From the NCBI GenBank assembly GCA_963659495.1, contig CAVKTH010000002.1:10712-74711 (forward strand): a stretch of 64,000 bases of DNA, in the 5' to 3' direction. Shown one piece after another: positions 1 through 64,000 of the stretch. This DNA is from Bacteroidaceae bacterium. Lineage in GTDB: Bacteria; Pseudomonadota; Alphaproteobacteria; RF32; CAG-239. Both the position numbers and the translations under genes were made by a program. Position 1 is the first letter of the stretch, and every line of letters begins with the position of its first letter. The notes beneath the pieces were generated by a model. The model worked only from the letters and a program-made list of their open reading frames with translations, had not been told where the DNA came from and did no database searches.

Positions 1-498
1 GAATTTTCATCTCTGGGCTGTCCGCATTGCGCCGATTTTCATTTGGACGTTGTACCAAGATTAGAAAAAGAATATGTAGAAAAAGGCCTGCTGCGCATTG
101 TGTTTGTAAACTTTCCGCTGGATAAAAAATCTATGGAAGCAGCAATGCTGCTGCAATGCGCCTCAGCCGACAACTATCACGCTTTTTTAAGCCGTCTTTT
201 TGACAAGCAGAGATTTTGGTATTTAGCCAGCGACACCACCCAGCTGCACAGTTATGCGGCAGAATACGGAATCAGCTATGACGAGGCTGAAGCCTGCCTG
301 CATGACGACGCGATGGCGCAGACCATTATTTCGGACCGTCAGCAAGGGCTTAAACAGCTTGGCATGACCGGAACTCCAGCTTTGCTGTTCAGCGGACGCG
401 ACGGCAATGAAATTATTTATTCGGCCGCCAGCTTTGGTTCGGTAAAAGAATATTTAGACAGCCGCTATGCCAGAATGGGGATAAATCCACATCAATGA
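1..498 (+). CDS. DsbA-like thiol:disulfide oxidoreductase (thioredoxin fold), 5'-truncated by window edge
   Basis: Frame 1 is open from nt 1 and translates EFSSLGCPHCADFHL..., carrying a CPHC thioredoxin active-site motif. Overall similarity to DsbA-family proteins is recalled, not searched. Confidence 0.6.
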   Translation, partial: EFSSLGCPHCADFHLDVVPRLEKEYVEKGLLRIVFVNFPLDKKSMEAAMLLQCASADNYHAFLSRLFDKQRFWYLASDTTQLHSYAAEYGISYDEAEACLHDDAMAQTIISDRQQGLKQLGMTGTPALLFSGRDGNEIIYSAASFGSVKEYLDSRYARMGINPHQ

Positions 499-806
499 AA
501 AAAAACGCCGCCGACATAGAAGCAATGGATAAACGAATCCGCGAGCTGAAAGAACAGCAGCAGGCTAAAAAAGCTGAGCCGTCTTCTCCTTTGCGGAATT
601 CCATAGCCAATGCCTTTAGAATCGGCACGGAATTTATTGCCGCTGTATTGGCCGGAATCTGCATCGGATACACTTTAGATAAAATTTTCGGGACTAAAGT
701 CATTTTTCTGCTTGTATTTTCTTTATTTGGGTGTATGGCTGGTATGTTGAATGTTTATCGCTCGGCTCAAGAGATGGATAAAGATATTCAGAAGGGAAAA
801 GATTGA
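495..806 (+). CDS. AtpI/AtpZ-like small membrane protein of the F0 operon
   Basis: 103 aa with a charged N-terminus and two predicted TM helices. It sits immediately upstream of atpB with a 4-nt overlap, as in the alphaproteobacterial atpI-BEFF' operon. Confidence 0.5.
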   Translation: MKKNAADIEAMDKRIRELKEQQQAKKAEPSSPLRNSIANAFRIGTEFIAAVLAGICIGYTLDKIFGTKVIFLLVFSLFGCMAGMLNVYRSAQEMDKDIQKGKD

Positions 807-1531
807 TGTCAAGTCCGATTGAACAGTTTGAGATTAAAAAGATTATTCCGTTTGAAGTAAACGGAACCGATTTGTCATTTACAAATTCATCTCTGTGCAT
901 GATGATAACTATTGCCGTGATTATGCTCAGCATGACTTTCTGCCTGCGCAAAAGAAGCATTGTTCCGACAATGGCGCAGACTATACCGGAAGCAATTTAC
1001 GGCTTCATTCAGGGAATTATGGGCGAAACTCTGGGCAAAAACGGCGTGCGGTATTTTTCTTTTGTCTTTACGCTGTTTACATTTATAGCCGGAGGCAACA
1101 TTTTAGGACTTTTTCCTTACAGCTTTACATTTACCTCGCACATTGCTGCCGTGGGTGCGCTTTCAATGTTCTGCCTGTTAATAAACATTATTCTCGGTAT
1201 AAAAAGACGCGGCTTGGGCTATTTCCGCACATTTTTGCCGCAAGGCGTGCCGGTTTTGATGGCGCCGCTTATTGTGCCGATTGAAACCATTTCTCTCTTG
1301 TCAAAACCTTTCAGCCTGACTATCCGTCTGGCGGTGAATATGTCTGTAGGACACATCATTTTGAAAGTTTTGGGAGGATTTATAGTTACCATGCAGATTT
1401 TCGGCTTTATTCCGCTGATTGCAGACATGGGAATCATTATGTTTGAACTATTCGTAACGCTGCTGCAGGCTTATATTTACACAACGCTGAGCTGTGTATA
1501 TTTAAACATGGCAGTAAGCAGCGAACACTAA
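803..1531 (+). CDS. atpB: F0F1 ATP synthase subunit a
   Basis: 242 aa polytopic membrane protein with the conserved LTIRLAVNMSVGHIIL region (essential Arg) and C-terminal QAYIYTTLSCVYL. Confidence 0.9.
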   Translation: MMSSPIEQFEIKKIIPFEVNGTDLSFTNSSLCMMITIAVIMLSMTFCLRKRSIVPTMAQTIPEAIYGFIQGIMGETLGKNGVRYFSFVFTLFTFIAGGNILGLFPYSFTFTSHIAAVGALSMFCLLINIILGIKRRGLGYFRTFLPQGVPVLMAPLIVPIETISLLSKPFSLTIRLAVNMSVGHIILKVLGGFIVTMQIFGFIPLIADMGIIMFELFVTLLQAYIYTTLSCVYLNMAVSSEH

Positions 1532-1562
1532 ATTTTGTTGACTAAAAAGAAAGGAACTCAAA

Positions 1563-1799
1563 ATGGAAAACGAAATCTTACAAAACAAAACTTTGGCTTA
1601 TATCGGCGCCGGTATCTGCGCATTGGCTATGACTGTTGCTGCTTGGGGCTTAACCAAACTATGGGTAGCTTTAATTGAAACTGTCGGTCGCAATCCGCAG
1701 GTTAAAAAAGATGTTACCTTGTTCGGCTTTATCGGTATGGGTTCTATTGAAGCTATTGCTTTGTACATTCTGGTTATTGCCATCTTGATGATTATCTAA
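1563..1799 (+). CDS. atpE: F0F1 ATP synthase subunit c
   Basis: 78 aa hairpin protein. It has the GAGICALAM Gly-rich helix 1 and a conserved carboxylate in helix 2 (GSIEAIALYILVIAILMII). RBS GGAA is upstream. Confidence 0.9.
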   Translation: MENEILQNKTLAYIGAGICALAMTVAAWGLTKLWVALIETVGRNPQVKKDVTLFGFIGMGSIEAIALYILVIAILMII

Positions 1800-1833
1800 C
1801 AGACATACATTCCTTTTTTAGCGAGGGAACAAA

Positions 1834-2319
1834 ATGCCTCAATTAGACTTATCTACATTTGCCTCTCAGGCTTTTTGGATGGTTGTTTGCTTCAGCCTGC
1901 TCTGGATTTTGGTTTCGGTTTTTATCACTCCGAAAATTACCGATGTTTTAGAGCAGCGCAAGCGCAAAATAGATGACTATATCCGCAAAGCCGAAAAATT
2001 AAACCAGCAAGCTAAAACTTCGCTGGAAAAATATGAGCAGGCTTTAAATGAAGCAAAAATAAAAGCATCGGCCGATATTGCCGCTAATCAAAAAGAATCT
2101 GCAGCCTTTTTGGCAGCAGAAGAGAAAATGCTGAACGAACGCCTGAACAAACAAATTGCCGACAGCGAATTTAAATTGGCAACAGAGAAAAAAGAAACTC
2201 TGCAGCAAATTGAATCGCTTTCGCAAAATCTGGCGTTTGAAATTGTGCAGAAACTAGGTTTTACGCAAATCAGCAAAGAAGATATAGCAAATGCCGCTGC
2301 TCAAAAAGGAAATGACTAA
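1834..2319 (+). CDS. F0F1 ATP synthase subunit b' (or b; the two paralogues cannot be told apart from sequence)
   Basis: 161 aa with one N-terminal TM helix then a long charged coiled coil (EQRKRKIDDYIRKAEKLNQQAK...). Duplicated b subunits are typical of alphaproteobacteria. Confidence 0.75.
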   Translation: MPQLDLSTFASQAFWMVVCFSLLWILVSVFITPKITDVLEQRKRKIDDYIRKAEKLNQQAKTSLEKYEQALNEAKIKASADIAANQKESAAFLAAEEKMLNERLNKQIADSEFKLATEKKETLQQIESLSQNLAFEIVQKLGFTQISKEDIANAAAQKGND

Positions 2320-2975
2320 TGGCTGAAGAAATTACAGACAGCTCCTTAAATGATGCCGCGGCAGCAACCCTGCAGACCGGCAATGATTTAATAGATGCCA
2401 CGCAAAATGCTATTATAGATGCGGCAGAAAATGTATCTGAAGTATTTGATAAAGCAAATCCGGATATTGCACACCAGCTGACGGAAGTTCCGTTTTATGC
2501 TGATGTGGAATTTTGGGTCGGCATGGCTTTTATTTTATCAATCGTGGTGCTGGCCAAACCGGCTTACCGTTTTTTGAAAAGTGCTATGCGCGGCAAAATT
2601 GAGTCTGTAAAAAATCAAATTGCCGATGCGGAAAAGCTGCGCGATGATGCTCAAGAGCTTTTAGCTCAATATGAACGCAAATTCGCGGCAACCGAATCTG
2701 AAGTAGCAGAAATCTTGAAGCAAGCCGAAAAAAACATTGCTAATCAAAAGAAAAATGATTTAGCTCAGCTGAAAGAAAATACTGCGGTTAAAGAAAAAGA
2801 AATTAAACGCCGTATTTTAAGCTCTACCGAAAACGCCATGGCGGAAATAAATCAGTCTGTAGCCCGCTCTTCCGTGGAAGTTGCTAAAAAAGCCATTTTG
2901 GCTCATATCAGCAAAGCAAATAAAAGCGCGTTGATTGATGAGGCTATTGCCAGCTTGGATAAGTTTATTAAATAA
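2319..2975 (+). CDS. atpF: F0F1 ATP synthase subunit b, with an N-terminal extension
   Basis: 218 aa. A TM helix (GMAFILSIVVLA) is followed by a charged coiled coil (IADAEKLRDDAQELLAQYERK...). Its start overlaps the stop of the previous b-like gene. Confidence 0.75.
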   Translation: MAEEITDSSLNDAAAATLQTGNDLIDATQNAIIDAAENVSEVFDKANPDIAHQLTEVPFYADVEFWVGMAFILSIVVLAKPAYRFLKSAMRGKIESVKNQIADAEKLRDDAQELLAQYERKFAATESEVAEILKQAEKNIANQKKNDLAQLKENTAVKEKEIKRRILSSTENAMAEINQSVARSSVEVAKKAILAHISKANKSALIDEAIASLDKFIK

Positions 2976-3005
2976 GCTTCAAACATTTACAAATAATAAT
3001 CCTAA

Positions 3006-3045
3006 AAGTTACTGCGGTAATTTTTGGGATTTTTTTATTTTTCTT
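3006..3045 (+). terminator. Putative intrinsic terminator of the atp F0 operon
   Basis: Imperfect stem aagttac/gtaattt with loop tgcg, followed by ttgggattttttta. The stem is weak. Confidence 0.35.
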
Positions 3046-3096
3046 TACAACATAGTTATATATTGCTAAAATATCAGCGGATAGGCGATAGTCTGT

Positions 3097-3312
3097 CTAG
3101 GGCGTGAGAACCCTTTAATACAATTAGTCGTTATGCATAAACGACTTAAATTTTGTTATGCCGATTTCTGTTCGCTGGACGGATGTCGGCTGAATATGGC
3201 TATGAGCTGAATAAGCCGAGCCGTTCTAATTGTATTACGGTTTCTCAACATCCGCCCGCCATTTTGGTGGGTTTTGTTTTATGTGTAACAAAATTAAACG
3301 GAGTTTAGAAAT
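3097..3312 (+). ncRNA. Conserved structured 5' leader (candidate riboswitch or attenuator RNA) of pilin-like gene copy 1
   Basis: About 215 nt at roughly 80% identity to the region upstream of the second pilin-like gene (51176-51393, minus). The two copies preserve three hairpins through compensatory changes. One hairpin is agtcgtt-atgcata-aacgact (3126-3146) against agtcact-tgcata-agtgact. An intrinsic terminator (cccgcc...ggtggg + UUUUGUUUU, 3253-3280) lies 32 nt before the ATG. Confidence 0.6.
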
Positions 3313-4452
3313 ATGTATAATAATTTTGAAAATGTTAATGATAAATTTGCTGGCGGCACTAAGCCCACGTCTCTGGCACCAGTCATTCTAGGCTCTGTGC
3401 CTAGCATCTTGTGGAAACGAGTCTCTAACCTAGTTAATAAATTAACCTTATTATTAAATAAGTACTGGGATAGCATGCTTAGTGCTATTTGCAAGTTTTT
3501 TAAGTACCCCTCACCCGACGCCAAGACGTCACCCTCTCCCTCACGGGGCGAGGGTTATGGATTGCTTCGCAGCGCTCGCAATGACGCCGTAATTAATGGC
3601 GAGGGATTGCACCGCCCTTGGTGCCACAAGATACTAGGCACAGGGCCTAGTATGACTGGTGGCAGAGACGCTGGTTTTGTTAGATTGCTTCGTTGTTACA
3701 CTCCTCGCAATGACGCAAAAAGAACCAACATCGCATTTAAGGGTTTGGATGTCGTGCGTCAATACGCCGCACTTTTGGAGCGACGTGTACAACGAGGTAC
3801 ACGAGCGAGAAAAGCGCTAGTAGTGACCCGACAGGCAAACCCGCTAGGACGCAGTATGATAGAAATGCTCGGCGTTTTAGCGATTGTTGCCGTATTAACT
3901 ATTGCAGGTATTGCCTGTTATAGCAAAGCTATGACGATGTTTAAAATCAACAAATGGAAAGAAAATTTTACTATGATGATGACAAATCTTAGAGTCACAT
4001 ATTCTAACAGCCGCAGCTATAATACTGAGGCTCCGGGTAAAAACATGGTGAGTTTTTTCAAAGAAATAAATGTTATACCTGCTAATATGCTAGATGATGA
4101 AAATAAAGATTTATTCGGAAATATAGTCAGCATATATTCGCCGACATTTAGTCCGGAATGGAACCGGCTGACTATTCTGTTTTTTATGCCGCCGAATAAA
4201 GAATCTGTTGAAGTTTGCAAAGCTTTTTTCAGTCTCACTCCCGATTTTAGAAATATGTGGACGGTAAATCTCAATGATAATTTAAAAATCGGAGAATATC
4301 AACTATGCGGGTATGGCGTACCGGCTGAAATTGCTAAACAATGGAATTGTCAATATTATAGAGACGGCATTTTGCCGCAAATAGCTCAAAGCTGCGCTAT
4401 ATGTTCACAGTATTCCTGCGACCTAAAGCTTATAATAAGCAACAACAGCTAA
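3313..4452 (+). CDS. Prepilin-like protein (type IV pilin / pseudopilin N-terminal domain) with a long repeat-laden N-terminal extension; copy 1
   Basis: G-RSMIEMLGVLAIVAVLTIAGIA at codon 3847 matches the prepilin cleavage/methylation motif (Gly at -1, Glu at +5, hydrophobic helix). The C-terminal 200 aa are Cys-containing and variable. The MYNNFEN start is shared with paralogue copy 2. The 177-codon N-terminal extension (3313-3846) stays open despite being built from palindromic repeats. A true start near the TM segment cannot be excluded. Confidence 0.55.
   Translation: MYNNFENVNDKFAGGTKPTSLAPVILGSVPSILWKRVSNLVNKLTLLLNKYWDSMLSAICKFFKYPSPDAKTSPSPSRGEGYGLLRSARNDAVINGEGLHRPWCHKILGTGPSMTGGRDAGFVRLLRCYTPRNDAKRTNIAFKGLDVVRQYAALLERRVQRGTRARKALVVTRQANPLGRSMIEMLGVLAIVAVLTIAGIACYSKAMTMFKINKWKENFTMMMTNLRVTYSNSRSYNTEAPGKNMVSFFKEINVIPANMLDDENKDLFGNIVSIYSPTFSPEWNRLTILFFMPPNKESVEVCKAFFSLTPDFRNMWTVNLNDNLKIGEYQLCGYGVPAEIAKQWNCQYYRDGILPQIAQSCAICSQYSCDLKLIISNNS
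3371..3667 (+). repeat. MITE-like palindromic element inserted in-frame: 44-nt terminal inverted repeats (3371-3414 and 3624-3667), each with a ctagg-N7-cctag hairpin core
   Basis: The reverse complement of 3371-3414 matches 3624-3667 at 40/44. A shorter related element lies at the same relative position in copy 2 (51051-51112). The elements encode VILGSVPSIL and KILGTGPSMTGGRDA. Confidence 0.6.
3559..3717 (+). repeat. Two related attgc...gcaat hairpin repeats (3559-3588 and 3682-3717) inside the pilin-like 5' region
   Basis: ggattgcttcgcagcgctcgcaatgacgcc is paired with agattgcttcgttgttacactcctcgcaatgacgca. Both read in frame as LLRSARNDA and LLRCYTPRNDA. Confidence 0.5.
3739..3845 (+). repeat. 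105-bp palindromic repeat element (gggtttg...caaaccc), copy A, in-frame inside the pilin-like gene
   Basis: About 85% identical to 4508-4612. Its termini are inverted (gggtttg/caaaccc) and it has internal hairpins cgtc...gacg and gtgtac...gtacac. It encodes KGLDVVRQYAALLERRVQRGTRARKALVVTRQANPLG immediately before the prepilin Gly. Confidence 0.6.
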
Positions 4453-4461
4453 ACTAAAACC

Positions 4462-4503
4462 ATCCCGAAAACCGCAGCTGCAATCTTTGGGATGGTTTTG
4501 TTA
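4462..4503 (+). terminator. Intrinsic terminator after pilin-like gene copy 1
   Basis: A 9-bp stem aaccatccc/gggatggtt is followed by ttgtt. Confidence 0.5.
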
Positions 4504-4507
4504 ATAA

Positions 4508-4612
4508 CTCAAGGGTTTGGATGTTGTGTGTCAATACGCCGCACTTTTGGAACGTGGTGTACAAATAGTACATGAGTGAGAAAAGTGCAAGCAGAGACCT
4601 GACAGACAAGCC
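4508..4612 (+). repeat. 105-bp palindromic repeat element, copy B (intergenic, between the pilin-like gene and fba)
   Basis: Direct repeat of 3739-3845. This copy contains in-frame stops, so it is non-coding. Confidence 0.6.
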
Positions 4613-4621
4613 CTTATAAAA

Positions 4622-5671
4622 TTAGAGTTCGCCGGCAGCGTATCTTTGTGCCATATCCGACAATTTGATAGCTTTAATTTGGTCTGCATGTCCAGCAGCG
4701 CCAAAGGCAATATAACGAGCTTCGCAAACTTTCTGCATTTCTTCAATAGCAGGTTTCAAATATTTACGAGGGTCAAACTCTTTCGGATTTTCCATAAAGA
4801 AACGACGGATAGCGCCGGTAATTGCCATACGGGAATCGGTATCTACATTGACTTTGCGAACACCGGATTTAATACCGCGGACAATTTCTTCTACCGGAAC
4901 GCCGTAGGTCTGAGGAATAGCACCGCCGTAAGCATTGATTAAATCTTGCAATTCCTGCGGAACAGAAGAAGAACCATGCATTACCAAGTGAGTGTTAGGC
5001 AATTTAGCATGAATTTTTTCAATAACATCAATAGCCAAAATATCGCCGTCCGGTTTACGAGTGAATTTGTAAGCGCCGTGAGAGGTACCAACAGCCACAG
5101 CCAAAGCATCCAAATGTGTCAAAGCTACAAATTCAGCAGCTTCATCAGGATCGGTTACCAAGCGTTTTCTATCCAATTTACCCTCAGCGCCGTGACCGTC
5201 TTCTTTATCAGCCTTACCGGTTTCCAAAGAGCCGATAACGCCCAGCTCGCCCTCAACAGAAGCGCCGACAGCGTGAGCGCGGGCTACAACTTCTTGAGTT
5301 ACGCGAACGTTATATTCAAATGAAGCCGGGGTTTTGCCGTCTGCTTCCAAAGAGCCGTCCATCATTACAGAGCTGTAACCGTTTACGATAGCGGATTGGC
5401 AGATATTTACAGAAGCGCCGTGGTCTTGGTGCAAGCAAATCGGCAATTCCGGAAACATTTCAATACCGGCCATTACCATATGGCGAATCATTGGGTCGCC
5501 GGCAAATTTACGAGCGCCGGTAGAGGTTTGCAAAATAACCGGAGCGTTTACTTTTTTAGCAGCTTGCAATACAGCTAAAATTTGTTCCATATCGTTTACG
5601 TTGAAAGCCGGAACACCATAACCGTGTTCTGCCGCATGGTCAAGAATTTGACGCATAGATACTAAAGGCAT
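4622..5671 (-). CDS. fba: Class II fructose-bisphosphate aldolase
   Basis: 349 aa: MPLVSMRQILDHAAEHGYGVPAFNVNDMEQ..., with the CLHQDHG metal-binding region typical of class II FBA. Confidence 0.9.
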   Translation of the reverse strand: MPLVSMRQILDHAAEHGYGVPAFNVNDMEQILAVLQAAKKVNAPVILQTSTGARKFAGDPMIRHMVMAGIEMFPELPICLHQDHGASVNICQSAIVNGYSSVMMDGSLEADGKTPASFEYNVRVTQEVVARAHAVGASVEGELGVIGSLETGKADKEDGHGAEGKLDRKRLVTDPDEAAEFVALTHLDALAVAVGTSHGAYKFTRKPDGDILAIDVIEKIHAKLPNTHLVMHGSSSVPQELQDLINAYGGAIPQTYGVPVEEIVRGIKSGVRKVNVDTDSRMAITGAIRRFFMENPKEFDPRKYLKPAIEEMQKVCEARYIAFGAAGHADQIKAIKLSDMAQRYAAGEL

Positions 5672-5743
5672 TTTTTTCTCCTTAAAAAGTTAAGTTTTAT
5701 AACTGCCTAAAATATATGCAATTTCAATTTTTTTGCAAGCATT

Positions 5744-7492
5744 TTATTTTCTGTCTTGCTGTTCAAAATTCTGCAGGCAATAAAATCTATAATATGCGCC
5801 TTTATGCGCCAAAAGCTCGTCATGCGAACCTTGCTCCGCGATTTTACCCTTATCCATTACCACCAGCGAATCCATTTCTTTCAAAGTGGAAAGACGGTGG
5901 GCGATAGCGATAACCGTTTTGCCTTTCATCAATTTTTTGAGCGATTGCTGAATATAGTTTTCGCTTTGACTGTCCAGCGCCGAGGTTGCCTCGTCCAAAA
6001 TTAGAATCGGCGCATTTTTCAGAATAGCGCGGGCAATCGCAATACGCTGCCGCTCGCCTCCCGAAAGCAGTACGCCGCGTTCGCCGACTTTGCTGTCATA
6101 ACCCTCCGGCAGCTGTTTTATAAACTCATCGGCAAATGCTTGTTTGGCGGCGGCTTCCACTTCCGCATCGGTTGCATCCAAACGCCCATAGCGGATGTTT
6201 TCGCGAATCGTGCGGTTAAACAAGGTTGTATCTTGCGGAATCACGGCTATCTGCGCCCGCAGGCTCTCTTGGCGGACTTTGGCAATATCTTCGCCGCCGA
6301 CCGTAATTTTACCGCCGCAGACATCAAAATAGCGCACCAGCAATTTAATCAAAGTAGACTTGCCGCTGCCGGAATGCCCGACTAATCCGACTTTCTGCCC
6401 CGATTTTATCTTCAGCGAAAAATTGTTAAATAATTTTTCTTTCTGCGGATAGCAAAAGTCAATATTTGCAAAGCTGATAGAGCGATTGCGCATTTTGATA
6501 TTATGAGCGTCCGGCGAATCCTGCACCAAGCAAGGCTGAAAAATCAAATTAAGCCCGTCTTTAACCTGCCCGTAAGACTGGGAAAATTCACTTACGAAAA
6601 AGCCGATGTTTATAACATCAAACATTATGCCGTTCAGCAAAGAAGTCGCCATTACCACATCGGCAAAGCTGATTTTTTGCAAATACCAATAATAAAAAAC
6701 TGCTAAGCAAGAAGCCAGATAGGTCGCCGCAAAGCAAATTTTTCCCTCAAAATCAAACCAAGCGTCTTTGGTGCGTTCGGTTTGCTCGGCTTTTACGGCT
6801 GTTCTCAGCACATTATAAAAATGCTTTTTCTCATAAAAATAATTAGCAAAGCTTTTTACTAAATCAGAGTTTGTGACCGTATCAATAAAAACGCCGTCGG
6901 TTTCTGCCCCGAATCTGGCTCTTTTTTCGGAAAACGAGCCTATTCTTTTGCGAATATAAACCATAATCAGCAAATATATTATATTCAGCAAAAAGATGAT
7001 AAAACCCAGCTCACAATTAGCCGAGCAAATCAAAATCATCGTAATAATCAAGCCGCCTAAAGGACGGATAACCCCAAACACTATCTGCCCGTAGATTTCC
7101 TTAATGCCGGAGACAATGTTTTTAGTCTTGGAAGCAATCTTTCCCGCCATTTCTTCATTAAAAAAGCGGATTGAATGATGATGAACCTGCACAAAAATAT
7201 CTTTATACACCAAGCTGCAGAAATAAGGCATAAATTTTCCGGCCGTATAGCGCCAAACATAGGCGGCTGCAGAATCCAGAAGCAGCATAGCCGCCAGCAA
7301 GCCGATAAACAGCATAATCTGCGACAAAACAGCGCGGTCTTCGGTATATTTCGGCAAATAGCCTATAACCTGCGACATTGCGTAAATCTGTCCGCGTTCG
7401 GCAATGCAGCGGAAGATTAAAGCCGCAAGAATAACAGCTGCCATAAATTTTGTTTTGCGCAGATACCTTAGAATAAAAGCAAAAACGTTCAT
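5744..7492 (-). CDS. ABC transporter, fused permease/ATPase exporter (MsbA-like)
   Basis: 582 aa. The N-terminal half has six TM helices. The C-terminal half has Walker A GHSGSGKST, the ABC signature LSGGERQRIAIARAIL and Walker B ILILDEATSALD. Confidence 0.85.
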   Translation of the reverse strand: MNVFAFILRYLRKTKFMAAVILAALIFRCIAERGQIYAMSQVIGYLPKYTEDRAVLSQIMLFIGLLAAMLLLDSAAAYVWRYTAGKFMPYFCSLVYKDIFVQVHHHSIRFFNEEMAGKIASKTKNIVSGIKEIYGQIVFGVIRPLGGLIITMILICSANCELGFIIFLLNIIYLLIMVYIRKRIGSFSEKRARFGAETDGVFIDTVTNSDLVKSFANYFYEKKHFYNVLRTAVKAEQTERTKDAWFDFEGKICFAATYLASCLAVFYYWYLQKISFADVVMATSLLNGIMFDVINIGFFVSEFSQSYGQVKDGLNLIFQPCLVQDSPDAHNIKMRNRSISFANIDFCYPQKEKLFNNFSLKIKSGQKVGLVGHSGSGKSTLIKLLVRYFDVCGGKITVGGEDIAKVRQESLRAQIAVIPQDTTLFNRTIRENIRYGRLDATDAEVEAAAKQAFADEFIKQLPEGYDSKVGERGVLLSGGERQRIAIARAILKNAPILILDEATSALDSQSENYIQQSLKKLMKGKTVIAIAHRLSTLKEMDSLVVMDKGKIAEQGSHDELLAHKGAYYRFYCLQNFEQQDRK

Positions 7493-8442
7493 CCCGCCAG
7501 TTCCTTGCGGCGCTTTTTAAGCTTAGTAAGTTTTTCGCTGACATTACCGGTATCGCGTCCGGTTTTAGCCAAACGGTCGTACATACGGCTGATTTCTTTT
7601 TCCAGATATGCGGTTTCAATTTCCGTACGCAAAACCGTGCGTTCTTGATATGTGCCTGTAGTGTTGATTTTATGCATATTTTCAATGCAGTCTTCCACTT
7701 CCAGATTATAACTGAGTTTTTGTTTAATAAAATACGGCAGCTCATAAACCAGCTGACGCGCGTTGGCATAAGCCTCCTGCCCGTCCGCGCATTTTATATA
7801 GCGTTTTTTCAAAAGGCGGAAAGCAATTTCCAGCTCCTCATTATTATCCACCACAATAAACGGCACCGGATTGGCAAAACCCTCTTGGGCGATGTACTTT
7901 AAGAACTCCAGCAAGTGATGGAAAAAGCCGTTAATGTTATAAATAATAAACGGTTTCATCGGCAGCATTCCGTCCTGCATCGCCACGCAGTCATAAGCCA
8001 GTTCATCCAAAGTTCCGACGCCGCCCGGGGCGAATACCACAAAGTCGGATTCCAAAAGCTTTTGCTTGCGCTCTTCCAAGGTTTTGGCAACCACTATATC
8101 CATTTTGTTAATTAACTCATCGTCATTCGGATATAGGTCAAAATATTTTTTGGTAGTAATTCCTTGAATCGGCGAACCCTCAAGCTTGCATTGGCGCTTG
8201 TTCCAGCCGTCCAGCACGCCTTTGGCTACAGCTCCCATAATGCCGCTGTTAGACAAGCCGAAATCCAGCTTAAACTCCATTTTTACTATTTTCTTGCCCA
8301 GATTGTAAGCCTCTTGAGCATATGCCGTATCATTGCCGGAGCGCGAACCGCCGGCCACAAACACGCGGATGCCCTCTTCTTTATTGGCCTGCTTAAAGCT
8401 TTGAATTACTTTTTCTTCTACATCACATATCTGCTCTGCCAT
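7489..8442 (-). CDS. LOG-family (TIGR00730) protein with a C-terminal extension
   Basis: VFVAGGSRSGND...PGGVGTLDELAYD Rossmann-like motifs. At 317 aa it is about 120 aa longer than typical LOG proteins. Its stop overlaps the start of the ABC gene. Confidence 0.65.
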   Translation of the reverse strand: MAEQICDVEEKVIQSFKQANKEEGIRVFVAGGSRSGNDTAYAQEAYNLGKKIVKMEFKLDFGLSNSGIMGAVAKGVLDGWNKRQCKLEGSPIQGITTKKYFDLYPNDDELINKMDIVVAKTLEERKQKLLESDFVVFAPGGVGTLDELAYDCVAMQDGMLPMKPFIIYNINGFFHHLLEFLKYIAQEGFANPVPFIVVDNNEELEIAFRLLKKRYIKCADGQEAYANARQLVYELPYFIKQKLSYNLEVEDCIENMHKINTTGTYQERTVLRTEIETAYLEKEISRMYDRLAKTGRDTGNVSEKLTKLKKRRKELAG

Positions 8443-8445
8443 ATT

Positions 8446-9570
8446 TTACAGCTCCTCTATATCGCCTTTGGCCTGATTTGCATAAAATTCAGCCGCAAAT
8501 TCCTGAAGCGTATCGTTTTTAATGGCAGCGCGCAATCCCTGCATTAAACGTTCATAGTAGCGGATATTGTGCCATGTAAGCAGCATAATTCCCAAAACTT
8601 CATTGCATTTTTGCAAGTGATGAATATAAGCACGGCTGTAATGGCTGCAAAGCGGACAGTCGCAGCCCTCTTCCAGCGGACGCGGGTCTTCGCGGTGGCG
8701 GGCGTTGCGGATGTTTATCGGTCCGTATTTAGTAAAAGCCTGCGCCGTGCGTCCGGAACGCGTCGGCATAACGCAGTCAAACATATCTACGCCGCGCAGA
8801 ACCGCGCCGACAATATCGTCAGGACGTCCGACGCCCATTAAATAACGAGGTTTGTCTTCCGGCAGCATTCCCGGAGCATAGTCCAAAACCTCAAACATTT
8901 TTTCCTGCCCCTCGCCGATAGCCAAACCGCCGATAGCATAGCCGTCAAAACCAATCTCCCGCAAGGCTTTAGCCGACTCTTCACGCAAATCTTTATAAAC
9001 ATTGCCTTGCTGAATACCGAAAATTCCATAGCCCTCGCGGTCAATAAAAGCGGCTTTGCTGCGTTTTGCCCAGCGCATAGACATCCGCATAGACTTGGCG
9101 CAGGTTTCATAAGTTGACGGGTACGGCGTGCATTCGTCCAGACACATAGTAATATTTGAATCCAGCTTATGCTGAATGCTCATAGACTCTTCCGGACTTA
9201 AGAAGAACTTTTTACCGTCAACATGCGAGCGGAAAGTCACGCCCTCTTCCGTAAGCTTGCGCAAGCCGCTCAGGCTCATAACCTGAAAGCCGCCGGAATC
9301 CGTCAAAATAGGCTTATTCCAGTTCATAAACTTGTGCAGGCCGCCCATTTTTTCAACCAAGTCAGCACCGGGACGCAGCATTAAATGATAAGTATTGCCC
9401 AGCAAAATTTCCGCGCCGGTTGCCGCCACGCTTTCCGGCATCATAGCTTTAACCGTGCCGCAAGTTCCCACCGGCATAAACGCCGGAGTATTCACCACGC
9501 CGTGTTTGGTAATTAAGCGCCCTAAACGGCTTTTGCCGGATTTTTTATCAATTTCAAACTTCAGTCCCAT
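8446..9570 (-). CDS. tgt: Queuine tRNA-ribosyltransferase
   Basis: 374 aa: [15 protein letters not shown]...PVGT..., the LMGVGRPDD motif, and the zinc site [17 protein letters not shown]. Confidence 0.9.
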
Positions 9571-9581
9571 GTCATATCCTA

Positions 9582-10766
9582 TTATCTTACTTGTGAACGC
9601 GGAGGAACAGGATTGCCCATTCCTTTAACTATATTGCTTCTATTTACGTATCCGGCCTCGCCGTTGTCAATAATTATTTTGAACCATTGCTTATCCGGCG
9701 TATATCCGACTACACGGACAGTTTGTCCGGCAACTCCCTCTTTCAGCACATCATAGCGGCTGTCCGGACCGTAATAAATCTTGCCGGCGGCTTTCAGATG
9801 AAAGATATAGCGGTCATCGCCTTTATCGCCGTCTACTTTAATTATATGGCTTTCTATTTGGTCGTCTGCCACCCGCTCGCCGCCGAGAATCATCTCTTTA
9901 TAATAGCTGTCAGCCTTGTGCGGCAGGTTTATCATTCCGATTTTGCCCATGCAGAAAATCAGCAGAACCGCTGCCACCGCGGCAAAAAATACCGGCATAA
10001 GCAGCTGCCTTGTCCGCAATTCTGCCGCCGACCACTTGGGCAGCACCACCGACTTTTGCGGATGATAGTCCAAAATATCTATAAAAGTCTGCAATAATTC
10101 TTTTTCGCGGCTGTCAGTTTTTACCAACAGCATCGCCTGCTTGGCATATATCCAGGATAAATCCTTGCGTCCGCTGCTTTCATAAGCCACAGCGTTGTGT
10201 ATCAGCAATTTCAGATTATCTTCATCCGCCGCGGCCGCCGCCTGATAATTAAATTTAAGCGCTTTTATATTTTCAGCAAACGCCGCCGCTCCCCACCAGC
10301 CGCGCAGCCAATTTGCGACAGAGGTGGCAACCGCCATATCTTTAGCTTCTGAAAAATTGCAGATATCTTTAGTTTCTTTTTTCTGGAAACCCGTAAAAAA
10401 CGCCGTAATTCTGCGCTGTTTCAGCACCCGCAGCGCCGCGTCGTCCTGCCCCGCTTGATTTTTATACGGATTCAAAGAATCCATATCCGGAAAATCTTTA
10501 TCATTATATATGATTGAAAGCAGGTCATATTTCAGGCGGTTTTTCTGGTCTTTCAGCAGATTATAAGCCACAGAAATTTTTTGGAATATTTCTACGGCGT
10601 TCGGATTGTCATTATGGTCAGGGTGCCAATATTTAGCCCGGTCATAATACTGCTGCTTTATCAGCGAAAGCGGCGCATTAGGCGTGACTTCCAAAACTTT
10701 ATAATATCCTTTAGCATCAAAATTAGCGCTCATCGGCAGTCTCCTCAATCCACAGTTTTTTAGCAA
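9582..10766 (-). CDS. J-domain protein with a C-terminal SH3b-like domain and one TM helix
   Basis: [32 protein letters not shown] is a DnaJ J-domain carrying the HPD motif. A TM segment ([18 protein letters not shown]) is present. The C-terminus reads [19 protein letters not shown]. Confidence 0.65.
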
Positions 10767-11520
10767 TATTCATCACATCTTCCGCTGCTTCTGAATTTGG
10801 ATAGCGATTCAAAAGCAATACATGGTTGCGGATGGCGTCGCGCACGCGGGTATCGCGGCGGATAACCCCCAGCAGCCGCGGCGTTGACGACATATACTGC
10901 TCGCACCCGTGCCGCAAAGTATCATAGGTTCGTATACCCTCTTCGTATGAATTAGCATAGTTTATCACAATTTGCAAACTCTTATACGGAAAACGGCTGC
11001 CGTTGCGCTGCAAAAAATCATAAGTCGCAACCACATTGGCCGGCTCGTTAGTGCAGACCAAAATCAAATCCGCGGGCGGCAGCAGATTATGCAGAATTTT
11101 TTCGGAAGCCGGCAAATCTATTACGGCGTTATCATAATTCTGCGCCAGCAAAGCCAATTCCTCGCGCAAAATCTGCAGGCGCCCCAAAGGTATGCCCTCC
11201 AGCAAATCGCTGCCCATTAAGCCGCTGATAACATCAAACTTTTTCTTATTTACCGGCGAAACCGCCTGATTCAGCGTAAGTTTTCCGGATATTACCTGAT
11301 TCAGATAGCCACGGCAGTTGATATCCAGCTGAAAATCCGTATTCAAAAGCCCGCTGTTGGCGTCAAACAGCAGCACGCTTTTGTGCAGCAGGTTAAGCGC
11401 ATGCGCCAAGGTCACGGAAAGCCAGGTTTTTCCCATGCTGCCAAAGCCCGATGTAACCGCTGTTATTTTTGATTGCGGCGTTAAAAACAAATTTTTATTT
11501 GTGTTATCCTGATTTACCAT
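10723..11520 (-). CDS. ParA/MinD-superfamily ATPase-like protein with a deviant Walker A (SGFGSMGKT)
   Basis: The fold is ParA/MinD-like, but the P-loop SGFGSMGKT deviates from the canonical GKGGVGKT. The annotated start at 11577 gives a 44-nt overlap with the J-domain gene at its 3' end. The Met at 11520 is the more likely start. Confidence 0.45.
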   Translation of the reverse strand: MVNQDNTNKNLFLTPQSKITAVTSGFGSMGKTWLSVTLAHALNLLHKSVLLFDANSGLLNTDFQLDINCRGYLNQVISGKLTLNQAVSPVNKKKFDVISGLMGSDLLEGIPLGRLQILREELALLAQNYDNAVIDLPASEKILHNLLPPADLILVCTNEPANVVATYDFLQRNGSRFPYKSLQIVINYANSYEEGIRTYDTLRHGCEQYMSSTPRLLGVIRRDTRVRDAIRNHVLLLNRYPNSEAAEDVMNIAKKLWIEETADER

Positions 11521-11638
11521 CTTGTACTTTTCTTTTTTTGTTATTATGATAGTGACAAATTTATTGTTTTGTTGCAAACGATTAAAATCTTTTTAACACA
11601 ATTTATTTATATTTTGACTATATGGTTGGGAAATATAC

Positions 11639-12613
11639 ATGAAAAGATTTATAATTTATACTTTATTTTGCTGTCTGGCAGCCTTAAATCCGGCTTTGGC
11701 TCAGCATATGGTGCAGAAACAGGGCTATTTAACCGAAGATTTGTATTACACCGGATTGCCCGACTATCCGCCTTTTTCCCAATATCTTACTGAAAAACAA
11801 GGAATTTATTCTTTAGAGAGCGCGTTTTTAAAACCTATAAAAGACATTGCTCAGAAATATGATTTTAAAATAAAAGACGAAGCCATGGTAGAAAGAGCAA
11901 GCCTGCAGACGGTAATTTTAGACATCCGCAGCGGCAAATCTCAAATATTTATCGGCGCTTATTCCGACACCAAGCTGTTTACCGGCATACATCTGATTTA
12001 TCCGGCCTCGGTTTCTAACCCTATTCATGTAATTACTCTGCCCGACGATCAGGAAAAAATAAAATCATCCAAAGACTTAGCCGCCTTAAGAGGCGTTATC
12101 AGCAAAACCGAATATGTCAGCGATTTTGTTTTAAGAAAAATAAAACCGCTGAATCTGACTTTTGCGGAAACGCCTTATGAAGCCTATGAAAAGCTGTTTA
12201 CCGGCGAGGCCGACTATATTCTGGGCGGGCTTTATTATAACCGCATTATGGCGAGCCGCTACGGAATTGAACAATATTTAGCATATTCTAAAAAACCGTT
12301 GTTCAAAATTCCGGTTTTTGTTGCACTTTCCAAAGTTATGCCTAAATTATCGCTTTATGATAAAATATTTTCGCAAGAATTTAACAAGCCTGAGTTCGGC
12401 AATGCCGTAAAAAAAGAAATTTTACGCATGGTAGAAGATGAAATTGCCAAAAATCAGGGAATTGTTCCGCCGGCTTTTGCCAAACAAGCAGCGCCGCAGA
12501 CCGAAGAAACCGAATTGCCGGCTGCAGATGCTCCGGGAGAAAACTCAGGCGGGCGCGTGCTGGAACAAAAAGTTGAACAAAAGTCTTTTGATGAAGTGTT
12601 GGATGGAATTTAG
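11639..12613 (+). CDS. Periplasmic solute-binding-like protein with a signal peptide
   Basis: Signal peptide MKRFIIYTLFCCLAALNPALA. The overall architecture resembles type 3 substrate-binding proteins. The C-terminus is Pro/Ala/Glu-rich. Confidence 0.4.
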   Translation: MKRFIIYTLFCCLAALNPALAQHMVQKQGYLTEDLYYTGLPDYPPFSQYLTEKQGIYSLESAFLKPIKDIAQKYDFKIKDEAMVERASLQTVILDIRSGKSQIFIGAYSDTKLFTGIHLIYPASVSNPIHVITLPDDQEKIKSSKDLAALRGVISKTEYVSDFVLRKIKPLNLTFAETPYEAYEKLFTGEADYILGGLYYNRIMASRYGIEQYLAYSKKPLFKIPVFVALSKVMPKLSLYDKIFSQEFNKPEFGNAVKKEILRMVEDEIAKNQGIVPPAFAKQAAPQTEETELPAADAPGENSGGRVLEQKVEQKSFDEVLDGI

Positions 12614-12626
12614 GGAGGTTATATAA

Positions 12627-13292
12627 ATGGTTCTTTTAGTGCATAACAGCGTTTTGCCGCAATGCCGGAAAATCAGGATTCTGATGTCCGAAAAGAAAAT
12701 GCTGTTTGTTTTGAAAGAAGAAAATCCGTGGAAACTTTCTAAGGATATTATGAAAATAAATCCGGCGGGAGAGCTTCCGGTCTTTATTTATGACGGGAAT
12801 ATAATTTCCGGCAACTATGCCATTACCGAATTTTTGGAAGAAACCTACACCCAAAACCGTTTAATCAACGGCAACAACAAAGAGCGCGCCGAAGTCCGGC
12901 GTTTGGTAGACTGGTTTGACAATAAATTCAACCGCGAAGTTTATCAATATATTGCCGGCGAGAAAATCTATAAGCGCTTTGCCCTGCAGCAGCCGCCGGA
13001 ATCCCGCCGCATTAAAGCCGGTATCAACAACCTGCGCTTTCATCTGGAATATATTGACTGGATAACCGAAAGAAACAACTATCTTGCCGGAAATAACTTT
13101 TCGCTGGCAGATATCAGCGCGGCGGCTCAGCTCTCTATTATTGACTATTTGGGCGATGTGCCTTGGGAAGACTATAAAAATGCTAAGCTTTGGTATTCTA
13201 AAATCAAGTCGCGTCCAAGTTTCAAAGATATTTTAAACGACCGTTTTAAAGGTATTTATCCGGCAAAACATTATAATGATTTGGATTTTTAA
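12627..13292 (+). CDS. Glutathione S-transferase family protein
   Basis: N-terminal thioredoxin-like domain (LSKDIMKINPAGELPVFIYDGNIISGNYAITEFLEE) followed by a C-terminal helical domain. Confidence 0.55.
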   Translation: MVLLVHNSVLPQCRKIRILMSEKKMLFVLKEENPWKLSKDIMKINPAGELPVFIYDGNIISGNYAITEFLEETYTQNRLINGNNKERAEVRRLVDWFDNKFNREVYQYIAGEKIYKRFALQQPPESRRIKAGINNLRFHLEYIDWITERNNYLAGNNFSLADISAAAQLSIIDYLGDVPWEDYKNAKLWYSKIKSRPSFKDILNDRFKGIYPAKHYNDLDF

Positions 13293-13294
13293 CC

Positions 13295-13753
13295 ATGCGA
13301 TACTTACTGCTGATATCATTAGTTTTTTTGGCTTCCTGCTCTTCTTGGGGCGGAAAAGGGCAGATTATTTATCATTGGGAAAGAGAGCGCACCGGCGTGC
13401 AGAAATTTTCCCGCGACCACTCAGAATGCCTGAAACAAGCCGAACCATGGTACCATTGGCCGGATTTCAGCAGCTGGTTTTATTCGGAAGAATACCGCTA
13501 TAATATTGTGGTAGACTGGCATAAGTCAAAAGGCATCTGGGCTAGCTATGTGCCGTACCGCGGCGCTTCTCCGCTGCTGGTAAATTCCATCCGCGACTCA
13601 GCCGATTCCGATCCTAAGGAATATCGTCTGTGCATGGAAGCTAAAGGCTACTGGCACAGAAAATATGACATTCCGACTGTAACCAACGTATTTGTTTATA
13701 ACCCGCAAAAAGGCACGGATTACGTTCCGCTGGAAAGCGTCTACAGCAAATAA
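13295..13753 (+). CDS. Hypothetical lipoprotein
   Basis: Lipobox MRYLLLISLVFLASCSS. The mature protein is Trp/Tyr-rich. Confidence 0.4.
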   Translation: MRYLLLISLVFLASCSSWGGKGQIIYHWERERTGVQKFSRDHSECLKQAEPWYHWPDFSSWFYSEEYRYNIVVDWHKSKGIWASYVPYRGASPLLVNSIRDSADSDPKEYRLCMEAKGYWHRKYDIPTVTNVFVYNPQKGTDYVPLESVYSK

Positions 13754-15129
13754 CCGCCGCCGCTGGCTTTGTAATAAGCTATCAGATTTTGGAAAATTCC
13801 GGCTTTGCTGTCTAAGCTGCTGTTTTGGGCTTGCAGGCGGTTCTGCTCCATAGTCAAAAAATCCGAAAACTCTATAAGCCCGCTGCGGTATTTTTCGGAA
13901 GACGCCGCCACAACCTTGTTCATATTTGCCAAAGCGCGGTTTTGCAGCCGGTTTCTTTTTAATTCGTTCTGCACGTTTGCCATGGCGTTTTTCAATTCGC
14001 CGACAGCAGTTAAAACCGTTTTTTTATACACAGCAAAAGCTTCCTGCTTTTGGTATTTTTGCTTATTTAACTGATTTTGCAGGCGGTTCCAATCTAAAAG
14101 GGGCAGGCTCAGCAGAGGCTCATAGCTATAGCCTTGGCTTTGGGAATTAAACAAACTATTGCCGCCGCTGGCCGCATATCCCCATAAAGCCGAAATACTG
14201 ACATTGGGATATAAATCGGCTACCGCTGCGCCGACTAAAGCATTTTGCGCCGCCAAGTTCTGCTCGGCCGCCGCCACATCCGGACGCTGCCGGATTACCG
14301 AAGCCGGAAGATTATACATGGCTTTGATATTATATTGATAGGCATTGCTGAAAATCGGCGAACGCTTCTCGGCATCCAGCCTCAGCTGCGACGGCAAAAC
14401 GCCGGATAAAACGGCTAAAGCATTTTTATATTGCTCTACTTGGCTCTGCAGCTGCGGTATCTGCGTTTCGGTTGAATTAAGCAAATACTCCGCCTGATTA
14501 TAAGCGATATCGTCGGTTAAGCCGCTTTGATATTTAGATTTTACCACACCGAAAATATCTCGCTGCAGAGCTAAATTCTGTTTGGCGATACGCAGCTTTT
14601 CAACTGCTAATTTCAAATTAACATAGTCCGAAGCGATTTCTGCCGCCACCACATTTTTAACCTGATTTAAGCTATATTCTTCGGCTTTCAGCATTGCGGC
14701 TGCAGCTTCATCCTGACGGCGTCCCTTGCCCCAAATATCCAGCTCCCAAGAAGCGTCAAAACCGGCATTATAATAATGCGTATCGGCTGTCGGTCCGATG
14801 TTTTTGCTGTTTTTCTGATAGTTATAGCCGCCGCGGGCGTTTATCTGCGGCAAAAATCCGGCTTGGCTGATTTTCAGCTCCGCCCGAGCCTGACGCAGTC
14901 TGGCTATAGCCTGTTCAATATCCGTGCTGTTTTTAAGCCCTTGCTCAATCAGTATATTAAGCTGTTCATCCCCGAACAAGGCATACCAGCTTTTAGAGGG
15001 CTGAGTTCCGTTTTTCAGCGCCAGTTCCTGCTTTATAACCGAATCATTATAAAGTGCAGGACGGCTGAAATCTTCGCCAACCGTACAAGCGGCGGCGGTA
15101 AAGCTCAATAATACAGCTAACTTACGCAT
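13741..15129 (-). CDS. RND efflux outer-membrane channel, NodT/OprM family lipoprotein
   Basis: Lipobox [10 protein letters not shown] and TolC-like duplicated coiled-coil repeats. The Met (MRKLAVLL) at 15129 is the likely start; the longer annotated ORF would overlap acrB. Confidence 0.8.
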
Positions 15130-18100
15130 TTTCGGCCTCCTTTTTTTGAGATTGCGGAGCAAAATGTTCTTTAAGATGTTCAAAAAAGGCAAACAACGCC
15201 GGAATAAAGATGATACCGATTAAAGTCGCCGCAATCATCCCGTAAAATACCGATGAACCGATAGCTATCTGCGAGCTTGCTCCGGCGCCGGTTGCCACAA
15301 TCATCGGGAACACGCCCAAAATAAAAGTAAACGCCGTCATTAAAACCGCACGGTAACGCTCTTCGGCTCCGCGGCGCGCCGCCTCGGTAATCGGCAGCCC
15401 CTGTTCGCGGTACATTTTGGTAAATTCCACAATCAAAATAGCATTTTTAGCCGCCAAGCCTATCAGCATAATCAAGCCCAGCTGCGCATAAATACTCAGC
15501 GACTGCCCCATGACCCACAAACCGGCTAAGGCGCCTAAAATGGCAAATACCGTAGAGAATATCACCGCCAAAGCCAGCAGCCAGCTTTCGTACAGCGCCA
15601 CCAAAAATAAATAGCAAAACACAACGGCCAAGCTGATGAGGATTACCGCCAGACCGCGGGTTTCCACCTCTTGCAGGCTCAGCCCCGTCCACCAGATATC
15701 ATATTCTTTAGGCAGAACTTTTTCCAGCTGCTCCAGCTTGTCCAAAGCCGTGCCGCTGCTGATACTGTCTTTTGACATAGCTGTAACAGATGCCGATGTA
15801 TATTGATTAAAACGATAGATTATTTTCGGCGAAAGCTCGGTTTTGACATCGGCAAAGCTGTTTATGCGCACCAGCTGCCCTTCGTTGGAACGGACGTACA
15901 AATTGCCGATATCTTCCAAATTCCGGCGGTATTGATAATCGGCCTGCAAAATAACCTTGTTTACCTGCCCGCTTAAAGTGATATTGTTAATATAGCGCGA
16001 GCCTAAATTATTCTGCAAAGCGGCAAACAAAGACGATACCGGAATCTTATAATATTCCAATTTTTTGCGGTCTATATCCAGATAAATATGCGGAGTTTCG
16101 GCGGTAAAGGTGCTGAAAGCATAGTCAAAATAGCCGCTTTTATTGACTGACTGCAGATATTCTGCCAGCTGCGAATACAGCTGCTGCGGCGATGTATTGC
16201 CGTTCATAGTCACAAATTCCAGAGAAATACCGTTGCTCTGCCCTACCCCCGGAATGGCCGGCGGAGCAAAAAAGTTTATAACCGCCTGCTTGTTACCGGC
16301 AAACTGACGGCGCAAATCTTGGCTTATGGCTTCTATAGACAAGTTTTTAGCCTTGCGTTTATCCCAATTTTCCAAACCAATCACACCCAGCGCCACATTT
16401 TCGCCGCTGCCGCCCAGCATACTGTAACCGGCAACCGATATAAAATATTTAACGCCTTTAGTCTGCAGAATCTTATCATTCATCTCACTTAAAACTTTAT
16501 TGGTTTCATTTATGCTTGCCGTATCCGCCAGCTGGATATTGCCGAAAATAATACCTTGGTCTTCTTCCGGCAGAAACGAGGTCGGAGTATAGGCAAACCC
16601 AGCCGCTATCAGCGCTATTGTTCCCAGCATGCACAGCAGCATGGTTTTCAGATGTTCCGAAAAATAAACCACCGATTTCAGATAATAGGCCTTGCTTTTA
16701 TCCAGCACCTTATCAAACCAAGCAAAAAAGCCGTGCGGCTCGCTGTTTTCGTCTCCGCGCAGAAATATTGCGCACAAAGCCGGACTCAGCGTCAGAGCAT
16801 TAAGCGCCGAAAAAGCAACCGCCGTAGCAATGGTTACAGCAAACTGCTGATAAATTTTGCCGGTAATCCCGGCCATTAAGCCTACCGGAATAAAAATAGC
16901 CAGCAGCACAAACGTGGTCGCCACAATGGCGCTGCTAATCTGCCGCATAGCCGTCAGCGACGCGGTTTTGGAATCTTGCTTTTGGTTCAGCATCAAATAC
17001 TGCACCCGCTCCACTACAATAATGGCGTCATCCACCACCAGACCAATCGCCAAAATCATGGCAAACAGCGTCAGAATGTTTATATTAAATCCCAGCAGAT
17101 ACACAACTATAAACGTGGCAATCAGAGAAACCGGAATTGTAAACAGCGGTATCAGCGTGGTTTTAAGCTTTTGCAAAAAGATATACGTTACCAGCACCAC
17201 CAATAAAAAAGTAATCAGCAGCGTATCTATAATACTTTGAATAGAAGCACGCACATACTCTGTAGAATCATACGCAACCTGCAAATCCATATCCTGCGGC
17301 AGAACTTCCGACAAATCGGCAATTTTCCGGCGCAGGTTATCCATAATCTGCAAAGAGTTGGAATTCGGCAGCTGATTGATAGCCATAATCAGCGCCGGAG
17401 CGTTATTATAGCCGGATTTAATGTTATAAGTATCGGCGCCCAATTCTACTGAAGCCACATCTTTAAGATATATCTGCGCGCCGTCGGCGCCTGAGGCCAC
17501 CACAATATTTTCAAAATCGGCAACGCTGTTAAGCAGGCCTTTAGCCGTCAGCGACAGCACAATTTTATTGTCTTTAGCGCTCGGCGCCGCACCGATACTG
17601 CCGACCGAAGCCTGTATGTTTTGGCTTTTTACGGCGTTCATCACATCACTGCTGTTCAGCCCCAGCGCATTAAGCTTATCCGAATTAAGCCAAATTCTCA
17701 TACTGTACTGCGGTCCGAAAATCTGAACTTCGCCTACGCCTTTGACTCGGGCCAGCGCGTTTTTTATGTTGGTATAAGCATAGTTGCTCAAAAATAAATC
17801 ATCATAAGAATGGTTAGGCGAGCGCAGCACCAGCAAGGCCAAAATATTCGGGTTTTGGGTTTTAACGCTGACGCCGTACTGATTAACTTCGTCCGGCAGC
17901 TCCGACATTACCTGCTGCAGGCGGTTCTGCACTTTTACCTGCGCTATATCGGCATCGGTGCCGATGTCAAAAGTCACGGTCAGCTCATATGAGCCGTTAT
18001 CATCGGATGATGAGGACATATAAAGCATATTCTCTACGCCGTTAACCTCGTTTTCTATCGGCACGGCAACCGTATCGGCCAAAACCTGAGAACCGGCACC

Positions 18101-18253
18101 GGAATAGGTTGTGGACACCACAATCTGCGGCGGAGTAATTTCCGGATATTGCGCCACCGGCAGCACCGCCAGCGACAGCAGGCCAAGGATTATCAGCACA
18201 ATAGAAAGCACAATCGCAAAACGCGGACGGTTAATAAAAAAGGCCGAAAACAT
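15122..18253 (-). CDS. RND multidrug efflux transporter (AcrB/MexB family)
   Basis: 1043 aa with 12 TM helices and two large periplasmic loops, and the characteristic AcrB N-terminus [24 protein letters not shown]. Confidence 0.9.
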
Positions 18254-18256
18254 AGT

Positions 18257-19381
18257 TTATTCCTCCTTTTGCGGTTGATTTTGAATTTGTACTTTCTGTC
18301 CCAGCAGCTGCGGTTCAATATCCTGTGTTATCAGGCTTTCGCCGCCGCTGAAATCATTTTTCAAAATAAAGCTGCCGCCGTCTTCCGCCAGAATCTGCAC
18401 CGGCTTTAAGATAATTTCGCCGTCTTTTACCGCATATACAAAATTGCTGTTATTTTTCATCTGCACCAAGTTTTTAGCAACCGAAACCGCGTTTTTATAG
18501 GTATGCTCCAGCAAAACTTTTACATAGGCATTAGGAATCAGCATTTTATCCGGATTTTCAAATTCAGCATAAACCGCCAAGGTATTTGTGCTTTTTTCTA
18601 TGGCGTTCTCGGTATAAATCACTTTGCCGGCAAAAGGATATTTTTTGCCGTCTGAAAGTATCAGGCGCACTTTATCGGCAAATAAGTCATGATTTTGCAA
18701 AAATTCTTTATCCGTTACCGAAAAAATCACACGCGCCGGATTATATTGCACAATACGCACCAAACTGGGATTCATTGACGGAGTGACAAAATCTCCGATT
18801 GCAATATTGATATTGCCTAAAACTCCGTCAAACGGCGCTTTTACTAAAGTATAATTCAAATTGATACGGGCGGTTTCCAAGTTTGCGGCAGCTTGCTTAG
18901 CCGCGGCTTCAGCCGTCAGAACCGCGGTTTTAGCGTTGTCTAATTCAGTCTGCGACACCGCTCTGGCTCCGGCTTTCTGCAAGCGGCTGTATTGATTCTG
19001 CGCATTCTGCAAATCCGCCGCCGCAGACAGAACCGCCGCATAGGCCGAATGCACAGCCGCTTTATATTCTTCCTGCCGCAGTACAATCAGAACGTCGCCG
19101 CGCTTTACCTGCTGCCCGCTGTCGGCCGGAATATCGGCGACATAGCCGCTTAAATACGGCAAAATATTAACACTGCGGATAGCCGCAACCCTGCCGATAA
19201 AATTTTTTGCAATGCTGATATCTTCTGCTTTCGGCAATTCTGCCGCAACCGATATTGTTTTTTCGGCTGCTTCCGGCTTTACGGACTGCGGACGGCTGTA
19301 AATATAAAACAATATGCCGCCGCCCGCGATTATCAGCAATAAAATTATAATCAGCCAATTTTTGAAAGTATCTTTTTTCAT
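18257..19381 (-). CDS. RND efflux membrane-fusion protein (AcrA/MexA/HlyD family)
   Basis: Single N-terminal TM helix, alpha-hairpin coiled coil, and lipoyl/beta-barrel motifs. An AGGAGG RBS lies before the MKKDTFKNW start. Confidence 0.8.
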   Translation of the reverse strand: MKKDTFKNWLIIILLLIIAGGGILFYIYSRPQSVKPEAAEKTISVAAELPKAEDISIAKNFIGRVAAIRSVNILPYLSGYVADIPADSGQQVKRGDVLIVLRQEEYKAAVHSAYAAVLSAAADLQNAQNQYSRLQKAGARAVSQTELDNAKTAVLTAEAAAKQAAANLETARINLNYTLVKAPFDGVLGNINIAIGDFVTPSMNPSLVRIVQYNPARVIFSVTDKEFLQNHDLFADKVRLILSDGKKYPFAGKVIYTENAIEKSTNTLAVYAEFENPDKMLIPNAYVKVLLEHTYKNAVSVAKNLVQMKNNSNFVYAVKDGEIILKPVQILAEDGGSFILKNDFSGGESLITQDIEPQLLGQKVQIQNQPQKEE

Positions 19382-19453
19382 AGCCGCCAAACCTCCTGAA
19401 TATGATAAGCCTGACTTTAGATATGCTGAAAAAAGCACTTTTCAAGAGAACGG

Positions 19454-20338
19454 CTATTGCAAAACTTCTATAGCCTTAGATATTTTACGGATAGAGTTAA
19501 GCTCTATTTGGCGCACCCGTTCTTTAGAAATGTTATAGGCTTGGCTTAAATCCTCCAAAGTAATGGTTTCATCACTCATGCGGCGCTTAAATAAAATATC
19601 TTTTTCACGCGGGTTTAAAACCGTAATCGCCTGATTGAACAGCTTGCGGCGGTAATTCATGGTTTCTTTATAAGCATAGCGCTCTTCCTGATTGGGCTTG
19701 CCGTCCGAGATAAAATCCATCCATTCCGCCGTATGTTCCGAATCGCTGTCTATAGGCGAATTCAGCGAGCCGTCATGTGCTTTTAAGCGGGTGTTCATAT
19801 CGGTTACTTCCTGCACGCTGACATCCAAAGAACGGGCAATATCTTTCAGGACATCCGATGAAAGCTCGCGGTCATCCATTAAATTCAGGCTGTTTTTAAT
19901 TTTGCGCAGATTAAAAAATAACTTCTTTTGCGCCGCCGTGGTTCCAAGCTTTACCAACGACCACGAATTAAGAATATATTTCTGAACAGAGGCTTTTATC
20001 CACCACAGCGCATAAGTAGAAAATCTGAACCCTTTATCCGGCTCAAACTTATCTATGGCATATAATAAACCGATATTGCCCTCCGAAATCATCTCGCTGA
20101 CCGGCAGCCCGTAGCCTTTATAACGGGAAACCACCTTTACCACCAAGCGCAAATGCGATGTAATCAGCTGATAGGCCACATCCTTATTGCCGGTTTCTTT
20201 ATATTTTGTCGCCAGCGTATATTCTTCTTCCTGCGTCAAAATCGGATATTTTCGGATGTTTTGCAAATATCTGGCTAAGTTAATTTCCGGAGAAAAATCC
20301 ATTCCGGTAAGTGCTGTTAAATTTTCCATTGTCTTCAC
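19454..20338 (-). CDS. rpoH: RNA polymerase sigma-32 (heat-shock sigma factor)
   Basis: The sigma-70 family region 2 (ISEGNIGLLYAIDKFEP), the RpoH box and region 4 are present. Confidence 0.85.
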   Translation of the reverse strand: MKTMENLTALTGMDFSPEINLARYLQNIRKYPILTQEEEYTLATKYKETGNKDVAYQLITSHLRLVVKVVSRYKGYGLPVSEMISEGNIGLLYAIDKFEPDKGFRFSTYALWWIKASVQKYILNSWSLVKLGTTAAQKKLFFNLRKIKNSLNLMDDRELSSDVLKDIARSLDVSVQEVTDMNTRLKAHDGSLNSPIDSDSEHTAEWMDFISDGKPNQEERYAYKETMNYRRKLFNQAITVLNPREKDILFKRRMSDETITLEDLSQAYNISKERVRQIELNSIRKISKAIEVLQ

Positions 20339-20434
20339 TTCCCCTGTTAGTTGTTTAGAAGTATGATATAGATGAAAATTTTAACAAACAACCTATACTT
20401 TAGTTTTAATTTTTAGCTAAATATCAACTAAAGA

Positions 20435-21412
20435 TTAGCAGGCATCCGCTAACTTCTGCAGCAGTTCAGAGATATCTTCCGGCAGTTCTGAATCAAACTG
20501 CATAAACTTTTTTGTTGCCGGATGAACAAAGCCCAAACTCTTGGCGTGCAAGGCTTGGCGCGGAAAATCATTGACATAATTTTTGAGATTTTGAGGCAAA
20601 TTTACGGCAGTTTTACGGTTCTTGACATAGACCTTGTCGCCGACTAAAGCATTGCCTACACTTGTTAGGTGTACGCGAATCTGATGTGTGCGGCCTGTTT
20701 CCAGATTGCATTGCACTAAAGATGCCGCATTTTTAAATACTTGCAGAGTTTTATAGTGTGTAACCGCCGGTTTGCCTCCACTCGTTACTATCGCCATTTT
20801 TTTGCGGTCAGCCGGACTGCGCCCGATATTTCCCTCAATTCGTCCGTTCAGCGGATTCGGCACGCCGTAAACAACTGCTAAATAGGTGCGTTCAATAGAA
20901 TGTTCGGCAAATTGTTCACTCAAAAAGCGGTGGGCGCTGTCATTTTTTGCCACTACCAGCAGCCCGCTGGTTTCGCGGTCTATGCGATGCACAATCCCCG
21001 GACGTTTAACCCCGCCGATTCCCGACAGGCTGTCTTTGCAATGAAAAAGCAAAGCATTTACCAGCGTTCCATGTGAAACGCCCGCCGCCGGATGAACCGT
21101 CATCCCTGCCGGCTTGTTAACCACCAGCAAGTCTTTGTCTTCATAAACAATATCCAGCTGAATATCCTCGGCCGCAGGCTCGGCTTCCGCCGCCGGAGGC
21201 ACGCAGACCGTAAAGCAGTCTCCGGCCTTAATTTTGTATGAATTATCCGAAATAACAACCTCATCTGCCAAAACATTGCCCTCAGAAATCAATCTTTGAA
21301 TCTGCGAGCGGGAAAAATCCGGCAGATTCTGCGCCAAAAATTTATCCAAACGCTGTTTTTCATCGTTTTTAGTAACTTCCGGTGTAGAAAATATTGTGTC
21401 TTCGCTGTTCAT
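20435..21412 (-). CDS. rluD: RluA-family 23S rRNA pseudouridine synthase (RluD-like) with an S4 domain
   Basis: N-terminal S4 domain (RLDKFLAQNLPDFSRSQIQRLI) and catalytic HRIDRETSGLLVVAKN. Confidence 0.8.
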   Translation of the reverse strand: MNSEDTIFSTPEVTKNDEKQRLDKFLAQNLPDFSRSQIQRLISEGNVLADEVVISDNSYKIKAGDCFTVCVPPAAEAEPAAEDIQLDIVYEDKDLLVVNKPAGMTVHPAAGVSHGTLVNALLFHCKDSLSGIGGVKRPGIVHRIDRETSGLLVVAKNDSAHRFLSEQFAEHSIERTYLAVVYGVPNPLNGRIEGNIGRSPADRKKMAIVTSGGKPAVTHYKTLQVFKNAASLVQCNLETGRTHQIRVHLTSVGNALVGDKVYVKNRKTAVNLPQNLKNYVNDFPRQALHAKSLGFVHPATKKFMQFDSELPEDISELLQKLADAC

Positions 21413-21511
21413 TTTTAGCCTTTATTAAGTATCTTTATGTTATAATGTAGCTTAATGAGTCTTACTGTTAAATGCAAGTAAAGATTATGCAGATATTCAG
21501 GAGAAAAAAGT

Positions 21512-22510
21512 ATGTCTGATAGCAACGTTTTAGAAGATGATGATTTTGAAAAACTGTTAGACAGTTTTATTAACGACTCCATGAACGAAGTGGATAGCGA
21601 CACTCCGGCGGCAGAAAAAAGTAGCCCGCTGAAAAACAGCGAGCTTGCTCCAAGCAATGAAGAAGATGATGATGAAGATATAGAGCAGATTGACTATACA
21701 TCTGAACTCAGCCCTGAAGGACAAGCCGTTAATGAAACCATGTCGGATGAAGATTTGGATAAAATGCTGGTTTCTTCCCTGCAAGACGCCAAAGTTGAGG
21801 CACAGGAAACCCACGACCAGCCGATGCTGGGCAATGATGAATCGGAACTGGCTCAAGCCTTTTTGAACTTCTATAACTCCGTAAACAAGCTTTCTATGAC
21901 GCATTTGAACAAGCCTTATCAATGCTTGTTTGAAATTGACGACCTATATCCAAACTATAAACCGAGCATCGGCAAAATTCTGTCTGATGACGTGGTTGCC
22001 GGCTGGGTGCTTTTAACCAAAATGTTTCCGCAGGAAATCGGCAATTTTCCGCTTAACTCTTCAGATGAAGCCTTTTTGAACTTTGCCGAAAAGCTGACTG
22101 ACACCGATTTGCAGCTGGCCGTAATTTCTTATGTAGAAATTTTGATAGATATGGAGGGCTGCGAACTGACCTATCAGGCAAAATTCTTAAAATATCAGGA
22201 AAAGCAAATTAAACGCCTGATGTATGAAGAATATATGGAGCGTAAAGAAAGACAGCGTAAATTTACCGAAGCTTTAGCCGCCAAAAACTTTCCGGTAGAC
22301 GCCGACAAGCTTATCAGCAACTATTTCAGGGTTGCTCAAAAAGATGTTGACGGCGCATTTAAAGCTTTGACGACCAATCCGGCAATTTTTGCGCCGATTG
22401 ATTTCAGCAAAATCAAGCCGCGCTGGTTCGGGCTTTTAAAAGTTACGCCGAAAGACGGCATCCGCGTTAATTTGGAAATCGGTAACTTTTTGAAAAGACT
22501 CAAAGTTTAG
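21512..22510 (+). CDS. Hypothetical acidic protein; first gene of the T4CP-containing operon
   Basis: 332 aa. The N-terminal ~110 aa are Asp/Glu-rich and low-complexity (EEDDDEDIEQIDY), followed by a globular C-terminal domain. No recognised motif. Confidence 0.45.
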   Translation: MSDSNVLEDDDFEKLLDSFINDSMNEVDSDTPAAEKSSPLKNSELAPSNEEDDDEDIEQIDYTSELSPEGQAVNETMSDEDLDKMLVSSLQDAKVEAQETHDQPMLGNDESELAQAFLNFYNSVNKLSMTHLNKPYQCLFEIDDLYPNYKPSIGKILSDDVVAGWVLLTKMFPQEIGNFPLNSSDEAFLNFAEKLTDTDLQLAVISYVEILIDMEGCELTYQAKFLKYQEKQIKRLMYEEYMERKERQRKFTEALAAKNFPVDADKLISNYFRVAQKDVDGAFKALTTNPAIFAPIDFSKIKPRWFGLLKVTPKDGIRVNLEIGNFLKRLKV

Positions 22511-22521
22511 TTAAAAAATAA

Positions 22522-22550
22522 TAGACAAAAATCATTTTATATGGTATATT
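22522..22550 (+). promoter_or_regulatory. Sigma-70-like promoter TAGACA-N17-TATATT, upstream of 22583
   Basis: The -35 and -10 hexamers have 17-nt spacing. A GGAG RBS sits 8 nt before the ATG. Confidence 0.4.
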
Positions 22551-22582
22551 GGCATTAAAGATTAAAAAAAGGAGTATTACTC

Positions 22583-24595
22583 ATGGCAAAAGATGTTCAA
22601 GCGGCTAGAGCAGCAACAGAATTTATGAAAGCGATTGAAAATAAAGAGTCTGACGACAAACTAAAAGCTATTCTGGGAAAAAATCCCAAGCTTTTGGAAT
22701 CTAAAGAGTTTGCTAAAAGAGTTTTCCCTAAAGTCGGCGGCAAAAAGAACATGGGTCTGGTTAGATTGGACAAAATGGTTGAAACCGTTAAAAGAGTAAA
22801 AGGACTTGCCGACAACGGAGCAATTAAGCCGGAACAGCTCAGTTCCTTTTTAGAATTAAAACAGCCGATGACCGGCGAAACTTTTGCCACTTTTACGGCC
22901 AAGCAAGCCGTTGCCGCCTGCGACAAAGCCAATACCGAACGTCCGGAATTGCCGGAAGCTGACCGAAATGTCTTTAAGCAGCATCAAACAGCTTATACTG
23001 CTCAGCTGGAAGAATTAAAAACCTTGGGCGTATCTATGGAAGCCGACCGCGAGGGCTTGACGGTTGAAGAAATTTCCAAAGCCGGAAACATCAAAGATGA
23101 AGACGGCAACTCTCCGGCTATCAGCGGAAAACCGCTATTCAAAGCCCAAACTACTGAGAATCAGCAAAGCCAGACCGACCAAGCAGCGCTGCAGGTAAAT
23201 GTAGCAGCAAATGAAGAGGGGCTGGAAGTCGGCGGCGAAGAAAAAGAGGCCTTAAAAGTTAAAGTTGCTGAAAAACCGGTAAAAGTTAATGTTCAGCCTA
23301 AGAAAAAAGAAGAAGAGGAAGATATTAACGAAGCAACGGTTGAAGACGCTCCGGAAGACGATAAAAGCAAAAATAATTATCAGGGCGACAAAATCGGAGA
23401 ACGAGATATTATTGACTATATGTACAATGAATGGTTCTTGGCCGCGGCAAGCGCGGGACTTAACTATCTTGTAAGCAAAGCCTGCGACGGCGTGGACTAT
23501 TTGTGCGACAAAAGCGACCGCCGGATGAAAAAAGCCCAAAAAGAAAAAGAAGAAAAGAAACAGGAAAAAGTCAGCGACTTCAAAAAGAACGGCGAATACT
23601 TGCTGGGCGGTGCTGTTACCAGCCTGAAAGACGGCTATGCCGCCTCTAAAAACCAAAGATTTGCCATGTGGAAAGACATTAACGATAACCTAGGCAAAGA
23701 CCCGCAGACATGGACAGCTTTTGACCCTACCAAGCCGAAAGATAAAAAATTTATTGATATGGTAAATCAAGAATATAAACAAAATCCGCAGGCCTGCATG
23801 GATAAAGTCAAAACCACTATCAAAAATTATGACAAGACCGAAAAATTTGCCGCTACCGTTTACGGCTTAGGCGTTGAAATGGCTGCAGTTGAAATGGCTT
23901 ATGAGGGAATGGATAACGGCCGTTTAACCCGCGCTGCAAAGTTTAAATGGAATCTCGGCGATTTAACTGCGGCGGATATTGATAAAAAACTAAGCAAAAA
24001 AGCTACTGAAAAAGCTAAAGAAATCCAAGAAACCCTTGAAAACGCTAATTTAGCGATAGAGCTTAAATCGGCAAGAGAGGGGATTACCGATAAAGAAGCG
24101 ATTAAAGCCAAACAAGCAGAATTCACAGCAGCTTATTTAGGTAAATTGGCTCAGCAAACCATTGACTGCAAAACCAATCTGGCAAATGATTTGGAAAAAG
24201 GCAACTTTAACTATGCCCGCTACGGCAAAAATGACAAAATGCTGGACAGCGGCGTGTCTAATGAAACCATTAAGAGTTATAAAAACATGCAGAAATTATC
24301 AAATCTTGACAAGCTCGGCGATGCAATATTGGCCAAAACCCATAAGCAAATTGTTTCTTACGACCTGAAATCAGACGCTAAAGAACGTTTTTCGCCGTCG
24401 GCTCTGGACGGAATCAACAGCCAGTTCAGCCAGACCATGGCAAGCAACAAATACTCGCAGGAGCAAAACCAGTCCCGCAAAGAAAAATTGTCGCAATGGA
24501 AAGAAAAAGTTCTGAACAGCAACAAATTTGAAAAGGTTATGGATAACAGCAACCATGTGTTCAATCAAATTCTGGTTCAATCGCGGAGCCGCTAA
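22583..24595 (+). CDS. Hypothetical 670-aa Lys/Glu-rich protein
   Basis: Good RBS. No recognisable domain. Long predicted helical and charged segments. Confidence 0.5.
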   Translation: MAKDVQAARAATEFMKAIENKESDDKLKAILGKNPKLLESKEFAKRVFPKVGGKKNMGLVRLDKMVETVKRVKGLADNGAIKPEQLSSFLELKQPMTGETFATFTAKQAVAACDKANTERPELPEADRNVFKQHQTAYTAQLEELKTLGVSMEADREGLTVEEISKAGNIKDEDGNSPAISGKPLFKAQTTENQQSQTDQAALQVNVAANEEGLEVGGEEKEALKVKVAEKPVKVNVQPKKKEEEEDINEATVEDAPEDDKSKNNYQGDKIGERDIIDYMYNEWFLAAASAGLNYLVSKACDGVDYLCDKSDRRMKKAQKEKEEKKQEKVSDFKKNGEYLLGGAVTSLKDGYAASKNQRFAMWKDINDNLGKDPQTWTAFDPTKPKDKKFIDMVNQEYKQNPQACMDKVKTTIKNYDKTEKFAATVYGLGVEMAAVEMAYEGMDNGRLTRAAKFKWNLGDLTAADIDKKLSKKATEKAKEIQETLENANLAIELKSAREGITDKEAIKAKQAEFTAAYLGKLAQQTIDCKTNLANDLEKGNFNYARYGKNDKMLDSGVSNETIKSYKNMQKLSNLDKLGDAILAKTHKQIVSYDLKSDAKERFSPSALDGINSQFSQTMASNKYSQEQNQSRKEKLSQWKEKVLNSNKFEKVMDNSNHVFNQILVQSRSR

Positions 24596-24597
24596 AA

Positions 24598-25086
24598 ATG
24601 GTTAAAAAAAGTCTTCATTACCTTTGCGTGCTGATTGCCGGCGCTTTATGGAGCGCAGCTCTGCTGCTGCTGTATTGGCAGGTATTTTTGTTTTGCTATC
24701 AGATAAACATTCTTTCGCTGCACACCTATGCTTCTATCCGCAACTACTGGAATGACGGCGGCGTGCTGAAATCCGGCGATATCTTTATGCTTTTGGGCAT
24801 ATTCTCCTATCTGCCGATAGTTCTGCTGGGCTGGAGAGTGCTGGCAAAATACAAATACATGAATCTGATTATGAAACCGCTCAGCTGGTTTGCCAACCGC
24901 GGACTGGATAAATATAGCGGCGGAATGCCTGAAGTAAACATCAAAAACCTGAAAATTGAGGAGAAAAAGACCATAGAACAACTGGTGCAAGAACGTATTG
25001 AGCTGGAAAATAAAAAGAATCCGCAGGCTAATTCGGCCGAATTCCGTAAAGAAATTGTTGAAAAGATAGAAAATGAAATCAATTAA
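24598..25086 (+). CDS. Hypothetical membrane protein (two TM helices plus a charged coiled tail)
   Basis: Its N-terminal topology, including a Trp-rich GW motif, resembles the next ORF. Starts 3 nt after the preceding stop. Confidence 0.45.
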   Translation: MVKKSLHYLCVLIAGALWSAALLLLYWQVFLFCYQINILSLHTYASIRNYWNDGGVLKSGDIFMLLGIFSYLPIVLLGWRVLAKYKYMNLIMKPLSWFANRGLDKYSGGMPEVNIKNLKIEEKKTIEQLVQERIELENKKNPQANSAEFRKEIVEKIENEIN

Positions 25087-25140
25087 CACTCTCTTTATAA
25101 ATTTGTTTTATACTGACAAGAAAAAAATGGAGTAAGACGG

Positions 25141-26637
25141 GTGAAATCCTTAATTGTCTTTGCAAGAATACTTATCGTGGGGTGCCTATGGAGCATAGTC
25201 TTCATAGAGGGCATCCGCGTGATTATGCTCTGCAACTGGCATTTTGATATTTTTTGGCCCGACCATTGGCGCCAAGCTTACGCGCTTTGGAAAGCGGGCT
25301 GGGTTATCCGCGCGCCGAAAGAATGGGCTTTTGTGATTATTCTCGTAACCTTTTTCCCTATGCTTATTACCGGCTGGTGGACGCTGTGCATGGTGGCTTG
25401 GGAACGCATTATTTATGATATTATAACATCGCCGCTGGCTTTGTACCGCCGCCTGATTAAAACTCCGCTTAACGTTATGAAAACAAACAACAAATACGGC
25501 GTAGTAAAGAGAAAATCATATAAACAAATCAGACCGGCGGGAGTGGGCTTCAGAATGCCGATTTCCGATTATGCCGACAACAAATCGGCGGCTCCGGTAA
25601 CGGCAGGCGTCGGCGGCAGTGCGGTTTTGCCGTCTCAGGTACGGCCTACCGCGGCTCCGGCAGCTCCGGCTGCGGCTAAAACCGCTAAAAAAACTGATAT
25701 TCCGTCAGCTATAGACCATGCGCTGTTCAAATTTGACGATGACGACGATGATTTTGATTTAGACATAGATTCTTTTGAAAAAGCCGATATTCTAAAGAAA
25801 AAAGAACCGGCAAAAGCTAAAAAGCCGGTCTTTGATGACGAGGATGATGAAGAAGACAATATTCCGCCGCGTAAAAATAAGCGCGACACGGATAATAGCT
25901 CTAAGCGTGCGGCTAAAAAGCCGATTTTTGACGATGATGAAGATGAAGAGGACGAAGATTTCCAGCCGCGCAGCAACAATCGCCGCAATAAAAATGACCG
26001 CAGCAGCGATAACAGCGGCAAAGACCAGCGGCAGAAAAATAAACAAAACCGCGATGACTCCCGCGGCGACAAGCCAAACCGCAATAACAAGCAAAACAAC
26101 AGCGGCGCTGACGATGATTCCGGCGAAAACAGCACGCCGCGCAGTCCGGTTTATGACAGCCTGCAGCAAAAAGGCTATGATGTTATTGCCGGCGTAAATG
26201 TCAACAATACGCTTATAGACTTTGTCGGCGTTTCGGATACGGAAATCTGCCTGTGCTTGGTGGATAAAGAAAACGGCGACTGGCTGGCTGATGAAGAATT
26301 GTTTAACGGCGAAGAGCCGCTTTGGTTTTCTGAAAACAGCCACAGAATTTCACCGGTGCGCAAATTAGATGTTGCACGCAATATAATTCGTGATAAACTG
26401 GCGGAAGAAGATTTTGAACAAGAAATCAAATCGTATGTGGTTGTACAGATGGCTAACATCATCAACGCCGATGATATGTTTGAAATTTGGAACAAAATGG
26501 ATATTGAAGTAACCCGCATCAACCGCGGCGCGCCTAAAGAAATTCATTTGTTTTCTAAATCTCTGGATGATGCCGACGGACAAATTGACCGCAAAGAACT
26601 CAACCGCCTGCGCAAGATTTTAAAAAGTATTAAGTAG
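25141..26637 (+). CDS. Hypothetical membrane protein with a highly charged low-complexity linker
   Basis: N-terminal TM helices, then DDDDDDFDLD and KKPVFDDEDDEEDN / KKPIFDDDEDEEDED tandem repeats, then a globular C-terminal domain. Its position immediately upstream of the T4CP suggests a DotM/IcmP-like partner. Confidence 0.45.
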   Translation: MKSLIVFARILIVGCLWSIVFIEGIRVIMLCNWHFDIFWPDHWRQAYALWKAGWVIRAPKEWAFVIILVTFFPMLITGWWTLCMVAWERIIYDIITSPLALYRRLIKTPLNVMKTNNKYGVVKRKSYKQIRPAGVGFRMPISDYADNKSAAPVTAGVGGSAVLPSQVRPTAAPAAPAAAKTAKKTDIPSAIDHALFKFDDDDDDFDLDIDSFEKADILKKKEPAKAKKPVFDDEDDEEDNIPPRKNKRDTDNSSKRAAKKPIFDDDEDEEDEDFQPRSNNRRNKNDRSSDNSGKDQRQKNKQNRDDSRGDKPNRNNKQNNSGADDDSGENSTPRSPVYDSLQQKGYDVIAGVNVNNTLIDFVGVSDTEICLCLVDKENGDWLADEELFNGEEPLWFSENSHRISPVRKLDVARNIIRDKLAEEDFEQEIKSYVVVQMANIINADDMFEIWNKMDIEVTRINRGAPKEIHLFSKSLDDADGQIDRKELNRLRKILKSIK

Positions 26638-26645
26638 AGGATAAA

Positions 26646-28862
26646 ATGGCACTAAAAGAACGTGGAGAAGAATGGAAAGAATATGACAGCGCCGTCCGCT
26701 GGATGATGATTACTTTTCTTATTTGTCTGGGCTTAACGATTTTCCTCTTTATTTTTGCCCTGCCTTTGTCATATTTGGTCGGTCACGGCGTTTCTAAAGC
26801 CTCTTTTGAGATGATAAATAAGTTTTTGGCCACGATTGTAGACAATCCCGGACATTTATGGGCTATGTACCTGAAATGGTTTAAGCAGCTCATCCGCTAC
26901 AACGGCTCTTTTTCGCTCAGCTTATGGCTGCCGCTGCTGCCGTTTATCACTATTCCGGTGGGTTTGATTGTCGGTGCTTTGCTCAGTCCGTATAAATTCC
27001 AAGTCAACACCCAAGGTTCGGCGCGAATCGCCGAATTACGCGACATTAACAAGATGGCTTTGCTCGGATTTGACGGTTTCTGTCAGGTTGTGGGCAAATT
27101 CAAAGGTCGCTTTTTAATGCTGAAAGAAACCTTGGCCACCCTGTGCTGCGCTCCTCCGGGTACCGGTAAAACCGCCGGCGTGGTTATTCCGACAATTTTT
27201 AACTCGGCCAAGCTGAGCATTATTGTAAACGACCCGAAACCGGAGCTTTGCTATTCTACCAGCGGCGCCCGCGCCAAAGTAGGTCCGGTGTTTATCATCA
27301 ACTGGGGTGCCGAAGATAACCCGAGCGAGGGTATTTATTACCCAAGCTGGAATCCGCTGTCGCCGAACTCCATGCCGGAAGCCGGTCCGGACCGCGATAT
27401 GTATGTGGATTCTATGTGCAATATTTTGGTGGAAGACCCTAAGGGCGGCGCAGACCCGCACTGGGCTAACACCGGCCGTGCCGCACTAACCGGCTTTATT
27501 AACTTTGTGGCCTCTAAATGCGACCGCGCCCGCGCCAATGACTATTTTATCGGGCGTATTTATGAGGGCAAGCTGGACGCCAAAGATAAAGAGATTTTGG
27601 AGGGCTATTATATGGAGATGCGCGATCCGGCGGCTCCGCGCGCCATTCAAAACCTGAAAAACGGCACTTTAACTATGGAAAACTATCTGCCTATCGGTAC
27701 TTGGAACCTGCTGCCGTCGCGCTGGATGGGACGCGAAGCCTGCATTGCCATGATTATGGAATGGATTACCGAAGCGCAGATTAACGCCGCTCAAGAAATT
27801 CAGCGCCGTATGGACGAGGGCGATCAAATGGCGGCCATGGCCGACCCGACGCATGATATGCTGGAAGAAGCCGTGAAAGAAGCCCGCAACTTTGGTTATT
27901 CGCAGCGCTGTATCACAGAATTAAGCTCACTCAGCAGTATGCCGGATAAGGAGCGCGGCTCTGTGCTTTCTACCGCTTTTGCCGGTATCGGCTGCTTTAA
28001 GAACCAAGCCGTAAAAGCCCGCACCAGCTTTTCGGATATTCAGTTCCGCGACTTGCGCGGTATGAAAGATCCGGTTACCGGCGAATGGAAACCGATTTCG
28101 GTTTATTTGTCCGTAAACCAAGTAGATGCGCGCGCTTTGGGCGTTATCAGCAGTACGTTTATTGAGCTTATGTCGTCCTACCTGATTTCTAACCCGCCTA
28201 ACCACGTTAATAAAACCGACGGTAAAATGGGACCTTTCCCGACATTGTTCATTCTGGACGAGTTCCCGCAAATGCCGAAAATGAAAGCTATTATTGACGG
28301 TCCGGCCGTAGGCCGCGGTCAGAAAGTGTCATATTTGCTGATTGGACAAGACTTAGGACAAATCTCCGGCAAATATGGTAAAGATGACTTGGAAACGGTG
28401 ATCTCTACCACCGCCTGCAAGATTATTCTTTCACAAAACAACGAGGTTACAGCTCAGCGCTTTTCTAAGATGATCGGCAACAAGACCGTACAGGTTTCGT
28501 CATTCAGCCGAACAGAGGGCAGCTTGGGCAAGGACTTTAACCCGCTGGCTAAGAATGTTAACTATCAAATGCAGGGCGTGCCGGTTATCAGCGCTACTCA
28601 GCTGCTGAGCTTGCCGTTGCTGAAGCAAGTTATCTTGATGCAAAGTTACATTGACCGCCCGATTATGGCAGATTCGCCGCGTTATTATCTTGACCCGAAA
28701 ATGCGTAAGTTGGCTAAGCTTCCGCCTTGCCCGAATGTTCCGGATTGGATTGTGGCGCAGCGTGAAGACATCAACGACGACATGCTGGCTAAGCTCGGAA
28801 TTGAGTATAATCCTGACGAAGAAGATAATGACAGCTTTGAGGCGGATACACCGCAAGCATAA
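26646..28862 (+). CDS. Type IV secretion coupling protein (VirD4/TraG/DotL family)
   Basis: 738 aa with N-terminal TM helices, Walker A CCAPPGTGKTAGVVIPT and Walker B LFILDEFPQMPKM. The acidic C-terminal tail ends ...NPDEEDNDSFEADTPQA. Confidence 0.85.
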   Translation: MALKERGEEWKEYDSAVRWMMITFLICLGLTIFLFIFALPLSYLVGHGVSKASFEMINKFLATIVDNPGHLWAMYLKWFKQLIRYNGSFSLSLWLPLLPFITIPVGLIVGALLSPYKFQVNTQGSARIAELRDINKMALLGFDGFCQVVGKFKGRFLMLKETLATLCCAPPGTGKTAGVVIPTIFNSAKLSIIVNDPKPELCYSTSGARAKVGPVFIINWGAEDNPSEGIYYPSWNPLSPNSMPEAGPDRDMYVDSMCNILVEDPKGGADPHWANTGRAALTGFINFVASKCDRARANDYFIGRIYEGKLDAKDKEILEGYYMEMRDPAAPRAIQNLKNGTLTMENYLPIGTWNLLPSRWMGREACIAMIMEWITEAQINAAQEIQRRMDEGDQMAAMADPTHDMLEEAVKEARNFGYSQRCITELSSLSSMPDKERGSVLSTAFAGIGCFKNQAVKARTSFSDIQFRDLRGMKDPVTGEWKPISVYLSVNQVDARALGVISSTFIELMSSYLISNPPNHVNKTDGKMGPFPTLFILDEFPQMPKMKAIIDGPAVGRGQKVSYLLIGQDLGQISGKYGKDDLETVISTTACKIILSQNNEVTAQRFSKMIGNKTVQVSSFSRTEGSLGKDFNPLAKNVNYQMQGVPVISATQLLSLPLLKQVILMQSYIDRPIMADSPRYYLDPKMRKLAKLPPCPNVPDWIVAQREDINDDMLAKLGIEYNPDEEDNDSFEADTPQA

Positions 28863-28877
28863 GTTACTGATTTTGCA

Positions 28878-28912
28878 AACCGTCGTTTATCAGCGGCGGT
28901 TTTTACTTTTTT
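28878..28912 (+). terminator. Intrinsic terminator after the T4CP gene
   Basis: aaaccgtcgtttatcagcggcggttttt forms the stem accgtcg/cggcggt (one G·U wobble) followed by a T-run. Confidence 0.5.
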
Positions 28913-28918
28913 ATGTAT

Positions 28919-29041
28919 TTTGAAAAAAGAAATTGCCGATAAATTGAAAATTGCCGAGGGAACAGTTAAATCAAGACTGTTTAACGCACGCAAAATATTA
29001 GCTCAAAAATTAAGTTTTTTAAGGGAGAATAATCATGAATA
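28919..29041 (+). pseudogene. Remnant of an ECF sigma-factor gene (region 4 only)
   Basis: Translates LKKEIADKLKIAEGTVKSRLFNARKILAQKL, which matches the sigma-70 region 4.2 helix-turn-helix of RpoE-like ECF sigma factors. No regions 2 or 3 are present upstream; the T4CP terminator lies there instead. Confidence 0.45.
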
Positions 29042-29484
29042 AATTTTTATTAACCACCGCACTTTCAACAGTTATCGCCTTTTCGGCTTATTCCAACGCT
29101 TTTGCCGAAGCAGCGGCGAATCCGGCAGAACCGGCGCAGCAGGCAGAAAAAATGCCAAAACCGCATAAAGAAATGCGCAAACTTCCGAAACCGGAAAAAA
29201 TGGATAAATTTTTAGACTTGACCGACGAACAAAAAGCCAAAGAAATCCGCGAGCAAAGCCGCAAGGAAATTGAACCGCTGATGAATGAGATGAAAACCAT
29301 CCGCGAAAAAATGGATAAAATCCGCGAAGCCGACATGAAAAAGTTTGAAGCGATTTTGACGCCGGAGCAAAAAGCTAAATTGGAAGCCCGCAAGCAGCAT
29401 CATGAAAAAGAGTTTAAAGGCGGCAAAGACCGCAGATTCCCGCCGCGTGATTTCAAGGACTTTCCCAAACACGATAAAGACTAA
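29035..29484 (+). CDS. Spy/CpxP-family (LTXXQ motif) periplasmic protein
   Basis: Signal peptide MNKFLLTTALSTVIAFSAYSNAFA. Two LTXXQ motifs (LTDEQKAK, LTPEQKAK). The protein is helical and charged. Confidence 0.5.
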   Translation: MNKFLLTTALSTVIAFSAYSNAFAEAAANPAEPAQQAEKMPKPHKEMRKLPKPEKMDKFLDLTDEQKAKEIREQSRKEIEPLMNEMKTIREKMDKIREADMKKFEAILTPEQKAKLEARKQHHEKEFKGGKDRRFPPRDFKDFPKHDKD

Positions 29485-29490
29485 ATAAAC

Positions 29491-29526
29491 TTACCGCCGG
29501 ATTTTGATTTATCCGGCGGTTTTCTT
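29491..29526. terminator. Bidirectional intrinsic terminator
   Basis: Stem accgccgga / tccggcggt, with T/A runs on both sides. Confidence 0.5.
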
Positions 29527-29531
29527 TTCTC

Positions 29532-30470
29532 TTACTTTTTTTCCTTTTTATTTTTGCGGGATTTCGGCGATTTTGCTTTTTTAGCCGATTTTTTGACTCT
29601 GGAGCTATCGTTTCCGGCTGCCGGCATGACCGCATCATTTTTTTGCGAATCCATAGCTGTATTTTCATCTGACGGACTCGGATTTTCGGACTCCAAAATT
29701 TCGTGCATAGCCCTAAACAGCATCATGAAGACGGCAATATAGATCAAAGTAAGGCTGTTATAAATAAAGTCCGCTGCAAGCGAAGTTACAAAATTGAAGC
29801 TGCTCAGCATCAAAATTTTTAACAGCACATTGGCGTACAGCGACACAAAATTTATGATAACAAAAATTATTACATACGAAAAAATTATATGAATACTGCG
29901 GTCAGACGTTTTTTGCCATATCTGCTTAAACGGAGGAAATTCTCCGCCGGAAGCATAGCTGATTGCCGGAGAAAGACGCAAAAGAATAAACGGCACCCAG
30001 CAGCAAATAAACGCCATTACAAAATATATAAATTCAATCCGCCAATCCGGATTAGCTTTTTTGAGCATAATCGCAAAAACTGCCGCCACAGAACCCAGCA
30101 GCAAAAAGACAACACCCATTAAAAATCCGAGAATCTGCAAGCGGCGGCGGCTGAATAAAAATATATTTTTCGGCTTAAAATTCTGTCCGTTAAAAGCTGA
30201 ACCGTAAAAATCAATAAAAAACAAACAACAGAGCAGAAAAAACAAAAATTTATCGGCGGCAAACAAATACAGCGGAAAAGTACCTTTATCATTTTCCAAA
30301 TAGCACCACCAGCCGCCTTCGCGCCCCAGCTGGCAAGATGGCAGCAAGCCCATGGCCGCTGACAGAACCGTAAGCATTAAAGCATACCAACCTATGACTT
30401 TATAGTTTTCTGATATTTTTTTCAGCAAGCTTCCCGTATTCAGGATAATTTTTAGGAATGTCAGTTTCAT
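29532..30470 (-). CDS. Hypothetical polytopic membrane protein with a Lys-rich C-terminus
   Basis: 312 aa with multiple TM helices, ending KKSAKKAKSPKSRKNKKEKK. It is translationally coupled to the dnaE stop. Confidence 0.4.
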   Translation of the reverse strand: MKLTFLKIILNTGSLLKKISENYKVIGWYALMLTVLSAAMGLLPSCQLGREGGWWCYLENDKGTFPLYLFAADKFLFFLLCCLFFIDFYGSAFNGQNFKPKNIFLFSRRRLQILGFLMGVVFLLLGSVAAVFAIMLKKANPDWRIEFIYFVMAFICCWVPFILLRLSPAISYASGGEFPPFKQIWQKTSDRSIHIIFSYVIIFVIINFVSLYANVLLKILMLSSFNFVTSLAADFIYNSLTLIYIAVFMMLFRAMHEILESENPSPSDENTAMDSQKNDAVMPAAGNDSSRVKKSAKKAKSPKSRKNKKEKK

Positions 30471-30471
30471 T

Positions 30472-33400
30472 TTAGATTTCCTTTACTAAAGTAACTCCGG
30501 CAATCGCCCGTATGGAAGAAAGCAAATTTCCATCGGCCAAAGCATAGCCGTTTTTAAGTTCTATACGAATATCCCAGTCGTCGTTTTCCGGTTTAATATA
30601 AACTTTATTTGTGCCGTAGCGCTCGTGCGACAAAGCCTCGCGAATCGGGCGCACAGCTTCAACATTGTTCACAACAATAATCAAACCCTTTGAATTTTCA
30701 GTAATTTCTTCATCCAAGGTTTTAATAACATTAAACAGCATGCGCGGCGGCATATCGTCGGCCTGTTTTTCTATTTTTACTTTTGCATAAAGCGGCAAAC
30801 CGCTGTTTATAGCATGTTCAAATTTAGTTATTCCGTCCGAAAATAACAAGCCCTCGTAGGCCGATGTCGTATCTGAAAGCTTTACAAAAGCAAAAGGCTT
30901 GCCGCTCTTGCTGATTTTTCGCTGAAAACTCTGCAGGCAGCCGGCAAGGTTGGCGTAAATCGTATCGCCTGTCTTTATGCCTTTTACCGCATCGGCATAG
31001 GTAGTGACGCCCAAACGCTCCATGCTTTCTTTATAAACATCCAGCGGGTGCGCCGATAAATAAAATCCTATAGCTTCCGCCTCCAGCTGCAGGCGTTCCA
31101 AAGCCGGCCAATCCGGTTTATCCTGCAATTTTACTTTAGCGTTCAGTTCTTCGCTGCCAAACAAAGAAGTCTGGCTGCTGGTTTTAAGTTCGGCAGCCGC
31201 CGCCATATGGCGCATGATGTTTTCAATATTGGCAAAAAGCTTGCCGCGGTTCGTATCTAAACAATCAAACGCACCGGCTTTTATCAGCTGTTCCAGCTGC
31301 TTGCGGTTTATCTGCTTAACATCTACACGATGGATAAAATCTGATAAGTCTTTGAATTTTCCATTCTTCTCGCGTTCTTCAACAATGGCGTTCATATTGG
31401 CTTCGCCCACGCCTTTTAATCCGGCCAAAGCAAAGCGGATATTGTTTCCCTCCACCTTAAACAAAGCGTTAGACATATTGATATCCGGCGTTAAAACCTT
31501 GTAGCCCATTTTTTTGAACTCTTCGGTATAGAACAGCACTTTTTCGGTATTGGTAATATCAAAGTCCATAATGGCACACATAAATTCCACCGGATAGTGG
31601 GCTTTTAAATACGCTGTCTGGTAAGAAATCAGCGAATAAGCAGCCGCATGCGATTTGTTAAAACCATAGGAGGCAAACTTTTCCATTTGGTCAAAAATCG
31701 TCTTGGCAACTTCGCCGTCTATGCCTTTTTTGATGGCGCCGTCGGTAAACATCTGGCGCTGATGCGGAATTTCATCGCGCATTTTTTTACCCATAACCTT
31801 ACGCAATTTATCCGCGCCGCCCAGAGTATAGCCGCCCAAAACCTGAGCGATTTTCATCACTTGCTCTTGGTACACCATAATTCCGTAGGTTTCGCCCAAA
31901 ATCGGCTCCAAGTCCGGATGCAGATATTTAATCTCTTCGCGTCCGTGCTTGCGGTTGATATAAGTCGGAATATTATCCATCGGTCCCGGGCGGTAAAGAG
32001 AAATAACGGCGATTAAATCTTCAAAACGGTCGGGCTTGATTTGCTTCATCACATCGCGCATGCCTGAGGATTCAAATTGGAAAATAGCGCTGGTATTGCC
32101 CTCTTGCATAAGCTCATAGGTCGGCTTGTCATCCAGCGGAACCGCCGCCATATCCAGCTCTATGCCGTGGGTTTTCTTTACCCAGTCCACAGCGCGTTTA
32201 ATAACCGTCAGAGTCTTTAAGCCCAAAAAGTCAAACTTGATTAAGCCGGTTTCTTCCACAAACTTCATATCATATTGAGTTACCGGCATTTCAGCGCGCG
32301 GGTCCTTATAAAGCGGCACCAGCTGGTCAAGCGGTCTGTCGCCGATAACCACGCCGGCGGCGTGCATGCCGGAGTTGCGGTATAGCCCCTCAAGTTTCAT
32401 GGCTATATCAAACAGCTTGTTGATTTGCGGGTCTTTTACCCGCATTTCTTCAAGCTCCGGAACTTGGTCTAAAGCTTCCTGCAAAGTCGGGTTTTTACCG
32501 CCCTGCCCCGGCGGAATCATTTTGGAAATTCTATCCGCTTGGCTATACGGCATTTGCAGCACGCGCGCCACATCGCGAATCACGGCTTTTGACTGCAGTT
32601 TACCATAAGTAATAATCTGCGCCACATGGTCGTAGCCATATTTTTTCTGCACATATTCAATAGTTTTATGGCGGTTTTCCTGACACAAGTCCACGTCAAA
32701 ATCCGGCATGTTAACACGTTCCGGATTCAAAAATCTTTCAAACAGCAAATCTAAGCGAATCGGATCCAAGTCAGTAATTTTCAGCGCCCACGCCACAATG
32801 GAACCGGCACCGGAACCACGCCCCGGACCAATCGGCACGCCGTGGGTCTTAGACCAGCGGATGAAGTCCGACACGATAAGGAAATAGCCCGGAAAACCCA
32901 TTTTTTTGATAACGCTTAATTCATAATCTAAGCGCTCATAATAATGACGGTCTATTTCGGCGCGCTCTTCCGCACTCATTCCGTCATGATAAACTTGGAT
33001 TTTCATACGCTCGTTTAAGCCTTTGTAGGCTTCTTCGGTAATGAATTCATCCTGAGTTTTGCCCTCTGGGCAAATAAATATCGGCAGCAGAGGCTCCATT
33101 TTATAGGAAAGATAATTGCAGCGTTTGGCAATATTTACCGTATTTTCAACCGCTTCCGGTATATCTTTAAACAATTCCACCATTTCGGCTTCAGTCCGCC
33201 AATGGTTGCCCGGCAGATATTTGCGGCGGTTTTCGTTAGCCACATACTCTCCGGCGGCAATACAGCAAAGCGCGTCGTGTGCCTCATACATGCTTTCATC
33301 AAAAAAGAAAACATCGTTTGTCGCCACCAGTGGAATATTATGTTTATAGGCAAGCTCCAAGAATACCGGCTCGGTCTTCTTTTCTTCCTCATAGCCGACA

Positions 33401-33945
33401 CGGGAAATTTCCATATATAGCCTATCGCCGAAAATCTCTTTATATTCAAGCAGTTTTTTCTCGGCTTCATCCTTGCGATTTTGCAAAATCAACCGCCCGA
33501 TTGGCCCCTCATAGCCGCCGGTAAAGCAAATCAGTCCGTCGCTGAAGTCCCGCAGATTCTGCATAGTGAGCTGCGGCGTGTCGCTGTGTTCCATATTATC
33601 CAGATAATAGCGGCGGAACATTTTCATGATAGATTTATAGCCGGTTTCATCTTTTACCAGCAATATAATTCTATCCGGTGGCAGCTCCTTGCCTTTAGAG
33701 AGCGCCAAGTTTTCCGAATCCTCATTATGCACACAGAGTTCAGAGCCGAGAATCGGCTTAATTCCCTCATCTGAGGCATATTTTGAGAAGCATTTGCCGC
33801 CAAACAAATTGCCTCGGTCGGTAATAGCGCAGCAAGGAATCCCTAAATCATGCATTTTATGCACCAGCTTTGGCACCAGCATGGCGCCAAGCGACAATGA
33901 ATAGGCGGTATGAACGCGCAAATGTATAAATTTAGGGTCAGTCAT
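30472..33945 (-). CDS. dnaE: DNA polymerase III alpha subunit
   Basis: 1157 aa with the N-terminal PHP domain (HLRVHTAYSL), the polymerase core and an OB-fold. Confidence 0.95.
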   Translation of the reverse strand: MTDPKFIHLRVHTAYSLSLGAMLVPKLVHKMHDLGIPCCAITDRGNLFGGKCFSKYASDEGIKPILGSELCVHNEDSENLALSKGKELPPDRIILLVKDETGYKSIMKMFRRYYLDNMEHSDTPQLTMQNLRDFSDGLICFTGGYEGPIGRLILQNRKDEAEKKLLEYKEIFGDRLYMEISRVGYEEEKKTEPVFLELAYKHNIPLVATNDVFFFDESMYEAHDALCCIAAGEYVANENRRKYLPGNHWRTEAEMVELFKDIPEAVENTVNIAKRCNYLSYKMEPLLPIFICPEGKTQDEFITEEAYKGLNERMKIQVYHDGMSAEERAEIDRHYYERLDYELSVIKKMGFPGYFLIVSDFIRWSKTHGVPIGPGRGSGAGSIVAWALKITDLDPIRLDLLFERFLNPERVNMPDFDVDLCQENRHKTIEYVQKKYGYDHVAQIITYGKLQSKAVIRDVARVLQMPYSQADRISKMIPPGQGGKNPTLQEALDQVPELEEMRVKDPQINKLFDIAMKLEGLYRNSGMHAAGVVIGDRPLDQLVPLYKDPRAEMPVTQYDMKFVEETGLIKFDFLGLKTLTVIKRAVDWVKKTHGIELDMAAVPLDDKPTYELMQEGNTSAIFQFESSGMRDVMKQIKPDRFEDLIAVISLYRPGPMDNIPTYINRKHGREEIKYLHPDLEPILGETYGIMVYQEQVMKIAQVLGGYTLGGADKLRKVMGKKMRDEIPHQRQMFTDGAIKKGIDGEVAKTIFDQMEKFASYGFNKSHAAAYSLISYQTAYLKAHYPVEFMCAIMDFDITNTEKVLFYTEEFKKMGYKVLTPDINMSNALFKVEGNNIRFALAGLKGVGEANMNAIVEEREKNGKFKDLSDFIHRVDVKQINRKQLEQLIKAGAFDCLDTNRGKLFANIENIMRHMAAAAELKTSSQTSLFGSEELNAKVKLQDKPDWPALERLQLEAEAIGFYLSAHPLDVYKESMERLGVTTYADAVKGIKTGDTIYANLAGCLQSFQRKISKSGKPFAFVKLSDTTSAYEGLLFSDGITKFEHAINSGLPLYAKVKIEKQADDMPPRMLFNVIKTLDEEITENSKGLIIVVNNVEAVRPIREALSHERYGTNKVYIKPENDDWDIRIELKNGYALADGNLLSSIRAIAGVTLVKEI

Positions 33946-33988
33946 TCGGCAATAAAGGCGCCCGAAAAAGGCGCCCCTCGGTTATAAA

Positions 33989-34231
33989 TTATTTATCGGA
34001 ACTGGCTTTTTGATAGCAGCGGCAATGACAAATACCGTCGCGCTCAATATCGCTGCGGCAAAGTTCGGAAATGCAATATCTTTTTTCATTATTGCCGTCG
34101 CAAGGGCAGCGCTGCCACTCGCCGTCGCCGAACATCATATTTTTTGCCTTAGCGATTTTTTCAATATTCTGAGTCGGATAGTATCCGGCTTTTTTGCAGT
34201 TTTCTAACATTTTTTCTAAAATTGTAGCCAT
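33989..34231 (-). CDS. Small Cys-rich protein, ferredoxin-thioredoxin reductase catalytic-subunit-like (CPC...CxxxxC...CHC)
   Basis: 80 aa: WQRCPCDGNNEKRYCISELCRSDIERDGICHCRCY. The Cys spacing resembles the [4Fe-4S]/disulfide motifs of the ferredoxin-thioredoxin reductase catalytic subunit. Confidence 0.4.
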   Translation of the reverse strand: MATILEKMLENCKKAGYYPTQNIEKIAKAKNMMFGDGEWQRCPCDGNNEKRYCISELCRSDIERDGICHCRCYQKASSDK

Positions 34232-34243
34232 TTTAATTTTCTC

Positions 34244-35155
34244 CTATCTTTGTTCTAAAATATCTAAAAGCGAGCTTAATTCTGCCGGTGTGTTATAGTG
34301 CAATGTTATACTACCTTTACCTTTTTTTCCAGCATTTATTTTGACTTTTAGCTTTAATTTTTCTTCTAGGTCCGCCATGATTTTTTCTAAATCTCTGTCT
34401 ACAGGCTTAGGCTGTTTCGGCATAATATTTTTAACATTTATACCTTTGGCGCCGGCAGCCAAAGCTTCGGCTTCACGCACGCTCAAACCCTCTTTAACAA
34501 TTTTATCTGCAAGTTCAGAGGCATTTTCACAGCCAATTAAAGCGCGGGCATGTCCGGCGGTCAGCTTATTTTCTTTTACCAGCTGTTTAATTTCTTCCGA
34601 CAGACTCAGCAAACGCAAGGTGTTGGCAATATAGCTGCGGGACTTGCCGATAACTTTGCCGATAACTTCTTGAGTGTAGGCATATTCGTTCATCAGGCGG
34701 TTTAAGCCCTCGGCTTCTTCAATAGCCGACAGATTTTCACGCTGCAGATTTTCAATTAAAGCGATTTCCAGAGTTTCGCTGTCGTTTAAGTCTTTAACAA
34801 TTACCGGAACTTCATCCAAACCGGCAAGCTGAGCTGCGCGCCAGCGGCGCTCCCCGGCAATAATTTCATATTTATCGTTCTTTTTGCGCACCAAAAGCGG
34901 CTGCAGCACGCCTTTTTCTTTTATGGACTGAGCTAAAGACTCCAGAGCTTCACGGTCAAACTCCGTACGCGGCTGAAACGAGCAAGGAACAATATCCGAT
35001 ATTTTAACTTCATTTTTTTCAGTTTTAAATACAGCGTTCTCAACCAAACTACTGACATCTGCCGTTTCATCATCCAGATTCAGATTTATATCTTCATCGC
35101 CAAGCAGCGCTTCCAGACCGCGCCCCAAACCGAATTTTTTATTATTTGCGTTCAT
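34244..35155 (-). CDS. parB: Chromosome partitioning protein ParB
   Basis: ParB box (GERRWRAAQLAG) and HTH domain. Confidence 0.9.
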   Translation of the reverse strand: MNANNKKFGLGRGLEALLGDEDINLNLDDETADVSSLVENAVFKTEKNEVKISDIVPCSFQPRTEFDREALESLAQSIKEKGVLQPLLVRKKNDKYEIIAGERRWRAAQLAGLDEVPVIVKDLNDSETLEIALIENLQRENLSAIEEAEGLNRLMNEYAYTQEVIGKVIGKSRSYIANTLRLLSLSEEIKQLVKENKLTAGHARALIGCENASELADKIVKEGLSVREAEALAAGAKGINVKNIMPKQPKPVDRDLEKIMADLEEKLKLKVKINAGKKGKGSITLHYNTPAELSSLLDILEQR

Positions 35156-35923
35156 TTATAACTCCTTTTCTCTTTTCAAAACTTCTTTGGCCAACTGAAT
35201 ATAGGCCTGCGCTCCGGCGCTTTTAAAATCATAAATCAAAATCGGCTTGCCGTGCGACGGAGCCTCGGCAATGCGCACGCTGCGCGGAATAACCGTCCGA
35301 TAAACTTTGTCGCCGAAATATTTGCGTACATCAGCTTCAATCATCTGGCTGAGGTTATTTTGCCTGCTGTACATTGTGAGAATAATGCCCTGCAAAGTCA
35401 AAGCCGGATTAAAATTGCGTTTAATCGCGTTAATATTTTTCATTAAATCAGCCAAGCCCTCCAGAGCCAAAAACTCGCATTGCAGCGGCACCATAACCGA
35501 ATTGGAGCTAACCAGCGCGTTAATAGTGATTAAGTTTAAGGACGGCGGGCAGTCAATCAGCACATAATCATATACGGCTTCTAAGCTGCTTAAGGCTTTT
35601 TTCAGCACAAACTCGCGTTTTTCTACCTCCACAAGTTCAATTTCCGCCGCAGCCAAATCCGGCGATGACGGAATCATATCAAACCGTGGCAAATCCGTAT
35701 GCAAAACCGCTTCTTTAACATCGCACTTGCCGATTAAAACATCATATGAAGAATAGTTTTCTTTTTGCTTGGCGATTCCCATAGAGGTTGTAGCATTGCC
35801 CTGCGGGTCAAAGTCTATAACCAGCACGCGCCGGCCGATAGCTGACAAAGCCGTGGCAATATTGATTGTAGTGGTGGTTTTTCCGACTCCGCCTTTACGG
35901 TTTGCAACAGAAATTATTTTCAT
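35156..35923 (-). CDS. parA: Chromosome partitioning ATPase ParA
   Basis: Deviant Walker A KGGVGKTT. The Met at MKIISVANRKGG is the likely start. Confidence 0.9.
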   Translation of the reverse strand: MKIISVANRKGGVGKTTTTINIATALSAIGRRVLVIDFDPQGNATTSMGIAKQKENYSSYDVLIGKCDVKEAVLHTDLPRFDMIPSSPDLAAAEIELVEVEKREFVLKKALSSLEAVYDYVLIDCPPSLNLITINALVSSNSVMVPLQCEFLALEGLADLMKNINAIKRNFNPALTLQGIILTMYSRQNNLSQMIEADVRKYFGDKVYRTVIPRSVRIAEAPSHGKPILIYDFKSAGAQAYIQLAKEVLKREKEL

Positions 35924-36567
35924 TTTTTCTTTACCTCCGTCAAACAAAATACATAGCCCTCTTTGCCTTTTTCTACTTCAAACGGACGGGCGTAAAAATT
36001 TTCAAATATATCTACAGACATCTGCCAATTTTTTTCAGCTTCTTCCAATTCAGCGAATCCGGTATGACCTTTAGGCAAAACATATTCCGTATTTTTAGAA
36101 TACAGTCCGGCTGTACATTTCAGGATTTTATCAACCGAAGCCACAGCGCGGGCGGTTATATAATCTACATTTTTAAATACAACGTTTTCAGCACGATTAT
36201 TTATAACTTCAGTATTCTGCAAATTTAATCGTTTGCAGACATCTTTTAAATACAGCGTTTTTTTAGTTATACTTTCTATAAGCACAATTTTCAGAGCCGG
36301 AAATTTTTCTTGGCAGGCAATAGCCAACACGATTCCCGGAAAGCCGGAACCGCTTCCGATATCTACAAGCAATTTTGCGTCATCGCGGATATAATCTATC
36401 AGCTGCAAAGAATCCAGCAAATGACGCGTTTCCAGTTCTTTTTCGGCATTTTTACTGACTAAGTTAATTTTTTGATTCCACTCTAAAAGAATTTGCAAAA
36501 AATCTTTCATTTTTTGCAATGTTTCACGTGAAACACCATAACTCAAAACTTCTTCATCAAAATTCAT
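35920..36567 (-). CDS. rsmG: 16S rRNA m7G527 methyltransferase
   Basis: GidB fold with SAM-binding motif DIGSGSGFPGIVLAI. Confidence 0.85.
   Translation of the reverse strand: MNFDEEVLSYGVSRETLQKMKDFLQILLEWNQKINLVSKNAEKELETRHLLDSLQLIDYIRDDAKLLVDIGSGSGFPGIVLAIACQEKFPALKIVLIESITKKTLYLKDVCKRLNLQNTEVINNRAENVVFKNVDYITARAVASVDKILKCTAGLYSKNTEYVLPKGHTGFAELEEAEKNWQMSVDIFENFYARPFEVEKGKEGYVFCLTEVKKK
36520..36535. other. Perfect 16-bp palindrome TGTTTCACGTGAAACA, copy 1 (inside rsmG, encoding VSRET)
   Basis: Exact sequence and its own reverse complement. Identical copies occur at 37766-37781 (mnmG) and 40598-40613 (mnmE). Confidence 0.7.
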
Positions 36568-36632
36568 TTTTACCTCTGGTTATAAAGTATGCGCCATTTA
36601 AATTTTATGCAACAAAATATAATTGTTATTCA

Positions 36633-37472
36633 CTAAAACTTAATTCTCTGCTGAATATTATGCTTTGCCAAAGCAGCTTCAGCCAAATCAAATCTATCGC
36701 CAAGCTCTGCAGCCGCATGTGCGTCATCGCTGATTACAAACGGAATACTGCGCTTAGCCGCCTCTGTTAAAATCTCTTCACTCGGATAAAAATCGTTAAT
36801 TTTACGCAAGCCTTTGGTGCTGATTTCCATTCCCATATTCTGACATTGCAAAGTATCTAAAATTTTTAGTTTTTGCGGCATAAATTTTTCGGCAGAGCAT
36901 ATATCTCCTAAACGGCGCGCATAGTCTAAATGCGCTAAAAATTTAAATACACCGCTTTTCACAGCTTTTTCTATAGTTTCAAAGTGCCGCTGCAGCAATT
37001 CATTTTGCAAAGCCTCATCCTTAAAGAAAACCGGCATATCATATAAATCAATTAAAGATTCGCAATTTTCATCAAACAGCATGTGATTGCCGGTAATGAT
37101 ATAGTCATAATCAAGCTGCTTCAAAAAATCCTGCAGCTCGGCAAACCAACCGTTATATGTAAAGAAATCCACCTCAAAACCGACATATAATTTTAAGCCG
37201 CTTTGTGCAGAAACTTTACGGATATGTTCGCAATGCTTTTGAAAATCCGGTAAGATTTCTTTGAAATCTCTTTTAAATATATGGCTGTTGCCGCGCTGCT
37301 CCCAAAGCGGCCAAGATTTGCTTTGCCGTATATTTTTATGCACGCACAAATGGTCGCTTATACCCAGTTCACAAAAACCAAGTTTTTTAGCCTGCGCGAC
37401 CATTTCTTCAAGCGTATTATTTCCATCAGAAAAATTTGTGTGCGAATGATATGAAAAATTCTGAACTATCAT
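36633..37472 (-). CDS. PHP-domain metal-dependent phosphoesterase (HisJ-like histidinol-phosphatase family)
   Basis: The N-terminal YHSHTNFSDG...GISDH matches the PHP His motifs. Confidence 0.55.
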   Translation of the reverse strand: MIVQNFSYHSHTNFSDGNNTLEEMVAQAKKLGFCELGISDHLCVHKNIRQSKSWPLWEQRGNSHIFKRDFKEILPDFQKHCEHIRKVSAQSGLKLYVGFEVDFFTYNGWFAELQDFLKQLDYDYIITGNHMLFDENCESLIDLYDMPVFFKDEALQNELLQRHFETIEKAVKSGVFKFLAHLDYARRLGDICSAEKFMPQKLKILDTLQCQNMGMEISTKGLRKINDFYPSEEILTEAAKRSIPFVISDDAHAAAELGDRFDLAEAALAKHNIQQRIKF

Positions 37473-39355
37473 TTTTTAATATATCCCAAAATTGCCGTAA
37501 CCGCTGCCGGAGTAACGCCTTTTATGCGGGCAGCCTCGCCGATTGTTTTTGGTTTTACTGCCGTGAAGCGCTGAATCATTTCTGTAGATAGTCCGCCGAT
37601 TTTAGAATAATCTATATCGTCGCGGATTTGCAAATTTTCATCACGTTTAAATACAGCGATATCTTCATATTCACGCTTTAAATAACCGGCATATTTAGCG
37701 TCAATTTCAACTTGCTCATAAACAGAATTTTCTATATCCTGGCTTTCCGGGGCAATTTTGGAAATTGTTTCACGTGAAACATCTTGGTAGCCCAATAAAT
37801 CTTTTAAGGTCTTTTTACCATTATGTTTTACGGTTATACCTAATGCTTCTATTTCAGGATAAGAAACGATTTTGTTTAAGCAAAAGTCATCAAACTTTTT
37901 AATTTTTTCTTCTTTTGTTTTAAATACACTGTATCTATTTTCGGAAACACAGCCAATGTTATAGCCAAGCTCCGTCAAACGGGCATCAGCATTATCAGCA
38001 CGCAGTACCAAGCGATATTCTGAACGCGAAGTAAACATTCGGTATGGCTCGTCCACGCCTTTGGTAATTAAATCATCAACCATAACACCTATATAGCCTT
38101 GACTGCGGTCAATTTTAAACTCTTTGCCGCGGTTAAGTGCAAACAAAGCCGCATTTACGCCGGCCAGCAAGCCTTGCGCTGCCGCCTCTTCATAACCGGT
38201 AGTGCCGTTAATCTGTCCGGCTAAATACAATCCCTTAGACTTTTTAACTGCTAAGCAATGGTCAAGTTCCTGCGGATTTACAAAATCATATTCAATCGCA
38301 TACGCATAACGAAGAATCTCCACATTTTCCAAACCTTTCATGGTATGGATAAAGGCATCCTGCACGTCTGCCGGCAGCGAGGTAGAAATTCCGTTTGGAT
38401 AAACAACGTTTGTATCATATCCCTCCGGTTCCAAAAAAATCTGGTGCGAGGTTCGGTCGGCAAAGCGGACTAATTTATCTTCAATACTTGGACAATAACG
38501 CGGCCCCTTACCGGTAATCAACCCCGAAAATAAAGCGCACTTAGAAAAATTATCACGGATAATTTTATGCGTCGTTTCATTGGTGTATGTTACGCCGCAG
38601 TCAATCTGACGATTGTTAAGCGCCTTAGTTAAAAACGAAAACGGCACCGGATTTTTATCGCCGGATTGTTTTTCCAAAATACCCCAGTTAATCGTATCGC
38701 CGTTTAAACGGGACGGCGTACCGGTTTTCAAGCGCCCCAGCTGCAGACCTAAAGATTTTAAATACGGTGTTACACCCGTGCAAGAGATATCTCCGACACG
38801 CCCGCCGATAGAAGTCTGATGACCTGTAAACATCACGCCATTTAAAAATGTGCCGGTTGTCAAAACCACGGCTTTAGCAAAAATTTCCGTATCATCAGCA
38901 AGCTTTACACCGCAGACATTATTATCTTTTATCAGCAAACCCTCAACTGCCCCCTCTTTAATATCCAAATTCGGAGTTTCCTGCAGCGCCTGCAGCATAT
39001 ACTTTTTATAAAGCTCACGGTCTGCCTGCGCACGCGGTCCGCGTACAGCAGGTCCTTTAGATAAATTAAGCATTCTGAATTGAATACCAGCTTTATCTAT
39101 TACCCGCCCCATTAAACCGTCTAAAGCGTCTACTTCGCGCACTAAATGTCCCTTGCCCAATCCGCCGATAGCAGGATTACACGACATTTCGCCGATTGTA
39201 GAAATTTTATGGGTAACTAACAAAGTTTTGGCACCGGTACGAGCCGCAGCAGCGCAAGCCTCACATCCGGCATGACCGCCGCCGACAACAATCACATCAT
39301 ACATATTATTCATTTCTGCCTCTAAAATTTTTCTTACACTAAAGCACAAAACCAA
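37469..39355 (-). CDS. mnmG: tRNA uridine-5-carboxymethylaminomethyl synthesis enzyme MnmG (GidA)
   Basis: FAD-binding motif VIVVGGGHAGCEA and conserved C-terminal GVTPAAV. Confidence 0.95.
   Translation of the reverse strand: MVLCFSVRKILEAEMNNMYDVIVVGGGHAGCEACAAAARTGAKTLLVTHKISTIGEMSCNPAIGGLGKGHLVREVDALDGLMGRVIDKAGIQFRMLNLSKGPAVRGPRAQADRELYKKYMLQALQETPNLDIKEGAVEGLLIKDNNVCGVKLADDTEIFAKAVVLTTGTFLNGVMFTGHQTSIGGRVGDISCTGVTPYLKSLGLQLGRLKTGTPSRLNGDTINWGILEKQSGDKNPVPFSFLTKALNNRQIDCGVTYTNETTHKIIRDNFSKCALFSGLITGKGPRYCPSIEDKLVRFADRTSHQIFLEPEGYDTNVVYPNGISTSLPADVQDAFIHTMKGLENVEILRYAYAIEYDFVNPQELDHCLAVKKSKGLYLAGQINGTTGYEEAAAQGLLAGVNAALFALNRGKEFKIDRSQGYIGVMVDDLITKGVDEPYRMFTSRSEYRLVLRADNADARLTELGYNIGCVSENRYSVFKTKEEKIKKFDDFCLNKIVSYPEIEALGITVKHNGKKTLKDLLGYQDVSRETISKIAPESQDIENSVYEQVEIDAKYAGYLKREYEDIAVFKRDENLQIRDDIDYSKIGGLSTEMIQRFTAVKPKTIGEAARIKGVTPAAVTAILGYIKK
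37766..37781. other. Perfect 16-bp palindrome TGTTTCACGTGAAACA, copy 2 (inside mnmG, encoding VSRET)
   Basis: Exact match to the copies at 36520 and 40598. Confidence 0.7.
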
Positions 39356-39436
39356 AATAAATGCAAATTAAAATACGCTGCACCGATTTAAATACAGCGT
39401 ATTTTTTATCAGTAAAATTTAAATACAATGTTTTTA

Positions 39437-40789
39437 TTATTTACCGATACAAAAGCTGCTGAATATTTTATCCAAAATCTCATCAACTTCCACCTGACCG
39501 GTAATTTTTCCGATAGCCCGGCAAGCCAAACGAATATCCTCTGCCGACAACTCAATTTCTTTTTGCAGATTAAAACGGCTTAAATTTTCCAAGCATTCAG
39601 CCAGTGATTCTTTATAGCGCTGTCTGGTAATCAGCTGAGCCGAGCTTTTTTCATACATATTCTGAAATGTTTCATAAATTTTATCAGTAACAGCATTTAC
39701 ATTTTGATTTTCTTTGGCAGATATCAAAATACAGCCTTGCTCATGCAATTTTTCTTGCTGCCCAGCCGATAATTTATCCATTTTATTGGCCACTAAAGCA
39801 TAAGGAGCCGCAGCAGCTTTTATATATTCGTCAAAAATTTCCGGCGAATCTTTTTCAGCATCAAACATAAACAAGCAAAAATCAGCTTCCGCAATTTTAT
39901 CTTTTGCCAGCTTAATGCCGATTTGTTCAATTTCATCAGCAGATTCGCGCAGCCCGGCCGTATCGGTAAATATTACCGGAAAGCCTTTTAAATCTACATA
40001 AGCTTCAATCACATCGCGGGTTGTTCCGGCAATATCAGAAACAATCGCTACATTTCTTTTTACAACAGCATTTATTAAGCTGGATTTACCGGCGTTGGTG
40101 GGTCCGGCAATCACAACCTTAAAGCCGTCGCGCAGACGCTCTTCCACATTATTCTGCTGTAAATGATTTTTAATTTCTTCAGAAATTTTAAATACACCGT
40201 TTTCAATTTTCTGCACCGTATCCTGCGGAATATTCTCATCCGGAAAATCAATATAAGCTTCTATATAGGATAAAACATTAACCAAACGCGAGCGCCAGTC
40301 ATTATATAAATCAAACAAAGTTCCGCCCATTTGCTGCAAAGCGACTTTTTGCTGCAATGAGGTTTCAGCTTCAATCAAATCGGCTAAACCATCGGCTTCA
40401 GTCAAATCCATTTTGCCGTTATAAAATGAGCGGCGGGAAAATTCCCCAGGTTCGGCCAAACGAAAATCCGGCAGCAACGACAAGGCTTCTAAAAAGCTGC
40501 GGATAACGGCTTTTGAGCCATGGCAGTTTATCTCTACCGTATCTTCTCCCGTAAAAGAAGCCGGAGATTTAAAAGCCACCAGCAAAGAATTATCTAATGT
40601 TTCACGTGAAACAGGATTGTAAAATTTGGTTAAATACATTTTGCGGCTGACAATTTTTTCTTCATCTAAATCCGTCATTTGAGAAATTATCTCAAAAGCT
40701 TTGCTTCCGGAAATGCGGATTACCCCTACTCCGGATTTTCCAAACACCGTAGATAAAGCATAAATTGTTTTATTATCCATTTTTACCAT
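39437..40789 (-). CDS. mnmE: tRNA modification GTPase MnmE (TrmE)
   Basis: G-domain motifs GPTNAGKSSL, DTAG and NKMD, and the C-terminal CIGK. Confidence 0.9.
   Translation of the reverse strand: MVKMDNKTIYALSTVFGKSGVGVIRISGSKAFEIISQMTDLDEEKIVSRKMYLTKFYNPVSRETLDNSLLVAFKSPASFTGEDTVEINCHGSKAVIRSFLEALSLLPDFRLAEPGEFSRRSFYNGKMDLTEADGLADLIEAETSLQQKVALQQMGGTLFDLYNDWRSRLVNVLSYIEAYIDFPDENIPQDTVQKIENGVFKISEEIKNHLQQNNVEERLRDGFKVVIAGPTNAGKSSLINAVVKRNVAIVSDIAGTTRDVIEAYVDLKGFPVIFTDTAGLRESADEIEQIGIKLAKDKIAEADFCLFMFDAEKDSPEIFDEYIKAAAAPYALVANKMDKLSAGQQEKLHEQGCILISAKENQNVNAVTDKIYETFQNMYEKSSAQLITRQRYKESLAECLENLSRFNLQKEIELSAEDIRLACRAIGKITGQVEVDEILDKIFSSFCIGK
40598..40613. other. Perfect 16-bp palindrome TGTTTCACGTGAAACA, copy 3 (inside mnmE, encoding VSRET)
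   Basis: Exact match. The flank aaTGTTTCACGTGAAACA is shared with the rsmG copy. Confidence 0.7.
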
Positions 40790-40921
40790 TCCTTTTTCAT
40801 CATTAAAAATAAGGGCGATTTTTTGACCCTACAGCGCAGTTTTATATTTTTATGACTGATTTATCATTTTTTATAAATAACCAGCTTGTAAACTCATTTA
40901 CGGAAGACAAATTTTCAGCCG

Positions 40922-42859
40922 TTATCTGCCGCCGCGAGCCGCCAGCTGCCTCTGCAGCATTGGATTTTGCTGATTGCCCTGCTGAATAGCCTGCCGGCAT
41001 TTTTGCAAATCCGCTGCCGGAATATCCGGCAATTTCTGTAGCGCTGAAAAATCTTTAGGAACCGCCCCTTTCATCTGACGGTTATTATTAACACACGCAA
41101 CATACAATTTCAAGGCTTGTTCTTTAGTCAGCGTATCTTTAAAAATGACCGGCTTGTTTTTATTGCTCGGCTCCTGCAGCAATTTCACATACATATCATA
41201 TTCCGCGTCTTTAGCAACCTGAACTTTATCCTTTGCCGTATAGCGGATTTTATTTTGCTTTATGCTGAAAGCATACTCCTGCTCGGTATCGGCAATCTCT
41301 TTATAGCCGTCAAGCTTGCTCCAATATTTTTTAAGCTCTTTATTCCAAGAACACGGCTTTTGCGGCACCACATGAGGTTTCTGAGGATTGGCAGGCTGTT
41401 TTTCTGCTTCGGCCAATTCCGATATTTCCATGCCGTTAATATTGTTAATCAGCCGGTTTTTATGCAGATTGCCACGCATCAGCGCTTTAGCTTCATCCAC
41501 TAAATCCGGATTAACTAATCCACGGCTTCTGTCGCGGTTAAATTCAGCCAGACGGCGCGACAAATCATGCCGGCACGGCTCTATAATGTTACTGATATTC
41601 TCCGGCGTAAGCTCAACTTCCTGCGATTTATCAATTAACGGAGTCAAATTTTTTGCTTCATAAGCTCCGGTCTGCGGATTATAGAGCTGAAAGCGATACA
41701 GCAGCGAACGGCGCTTAAAAAATTCTGTCCGGTCAGTATCTTCGGCTGCACTTAAAGGCACAAGCTGGATTTCTAATTTCATATTCCGCAGAAACTGTTT
41801 TTTATCATAGCTGCGGCGATGATTTTTTGCAAATGACGCAAACGCCGAATCCAGCAAATTCTTAGGATTCTGCACATATTCAAAACGCTTGTTTTCCGGC
41901 ATATTACGCATTGCCAGCAAAAGCTGAGAAGATTCTCCGTCAAACATGCTGAAATCTTTAGGATTGCCTTTTTTCAAATAAGCGTTTGCCGCATTAAAAA
42001 CCTGTGACAAATAGGCGCTGCGTTCATCTTCTACCTGCAGGCGGTAATAATCCTCCACCGAAAGGCGTTTTGCGCCGTCCTTCAGACAATATCCGGTTTG
42101 CAGCACCGTATTTTTAACATGCGTCAGCTCATGCTTCAGCATTAAAAGCTGCTTTGCCACTTTAACCTGTTCATCCGAATAAATTTTATATAAGCTTTTT
42201 TCTTTTGCATCCGGAAAAATTTCATCAATCCGGCTATGCGGATTTATCTGCCTTGCATGCTCAGCGCGGGCAATCAGCTGCTTTAAAGTACTATAATCAC
42301 TCGGCGAAAACTTAAAATGATTGCGGACAAAGCTTACACGCTTCTCGCCGACATTAACAGAGGCGCGGCGCTGCTCAAAATCTTTAACCGCATATTCCTG
42401 CTTAACGCGGTCATAATATACATCATAAACATTATCCTGCGGCTCAATCTTATAGCCCAGATTTTTAATCAGCGGCGGAATCTCCGCATCGTCAATCCGG
42501 TTATCAAAGTGCAAGGTATTTGCGGCAGAAGCAATATGCGGCGGATAGTTATTTTCTTTCAGTCCGTTTTTATATCCTGCCGGATTTTTCATAAAATCAT
42601 AATGAGCTATCTCTTTGGCTAAAAACTCTGTATTTTTAGTATCTACAGCTTTTAAAATTTCTTTTTCCAAGGCTGAACCGCATTGCAAAGTAGCGGCAAA
42701 ATTATTATATTTATCAAAAAATTCTTTATAGGTAATCTGCTCGCAAAGCTGCTGATATTGCAGCATTTTTCTTTGCTTTTCCGCTTCATTGCCATAGTTC
42801 AGGGCAATGGCGACCACATGATTATCTGCTGTTGTCAGCAATAAAGTTTCTTTTGACAT
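40922..42859 (-). CDS. Hypothetical 645-aa protein with a single HExxH motif (KHELTHVKN)
   Basis: No recognisable family. The HELTH motif could mark a zinc metalloprotease-like core. Candidate secreted effector. Confidence 0.4.
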   Translation of the reverse strand: MSKETLLLTTADNHVVAIALNYGNEAEKQRKMLQYQQLCEQITYKEFFDKYNNFAATLQCGSALEKEILKAVDTKNTEFLAKEIAHYDFMKNPAGYKNGLKENNYPPHIASAANTLHFDNRIDDAEIPPLIKNLGYKIEPQDNVYDVYYDRVKQEYAVKDFEQRRASVNVGEKRVSFVRNHFKFSPSDYSTLKQLIARAEHARQINPHSRIDEIFPDAKEKSLYKIYSDEQVKVAKQLLMLKHELTHVKNTVLQTGYCLKDGAKRLSVEDYYRLQVEDERSAYLSQVFNAANAYLKKGNPKDFSMFDGESSQLLLAMRNMPENKRFEYVQNPKNLLDSAFASFAKNHRRSYDKKQFLRNMKLEIQLVPLSAAEDTDRTEFFKRRSLLYRFQLYNPQTGAYEAKNLTPLIDKSQEVELTPENISNIIEPCRHDLSRRLAEFNRDRSRGLVNPDLVDEAKALMRGNLHKNRLINNINGMEISELAEAEKQPANPQKPHVVPQKPCSWNKELKKYWSKLDGYKEIADTEQEYAFSIKQNKIRYTAKDKVQVAKDAEYDMYVKLLQEPSNKNKPVIFKDTLTKEQALKLYVACVNNNRQMKGAVPKDFSALQKLPDIPAADLQKCRQAIQQGNQQNPMLQRQLAARGGR

Positions 42860-42921
42860 AGCTTATCCTTAAAAAACATTTTTAATGACAATAGCATGAT
42901 TTTGACAAAAAATCAACAGAA

Positions 42922-43521
42922 TTAAGAACGTCCGTTTTCACGTCCGGATATAGAATTTTGCAAAGTCTGCTGATATTCCTGATAATGCGAATCCAGTTCA
43001 CGCCTAACATTACGCAGCAAAGAATCGTCTTTAGGAGCGCGGTCAATCGCCAGCAGCAGCGAATCCCCGCCCCGACCTTTCAGCACCGACATCATCATAT
43101 GACGCTCCGTATTATCAAGCACCATAAACAGATTTATAACCAGATTGTTCAGATAGGTATTGCCCTCCAAAGGCGGTCTGTCTCCGAATTTATCAGCCAG
43201 AAATGCCGCAAATTTTTGACGCAGAGCCTCTTCCTCGCGGCGCTTGCCCAGCTCTATCTCATTATGTTTAACTACAGCTTTTTGCCACATTTGAATGCGG
43301 TTATCCAGCGTCAAGCCCAATGACTTGTAAGATTCCATGCGCTGTTCCGGATTAAGACAGTCCTCACATTTCTGTGGAAGCTTGGAAACTTGCTGCAGCG
43401 CGCGCTTAAACAGTTCGCAAAAAGTGTTGTTTGCTTTCAAAAACGGACAATATTCCGGACATTTTTTATGAACTTCAGCTTCGGACATAATTTTCTCCTC
43501 AATGCTTACAGAGTAGCGCAA
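42922..43521 (-). CDS. Hypothetical protein with an N-terminal Cys cluster (CPEYCPF...C...CEDC)
   Basis: 199 aa of unknown function. The start may instead be the internal Met (MSEAEV). Confidence 0.35.
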   Translation of the reverse strand: MRYSVSIEEKIMSEAEVHKKCPEYCPFLKANNTFCELFKRALQQVSKLPQKCEDCLNPEQRMESYKSLGLTLDNRIQMWQKAVVKHNEIELGKRREEEALRQKFAAFLADKFGDRPPLEGNTYLNNLVINLFMVLDNTERHMMMSVLKGRGGDSLLLAIDRAPKDDSLLRNVRRELDSHYQEYQQTLQNSISGRENGRS

Positions 43522-43569
43522 AAATGCTTAAAATTCAATAAAGAAAAGCGCCGCAAGGGCGCTTTATTT

Positions 43570-45393
43570 TTATTCTACAGCTTCCGGTTTGGCGCGTTTG
43601 CGGGCAATCGGGTCTAATATACGCTTACGCAGGCGCAGAGACTTTGGAGTAACTTCCAAAAGCTCATCAGACTGAATATAAGCCAAAGCCTGCTCCAAGC
43701 TCAATTTACGCGGCGGAATAAGGTCAATAGCCTCATCTTTGCCGGCAGCACGGATATTGGTCAGCTGCTTAGACTTGGTCGGGTTTACTTCAATATCGTT
43801 ATATTTTGTATGTTCGCCGATAATCATGCCGACATAAACCGGACTGTTATGTTCCACAAACATCGGACCGCGGTCTTGCAGTTTCCACAAAGAATATGCA
43901 ATCGCCTGACCGTTTTCGCTGGAAATCATCACACCGTTGCGGCGGTCTTCAATCTCGCCTTTATACGGCTCAAAAGCATAGAAAATACGGTTCATAACGC
44001 CGGTTCCGCGGGTATCTGTCAAAAATTCGGAATGATAGCCGATTAAGCCGCGGGACGGAGCATGGAAAATCAAACGGACTTTGTTGCCGACCTGCGACGG
44101 AATCATTTCTACCAATTCAGCGCGGCGCTTGCTCAATTTTTCTACTACAGCACCGGAAAATTCTTCATCCACATCCACAACAACTTCTTCAACCGGCTCC
44201 AGAAGCTGACCGTTTTCATCACGCTTCATAATAACGCGCGGACGGGAAATAGAAAGCTCAAAGCCTTCGCGGCGCATAGTTTCAATCAAAACGCCGAGCT
44301 GCAGCTCGCCGCGTCCGGCTACTTCAAAGGTATCGGAATTATCGGTGCGGGAAATTTTCAAAGCGATATTGCCCTCAGCTTCTTTTTCCAAACGCGCCCA
44401 AATCACGCGGGATGTTACTTTGTCTCCCTCTTTGCCGGCCAGCGGAGAATCGTTTACCGAGAAAGTCATAGCCAATGTCGGAGGGTCAATCGGCTGAGCC
44501 TTAATAAAGTCTTTTACATCTACTTCCGGAGCGCAGATAGTATCAGCAACCGTGCCTTTAACAATACCTGCTACAGCCACAATATCGCCGGCATGAGCCG
44601 AATCCAAAGCTACACGCTCCAAACCTTTATAGGCCATGATTTTGGTAATTTTAGCGCGTTCTACTTCGCCGTGTTCGTTAATAACTTTTACAGCGTCATT
44701 CACTTTTACGCTGCCGCTCTGGATTTTACCGGTCAGAATACGGCCGACAAATTTATCAGATTCCAAAGTTGTAGCCAGCATTCTAAACGGTTTATCCGGT
44801 TCGCAGACCGGCTCGCTGACATAAGACAAAATGGTTTCAAACAGCGGAGTTAAATCCTTATGTTCATCCGCTAAATCGCGCACAGCCCAGCCGTTGCGTC
44901 CGGAAGCGTACAAAATTGGGAAGTCCAGCTGTTCGTCATTAGCATTCAGGCTGACGAACAAATCAAAGATTTCATTCAAAACTTCGTCCGGACGGGCATC
45001 AGGCTTGTCGGCTTTGTTAATAACCACAATCGGTTTTAAGCCGATTTTCAAAGCTTTGCCCAAAACAAACTTGGTTTGCGGCATCGGCCCCTCAGAGGCA
45101 TCTACCAGCAAAACAACACCGTCAACCATAGATAAAATACGCTCTACCTCGCCGCCGAAATCAGCGTGTCCCGGAGTATCAACAATGTTTATATGAGTGC
45201 CGTGCCAATCAACCGAAGTGCATTTAGAAAGAATGGTAATACCTCTTTCACGCTCCAAAGCGTTACTGTCCATAACGCAGTCGGCTACTTTTTGATTGTC
45301 GCGGAATGTACCGCTTTGGCGCAACAGCCCGTCCACCAAGGTGGTTTTACCATGGTCAACGTGGGCGATGATGGCAATGTTTCTCATACTCAT
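43570..45393 (-). CDS. typA: Translational GTPase TypA/BipA
   Basis: [22 protein letters not shown] and NKADK G-motifs, with an EF-G-like domain arrangement. Confidence 0.95.
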
Positions 45394-45524
45394 TATTAAA
45401 TTTTCCTTTTATAAAATCTCCACAAAAAAGCGGCGCGGAAAATACATCCCACGGGCTTAAAGTTGCCTAACAATAGCGCATTTTTTTTAAATTTCAAGAG
45501 TTTTTAGGCTTTATTTTTAAGTAT

Positions 45525-46892
45525 TTAACGATAAAACACCTGTTCAATGCTTCTGATATCCGCCGGAGAAACATAGACAATAAGCTTGTCTTGTTCTTTT
45601 AGCTGATACTCCTCCGGATTATAAATATATTCTTCGCCGCTGACAACCGCCAGAACAGCGCTGTTTTCAGGCAGTTTAAGCTCTTTAATCGTCTGACCGG
45701 CATTGCTGCTGTCTTCGCCCAAGCGGATTTCCCAGATTTCCCCCATTTCACGCCCCAAAGCATAGGCTTCATTTATGCGGGCGCGGCGCAAATACTGCAA
45801 AATACCGGAAACGGTAATAACCGAACGGTCTATAATCGTGTTATTGCGGATATTGGTTGCCAGCACATTATATTCACGCGAATTTATCAACGAAACGGCC
45901 TGAGTATCTTTATTTTTGGAAGCCAGCAAAGAAATCAGGAGGTTGTCTTTATCTTTTTCGGTAACTGCCACGCTGACATCCGCCGCCGCAAAACCGGCGT
46001 CTTCTAAAATGCGGTCGCTCATCATCTCTCCGGCAATAACCGACGCTTTATTTAATTTTTCGGCCAAGCGGTGCGCCTTTGCCGTATCACTCTCCACAAT
46101 GCTGCAGCTGATAATATTTTCATCATTTTCCAGCCGAGCCGCCAAATAATAAGAAATCGCATTCGCCCCGAAAATCACAGCTTTTTCATACGGATTATGG
46201 TCTACACCGAACAGCCGCATTACATCTATATTGCGTTCCGGCGGGCAGGCAATATAAATAATATCGTTGCGCTGCAGATAGATTTCTTCTTCATTGGCTA
46301 AAATACGGTGGTTTCCGCGCAGAATCATTACCACCGCCGCCGAAAGCTCCGCCAGCTTGCTGTTGATGTGGTTCAGCGAAAATTTCATAAACGGAATATC
46401 CGTATCTTTTTGGCGGAAGTTAAAAATATTTAGCTCGTCATTCAAAAACGGATAAACCGCCATGCTCCCCGGCAGTTTGAACAAACCCAGCAAAAAGCGG
46501 GCAATTTCAATATCCGGAGTAATAACTAAATCTACCGGCAGGCTTTTTTCATTATAAAGCTTATTCCAAAGCGGGTTCAAAAAATACTGCGAATCCACGC
46601 GGGCGATTTTCCGCGGCACACCGAACAAAGTATAAGCCACTTGGCAGGCTACCAGATTTACTTCGTCATTTTCGGTTACGGCAATCATCATATCGGCTTT
46701 TTTCATACCGACAGCTTCTTGAATATCCGGATTAGATATAGACCCTGTAACCGGTTGAATATCGTATTCTTTAGCAATTTCATCCAGCTTGGCGGCATCT
46801 TCATCCACTACCACAATGTCGTTGCTGCCCAAACTCAGATATCCGACTAAACTTTTACCGACGCTGGAAGCGCCGCCGATAACAATTTTCAT
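45525..46892 (-). CDS. trkA: Trk potassium uptake system NAD-binding subunit TrkA
   Basis: Two Rossmann folds (IVIGGASSVGKSL...; VIFGANAISYYLA) and two TrkA-C domains. Confidence 0.85.
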   Translation of the reverse strand: MKIVIGGASSVGKSLVGYLSLGSNDIVVVDEDAAKLDEIAKEYDIQPVTGSISNPDIQEAVGMKKADMMIAVTENDEVNLVACQVAYTLFGVPRKIARVDSQYFLNPLWNKLYNEKSLPVDLVITPDIEIARFLLGLFKLPGSMAVYPFLNDELNIFNFRQKDTDIPFMKFSLNHINSKLAELSAAVVMILRGNHRILANEEEIYLQRNDIIYIACPPERNIDVMRLFGVDHNPYEKAVIFGANAISYYLAARLENDENIISCSIVESDTAKAHRLAEKLNKASVIAGEMMSDRILEDAGFAAADVSVAVTEKDKDNLLISLLASKNKDTQAVSLINSREYNVLATNIRNNTIIDRSVITVSGILQYLRRARINEAYALGREMGEIWEIRLGEDSSNAGQTIKELKLPENSAVLAVVSGEEYIYNPEEYQLKEQDKLIVYVSPADIRSIEQVFYR

Positions 46893-47851
46893 TATTCCAA
46901 CCCCGCAAAATAATCATTTATAAGCTTTTCCGCTGCGTCAAAATCTGTAAGCTTTGTATATTGCTCGCGAAACTTTTTAGCCTCGTACAAACTGCGGACA
47001 TACCAGCCGACATGCTTGCGCGATACGGCTATTCCGGCTTTTTCGCCGTAATACTCCATAAGCAGATGCAAATGCTTCAGCAAAATTTCTTTAATTTGCC
47101 GAACTGCCGGCTCAGCCGGCAATGTTCCGTGCAGCAGATATTCATGAGTCTGATTTAAAAGCCACGGATTGCCCAGCACCGCGCGTCCAATCATCACTCC
47201 GTCTACGCCGCTTTCAGCTATTCGCTGCTTGGCTTTCTGCGGCGAATCTATATCGCCGTTGCCGATAACCGGTATTTTGACGCTTTCCTTTACAGCCTTA
47301 ATGATATTCCAATCAGCTTCTCCGCTATAGCCCTGCGCCCGCGTGCGCCCATGAACCGTGATATACGAAGCGCCGCTTTCCTCGCACATTTTAGCAAACG
47401 GCACCGCGTTTATATGCTCATTATCCCAGCCTTTGCGAAACTTTACGCTCACGCTGAGCGGCGTTGCTTTTACCACCGCTTCAATAATTTTGGCAGCACG
47501 CAGCATATCTTTCATCAGCGCCGAACCGGATTCATTATTGACAATTTTTTTAACCGGACAGCCCATGTTAATATCCAAAGAACGCGCACCCAAATCCGCT
47601 ACCAATTTTGCCGCTTCAGCAAATAAACCGGCGTCATTGCCCACAAGCTGCACCACCACCGGATAATTTTCGGGACACACATCGGCAATTTGCCAGCTTT
47701 TGGGATTCTTGCGCTGCAAAGCATTTATAGCCGCCATTTCCGCATACATATTGCCTTTGCCGCAAGCTGTTAAAATCTGCCGGAACGGCCTATCCGTAAC
47801 TCCGGCCATCGGTGCTAAAAAAACAGGGCTGTCAAATCCGCCAAAAGTCAT
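46892..47851 (-). CDS. dusB: tRNA dihydrouridine synthase
   Basis: FLAPMAGVTDRPFR motif, TIM barrel, and the DINMGCP active-site region. Confidence 0.85.
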   Translation of the reverse strand: MTFGGFDSPVFLAPMAGVTDRPFRQILTACGKGNMYAEMAAINALQRKNPKSWQIADVCPENYPVVVQLVGNDAGLFAEAAKLVADLGARSLDINMGCPVKKIVNNESGSALMKDMLRAAKIIEAVVKATPLSVSVKFRKGWDNEHINAVPFAKMCEESGASYITVHGRTRAQGYSGEADWNIIKAVKESVKIPVIGNGDIDSPQKAKQRIAESGVDGVMIGRAVLGNPWLLNQTHEYLLHGTLPAEPAVRQIKEILLKHLHLLMEYYGEKAGIAVSRKHVGWYVRSLYEAKKFREQYTKLTDFDAAEKLINDYFAGLE

Positions 47852-47854
47852 CTG

Positions 47855-49963
47855 CTAGTTGACCTTTCCTAAGGCACGGGATAAAATATAATAAACTTTA
47901 CCGATATCCGAACCGGAAATTAAAGCAAGCAATGTACTGGCGCGGTTATTGCTGCGGGCGGCTTCTATCAGACTGTTGAAATCATCCAGATATTTATCTA
48001 CAACCACGCGGAAATCCGGCTTTTTCTCATAGTCTTCACGCACGGCGACAACCTCTTTTTTAGTCATATTCTTTGAAAGGTAGCGCACAAAAACGCTATG
48101 GTCGCCCTCGTAATATTTTTTCCACAAAACTTCATCATCGCCGGTTTTGTTAAATATGCTGTTGATATCAATAGAAATTGTTTCCAGTTCACTTATGATA
48201 TCAGCAGAATTTTTCATAAACGAATCTATGCTGGCAACCTTAAATTTTTGATTAAACTCATCATATTGCTTTTGAGTTTTATCATAATTTTCGTTTAAAT
48301 CGTTCAGATGCTCGCCCATAACTTTGCTGAATGCCGACATTTTATTTTCATAAGCTGCTAAAGTTTTGCCCACGGTTCCGGCTGCGGCTGACATATCCTT
48401 ATTCAGCACGGCTATCTGCGAGCTAATCTGCTTCAGGCTGGCCAAAGACTTATTGACATACTCATCCTGCTCAATCAGCAAACCGGCATTTGTTTTGCTT
48501 TGGTTAGCAATGCTGTCGGCAGTTTCCGACAATTTGCCGATATTTCCGGAAACCAGACTGTTAACCTCGTTAAACTTATCTACCACGCCGCCGGCCTTGC
48601 TGCTGAAGTTATTGACGCTCGCCAGCAAACCGTCTTCCATTTCTTTCAGAGTTTGGGCTATAGAAGAAAATACTTTGCCCAATTCGCCGTTTTTATCCTG
48701 AGTATTTTTATAAAATTCCTGCAGGCGGGAAACCTCTTCGCCCAGATTTCCAACGGTTAAATGGATGTTGTTAACCATTCGGCTGCCCTCGGTTTCTAAA
48801 AGCTGGCGCTTATCAGAAATATCTGAGCCTAAACGCCCGAAAATCTCTTCAGTCTGCTGCGAAGCTTCTTTAATGCTCTTCATCTGCGCCTGAATATTCT
48901 GTTCCAAGGTGTTGGAGCGTTCAATCATGGCTTCTACTTCCAAACTGATAAGCTTGCCGTATTCGCCGAGTTTTTTATCCAAATAACCGGAATTTTTATC
49001 CAAAATCGCCGATTGCTGCTCAACTACGGTTTTCTGCTCGCTAATGCTGTTTTCTATATGCGAAATGCCCGAATCCAAGCGATGAAACAGCTCTTCGCAG
49101 TTTTCCGCCGTACGCAGAAAAGTTTTTTCCAGATTTTCGCCTTTTTCCGCCCAAGATTCAATAATCTTGCCAATCGCCAGCTGGCTGGATTCTGAATAAT
49201 TATTAAGCTGAGCCTGAGCTTTTTCTATGTTTTCATTATTTACGTTCACGACTTCCTTAATATTTTCCGCCGCGGTAACCATTTCATTTACCATCGGTTT
49301 CATAATTTGCGACAGCTGCTCGCTGTCCTCGCGAATCTGCATGGTGTTTACGCGGAAGTCAGCAGTTGTAGAAGCGGCTTTTTCGGCCACAAACGTAAAA
49401 TTTTCCACCAATTTTTTTATTTCTGAGTTTAATTCCTGCATAGTTTGAGAAGAGTAGGTGTCAAGCTCTCCGGCCAGCGATTTCATCTCGGCAATGCGGT
49501 CGCTTAAATCACGCTTAATCACATCGGCCTGAGCGCAGACATCGCGGGTTGTCTCTTTTAATTCGGAAACCTGAGCTTTTATGGCATCGGCAATCATTTT
49601 TGTTGCGGCGTTGCCGTTAGAATCCGGAAAAATTACCCGATTCAGCGAATCGCGCAGCATCTGCGTCTCATTACGGAAACTATTGCCGCGGTCAATATAA
49701 GCCATAACCACCCAAACAATCGCTAAAGGCAATGAAATTCCGGCAATAAACCCGCTGAATTCATTCGGCATCATAGAAAAAAGATTATCCCAGCCGAAAA
49801 ATTTGGTAATATATATAGCCACAATACCAAACCACATCACGCTAAAAACAATCATAAAACGATGCAAGCCGTTAGAAAACCAGCTTTCAGGCTGTTCCGG
49901 CAAATCAAAATTTTCAGTTTTATCCGATTTTTTTATTTTTTTTTCAGGATTTTTAGCGCTCAT
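47855..49963 (-). CDS. Hypothetical membrane-anchored long coiled-coil protein (TipN-like architecture)
   Basis: Two N-terminal TM helices followed by about 550 aa of heptad-rich coiled coil. No catalytic motif. Confidence 0.45.
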   Translation of the reverse strand: MSAKNPEKKIKKSDKTENFDLPEQPESWFSNGLHRFMIVFSVMWFGIVAIYITKFFGWDNLFSMMPNEFSGFIAGISLPLAIVWVVMAYIDRGNSFRNETQMLRDSLNRVIFPDSNGNAATKMIADAIKAQVSELKETTRDVCAQADVIKRDLSDRIAEMKSLAGELDTYSSQTMQELNSEIKKLVENFTFVAEKAASTTADFRVNTMQIREDSEQLSQIMKPMVNEMVTAAENIKEVVNVNNENIEKAQAQLNNYSESSQLAIGKIIESWAEKGENLEKTFLRTAENCEELFHRLDSGISHIENSISEQKTVVEQQSAILDKNSGYLDKKLGEYGKLISLEVEAMIERSNTLEQNIQAQMKSIKEASQQTEEIFGRLGSDISDKRQLLETEGSRMVNNIHLTVGNLGEEVSRLQEFYKNTQDKNGELGKVFSSIAQTLKEMEDGLLASVNNFSSKAGGVVDKFNEVNSLVSGNIGKLSETADSIANQSKTNAGLLIEQDEYVNKSLASLKQISSQIAVLNKDMSAAAGTVGKTLAAYENKMSAFSKVMGEHLNDLNENYDKTQKQYDEFNQKFKVASIDSFMKNSADIISELETISIDINSIFNKTGDDEVLWKKYYEGDHSVFVRYLSKNMTKKEVVAVREDYEKKPDFRVVVDKYLDDFNSLIEAARSNNRASTLLALISGSDIGKVYYILSRALGKVN

Positions 49964-50141
49964 TTTTTCCTCTAACTACTTATTTTTACAATAATCACAG
50001 CTTAATATAACAAGCAAATAGTAAAAATTTTGCATAAATTTTGCACTTTTATAAAAAAATACATTGATTTTTAAGATCATATCTGTATGTTGTTATATGA
50101 AATTTGTTGCTGATATTGTCGGTTAATGAATTTTTACCGTT

Positions 50142-50216
50142 GCCATTATAGCTCAGTGGTAGAGCACGTCATTGGTAATGACGGGGTCGCAAGTCCGATT
50201 CTTGCTAATGGCACCA
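50142..50216 (+). tRNA. tRNA-Thr (anticodon GGU)
   Basis: Cloverleaf folded by hand. Acceptor gccatta/taatggc, D-stem gctc/gagc, anticodon stem cgtca/tgacg with loop ttGGTaa, T-stem gcaag/cttgc, discriminator A, and encoded CCA. The T-loop reads tccgatt, giving an unusual C at position 55. Confidence 0.8.
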
Positions 50217-50225
50217 TTTCCTAAA

Positions 50226-50258
50226 ATCGCCTTTTTAGAGGCGATTTTTTTTGTTTTA
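50226..50258 (+). terminator. Intrinsic terminator after tRNA-Thr
   Basis: A 7-bp stem atcgcct / aggcgat is followed by T8. Confidence 0.6.
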
Positions 50259-50294
50259 ATTACGCAAGAAGAGGACTTGCAGAAGATTCCTTTC

Positions 50295-50388
50295 GTAAAC
50301 AAAAGTGTATAAAATTGCTTATTATTCCCAAAGAAAAGTGTATATTTTGCTTGTAAATTCGTAAGGAAAAGTGTTATTTGAAATCCTC
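50295..50388. repeat. Three tandem ~30-bp imperfect direct repeats (aaaagtgtataWWWtgcttRt)
   Basis: Units cgtaaacaaaagtgtataaaattgcttat, caaagaaaagtgtatattttgcttgt and cgtaaggaaaagtgttatttgaaatcc. They lie between the tRNA terminator and the 3' end of pilin-like copy 2. Confidence 0.45.
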
Positions 50389-50422
50389 TAAATCAATATA
50401 TTACTAATTCAGAAGCCATTTT

Positions 50423-51175
50423 TCAAAATGCTAAAATAAGTCCGCAGACTTTACCGGCTTCTTTTGTGCATGAATTGCAAGCGCTGTTGATTTCGCTTAA
50501 AGACAAATCTCTTATACATTTTGAATTTGCCGAACAATAAGCCTCGCCCCAATAATAATAGCTGCTGTCCGTTGTAAACCACGCTACATACAGCACAGAG
50601 GCTAAAGGCTGCACGATATCCGACATTATCCGCTTGCATAACTTTGGAGAAAAGGCGGTTGAGGCTGATTTATTATCAACAACCTGAAAACTGCCTAAAT
50701 ACATATCTATAATTACACGCTCTCCAGAAGAAAAAACACGAATATAATTGCCGTTTGGGTCATGAAAATCGGAGCTGCTGTCTCTTACCCAAGTTTTCGG
50801 CACTAAATTTGCCGCCTCCACAATATCTGTCAGCCCATACTGCGCACCAGCTGTCCCATTTTTTGAAACGTTTTTTAAATCTGTAAGATGTTCTAACAAT
50901 CCATAAATTAAATAGCTGTATTCGCTAACAGCTTTGATTAGTTTGAATTGTTCCATAGCCTTGGAATATCCGGCAATTCCGCCGACACTCAGCACACCGA
51001 TAATCGCCAGCACGCCGAGCATTTCTATCATTGACCGACCAAAGGAATTTGCGTCTCTGCCGCCAGTCATTCTAGGTCGTGACGCACAGTCTGTACCTAG
51101 GATCTTGTCGCCCAAGGGTGACGCGACAGCGCAGAGCGGCGGGTATTCTAAAGCATTTTCAAAATTTTTATACAT
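50423..51175 (-). CDS. Prepilin-like protein, copy 2 (paralogue of 3313-4452)
   Basis: The MYKNFEN start lies at the same offset from the conserved leader as in copy 1. It contains the repeat-derived KILGTDCASRPRMTGGRDA segment and the G-RSMIEMLGVLAIIGVLSVGGIAGYSKAM prepilin motif. The C-terminus is Cys-containing and variable. The six-frame ORF start at 51346 is rejected because that extension lies inside the conserved non-coding leader. Confidence 0.6.
   Translation of the reverse strand: MYKNFENALEYPPLCAVASPLGDKILGTDCASRPRMTGGRDANSFGRSMIEMLGVLAIIGVLSVGGIAGYSKAMEQFKLIKAVSEYSYLIYGLLEHLTDLKNVSKNGTAGAQYGLTDIVEAANLVPKTWVRDSSSDFHDPNGNYIRVFSSGERVIIDMYLGSFQVVDNKSASTAFSPKLCKRIMSDIVQPLASVLYVAWFTTDSSYYYWGEAYCSANSKCIRDLSLSEINSACNSCTKEAGKVCGLILAF
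51051..51112. repeat. Palindromic repeat element (ctagg...cctag) related to the terminal inverted repeats at 3371/3624, in-frame in pilin-like copy 2
   Basis: gcgtctctgccgccagtcattctagg-[21 nt]-cctaggatcttgtcgcc aligns to 3371-3414 with a longer loop. Confidence 0.55.
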
Positions 51176-51393
51176 ATTTCTAACTCCGTTTAATTTGTTA
51201 CATAAAACAAAACCCGCTGTAAATGCGGGCGGATGTTCAGAAACCGTAAATCGTAATCGTAAAACGGCTCGGCCTATTCGGCGTGTAGCCTTATTTAACC
51301 GACATCCGTCCAAAAACAGAAGTCGGCATAAACAGTTTAAAGTCACTTATGCAAGTGACTGATTACGATTAAAAGGGTTTCTGACGCCCTAGG
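51176..51393 (-). ncRNA. Conserved structured 5' leader (candidate riboswitch or attenuator RNA) of pilin-like gene copy 2
   Basis: Homologue of 3097-3312, with hairpin agtcact-tgcata-agtgact (51342-51361) and terminator cccgc-atttacag-gcggg + UUUUGUUUU (51205-51235). Confidence 0.6.
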
Positions 51394-51448
51394 CATATCT
51401 CTATACCTATAAATTTTATAGCTTATGCCAAAAGGAAAGTAAAGAACT

Positions 51449-53143
51449 TTATTCGGTCAAAAAATTGCCTCTGCTATTGCCTTGCGATAAATAAATTTTA
51501 CCGTCTAAATAAACTACAGACAATTCTTTTTCCCGAATATTAGGGGTTTGAGTATCTGAATGTTCTTTTTCATAGTTTTTCAAAAATTCTGCAAACTCCT
51601 CAACTTGTTCCGAGGTTAAGTTTTCATTTTTCGGCTCAGGAGATGTTCCATAAGGCACAGAACCGCGTAAATAATCATAGACATCATTGCCTTGCGAATC
51701 AGTCAATTTCAAATCGGCGCCATTTTCAACTAAATACTTAGCAATATCTAAATGACCTTCTTGCACCGCATACATCAAAGCTGTTCTTTCTCCATACTGT
51801 ATGCAAATATCATCATTGCAATAATAACCGTTGTCTTTATTGCCGGCATTAGTCTGAGCATCTATATCTGCACCGGCATCTAACAATATTTTTACGCTGT
51901 CTAAAAAGCCGTATTGAGCTGCATACATCAACGCGGTTTTGCCTATAGAATTTACAGCATTTACATCTGTATTTATTCCTTTACACTTATTTTCGGAACA
52001 CTCCTGTAGCAATAAAGCCAAAACATCAGGACGATGAATGCTTATCATTAAAATTTCATCGGCCTCAACCGGTATCTGCGGCTCTTTAAGAGTTTCTCCG
52101 CCCTGAATTTGCTTTACAATCAAATCTTTAATTTCATCTATCGGCGCACCAGAGAGAATTTTATAGCGCAGAGTGCTTTTATCTACCGGTTCTCCGCGGG
52201 TTGCCGGCGGCATCATTACTAAATGAGCATATTGCTCTGCCATTTTTTCCGAAACCTTAAACGTTTTAACATAATGCTGAGCCAGCTGCTTTACCGCTTC
52301 TTTAAAACCTATGCCGTAATTTAGAGTTTCCGTAACTTTTTTATAATTCGGATATGAGGCCATCGCCCATTCTTCCAGCGGCATAACTTTCAGATATTTT
52401 TCATTGCCTTTGATATTCCAATCCGGATTATAGCGGTAAATGTTATCATAGTATTTTTCCTTTGCCTGATAAACAAAACGGCTGGAGCCGCCACTCTCAA
52501 AATAAAAATTGCTATACAAGTTATAGTAAAATTTGTTTACTTCTTTAGGAAAATCATATTCTTCATATTGCGAACAGTTAGAAATATCTATTGCTTCAGC
52601 TCCGTGACCGCCGCCGGCATAATCCAAAACAGCCGTCATTTTAAGCTTTCGCGCTGTAGGGCAGGGAACAATAATCTGCCATGGCGTATAATTTATATAA
52701 TTACTTTCATTATCCCAAATATTAAAAAATTTAGAAAAATGCAAAGCCCCGATTTCTATCAAGCATTTTAACTGCTCGTAGCATTTCAGCGGATTTTCTC
52801 CCACTAATTCTAAATAGTCCTCTTGGTACATTCTATAAAAAGGCTCATTCGGCACAATTTTTTCGTATTGAGCAACCAATTTTTCATGCAATCTTTGGGC
52901 AATTTGCGAAAACTCTTTAGTCTTTATCTGTTGAGGATGATAGATACTCTGCAATATTAAATATTCAATCGCAGCGGAATCATTTGTATCAATCAATTTT
53001 TTGAGCTGTTTAATAGCTTGATTCGGATTATTTTTAATGGCCTCGGTTATCTTTTCGTATTCATTATAATCTTTATTTGTTTCTACAGCAAACGCTGAAA
53101 AACTAAATAAGCTCATTAACAGCAAAATTAAAAACTTTTTCAT
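51449..53143 (-). CDS. Secreted ankyrin-repeat protein
   Basis: Signal peptide MKKFLILLLMSLFSFSAFA. At least three C-terminal ankyrin repeats (GKTALMYAAQYGFLDSVKILLDAGADID...; ERTALMYAVQEGHLDIAKYLVENGADLK). Confidence 0.8.
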   Translation of the reverse strand: MKKFLILLLMSLFSFSAFAVETNKDYNEYEKITEAIKNNPNQAIKQLKKLIDTNDSAAIEYLILQSIYHPQQIKTKEFSQIAQRLHEKLVAQYEKIVPNEPFYRMYQEDYLELVGENPLKCYEQLKCLIEIGALHFSKFFNIWDNESNYINYTPWQIIVPCPTARKLKMTAVLDYAGGGHGAEAIDISNCSQYEEYDFPKEVNKFYYNLYSNFYFESGGSSRFVYQAKEKYYDNIYRYNPDWNIKGNEKYLKVMPLEEWAMASYPNYKKVTETLNYGIGFKEAVKQLAQHYVKTFKVSEKMAEQYAHLVMMPPATRGEPVDKSTLRYKILSGAPIDEIKDLIVKQIQGGETLKEPQIPVEADEILMISIHRPDVLALLLQECSENKCKGINTDVNAVNSIGKTALMYAAQYGFLDSVKILLDAGADIDAQTNAGNKDNGYYCNDDICIQYGERTALMYAVQEGHLDIAKYLVENGADLKLTDSQGNDVYDYLRGSVPYGTSPEPKNENLTSEQVEEFAEFLKNYEKEHSDTQTPNIREKELSVVYLDGKIYLSQGNSRGNFLTE

Positions 53144-54296
53144 TTTTACACCTAAATAACAGATTAACTTCTCTTATATTAACTAGAAAAAGTTAAAAAA
53201 TGCACAAAAAAACATAAATTGAACTTATTATTTTGTTTATGGCGGAATTATTGCAATATCATTAAAAAAGCGATAACCGCAGGGTTCAGTCAAGAACGCT
53301 GCGGTTATTTTTCGTTTATAAATTTAAAATTGTTAAAAACTTTGCTGATTAATTATGGGAGCCTAAGTCTCTGCGTCAGTTAATAAAATCCAGTAACCAG
53401 AAAGTAATCTGTATTGATTTTATTATAGTACAAGTATCAAAGCTCATGATCGTCATGTACTCATTCTGCATTGATATTCTTTGTAATTGTACAAGCTATC
53501 AAACTGTTCCTGACCGCTTTGCACATTCGTTTGCGCAGCATAAATCAAAATTAACTTTTTGAATTCTGCTCAAAATCCGGATTATTTAATGTAATTATAA
53601 GCTCTAAAGCGCATTATTACTAAATACTAATCAACGACCGGATTCGCATAACCGACAGACTTATCATCAGCAACGTCCCTCAACACATAGGCGCACGGAT
53701 AAGGTTCGTATTAGGACGGTTCAACATACCTAAAACTCTACCGAAACCAAAAGACTTCTTTACAATTCTCCTAGCTGAACTGTCTTTCATCTTCTGAGCT
53801 TCTACCTTATCAACAACTGTGTCACCTTTTGATTCTAATCCTTTTATTAAAAGGATTGCGAGAATCGCATAAAATAGAAATACCAAAAGATTAACTATAA
53901 TTATTGAATTTAACGCTAAAAGATATAATACCGGCTGCAGATATTGTCAATAAAAAAAATAACCGCAAAGTTCCCTAAAAAAGAACAATGCGGTTATAGT
54001 TTTGGCAAAGATTATTTCCAGAATAATCTCAAGTTGGCGAACGAATATGAGGGAGATTAATACTCTCTAAGTCATTAAAACTAACAGCGGCTCCCCTTAT
54101 TAAGCGGCTGAAAATTTCAATAACCCGATTACTTATATTCGTGGCAACTATAAACTTTTCAAAATAAATCAGGGACAAGCAAATTACTATAAGTCCGAGA
54201 ATAAATGTAAAAAATAGAATTATACCAGCCATAATTATTAAAATTTAGCCTTGTATAACACTCAGATTTGCCGTTGTCAAGCCTTTTTGTCAAAAT

Positions 54297-55103
54297 TTAT
54301 TTATCTGCGGAGCAGCAGTCTTCCACATCGCTGATATCGGCCATTGCGTTAAAATTTCGGATATATTCTTCTTTGGTTAAGCAATTTTCCTTAGCTTTTT
54401 TCTCGTCTTTATAAACTTCGCGCCAATCGGCTTCCGGCATATCCGACATTGTGTCTTTATTGCTTTCGGCCACATTTTTAGAAAAAACAACCATATATTC
54501 GGCGTATTCATCTGCCGTTACGCAGCCGTCTTTGTCTTTATCCATTTGAAAATAGTTTTCTTCGGCGATGCCCTGAGATATGCTGCCGATTATATTATCC
54601 GACATTTCTTCGGCTGATGTGTCTTGAAATTTTTCTAAGGCAGCTTTAGCCTTATCCATTTTTTCTTGGAAATCTTTCATTATTTCTTCGGGAGATTTAT
54701 TTGCCAGTTCCTGCGCCATTTTCTGCGCTTGTTCGGCACGCTCTTTGGCCTCATATTCGGTTTCTTTTTGCAAAACCTCAAAATATTCTTCTTTGCTGAG
54801 GCGGGAATCGCCGTTTCTATCGGCTTGCTTAAAATATTCCTGCATGCGGGATTTTTTAGCCGCTTTCTGCTCGTCGTTCAGATTAAAATCAATATCAATG
54901 CTTTTAAGCAAATAGCCGTATTCATTTTCAGAAATAAAACCGTCGCTGTTTACGTCATTAAGCTCAAAACCGCTGCTCAGCATACCTTGAATCTCCGGAT
55001 CCGACATTTTTTCCTGCACGGTTTTCTGCCAGTCAAAATCCTGCGTTTCCTCGGCTTGAGCTGAAAAAACAATCAAAAAGCTGAAAAGAACCAATTTATA
55101 CAT
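54297..55103 (-). CDS. Secreted EF-hand calcium-binding protein
   Basis: Signal peptide MYKLVLFSFLIVFSAQA. Three canonical EF-hand loops (DVNSDGFISENE, DRNGDSRLSKEE, DKDKDGCVTADE). Confidence 0.7.
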   Translation of the reverse strand: MYKLVLFSFLIVFSAQAEETQDFDWQKTVQEKMSDPEIQGMLSSGFELNDVNSDGFISENEYGYLLKSIDIDFNLNDEQKAAKKSRMQEYFKQADRNGDSRLSKEEYFEVLQKETEYEAKERAEQAQKMAQELANKSPEEIMKDFQEKMDKAKAALEKFQDTSAEEMSDNIIGSISQGIAEENYFQMDKDKDGCVTADEYAEYMVVFSKNVAESNKDTMSDMPEADWREVYKDEKKAKENCLTKEEYIRNFNAMADISDVEDCCSADK

Positions 55104-55272
55104 AATAAAATCTCCTAAAATTATTCGGCTTGTTTATAACATGGTTTCAGCATTTATACAACTAAAATTAAAAATTTCAAAAAATCAACAGGTTTTTGTT
55201 GACTTATTGACAAAAAACATATATAATCACGTTACATTTAAAATTATTTTGAACTCGTTAATTTTTATTTTT

Positions 55273-55683
55273 ATGAAGAATTTTTATTTTTTAATCGTGT
55301 TCATTTTGGGAGCTGTTTTTGGTATCGGCTGTGTAGTTTTGGTACAAAAATACATCCTGCAGAATGAAGCTGAGATGGTGGCTAAAGAAGTTGTTTTAAA
55401 AGAGCAGCCTCAAACCTCATCCGCAAATACCGTAAAAAGCATTCAGCTGGTTAAGGATGATGAAGTCAGCAAAACTCCGGTAATTGATAAACCGGATGAG
55501 CCGAAAAAAGAAGAAAAAGGACATACTTTTTTTGCTATGTTTGCATCGCTTACGGTTTTGTGCCTTATAATTGCGGTTGCCTACGGCGTTAATGCCAACC
55601 ATTCTGACCAAACGAAATTAGCGAGCATCTTTTTTGGGATTGCCGCGCTTGCTTGTGCAGTAGTAGCATTTTTCTGTTACTGA
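55273..55683 (+). CDS. Hypothetical membrane protein
   Basis: N-terminal TM helix MKNFYFLIVFILGAVFGIG and C-terminal TM helices, with an Lys/Glu/Pro-rich middle. A Met inside the longer six-frame ORF was taken as the start. Confidence 0.4.
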   Translation: MKNFYFLIVFILGAVFGIGCVVLVQKYILQNEAEMVAKEVVLKEQPQTSSANTVKSIQLVKDDEVSKTPVIDKPDEPKKEEKGHTFFAMFASLTVLCLIIAVAYGVNANHSDQTKLASIFFGIAALACAVVAFFCY

Positions 55684-55691
55684 CATAATAA

Positions 55692-55727
55692 AAAAGACCG
55701 GTTTTATAAAAATCGGTCTTTTTTATT
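55692..55727. terminator. Bidirectional intrinsic terminator between convergent genes
   Basis: Stem aagaccg / cggtctt, flanked by A-runs and T-runs. Confidence 0.5.
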
Positions 55728-55737
55728 ATTCAACTCA

Positions 55738-56139
55738 TTAAAACTTTTGCTTTATACCGCTGTAAATCATGCAGCCCAGCCCCAAAACCAGCACAAAAGC
55801 CAAAACCGCCAGCAAGAAATAAACCGAAACATATAAAATTCCGGCCGCTAGCAAAATTGAAAAAGCAAACAAGCCGGTTTCCTGCAGCCATTTAAGACAT
55901 GAATTTCTTTCCGGAAGCAAAGCAACCGCCTCATTATCGGCGTGTCCGTTTACTCCGTGTCCGCATTTCAGGCAATAAAACGAATCCACCGGAATATTAG
56001 CTCCGCACTTATCGCAAACCAAATACAAGCCCTCTCCGGTATCTTTGGTGCGGTGCAGGCAATGCGGGCAAAACTGCCATTTCCAAAACTTAAGCGGAGT
56101 TACATCTTTTTGGCAATTAAAGCAAAATACTTTTTTCAT
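55738..56139 (-). CDS. Double zinc-ribbon membrane protein
   Basis: Two CxxC...CxxC ribbons (CFNCQ...CPHC; CDKC...CLKC), then two C-terminal TM helices. Confidence 0.5.
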   Translation of the reverse strand: MKKVFCFNCQKDVTPLKFWKWQFCPHCLHRTKDTGEGLYLVCDKCGANIPVDSFYCLKCGHGVNGHADNEAVALLPERNSCLKWLQETGLFAFSILLAAGILYVSVYFLLAVLAFVLVLGLGCMIYSGIKQKF

Positions 56140-56286
56140 TTTATATCCTTGTTTATGGTTCGTCCTAATATTTTATTTAGTTTTTTTGCCGATAAAAGGC
56201 AAGAGATTTTATAAACAATTTAAATTATTAACGAATCTGTAAATTTTGGCAGGCTATACTGATGTATAAATATGAAAGGAGCCGCC

Positions 56287-57837
56287 ATGAAAAAAGTTGT
56301 AATAATAGGAGCCGGTCCTGCCGGTTTGACCGCCGGTTTTGAACTTTTGAAAAAATCTAAAGACTATCAGGTAACTATTTTAGAAGAAAGCGATGCTATA
56401 GGCGGAATTTCACGCACCGTCCGCTATAACGGCAACAGAATGGATATCGGCGGCCACAGATTTTTTTCTAAAGACCAAGAGGTTACCGACTGGTGGAACA
56501 ATCTTATGCCTTTGCAGGGCGCTCCCTCGCTGGACGACATTAAAACCGGACGTGTTTTTGAGCTGAATCCACAGGGACCGAATCCGGAAAAAGAAGATAT
56601 TGTGATGCTGAAACGGCGCCGCATCTCCCGCATTTATTACAAACGCAAATTTTTTGACTATCCGGTAAAGATGAACCTTAACACCATTTTTAATATGGGG
56701 CTGTTTACCACCGCGCAAGCCGGATTCAGCTATATATTCGCGATATTGCGCAAACTGCCGGAAACTTCATTGGAAAACTTTTATATCAACCGCTTCGGGC
56801 GCAAGCTGTATTCCATGTTTTTTGAGGGCTACACCGAAAAGCTTTGGGGGCGTCATCCCCGCGATATTTCTGCCGACTGGGGCGCACAGAGGGTCAAAGG
56901 GCTGTCAATCGTGGCAATTTTGAAAGATATTTTCAGCAAAATTCTGTTTATAAAGCCCAAACAGGTTGAAACTTCGCTGATAGAAGAGTTCAGCTATCCA
57001 AAATTTGGACCGGGGCAGCTTTGGGAAACTGCAGCCGCTAAAATTGAAGAGATGGGCGGCAAAATTATTAAAAATGCCAGAGTTGCAAAATTCAAAACCA
57101 AGAAAAACGAATTTAAAGAAGTTGTTTATATTAAAGACGGCAAAGAATACACCATGCCGGCGGATATTGTTGTTTCATCTATGCCGCTTAAAGACCTTGC
57201 CGCCGGAATAGACAGCATTCCCAGCAAAATAGAGCGCATAGCCGGCGGTCTGCCTTACCGCGATTTTGTGACGGTCGGCTTGCTTTTGAAAAAGCTTAAC
57301 CTAAAAAATCAAACCAAAGTCAAAACTCTTAACAATATTGTGCCGGACTGCTGGATTTATGTGCAGGATACCGGTGTAAAACTGGGGCGCATCCAGATAT
57401 TTAACAACTGGTCGCCGTATTTAGTGGCAAAACCGGAGGAAACGGTTTGGATTGGACTGGAATATTTTTGCCGCGAAAATGATGAATATTGGAACATGAG
57501 TCCGGCAGAATGGCGGGCTTTGGGCGTAAGCGAACTTTTGAAAATGGGGGTTATTTCAGATGAAAAAGACGTGATGGACTCTCATTTAGAGCGCGTTAAA
57601 AAGGCCTATCCGGCTTATTTTGACACCTATAAGGATATTGACAAGCTGACAGAATACCTGAATTCGTTTGAGAATCTTTACTGCGTGGGGCGCAACGGCC
57701 AGCACCGCTATAACAATATGGATCACTCTATGGCGACTTCTTTTGCGGCGGTACGGCATATTTTGGGCGAAATCAGCGATAAAAAGGCTATTTGGCAGGT
57801 CAATACCGAAAAAAGCTATCATGAAACAAAAAAATAA
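56287..57837 (+). CDS. FAD/NAD(P)-dependent oxidoreductase (amine oxidase / phytoene desaturase / protoporphyrinogen oxidase superfamily)
   Basis: N-terminal dinucleotide-binding motif [20 protein letters not shown]...LEESDAIGG, and GGHRFF. About 515 aa. Confidence 0.7.
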
Positions 57838-57940
57838 ACTAGCCTAACGGTTATCTTTGATTTGCCGAAATCAGTTTTATCTCTTTTGGCGTAACAGCGA
57901 AATGTTATGTTTTTTATAAACAAATTCAAAGGAGATTAAA

Positions 57941-58084
57941 ATGAAAAAAGAATCTAAATCTTATGACAGCAAAAAACCGTCTCAAAAAGCTCAGCCTACT
58001 GTTTCTAAAGGCGGCTGTGGCTGCGGCTGCAGCAATTCCGCTTCAGAAATGGAAGAAATTGATGAAATTTCAATTAGCAAATAG
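57941..58084 (+). CDS. 47-aa Lys-rich peptide with a GGCGCGCSNS core and acidic tail (candidate RiPP precursor or metal-binding peptide)
   Basis: Strong RBS: GGAG 7 nt before the ATG. Translates MKKESKSYDSKKPSQKAQPTVSKGGCGCGCSNSASEMEEIDEISISK. Followed by a hairpin plus T-run at 58143-58172. Too short to appear in the six-frame ORF track. Confidence 0.45.
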   Translation: MKKESKSYDSKKPSQKAQPTVSKGGCGCGCSNSASEMEEIDEISISK

Positions 58085-58257
58085 GTTGTTTATATGAAAA
58101 ATTTTAACGACTGAAAAAACTGATAACAACTAAAATACAAGACTTTGTTTCACATGAAACAGGGTCTTTTTTTATTTTATGCCGCCTTAAACTTAATCAA
58201 AATTTAAATTCTTTTATTTATGCTAAAGTCAGATTTTTATCTTTAATGAGGGTTGAC

Positions 58258-64000: not shown

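Follow-up and report, generated by a model that had tools for sequence, protein, structure and literature searches.

Gene Organization of the Locus

The plus strand of the window (the whole 64-kb stretch of DNA that was analyzed) carries five open reading frames between positions 21512 and 28862, here called A to E (Table 1). Their predicted coordinates and sizes were confirmed, and all five are real genes. The intergenic gaps are 72 nt (A-B), 2 nt (B-C), 54 nt (C-D) and 8 nt (D-E), so that only two of the four junctions measure 10 nt or less, and not three as the original prediction had stated. The operon promoter is presumed to lie in the spacer between rluD and A, where GGAG occurs 8 nt ahead of the ATG of gene A; the plus strand of this spacer holds no strong sigma-70 match. 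A promoter-like site is also present within the A-B gap (22522-22550). Downstream of E, a terminator-like hairpin, which proper spans 28877-28902, closes the operon.

Table 1. Features of the operon and its flanks, with positions in the window.
Feature	Position	Strand	Characteristics or basis
rluD-A spacer	21413..21511	+	Divergent (rluD on minus strand), 99 nt, AT-rich; presumed operon promoter region
Gene A, 332-aa acidic soluble protein	21512..22510	+	pI 4.39; no TM
Gene B, 670-aa Lys/Glu-rich soluble protein	22583..24595	+	16.7% K+R, 16.1% D+E
Gene C, 162-aa inner-membrane protein, truncated D paralogue	24598..25086	+	TM-like windows 5-39, 59-83
Gene D, 498-aa membrane protein	25141..26637	+	GTG start; two-TM + linker + NERD-like domain
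D, Trp/His-rich loop NWHFDIFWPDHW in two-TM domain	25234-25269	+	Alignment
D, basic juxtamembrane segment	25486-25536	+	Alignment
D, invariant acidic/aromatic motif IDHALFKFDDDDDDFDLDIDSFEK	25711-25782	+	Alignment
D, C-terminal alpha/beta NERD-like domain	26143-26634	+	AF2 model, weak family matches
Gene E, 738-aa VirD4/TraG-class type IV coupling protein (T4CP)	26646..28862	+	Pfam, NCBIfam
E, Walker A APPGTGKT (residues 169-176)	27150-27173	+	Motif
E, Walker B LFILDEFP (residues 534-541)	28245-28268	+	Motif
E, conserved C-terminal motif VPDWIVAQREDINDDMLAKLGI	28737-28802	+	Family conservation
E, variable, acidic, Phe-containing tail	28803-28859	+	Family comparison
Terminator-like hairpin + T-run	28877..28912	+	Intrinsic type; 11-bp stem, 4-nt loop, T-rich tail

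None of the 50 open reading frames of at least 150 aa in the window encodes a VirB or Dot component, a relaxase or an integrase, and tblastn with a VirB set found no VirB gene in the 64 kb. At 13741-19438 the window encodes an RND/TolC-type efflux pump and at 58246-63279 a type V autotransporter; apart from these and the operon, it has no secretion-related genes. The sole tRNA lies 21 kb from the operon, and the G+C content is not atypical. The surroundings include the replication and segregation genes dnaE, parAB and gidAB, of which the dnaE/parAB neighborhood is not kept in relatives. Elsewhere in the window there are genes for an ankyrin-repeat protein, an EF-hand protein and a Fic protein, which belong to typical T4SS effector classes (see PMC11077975).

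The Coupling Protein

Pfam searches with E gave matches to T4SS-DNA_transf (1.9e-56, 192 bits), TraG-D_C (1.7e-22) and TrwB_AAD_bind (5e-17). The NCBIfam matches were restricted to VirD4/TraG/TraD-type models, headed by the CD1115-type VirD4-like, VirD4 PRK13897 and IncP TraG models, and E scored far under every equivalog cut-off, e.g., 123 bits against the 728 required by VirD4 PRK13897. Two hydrophobic segments at the N-terminus correspond to TM helices, and the acidic C-terminal tail described earlier is present. Both Walker motifs are invariant across 166 orthologues, all of which are intact (668-788 aa). On these sequence matches, E is assigned as an intact VirD4/TraG-class (type IVA) coupling ATPase and not as DotL; from the VirD4/TraG/DotL family label of the original prediction the first two names stand, and DotL has to be dropped.

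The best 120 of 1772 homologues are 75-95% identical to E. The closest annotated relatives, at 33% identity, are plasmid T4CPs of Erythrobacter and Sphingosinicella, each the terminal virD4 of a virB2-virB11 + MobA/MobL cluster. No solved T4CP structure lies within sequence reach of E.

The Membrane Paralogues C and D

The N-terminal likeness of C and D that had been noticed reflects a common two-TM domain, detected by BLASTP (1e-4) and by profiles in both directions: the C-family HMM matches D at 1.6e-42 and the D-HMM matches C at 2e-7. The C protein of second-tier loci such as L117 measures 371 aa and has a D-like C-terminal domain.

Invariant columns of D were taken from an alignment of 25 sequences (A1). 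The charged linker predicted for D was recovered as a variable, low-complexity D/E/K/R stretch at residues ~146-334. An AF2 model of D has helices at residues 2-105, disorder at 107-332 and an alpha-beta-beta-beta-alpha-beta domain at 335-498, with pLDDT values of ~70-90. The Pfam NERD family matched D with an E-value of 0.011, under threshold, and among the 120 homologues listed, 4 carry a precomputed PF08378 match. When Foldseek was run with the model, the best-probability matches were PD-(D/E)xK nucleases (BstEII, N.BspD6I and the R2 RLE domain), at E-values of 0.07-0.3. Manual alignment to the NERD motif (D360 ... D375-K376-E377) puts a Glu at the catalytic Lys position. This Glu at the expected (D/E)xK lysine (DKE) suggests that the domain is non-catalytic, and the nuclease-fold domain of D is probably degenerate. 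The modeled order of secondary structure elements is the same as in NERD and PD-(D/E)xK domains. D differs from these in the weakness of its matches (E-values 0.01-0.3), in the Glu for Lys exchange, in its two-TM anchor connected through an acidic linker, and in being tied to a T4CP. We know of no NERD protein described as a membrane-anchored partner of a T4CP.

The Soluble Proteins A and B

The acidic character of A (pI 4.4) and the Lys/Glu-rich composition of B were both borne out. A 51-sequence alignment (A5) revealed in A an N-terminal acidic/aromatic peptide, DDDFEKLLDSFIND (residues 9-22), followed by a variable acidic spacer and a conserved, helical C-terminal domain (residues ~105-332) that ends in the basic tail IGNFLKRLKV. 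The last 30 residues have a net charge of +3 to +9 in 63 orthologues. Identity of A ranges from 35 to 98% across loci, and the protein went undetected in a few sub-lineages.

B is hypervariable, with ERDIIDYMYNEWFLAAASAG (residues 273-292) as its sole conserved patch. In a genome with a 97% identical T4CP, B is 46% identical, and further out it is often undetectable; a large ORF of 377-816 aa is always present at its position (108 loci). The C-terminal 30 residues of B are always net-positive (median +3).

None of A-D matched a Pfam, NCBIfam or PADLOC family at threshold, and profile and phmmer searches against PDB chains gave no similarity. The alternative that the upstream proteins belong to housekeeping families was not upheld, as no such Pfam or NCBIfam family was found. 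No homologue of A or of D occurs among 72,556 plasmids, which marks them as lineage-specific chromosomal partners and not conjugation accessories.

Conservation and Inheritance

A, C, D and E are recognizable in the same order at 102 of the 124 related loci with enough upstream sequence, and D ends less than 200 nt from the start of E in 145/148 loci. The D-E adjacency extends to a second tier in which the T4CP is only 53-65% identical; there the module consists of C-D-E, B is missing and A can be detected only in part. The operon-like module around the T4CP, with a membrane partner directly upstream and acidic proteins alongside, was correctly foreseen, and it is conserved. Among gut and rumen Alphaproteobacteria, at least 586 GTDB species genomes encode a relative of the T4CP; these organisms go by the names Rhodospirillales or unclassified Alphaproteobacteria. 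In ~60 related loci the T4CP gene is followed by a gene pair, F-G, and the C-terminal region of F is conserved. The pair is absent from the window, and neither F nor G has a significant family match.

At the 50 most distant first-tier loci, tblastn detected rpoH in 46 and rluD in 48, and rpoH-rluD lies directly upstream of A wherever gene calls or coordinates were seen. Median identities to the window at these loci were 75% for E, 74% for RpoH and 64% for RluD, and they were lower for A (43%), D (41%), C (26%) and B (at most 24%). In the middle tier the values were 86% (E), 80% (RpoH) and 77% (DnaE). By these identities, E is conserved equally to sigma-32 and above DnaE; synteny indicates that it is chromosomal and vertically inherited, mostly behind rpoH-rluD. 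For a T4CP to be better conserved than DnaE is unusual, and E might instead serve some core function of the cell.

virB Genes in Related Genomes

Related MAGs carry a chromosomal cluster, virB8-virB7 (lipoprotein)-virB8-virB9-virB10-virB11, without a T4CP after virB11; these MAGs were assigned to the same lineage via source names, habitat and G+C, and not via a shared marker gene. The original statement that no other secretion components are nearby holds for VirB/Dot genes in the window, but is misleading as to the lineage. At loci L170-L178 the order is surA-folD-...-virB8-B7-virB8-virB9-virB10-virB11 or DEAD-esterase-virB8-..., and in no case does a T4CP gene come after it. VirB10 of the lineage is giant (1600-2430 aa) and VirB9 has a SPOR domain. 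VirB9 homologues form 1944 clusters in three identity bands, a number of the same order as the 1772 for the T4CP, and their sources share the T4CP source name "MAG: Alphaproteobacteria bacterium." The virB4, virB2/3 and virB6 genes of the lineage were not located.

One contig, L117, from the second-tier lineage (T4CP 59% identical, 54% G+C), carries genes for VirB9 (CagX+SPOR), two VirB8 proteins and a 58-aa lipoprotein, as well as the start of VirB10, together with the C-D-E module; the distance to C is ~3.6 kb and that to the T4CP gene ~5.9 kb. A species that is 85% DNA-identical to L117 over the adjacent 7.6 kb lacks this adjacency of virB and module, and 165/166 loci have no virB gene as close as 10 kb to the T4CP gene. 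In Rickettsia typhi, one islet reads rvhB8-II, rvhB7, rvhB8-I, rvhB9-II, rvhB10, rvhB11, rvhD4 (PMC4676284); the order in the related MAGs is the same minus D4.

Discussion

The operon was originally compared to the Legionella type IVB coupling complex, with DotL, DotM and IcmS/IcmW/LvgA-like adaptors. In the icmP(dotM)-icmO(dotL) order, a membrane protein gene lies directly upstream of the T4CP gene, and the operon has a similar order, acidic proteins nearby and a T4CP with a C-terminal extension. True homology is nevertheless very improbable, since E is matched by VirD4/TraG/TraD-type models only, the T4SS genes of the lineage are VirB8/9/10/11, A-D lack Pfam and PDB profile similarity, and the modeled D domain appears to have a restriction-endonuclease-like alpha/beta fold. 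Homology of A-D to DotM or IcmS/IcmW is largely contradicted by the empty profile searches and by the Foldseek matches of D to nucleases rather than DotM. An even more improbable origin is decay of an ICE or plasmid, leaving a TraG-type T4CP with relaxase and oriT just beyond the window. The missing structural genes and the MobA/MobL relaxases beside the closest annotated T4CPs would fit such a remnant, but the recurrent rpoH-rluD site, the spread over at least 586 species and the intact orthologues contradict it. The absence of a relaxase, an integrase and a flanking tRNA, the ordinary G+C content, the stronger purifying selection on E than on DnaE, its sigma-32-level conservation, and the lack of A and D on all plasmids searched also argue against this origin.

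E might instead work independently of a T4SS, as an FtsK/HerA-like hexameric translocase that, with D (and C, A and B), forms a stand-alone inner-membrane machine for nucleic acid or protein and serves a core function of the cell, for instance DNA handling, uptake, export or quality control. Housekeeping-level conservation, the lack of a virB neighbor at nearly all loci, the constant partner D with its NERD/PD-(D/E)xK-like domain and the location among dnaE, parAB and gidAB are all in line with this. We consider it unlikely, because the diderm outer membrane cannot be crossed by a T4CP alone, MAGs assigned to the same lineage have a VirB8-B11 cluster without its own T4CP, L117 joins virB cluster and module, the D domain is suggested to be non-catalytic, and the dnaE/parAB neighborhood is not conserved. 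A doubtful but possible variant of the explanation we prefer, and compatible with it, is that only C-D-E form the coupling complex, while A and B are a chaperone-effector pair co-transcribed with the T4CP. The divergence of B outside its 20-residue patch, the acidic A directly upstream, the promoter-like site ahead of B and the second-tier C-D-E modules agree with this variant. VirB/D4 substrates often carry positively charged C-termini, and that of B is net-positive. On the other hand, A is large for a secretion chaperone and has its own conserved basic tail, and B has no effector-like domains.

The operon is probably the relocated coupling-protein module, i.e., substrate receptor or gate, of a P-type (VirB/VirD4, type IVA) T4SS that is chromosomal and inherited vertically in uncultured gut and rumen Alphaproteobacteria. 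Its channel is apparently encoded at other sites of the genome, judging from the virB cluster of related MAGs, much as T4SS genes are scattered in the rvh system of Rickettsiales. The ankyrin-repeat, EF-hand and Fic proteins encoded in the window are in line with this reading. E would be docked on the VirB channel as an inner-membrane hexamer. C and D, with a predicted N-in/two-TM/C-in topology like that of the T4CP N-terminus, may pack against the TM domain of E, which would hold the cytoplasmic parts of D (basic juxtamembrane stretch, acidic-aromatic peptide, charged flexible spacer and probably non-catalytic nuclease-fold domain) at the channel entrance, providing substrates or adaptors with a platform. 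A, with its D-like acidic-aromatic N-terminal peptide and basic C-terminal tail, may act as adaptor or chaperone, and B could either belong to the receptor as a rapidly evolving subunit or be the first substrate to be translocated. We infer these roles of A-D from topology, charge motifs and conservation.

E shares T4SS-DNA_transf, TraG-D_C, two TM helices, Walker A/B and an acidic C-terminal region with VirD4 of Agrobacterium tumefaciens, IncP TraG and Rickettsia RvhD4. RvhD4 is likewise chromosomal, vertically inherited and highly conserved, and it binds the C-terminal tails of effectors (PMC11077975). E differs from VirD4-type T4CPs in being encoded together with four uncharacterized genes in a separate operon instead of after virB11, in its scores below equivalog cut-offs, and in only 33% identity to the nearest plasmid T4CP. 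The VirB8-lipoprotein-VirB8-VirB9-VirB10-VirB11 order of related MAGs is that of the rvh islet (rvhB9-I, B8-II, B7, B8-I, B9-II, B10, B11, D4; PMC4676284), and these loci are also chromosomal, flanked by housekeeping genes and split over several sites. The lineage differs from rvh in its non-Rickettsiales names, in D4 being outside the islet and placed with A-D, in the giant VirB10 and the SPOR domain on VirB9, and in that the islet is known from related MAGs.

The F-plasmid TraD has an acidic C-terminal tail that docks on TraM. The E tail, the D motif and the A N-terminus are similarly acidic and Phe-containing and could by analogy be docking peptides. Xanthomonas VirD4 recognizes XVIPCD effectors, and the F-G pair loosely resembles its effector/immunity pairs. 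Homology of the module to the TraD/TraM and XVIPCD systems was not detected. The Legionella DotL-DotM-DotN-IcmS/IcmW-LvgA-DotY/Z complex is alike in concept only, through an upstream membrane partner and acidic soluble proteins; it differs in that A-D have no sequence, profile or fold similarity to it, E is VirD4/TraG-like and the channel genes are VirB-type. The module may still be functionally analogous to it, and "novel substrate-recruitment module" is a reasonable functional analogy. A-D are probably T4CP partners of a lineage-specific kind, outside known families, and acidic soluble proteins co-encoded with a T4CP could widen substrate recognition.

Organization of the operon

An ORF check recovered the five consecutive plus-strand genes A to E exactly at the positions of the original prediction, and the computed protein properties agree with the composition it ascribed to them, i.e., an acidic A, a Lys/Glu-rich B and membrane proteins C and D. 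It had also counted three of the four gene junctions as gaps of 10 nt or less; the measured gaps are 72, 2, 54 and 8 nt, which reduces the number to two. Each gene is preceded by a GGAG-type ribosome-binding site. The surroundings are of a housekeeping type, with divergent genes for an RND efflux pump, rpoH and rluD upstream and an LTXXQ/Spy-like gene, dnaE, parAB, gidAB and mnmE downstream.

Features of the operon and other genes of interest in the window
Feature	Position	Strand	Remarks
Gene A	21512-22510	+	332 aa, pI 4.4
Gene B	22583-24595	+	670 aa, about 17% K+R, 16% D+E
Gene C	24598-25086	+	162 aa, two hydrophobic segments near N-terminus
Gene D	25141-26637	+	498 aa, GTG start, two hydrophobic segments near N-terminus
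Gene E	26646-28862	+	738 aa, two hydrophobic segments near N-terminus
Promoter-like site	22522-22550	+	in the A-B gap
Terminator-like hairpin and T-run	28877-28902	+	3' of gene E
Ankyrin-repeat protein	51449-53143	-	low-G+C stretch
EF-hand protein	54297-55103	-	low-G+C stretch
Autotransporter	58246-63279	+	1677 aa
Fic-domain protein	63299-63907	+

Long antisense and alternative-frame ORFs inside the linker of D (166, 183 and 121 aa; 25635-26343 on the minus strand, 25832-26197 on the plus strand) most probably reflect the repetitive, GA/AG-rich nature of the coding sequence and are artefacts. The window and the related loci L004 and L010 lack about 750 bp that follow the operon terminator in other strains of the same species (window 28863-29034 versus 12219-12969 in L001/L003). 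What is absent comprises an 84-aa ORF and the larger part of a gene for an ECF sigma factor; only a 3' remnant of the latter, encoding ...EIADKLKIAEGTVKSRLFNARKILAQKL, is left in the window. In a lineage of 76% identity (L005-L007, 4596-4886), the 5' end of gene A is overlapped by a 96-aa ORF without a Pfam match or a called counterpart in the window.

Protein E is a VirD4/TraG-class coupling protein

The assignment of E as a type IV coupling protein (T4CP) is apparent from its Pfam matches, with scores of 192.3 bits for T4SS-DNA_transf (PF02534; cut-off 20.1, E-value 1.9e-56), 80.1 bits for TraG-D_C (PF12696; cut-off 22) and 62.2 bits for TrwB_AAD_bind (cut-off 20.5). Hydrophobic windows at 15-50 and 89-116 predict a membrane anchor of two TM helices. 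The Walker A (APPGTGKT, 169-176) and Walker B (LFILDEFP, 534-541) motifs are kept across 166 orthologues, and the C-terminus carries the conserved motif VPDWIVAQREDINDDMLAKLGI followed by a variable acidic tail with Phe.

In NCBIfam, E matched solely VirD4/TraG/TraD-type models, the best being a CD1115-type VirD4-like model, VirD4 PRK13897 and IncP TraG, and it falls into none of the named equivalogs (VirD4, IncP TraG, Ti TraG, F TraD, SXT TraD), with best scores of 138 against a cut-off of 250 and 123 against 728. The nearest annotated relatives, 33% identical over the full length, are encoded on Erythrobacter and Sphingosinicella plasmids, at the end of canonical virB2-virB11 clusters that come with MobA/MobL relaxases. 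Because the VirD4/TraG-type matches stay below the cut-offs and these relatives end virB operons, E appears to form a separate branch that lies deep within the type IVA VirD4/TraG class. Solved structures similar to E were found neither by sequence nor with a family-profile search, which makes a structural assignment to TrwB, DotL or VirD4 impossible. A reading of the operon as a defence system was rejected, the sole PADLOC match being that of E to 'mad8' at 0.0035.

Distribution and vertical inheritance

Homologues of E are numerous (1772 at E≤1e-10), and the best 120 of these 1772 are 75-95% identical to it. When one genome from every GTDB species was scanned with an 8-sequence alignment as query, at least 586 genomes contained a relative of E. 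The best 80 of these matches are all close relatives from uncultured Alphaproteobacteria of human, ruminant, chicken and other guts, Candidatus Scatocola faecigallinarum (assembly DVOM01) among them. Further assemblies with the operon are CAKQRZ01, whose T4CP is 99% identical, and CAKQUE01.

The gene order A, C, D, E is maintained in 102 of the 124 loci with enough upstream sequence, and the end of D lies less than 200 nt 5' of E in 145 of 148 loci. Even in the 50 most distant loci of the first tier, i.e., those with a T4CP close to E, rpoH (46 loci) and rluD (48 loci) are present, just upstream of A where coordinates were seen, and the downstream side differs between loci. In these distant loci the median identity to the window is 75% for E, 74% for RpoH and 64% for RluD, against 43% for A, 41% for D, 26% for C and 24% or undetectable for B. 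In a middle tier the medians are 86% for E, 80% for RpoH and 77% for DnaE, and B is only 46% identical in a genome whose E stays 97% identical. E is a core gene under very strong constraint, with faster-evolving partners.

The recurrent chromosomal synteny and the identity gradient rule out a remnant of an ICE or plasmid. None of the 50 ORFs of at least 150 aa within the 64-kb window encodes a relaxase, an integrase or a VirB/Dot protein, and the only tRNA gene, at 50142, lies 21 kb from the operon. An origin as an ICE remnant is effectively refuted by these observations, and the original view of a T4CP-centred accessory module rather than a mobile-element remnant is upheld.

Channel genes elsewhere in the lineage

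A metagenome scan identified second-tier T4CPs, only 53-65% identical to E, all with a D-like gene directly upstream. On the contig of one of them, L117, genes for VirB9 (CagX plus SPOR domain), for two VirB8 proteins flanking a small lipoprotein gene, and the 5' part of the gene for a giant VirB10 lie about 3.6 kb from C of a C-D-E cluster. The three or four intervening genes are of a housekeeping type (DEAD-box helicase, esterase, alpha/beta hydrolase). With the L117 VirB9 as query, 1944 homologues were obtained in three identity bands as for the T4CP, under the source name 'MAG: Alphaproteobacteria bacterium'. The virB-bearing MAG loci L170-L178 contain a conserved chromosomal islet encoding VirB8, a 58-66 aa lipoprotein with an LxACG lipobox, VirB8, VirB9, VirB10 and VirB11. 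On its 5' side are surA-folD (or DEAD-esterase) and then 6-8 signal-peptide proteins of no known family. The original statement that no other secretion components occur nearby holds for the window alone and misleads as to the lineage.

In this lineage (L170-L178, e.g., L171 11685-18176; L117 836-2359), the VirB10 homologues are giant (1598-2430 aa) and contain internally repeated 'Bflower'-like segments, and the VirB9 proteins end in a SPOR (peptidoglycan-binding) domain. Genes for VirB4, VirB2/3 or VirB6 were not located.

The islet order and the duplicated VirB8, seen in L117 and L170-L178 of related MAGs, are those of the Rickettsiales vir homolog (rvh) system. In Rickettsia typhi, the order is rvhB8-II, rvhB7, rvhB8-I, rvhB9-II, rvhB10, rvhB11, rvhD4 (PMC4676284). 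Unlike rvh, where rvhD4 follows rvhB11, the islets of L170-L178 have no T4CP after virB11 and continue with unrelated genes, and the organisms are named Alphaproteobacteria or Rhodospirillales incertae sedis instead of Rickettsiales; rvh systems are further marked by duplicated VirB4 and VirB6 and the lack of VirB5. The islet order equals that of R. typhi minus D4, and the simplest reading is that the T4CP of this lineage left the virB islet and now resides in the A-E operon. We therefore class the operon as one in which a VirD4-class coupling protein, probably moved out of an rvh-like P-type T4SS, has become fixed beside four proteins without a known family.

No virB genes occur in the window or within 10 kb of the E relative in 165 of 166 loci, and a comparison of protein accession blocks and WGS prefixes did not assign operon and islet to a common first-tier MAG. 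The adjacency in L117 is lineage-specific: in a species with 85% DNA identity across the adjoining 7.6 kb, synteny ends precisely at the C-D-E junction. In a tblastx comparison of virB loci with T4CP loci, the only recurring housekeeping gene was that of an ABC exporter (50-69% identical between loci). It directly follows virB11 in L173 (20090-21731) and the T4CP in L025 (12020-13429), and is also near the T4CP in L050 (1784-3196), L117 (14952-16739) and L120. It may be the trace of an ancestral arrangement in which virB11 and virD4 were neighbours, which is a hint and no proof.

Partner proteins A to D

Proteins A to D gave no significant match in Pfam, NCBIfam or PADLOC and no PDB relative in searches with profiles of A, C and D, with B alone and with phmmer, which returned low-complexity noise only. 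A and D had no tblastn match on 72,556 plasmids. The N-terminus of A carries a conserved acidic-aromatic peptide; an acidic spacer leads to a helical C-terminal domain and a basic tail, both conserved. The structure of A predicted from the single sequence (pLDDT 37) was uninformative. In B, conservation is restricted to one 20-residue patch (273-292) and a net-positive C-terminus. C is a paralogue of D, as seen from the BLASTP match between them (1e-4) and the match of the C-family HMM to D (1.6e-42). In more distant lineages C is full-length, with 371 aa and a D-like C-terminal domain.

D has at its N-terminus a two-TM domain of extreme conservation that includes a Trp/His-rich loop, followed by a basic juxtamembrane stretch which, by the positive-inside rule, predicts that the remainder is cytoplasmic. 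This remainder comprises an invariant acidic-aromatic motif, IDHALFKFDDDDDDFDLDIDSFEK, a D/E/K/R-rich spacer of variable length that is disordered in the predicted structure, and a conserved C-terminal alpha/beta domain (335-498; pLDDT around 70-90). The model is usable in the TM and C-terminal parts only. The C-terminal domain scored 16.7 bits with Pfam NERD, just below the cut-off of 22.1, and PF08378 (NERD) is precomputed on 4 of the 120 listed D homologues. Its order of secondary-structure elements fits an alpha-beta-beta-beta-alpha-beta core, and the highest-probability Foldseek matches in the PDB were the PD-(D/E)xK proteins BstEII, N.BspD6I and the R2 RLE domain, albeit weakly (E 0.07-0.3, probability up to 0.91). 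In a manual alignment of the 25 D sequences to the NERD motif, D360 and D375 are invariant and the position of the catalytic Lys is taken by an invariant Glu (E377, motif VDKE), which makes nuclease activity doubtful.

Comparison with type IVB systems and alternative explanations

The original prediction likened the operon to the DotL-DotM-adaptor complex of type IVB systems. This affinity is contradicted by both the coupling protein and the channel: unlike in Legionella, E matches VirD4/TraG/TraD-type models and not the DotL/IcmO clade, as judged from model scores, and the channel genes of the lineage encode VirB8, VirB9, VirB10 and VirB11 instead of Dot/Icm proteins. Nothing in these comparisons links E to DotL. 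For A to D, a relationship to DotM, IcmS, IcmW, LvgA, DotN or DotY/Z is likewise unsupported, the sub-threshold NERD score of D being the only family signal; DotM was not among the PDB matches of the D model, and DotM/IcmSW homology was rejected at the sequence level. With E solely of the VirD4/TraG/TraD type and its partners lacking PDB or family matches, true DotL/DotM homology is effectively refuted.

A translocase that works independently of a T4SS, with a nuclease-fold partner, would account for the housekeeping-level conservation of E. It leaves unexplained why virB islets without a T4CP exist and why virB genes are linked to C-D-E in L117, and we consider it improbable. That A and B form a chaperone-effector pair is a sub-variant compatible with the relocated coupling protein described here.

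Proposed mechanism

We propose that E forms the usual inner-membrane hexamer and would gate substrates into the VirB channel. C and D, with the same predicted N-in/two-TM/C-in topology as the T4CP anchor, could pack around the TM ring of E and thereby hold the cytoplasmic elements of D at the channel mouth. Acidic-aromatic peptides occur in the tail of E, the motif of D and the N-terminus of A, and they resemble ligands that could replace one another in docking to a basic site. By analogy, they recall TraD-TraM docking, a known precedent for docking by an acidic tail, and the recognition of Glu-rich signals by DotM. A may act as adaptor or chaperone, and B might be either a receptor subunit undergoing rapid diversification or a substrate expressed together with the complex.

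We tentatively suggest, at less than even confidence, that gut and rumen Alphaproteobacteria of an abundant, uncultured clade of order rank independently evolved a multi-subunit coupling complex on a P-type, rvh-like T4SS. Its VirD4-class ATPase would be permanently paired with two two-TM paralogues, one presenting a degenerate nuclease fold and an invariant acidic-aromatic docking peptide, together with A as the acidic adaptor and B as the hypervariable subunit or substrate, as a non-homologous counterpart of DotL-DotM-IcmSW.

Candidate substrates and neighbouring genes

A low-G+C stretch (0.35-0.39; 50100-55700) lies beside tRNA-Thr (50142-50216). The ankyrin-repeat, EF-hand, autotransporter and Fic proteins of the window are of a eukaryote-like effector type and could be T4SS substrates or host-interaction factors; the ankyrin-repeat, EF-hand and Fic proteins are plausible candidate substrates. 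Among the rickettsial rvh effectors are ankyrin proteins whose C-terminal tails bind RvhD4 (PMC11077975). Sizeable window ORFs without family assignment are located at 47855-49963 (-), 40922-42859 (-), 3313-4452 (+), 11639-12613 (+) and 50423-51346 (-); one no-family ORF, of 702 aa, gave only sub-threshold apolipoprotein/DUF948-like helical-repeat matches.

Directly 3' of the T4CP, a gene pair F-G that is absent from the window occurs in related loci (F in 61, G in 55; e.g., L117 12304-13788 and L044 12244-13312). F (200-370 aa) is rich in Pro/Gln at its N-terminus and is marked in its C-terminal part by the conserved motif ENFNxHxRxPFDYGG..F.NLxLIxTHPxHxxIH; G (around 144 aa) shows a weak SUKH_6 match (E 0.04). 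The F motif resembles that of HNH-type nuclease toxins paired with SUKH immunity proteins, a possible role of G; Pfam and PDB profile searches gave no significant match for either role.

Implications

Coupling proteins decide which substrates a T4SS exports and, to our knowledge, accessory subunits that widen this choice have hardly been described outside Legionella. In at least 586 species-level genomes of gut and rumen Alphaproteobacteria, a VirD4-class T4CP is bound into one operon with four partners that belong to no known family, and it evolves as slowly as sigma-32. The channel genes seem to follow the layout of Rickettsiales rvh, yet outside Rickettsiales. A literature search found no paper linking RF32/CAG-239 gut Alphaproteobacteria to a T4SS or describing the A-E operon. 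If confirmed, the system would provide a new tractable model of T4CP accessory proteins, i.e., a nuclease-fold membrane partner and acidic-aromatic docking peptides, and a comparative handle on the origin of scattered rvh-like T4SSs. Should the module work independently of a T4SS, it would represent a T4CP-based machine of a new kind. Confirmation would also be evidence of T4SS dependence in a widespread, unstudied gut lineage, and the sigma-32-like conservation would then imply that these 'commensals' have a lifestyle centred on T4SS delivery, be it into host cells, gut protists or rival bacteria.

Follow-up and report, generated by a model that had tools for sequence, protein, structure and literature searches.

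This locus raises the question of why three unrelated housekeeping proteins, encoded in one gene cluster, share the pentapeptide VSRET, and why each gene writes it as the same palindrome. Within the window, by which we mean the whole stretch of DNA analysed (64 kb), the 16-bp perfect palindrome TGTTTCACGTGAAACA has three exact matches, recovered at the same coordinates and in the same genes as in the earlier note. Site 1 (36520-36535) is located inside rsmG (gidB; 35920-36567, minus strand; Pfam GidB, 5e-49), where it covers the last base of codon 11 and codons 12-16, 1.4 kb upstream of parB. Site 2 (37766-37781) is located inside mnmG (gidA; 37469-39355, minus strand; Pfam GIDA, 6e-164) and site 3 (40598-40613) inside mnmE (trmE; 39437-40789, minus strand; Pfam TrmE_N, MnmE_helical and MMR_HSR1, with matches to MnmE structures in the PDB). 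All three exact copies are translated in frame on the coding (minus) strand as VSRET, forming residues 12-16 of RsmG, 526-530 of MnmG and 60-64 of MnmE. The VSRET frame is always used because frame 0 of the palindrome includes a TGA stop codon; the remaining readings on either strand are VSRET or FHVK only. The extension that two of the copies had been reported to share is the plus-strand 'aa' in front of them, which belongs to the Leu codon (TTG or TTA) following VSRET.

A copy with one mismatch, TGTTTCACATGAAACA, had also been reported, at 58145-58160; the variant is present, one base further on (58146-58161). No other matches with up to two mismatches were found in the 64-kb window, and all four copies fall between 36.5 and 58.2 kb, within 22 kb. 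Such repeats are indeed not expected by chance: in the shuffled-sequence control 0.01 matches were expected and none of 100 shuffles reached four copies.

By far the most probable answer (about 95%) is that the three exact copies are parS, the centromere-like loading sites of a chromosomal ParABS segregation system, with binding of ParB predicted from the sequence. The palindrome matches the published optimal parS at every base, and the three sites fit the 16-bp consensus TGTTNCACGTGAAACA; both sequences are given in PMC4333373, PMC2346475 and PMC7022226. This exact 16-mer is the optimal parS of B. subtilis (PMC4333373), served as parS when Hyphomonas ParB was studied by band-shift assay (PMC6650430), appears in the table of a review as the site of several species (PMC7022226) and is found in mycobacteria upstream of gidB and within parA (PMC2346475). 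The motif is already known biology and not a new system.

The genes for the two proteins of such a system are located directly downstream of rsmG, giving the cluster mnmE-mnmG-rsmG-parA-parB, with a gene of the PHP/HisJ family between mnmG and rsmG. The distances of the three exact sites to parB are 1.4, 2.6 and 5.4 kb. Adjacent to parB, parA (35156-35947, minus strand) encodes a Soj-type partition ATPase of the Walker type, with matches to Pfam AAA_31, CbiA and ParA and a deviant Walker A box, KGGVGKT; its true start is probably an ATG (35923) that overlaps the stop codon of rsmG (ATGA). The product of parB (34244-35155, minus strand) contains the Pfam domains ParB_N, HTH_ParB and ParB_C, for N-terminal CTP binding, helix-turn-helix and C-terminal dimerisation, respectively, as well as a CTP box, GERRWRA (family pattern GERRxRA), as in a CTP-dependent DNA clamp that recognises parS. 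It scored 194.6 with the NCBIfam model parB_part (cut-off 58.45) and matched the Caulobacter ParB of the ParB-parS complex 6T1F (2e-52). The residues R173 and G201, which determine specificity for parS and are said to be absolutely conserved among ParB orthologues, are present at the same numbers (numbering of Jalal et al. 2020), as are all six conserved contact residues (Q162, G170, K171, S172, N178 and R204); the permitted residues T and S occupy positions 179 and 184. The earlier note did not recognise the motif, but among its options was a site bound by a dimeric regulator or nucleoid protein, and it had proposed looking for a cognate helix-turn-helix regulator. The option was correct in kind, the site being parS with ParB encoded 1.4 kb away.

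The steps of the ParABS mechanism are well established for this family. A ParB dimer would recognise each 16-bp palindrome via its helix-turn-helix domains, bind CTP at the GERRxRA box and thereby close as a clamp, which would slide to flanking DNA and build a partition complex across the mnmE-parB region. The ParA ATPase would move this complex, which would likely load SMC. For this organism we infer binding, spreading and segregation from sequence features. The 64-kb window contained no dnaA gene and no cluster of DnaA boxes (27 weak matches against 12.6 expected, dispersed). The GC skew, which flattens after ~56 kb and is otherwise uninformative, is at most a hint that an origin lies at that point or beyond it.

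Conservation of the sites was investigated in 80 related loci, in which orthologous 16-mers were mapped with a sanity filter, and in protein alignments of 63 RsmG, 81 MnmG and 62 MnmE sequences. Across these loci the sites in rsmG and mnmG keep the same codons, with proteins down to ~40-70% identity. At the orthologous position in rsmG the site was exact in 51 clade loci, had one mismatch in 4 and was absent from 4 (59 loci); it was also exact in Amaricoccus, with an RsmG that is 33% identical. For mnmG the corresponding numbers were 37, 18 and 1 (56 clade loci), and the site was absent (at least 7 mismatches) from all 17 outgroup mnmG genes. In mnmE 15 clade loci had an exact site, 17 had one mismatch and 21 had none, and the closest relative (L001) already carries a CACATG variant; of the three sites, that in mnmE is the youngest and under the least constraint. 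A literature search for 'VSRET' or the CACATG variant in published papers found neither.

The orthologous 16-mers were bimodal, with at most one or at least seven mismatches and none between. One-mismatch variants were confined to half-site positions 1, 5, 7 and 8, of which 1 and 5 are those at which the published parS consensus tGTTNCACGTGAAACa is degenerate, and the full 16 bp, beyond the CACGTG core, is conserved across loci. Three loci that have lost the intragenic sites (L011, L017 and L021) have exact copies in intergenic DNA of the same neighbourhood, and in loci from Chlorobi and Clostridia exact copies flank mnmG. Among 80 gut-metagenome loci of unrelated context (523 kb), 4 contained any site, with five copies in total. 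In three further loci (L040, L049 and L052) both main sites carry transitions at centre positions, and no perfect copy lies within 16 kb; either changes of the centre CpG are tolerated, or the main sites of these loci are elsewhere. The recurrent transitions at the centre CpG might be tolerated or might reflect a lineage-shifted specificity of ParB.

A palindrome that is over-represented and conserved as DNA would also fit a site recognised by something other than ParB, such as a DNA-uptake sequence, a restriction-modification target with a CACGTG core, the site of an E-box-type regulator or that of the ParB paralogue Noc, but we consider this very improbable. DNA uptake sequences occur genome-wide in hundreds to thousands of dispersed copies, ~1 per kb, whereas the window holds 3-4 copies per 64 kb, within 22 kb and beside parAB, and five copies were found in 523 kb elsewhere; the uptake signal offered as an option in the earlier note is contradicted by this low density and tight clustering. 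Restriction-modification targets are avoided or short, whereas the conservation here extends over 16 bp and not over CACGTG alone, and density and clustering rule them out as well. Noc is restricted to Firmicutes and its site (NBS) is TATTTCCCGGGAAATA (PMC7383237), which differs from the sequence found here. In addition, the ParB of the window has R, T, S and G at the positions of the Noc residues Q173, K179, K184 and R201, and its score with the NCBIfam Noc model (240) is below the cut-off of 315; on these grounds Noc was rejected.

It is even less credible that the peptide VSRET is conserved for its function in the three families, its identical codons being due to codon bias or local gene conversion, even though VSRET at the N-terminus of RsmG is widespread in alphaproteobacteria, including relatives with only 33-40% identity. 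From background codon usage 0.69% of VSRET peptides are expected to be spelled GTTTCACGTGAAACA. Direct peptide lookup showed this spelling in 52 of 52 VSRET peptides in RsmG, 57 of 59 in MnmG and 17 of 21 in MnmE (81-100%). The third base of the preceding codon is fixed too: in RsmG this codon ends in T in 51 of 52 cases, against a background of 0.345. Synonymous positions flanking the sites are scrambled across loci, and gene conversion fails to account for conservation across species with such saturated flanks. Moreover, none of the 17 outgroups has VSRET in MnmG, 21 clade members lack it in MnmE, and in RsmG it lies outside the Pfam GidB model, the match to which starts at residue 17, right after the peptide. 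Codon statistics and absence from outgroups thus rule out a conserved peptide with biased codons. Purifying selection on the DNA is very strong and does not depend on the peptide that it encodes. That selection acts on the DNA itself had been proposed from the window alone, with the reservation that relatives might encode VSRET by different codons; the counts came out otherwise.

The remaining explanation, which the earlier note favoured, is a miniature palindromic element inserted in frame in the three genes, comparable to the Rickettsia palindromic elements; the motif is palindromic, intragenic and tolerated as a hydrophilic loop peptide, yet an insertion is ruled out by gap-free alignments (no indel at VSRET among 62-81 orthologues per protein), by the length of 16 bp, which is not a multiple of three and makes in-frame insertion of such a unit impossible, and by the loop length of Nostoc MnmE. 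Lineages without the site have other, ordinary residues in the same alignment columns, and a search of the 64-kb window for a second recurrent palindrome family found none. MnmE had been described as 2 residues longer than the E. coli protein at this site. A 2-residue gap does exist against one solved MnmE (chain 9HIP), but it is located ~6 residues upstream of VSRET, and Nostoc MnmE (3GEH), which has no parS, aligns without a gap and has an equal loop length. The sites arose in pre-existing codons through substitution.

The one-mismatch copy forms the stem core (58146-58161) of a hairpin followed by a T-run at 58139-58178 on the plus strand, which had been recognised as a terminator before. 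The terminator scan gave 13 pairs, a 4-nt loop and a T-run, and the RNA fold has an energy of -16.7 kcal/mol (z = -4.6). The hairpin is located downstream of a co-oriented plus-strand ORF (57941-58084), and its G-U pairs function on the plus strand only; an exact-protein lookup for the adjoining gene gave no match. The one informative orthologue from a metagenome scan (L081) carries the mirror variant CATGTG; its outer stem is AGCC/GGCT where the window has AGAC/GTCT, a compensatory change, and the T-run is present in both. Judged from fold and comparison, the fourth copy is a genuine intrinsic (Rho-independent) terminator. Its stem was probably derived from a perfect intergenic parS; binding of ParB to it is uncertain.

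Recognition of the palindrome as parS explains the puzzling repeat of VSRET in three unrelated housekeeping proteins. The sites are of value mainly for annotation: in this uncultured alphaproteobacterium of the gut they mark the centromere and probably also the region near the origin. For genome scans the locus is useful for calibration, as an example of a DNA signal that is real and under strong selection and yet textbook biology. A broader proposal, which we regard as doubtful, is that the clade has long kept a whole centromere array in three housekeeping genes on an all-or-none basis (at most one or at least seven mismatches), that lost sites are offset by new intergenic ones, and that one site was co-opted as, or doubles as, a terminator. 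If this were true, the embedded array would offer a compact set of natural data on the co-evolution of DNA-binding sites and coding constraint. As they stand, site turnover, all-or-none conservation and a terminator probably derived from parS are a modest illustration of overlapping-code constraints.

Among known systems, the Rickettsia palindromic elements resemble these sites in that palindromic DNA is tolerated in open reading frames. However, those elements are insertions of 100-150 bp that lengthen the protein and occur in many dispersed copies, whereas the sites described here are 16 bp, involve no insertion and are clustered by parAB. Noc-NBS of Firmicutes combines a homologous protein of the ParB fold with a related 16-bp palindrome in which two half-site positions differ; here the palindrome is that of parS instead of NBS, the protein carries R173 and G201 where Noc has Q and R, and the host is an alphaproteobacterium. 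Closer are the mycobacterial parS sites (PMC2346475), which share the perfect palindrome and the gene neighbourhood and of which one is likewise intragenic; these are two copies, in parA and the gidB promoter, as against three copies in rsmG, mnmG and mnmE. The closest systems are Spo0J-parS of B. subtilis and ParB-parS of Caulobacter and Hyphomonas, which share the identical 16 bp, adjacent parA and parB in a conserved cluster, few and clustered copies, and a ParB with a CTP box, a parS-type helix-turn-helix and a C-terminal dimerisation domain. Nothing essential differs from these chromosomal ParABS systems; in the window the perfect copies all lie within genes and share one reading frame, and a gene of the PHP/HisJ family is inserted in the cluster between mnmG and rsmG.

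The palindrome TGTTTCACGTGAAACA had three exact matches in the window, at 36520-36535, 37766-37781 and 40598-40613, and all three are in frame as V-S-R-E-T on the minus strand. By Pfam, the genes concerned are rsmG (RsmG/GidB; 35920-36567, minus strand, 215-aa ORF, ...SYG-VSRET-LQK), mnmG (MnmG/GidA; 37469-39355, minus strand, 628-aa ORF, ...YQD-VSRET-ISK) and mnmE (MnmE/TrmE; 39437-40789, minus strand, 450-aa ORF, ...YNP-VSRET-LDN). This confirmed the earlier note, which had reported three in-frame copies far above chance. The one-mismatch copy that it had also reported, TGTTTCACATGAAACA, does exist, although the coordinates were one base off; its correct position is 58146-58161. Besides these four, no copies with up to 2 mismatches were present in the 64-kb window; the expectation from dinucleotide-preserving shuffles was 0.01 hits.

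Judged by its sequence, the repeated palindrome is the chromosomal centromere parS, a textbook element that is already known. A full-text search found the exact 16-mer together with the term 'parS' in 13 papers. For B. subtilis parS it is called 'the optimal sequence' (PMC4333373), it served as the wild-type parS oligonucleotide when ParB of Hyphomonas neptunium, an alphaproteobacterium, was assayed by band shift (PMC6650430), and it is among the chromosomal parS sites in a review table (PMC7022226). The match to a biochemically validated parS is one of sequence identity. The two ORFs directly downstream of rsmG are parA (35156-35947, minus strand; Pfam AAA_31, CbiA, ParA) and parB (34244-35155, minus strand; Pfam ParB_N, HTH_ParB, ParB_C), a complete pair 1.4-5.4 kb from the sites, and the gene order is that of the classic mnmE-mnmG-rsmG-parA-parB cluster. 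With a cognate ParB encoded nearby, the site for a dimeric DNA-binding protein was the right choice among the explanations previously offered. The ParA start is probably the ATG at 35923, which overlaps the rsmG stop codon (ATGA, 35920-35923). The overlap suggests that the two genes are translationally coupled; in the mechanical ORF list, parA starts at an upstream TTG instead.

Using background codon usage computed from six genes of the compared loci, the probability that a VSRET peptide is spelled GTTTCACGTGAAACA was 0.0069. This spelling was used in 52/52 RsmG, 57/59 MnmG and 17/21 MnmE sequences. The codon before VSRET in RsmG ends in T in 51 of 52 cases (background 0.345), and the synonymous positions flanking VSRET are scrambled. 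Selection on the DNA itself, as opposed to a coincidence in which relatives would encode VSRET with different codons, is therefore shown by the spelling compared to background and by the scrambled flanks, and the earlier note was right to infer it.

The palindrome reads the same on both strands and has three frames (CFT*, VSRET and FHVK); since one contains a stop codon, an intragenic parS must encode VSRET or FHVK. Exact sites in long ORFs of all loci encoded VSRET 117 times and FHVK 6 times, counts that are not phylogenetically independent. A miniature in-frame insertion element, the explanation favoured earlier, is excluded, because alignments of 63 RsmG, 81 MnmG and 62 MnmE sequences contain no gap at VSRET and a 16-bp unit cannot insert in frame. 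MnmE does show a 2-residue gap to chain 9HIP, about six residues upstream of VSRET, and another 2-residue gap just before the motif to the T. maritima structure; Nostoc MnmE, which lacks parS, aligns gap-free (HPQTRQIVD vs NPVSRETLD in the window). In site-less lineages these alignment columns are filled by unremarkable residues (for example GISEAE in RsmG, EVKREV or GVHLTM in MnmG, and LDKTEN or SVSKEL in MnmE). The parS sites were thus written into existing codons by substitution.

For comparison, 80 loci were fetched from one-genome-per-species contigs with MnmG as query, VSRET being absent from the search patterns. The set covers the window's clade, uncultured alphaproteobacteria from human, ruminant and other guts (nearest MAGs 98% MnmG identity), and also Amaricoccus, a Midichloriaceae MAG, Chlorobi and Clostridia. 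Within the clade, the rsmG site at its orthologous codons was exact in 51 of 59 loci, had one mismatch in 4 and was absent from 4, at protein identities down to 39%. For the mnmG site these numbers were 37, 18 and 1 (n=56, identity down to 67%), and for the mnmE site 15, 17 and 21 (n=53), so that the mnmE site is the youngest and least constrained; in L001, the closest relative, it is already CACATG. Mismatch counts of orthologous 16-mers were either 0-1 or 7 and above, with none at 2-6, an all-or-none pattern. One-mismatch variants were confined to half-site positions 1, 5, 7 and 8; the soft positions of the published parS consensus tGTTNCACGTGAAACa are exactly 1 and 5 (PMC7022226). Central CpG transitions recur (CACATG or CATGTG, giving VSHET or VSCET), namely in the mnmE site of L001, L018, L020, L024-L027, L037, L057 and L060. 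Loci L040, L049 and L052 have a central CpG change in both the mnmG and rsmG sites, and no perfect parS was found in them within 16 kb. These changes could stem from a mutational hotspot at CpG, from a centre at which changes are tolerated, or from a ParB preference that has shifted in the lineage.

Between mnmG and rsmG lies a PHP-domain, HisJ-family histidinol-phosphatase-like gene (36633-37472, minus strand), whose start overlaps the mnmG stop. Since nearly all clade loci have it at the same place, it is an addition specific to this clade in a gidA-gidB-parAB cluster that is otherwise universal. Three loci without intragenic sites contain exact intergenic copies just upstream of mnmG, in the gap separating the PHP gene from rsmG, or at both places (L011:6848; L017:6874 and 9800; L021:787 and 3724), which is turnover of parS with its neighbourhood preserved. 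The intragenic rsmG parS is lost in all three, and that of mnmG also in L017 and L021. Exact copies flank mnmG in the Chlorobi and Clostridia loci. In the Chlorobiaceae MAGs (L074-L079) they bracket the gene, at distances of 27 bp on the upstream and 30 bp on the downstream side (~6974 and ~8878), and no parA/parB was detected within 7 kb. Of 80 gut-metagenome loci chosen via an unrelated gene (523 kb), only 4 contained sites.

The fourth copy is a genuine terminator, as the earlier note had read it. The terminator scan showed a hairpin at 58139-58168 (13 pairs, 4-nt loop, then a T-run; RNA fold -16.7 kcal/mol, z = -4.6) downstream of a small plus-strand ORF (57941-58084). In L081, a locus whose neighbouring gene is 91% identical to that of the window, the orthologous hairpin is TGTTTCATGTGAAACA, and the two outer stems differ by a compensatory change (window AGAC...GTCT, L081 AGCC...GGCT). 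Fold, T-run and compensatory change bear out the terminator. Both hairpins are one CpG transition from perfect parS, so their ancestor was probably perfect. Together with the compensatory change and G-U pairs that pair only in plus-strand RNA, these near-parS variants support a true terminator that derives from parS. The small ORF (47 aa, MKKESKSYDSKKPSQKAQPTVSKGGCGCGCSNSASEMEEIDEISISK) has a Cys-Gly repeat and no family match, and is kept in L081 with mostly synonymous differences; upstream of it is an FAD amine-oxidase-like gene. Between the small ORF and the terminator, L081 contains a 162-aa Hsp20-family gene (4818-5306), which is deleted in the window; only the bases from its beginning, ATGAAAAA, and from its end, AACAACTAA, are left at ~58096-58135.

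Neither a dnaA gene nor a DnaA-box cluster was found in the 64-kb window. DnaA-box-like 9-mers (TTATCCACA, at most 1 mismatch) numbered 27 vs 12.6 in shuffles (0/100 reached 27); they are dispersed, so no origin can be called in the window. Cumulative GC skew declines to ~56 kb and flattens beyond. A cluster of eukaryote-like or host-interaction-type proteins occupies 50423-63907, including an ankyrin-repeat protein (51449-53143), an EF-hand protein (54297-55103), a Ser/Gly/Asn-rich protein of 1677 aa (58246-63279) and a Fic-domain protein (63299-63907); 53143-54297 is a gene-poor low-GC stretch of 1.15 kb.

ParA of the window has the deviant Walker A box KGGVGKT and ParB the CTP-binding box GERRWRA. 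The N-terminal and DNA-binding domains of ParB match the M. xanthus ParB structure 7BNK (5e-53) and Caulobacter ParB in the ParB-parS complex 6T1F (2e-52); Noc structures match less well (~1e-45). A Noc identity was rejected on the NCBIfam Noc score (240.2, cut-off 315); the parB_part score (194.6) is above its cut-off of 58.45. The conserved DNA contacts of ParB, Q162, G170, K171, S172, N178 and R204 (Jalal et al. 2020, PMC7383237), are all present with identical numbering, and residues 179 (T) and 184 (S) are both permitted. By analogy with the mechanism established in other organisms (PMC7053999, PMC4333373), this ParB would nucleate on parS, take up CTP and spread or slide along the flanking DNA, where it would build the partition complex and recruit SMC, and ParA would move the complex.
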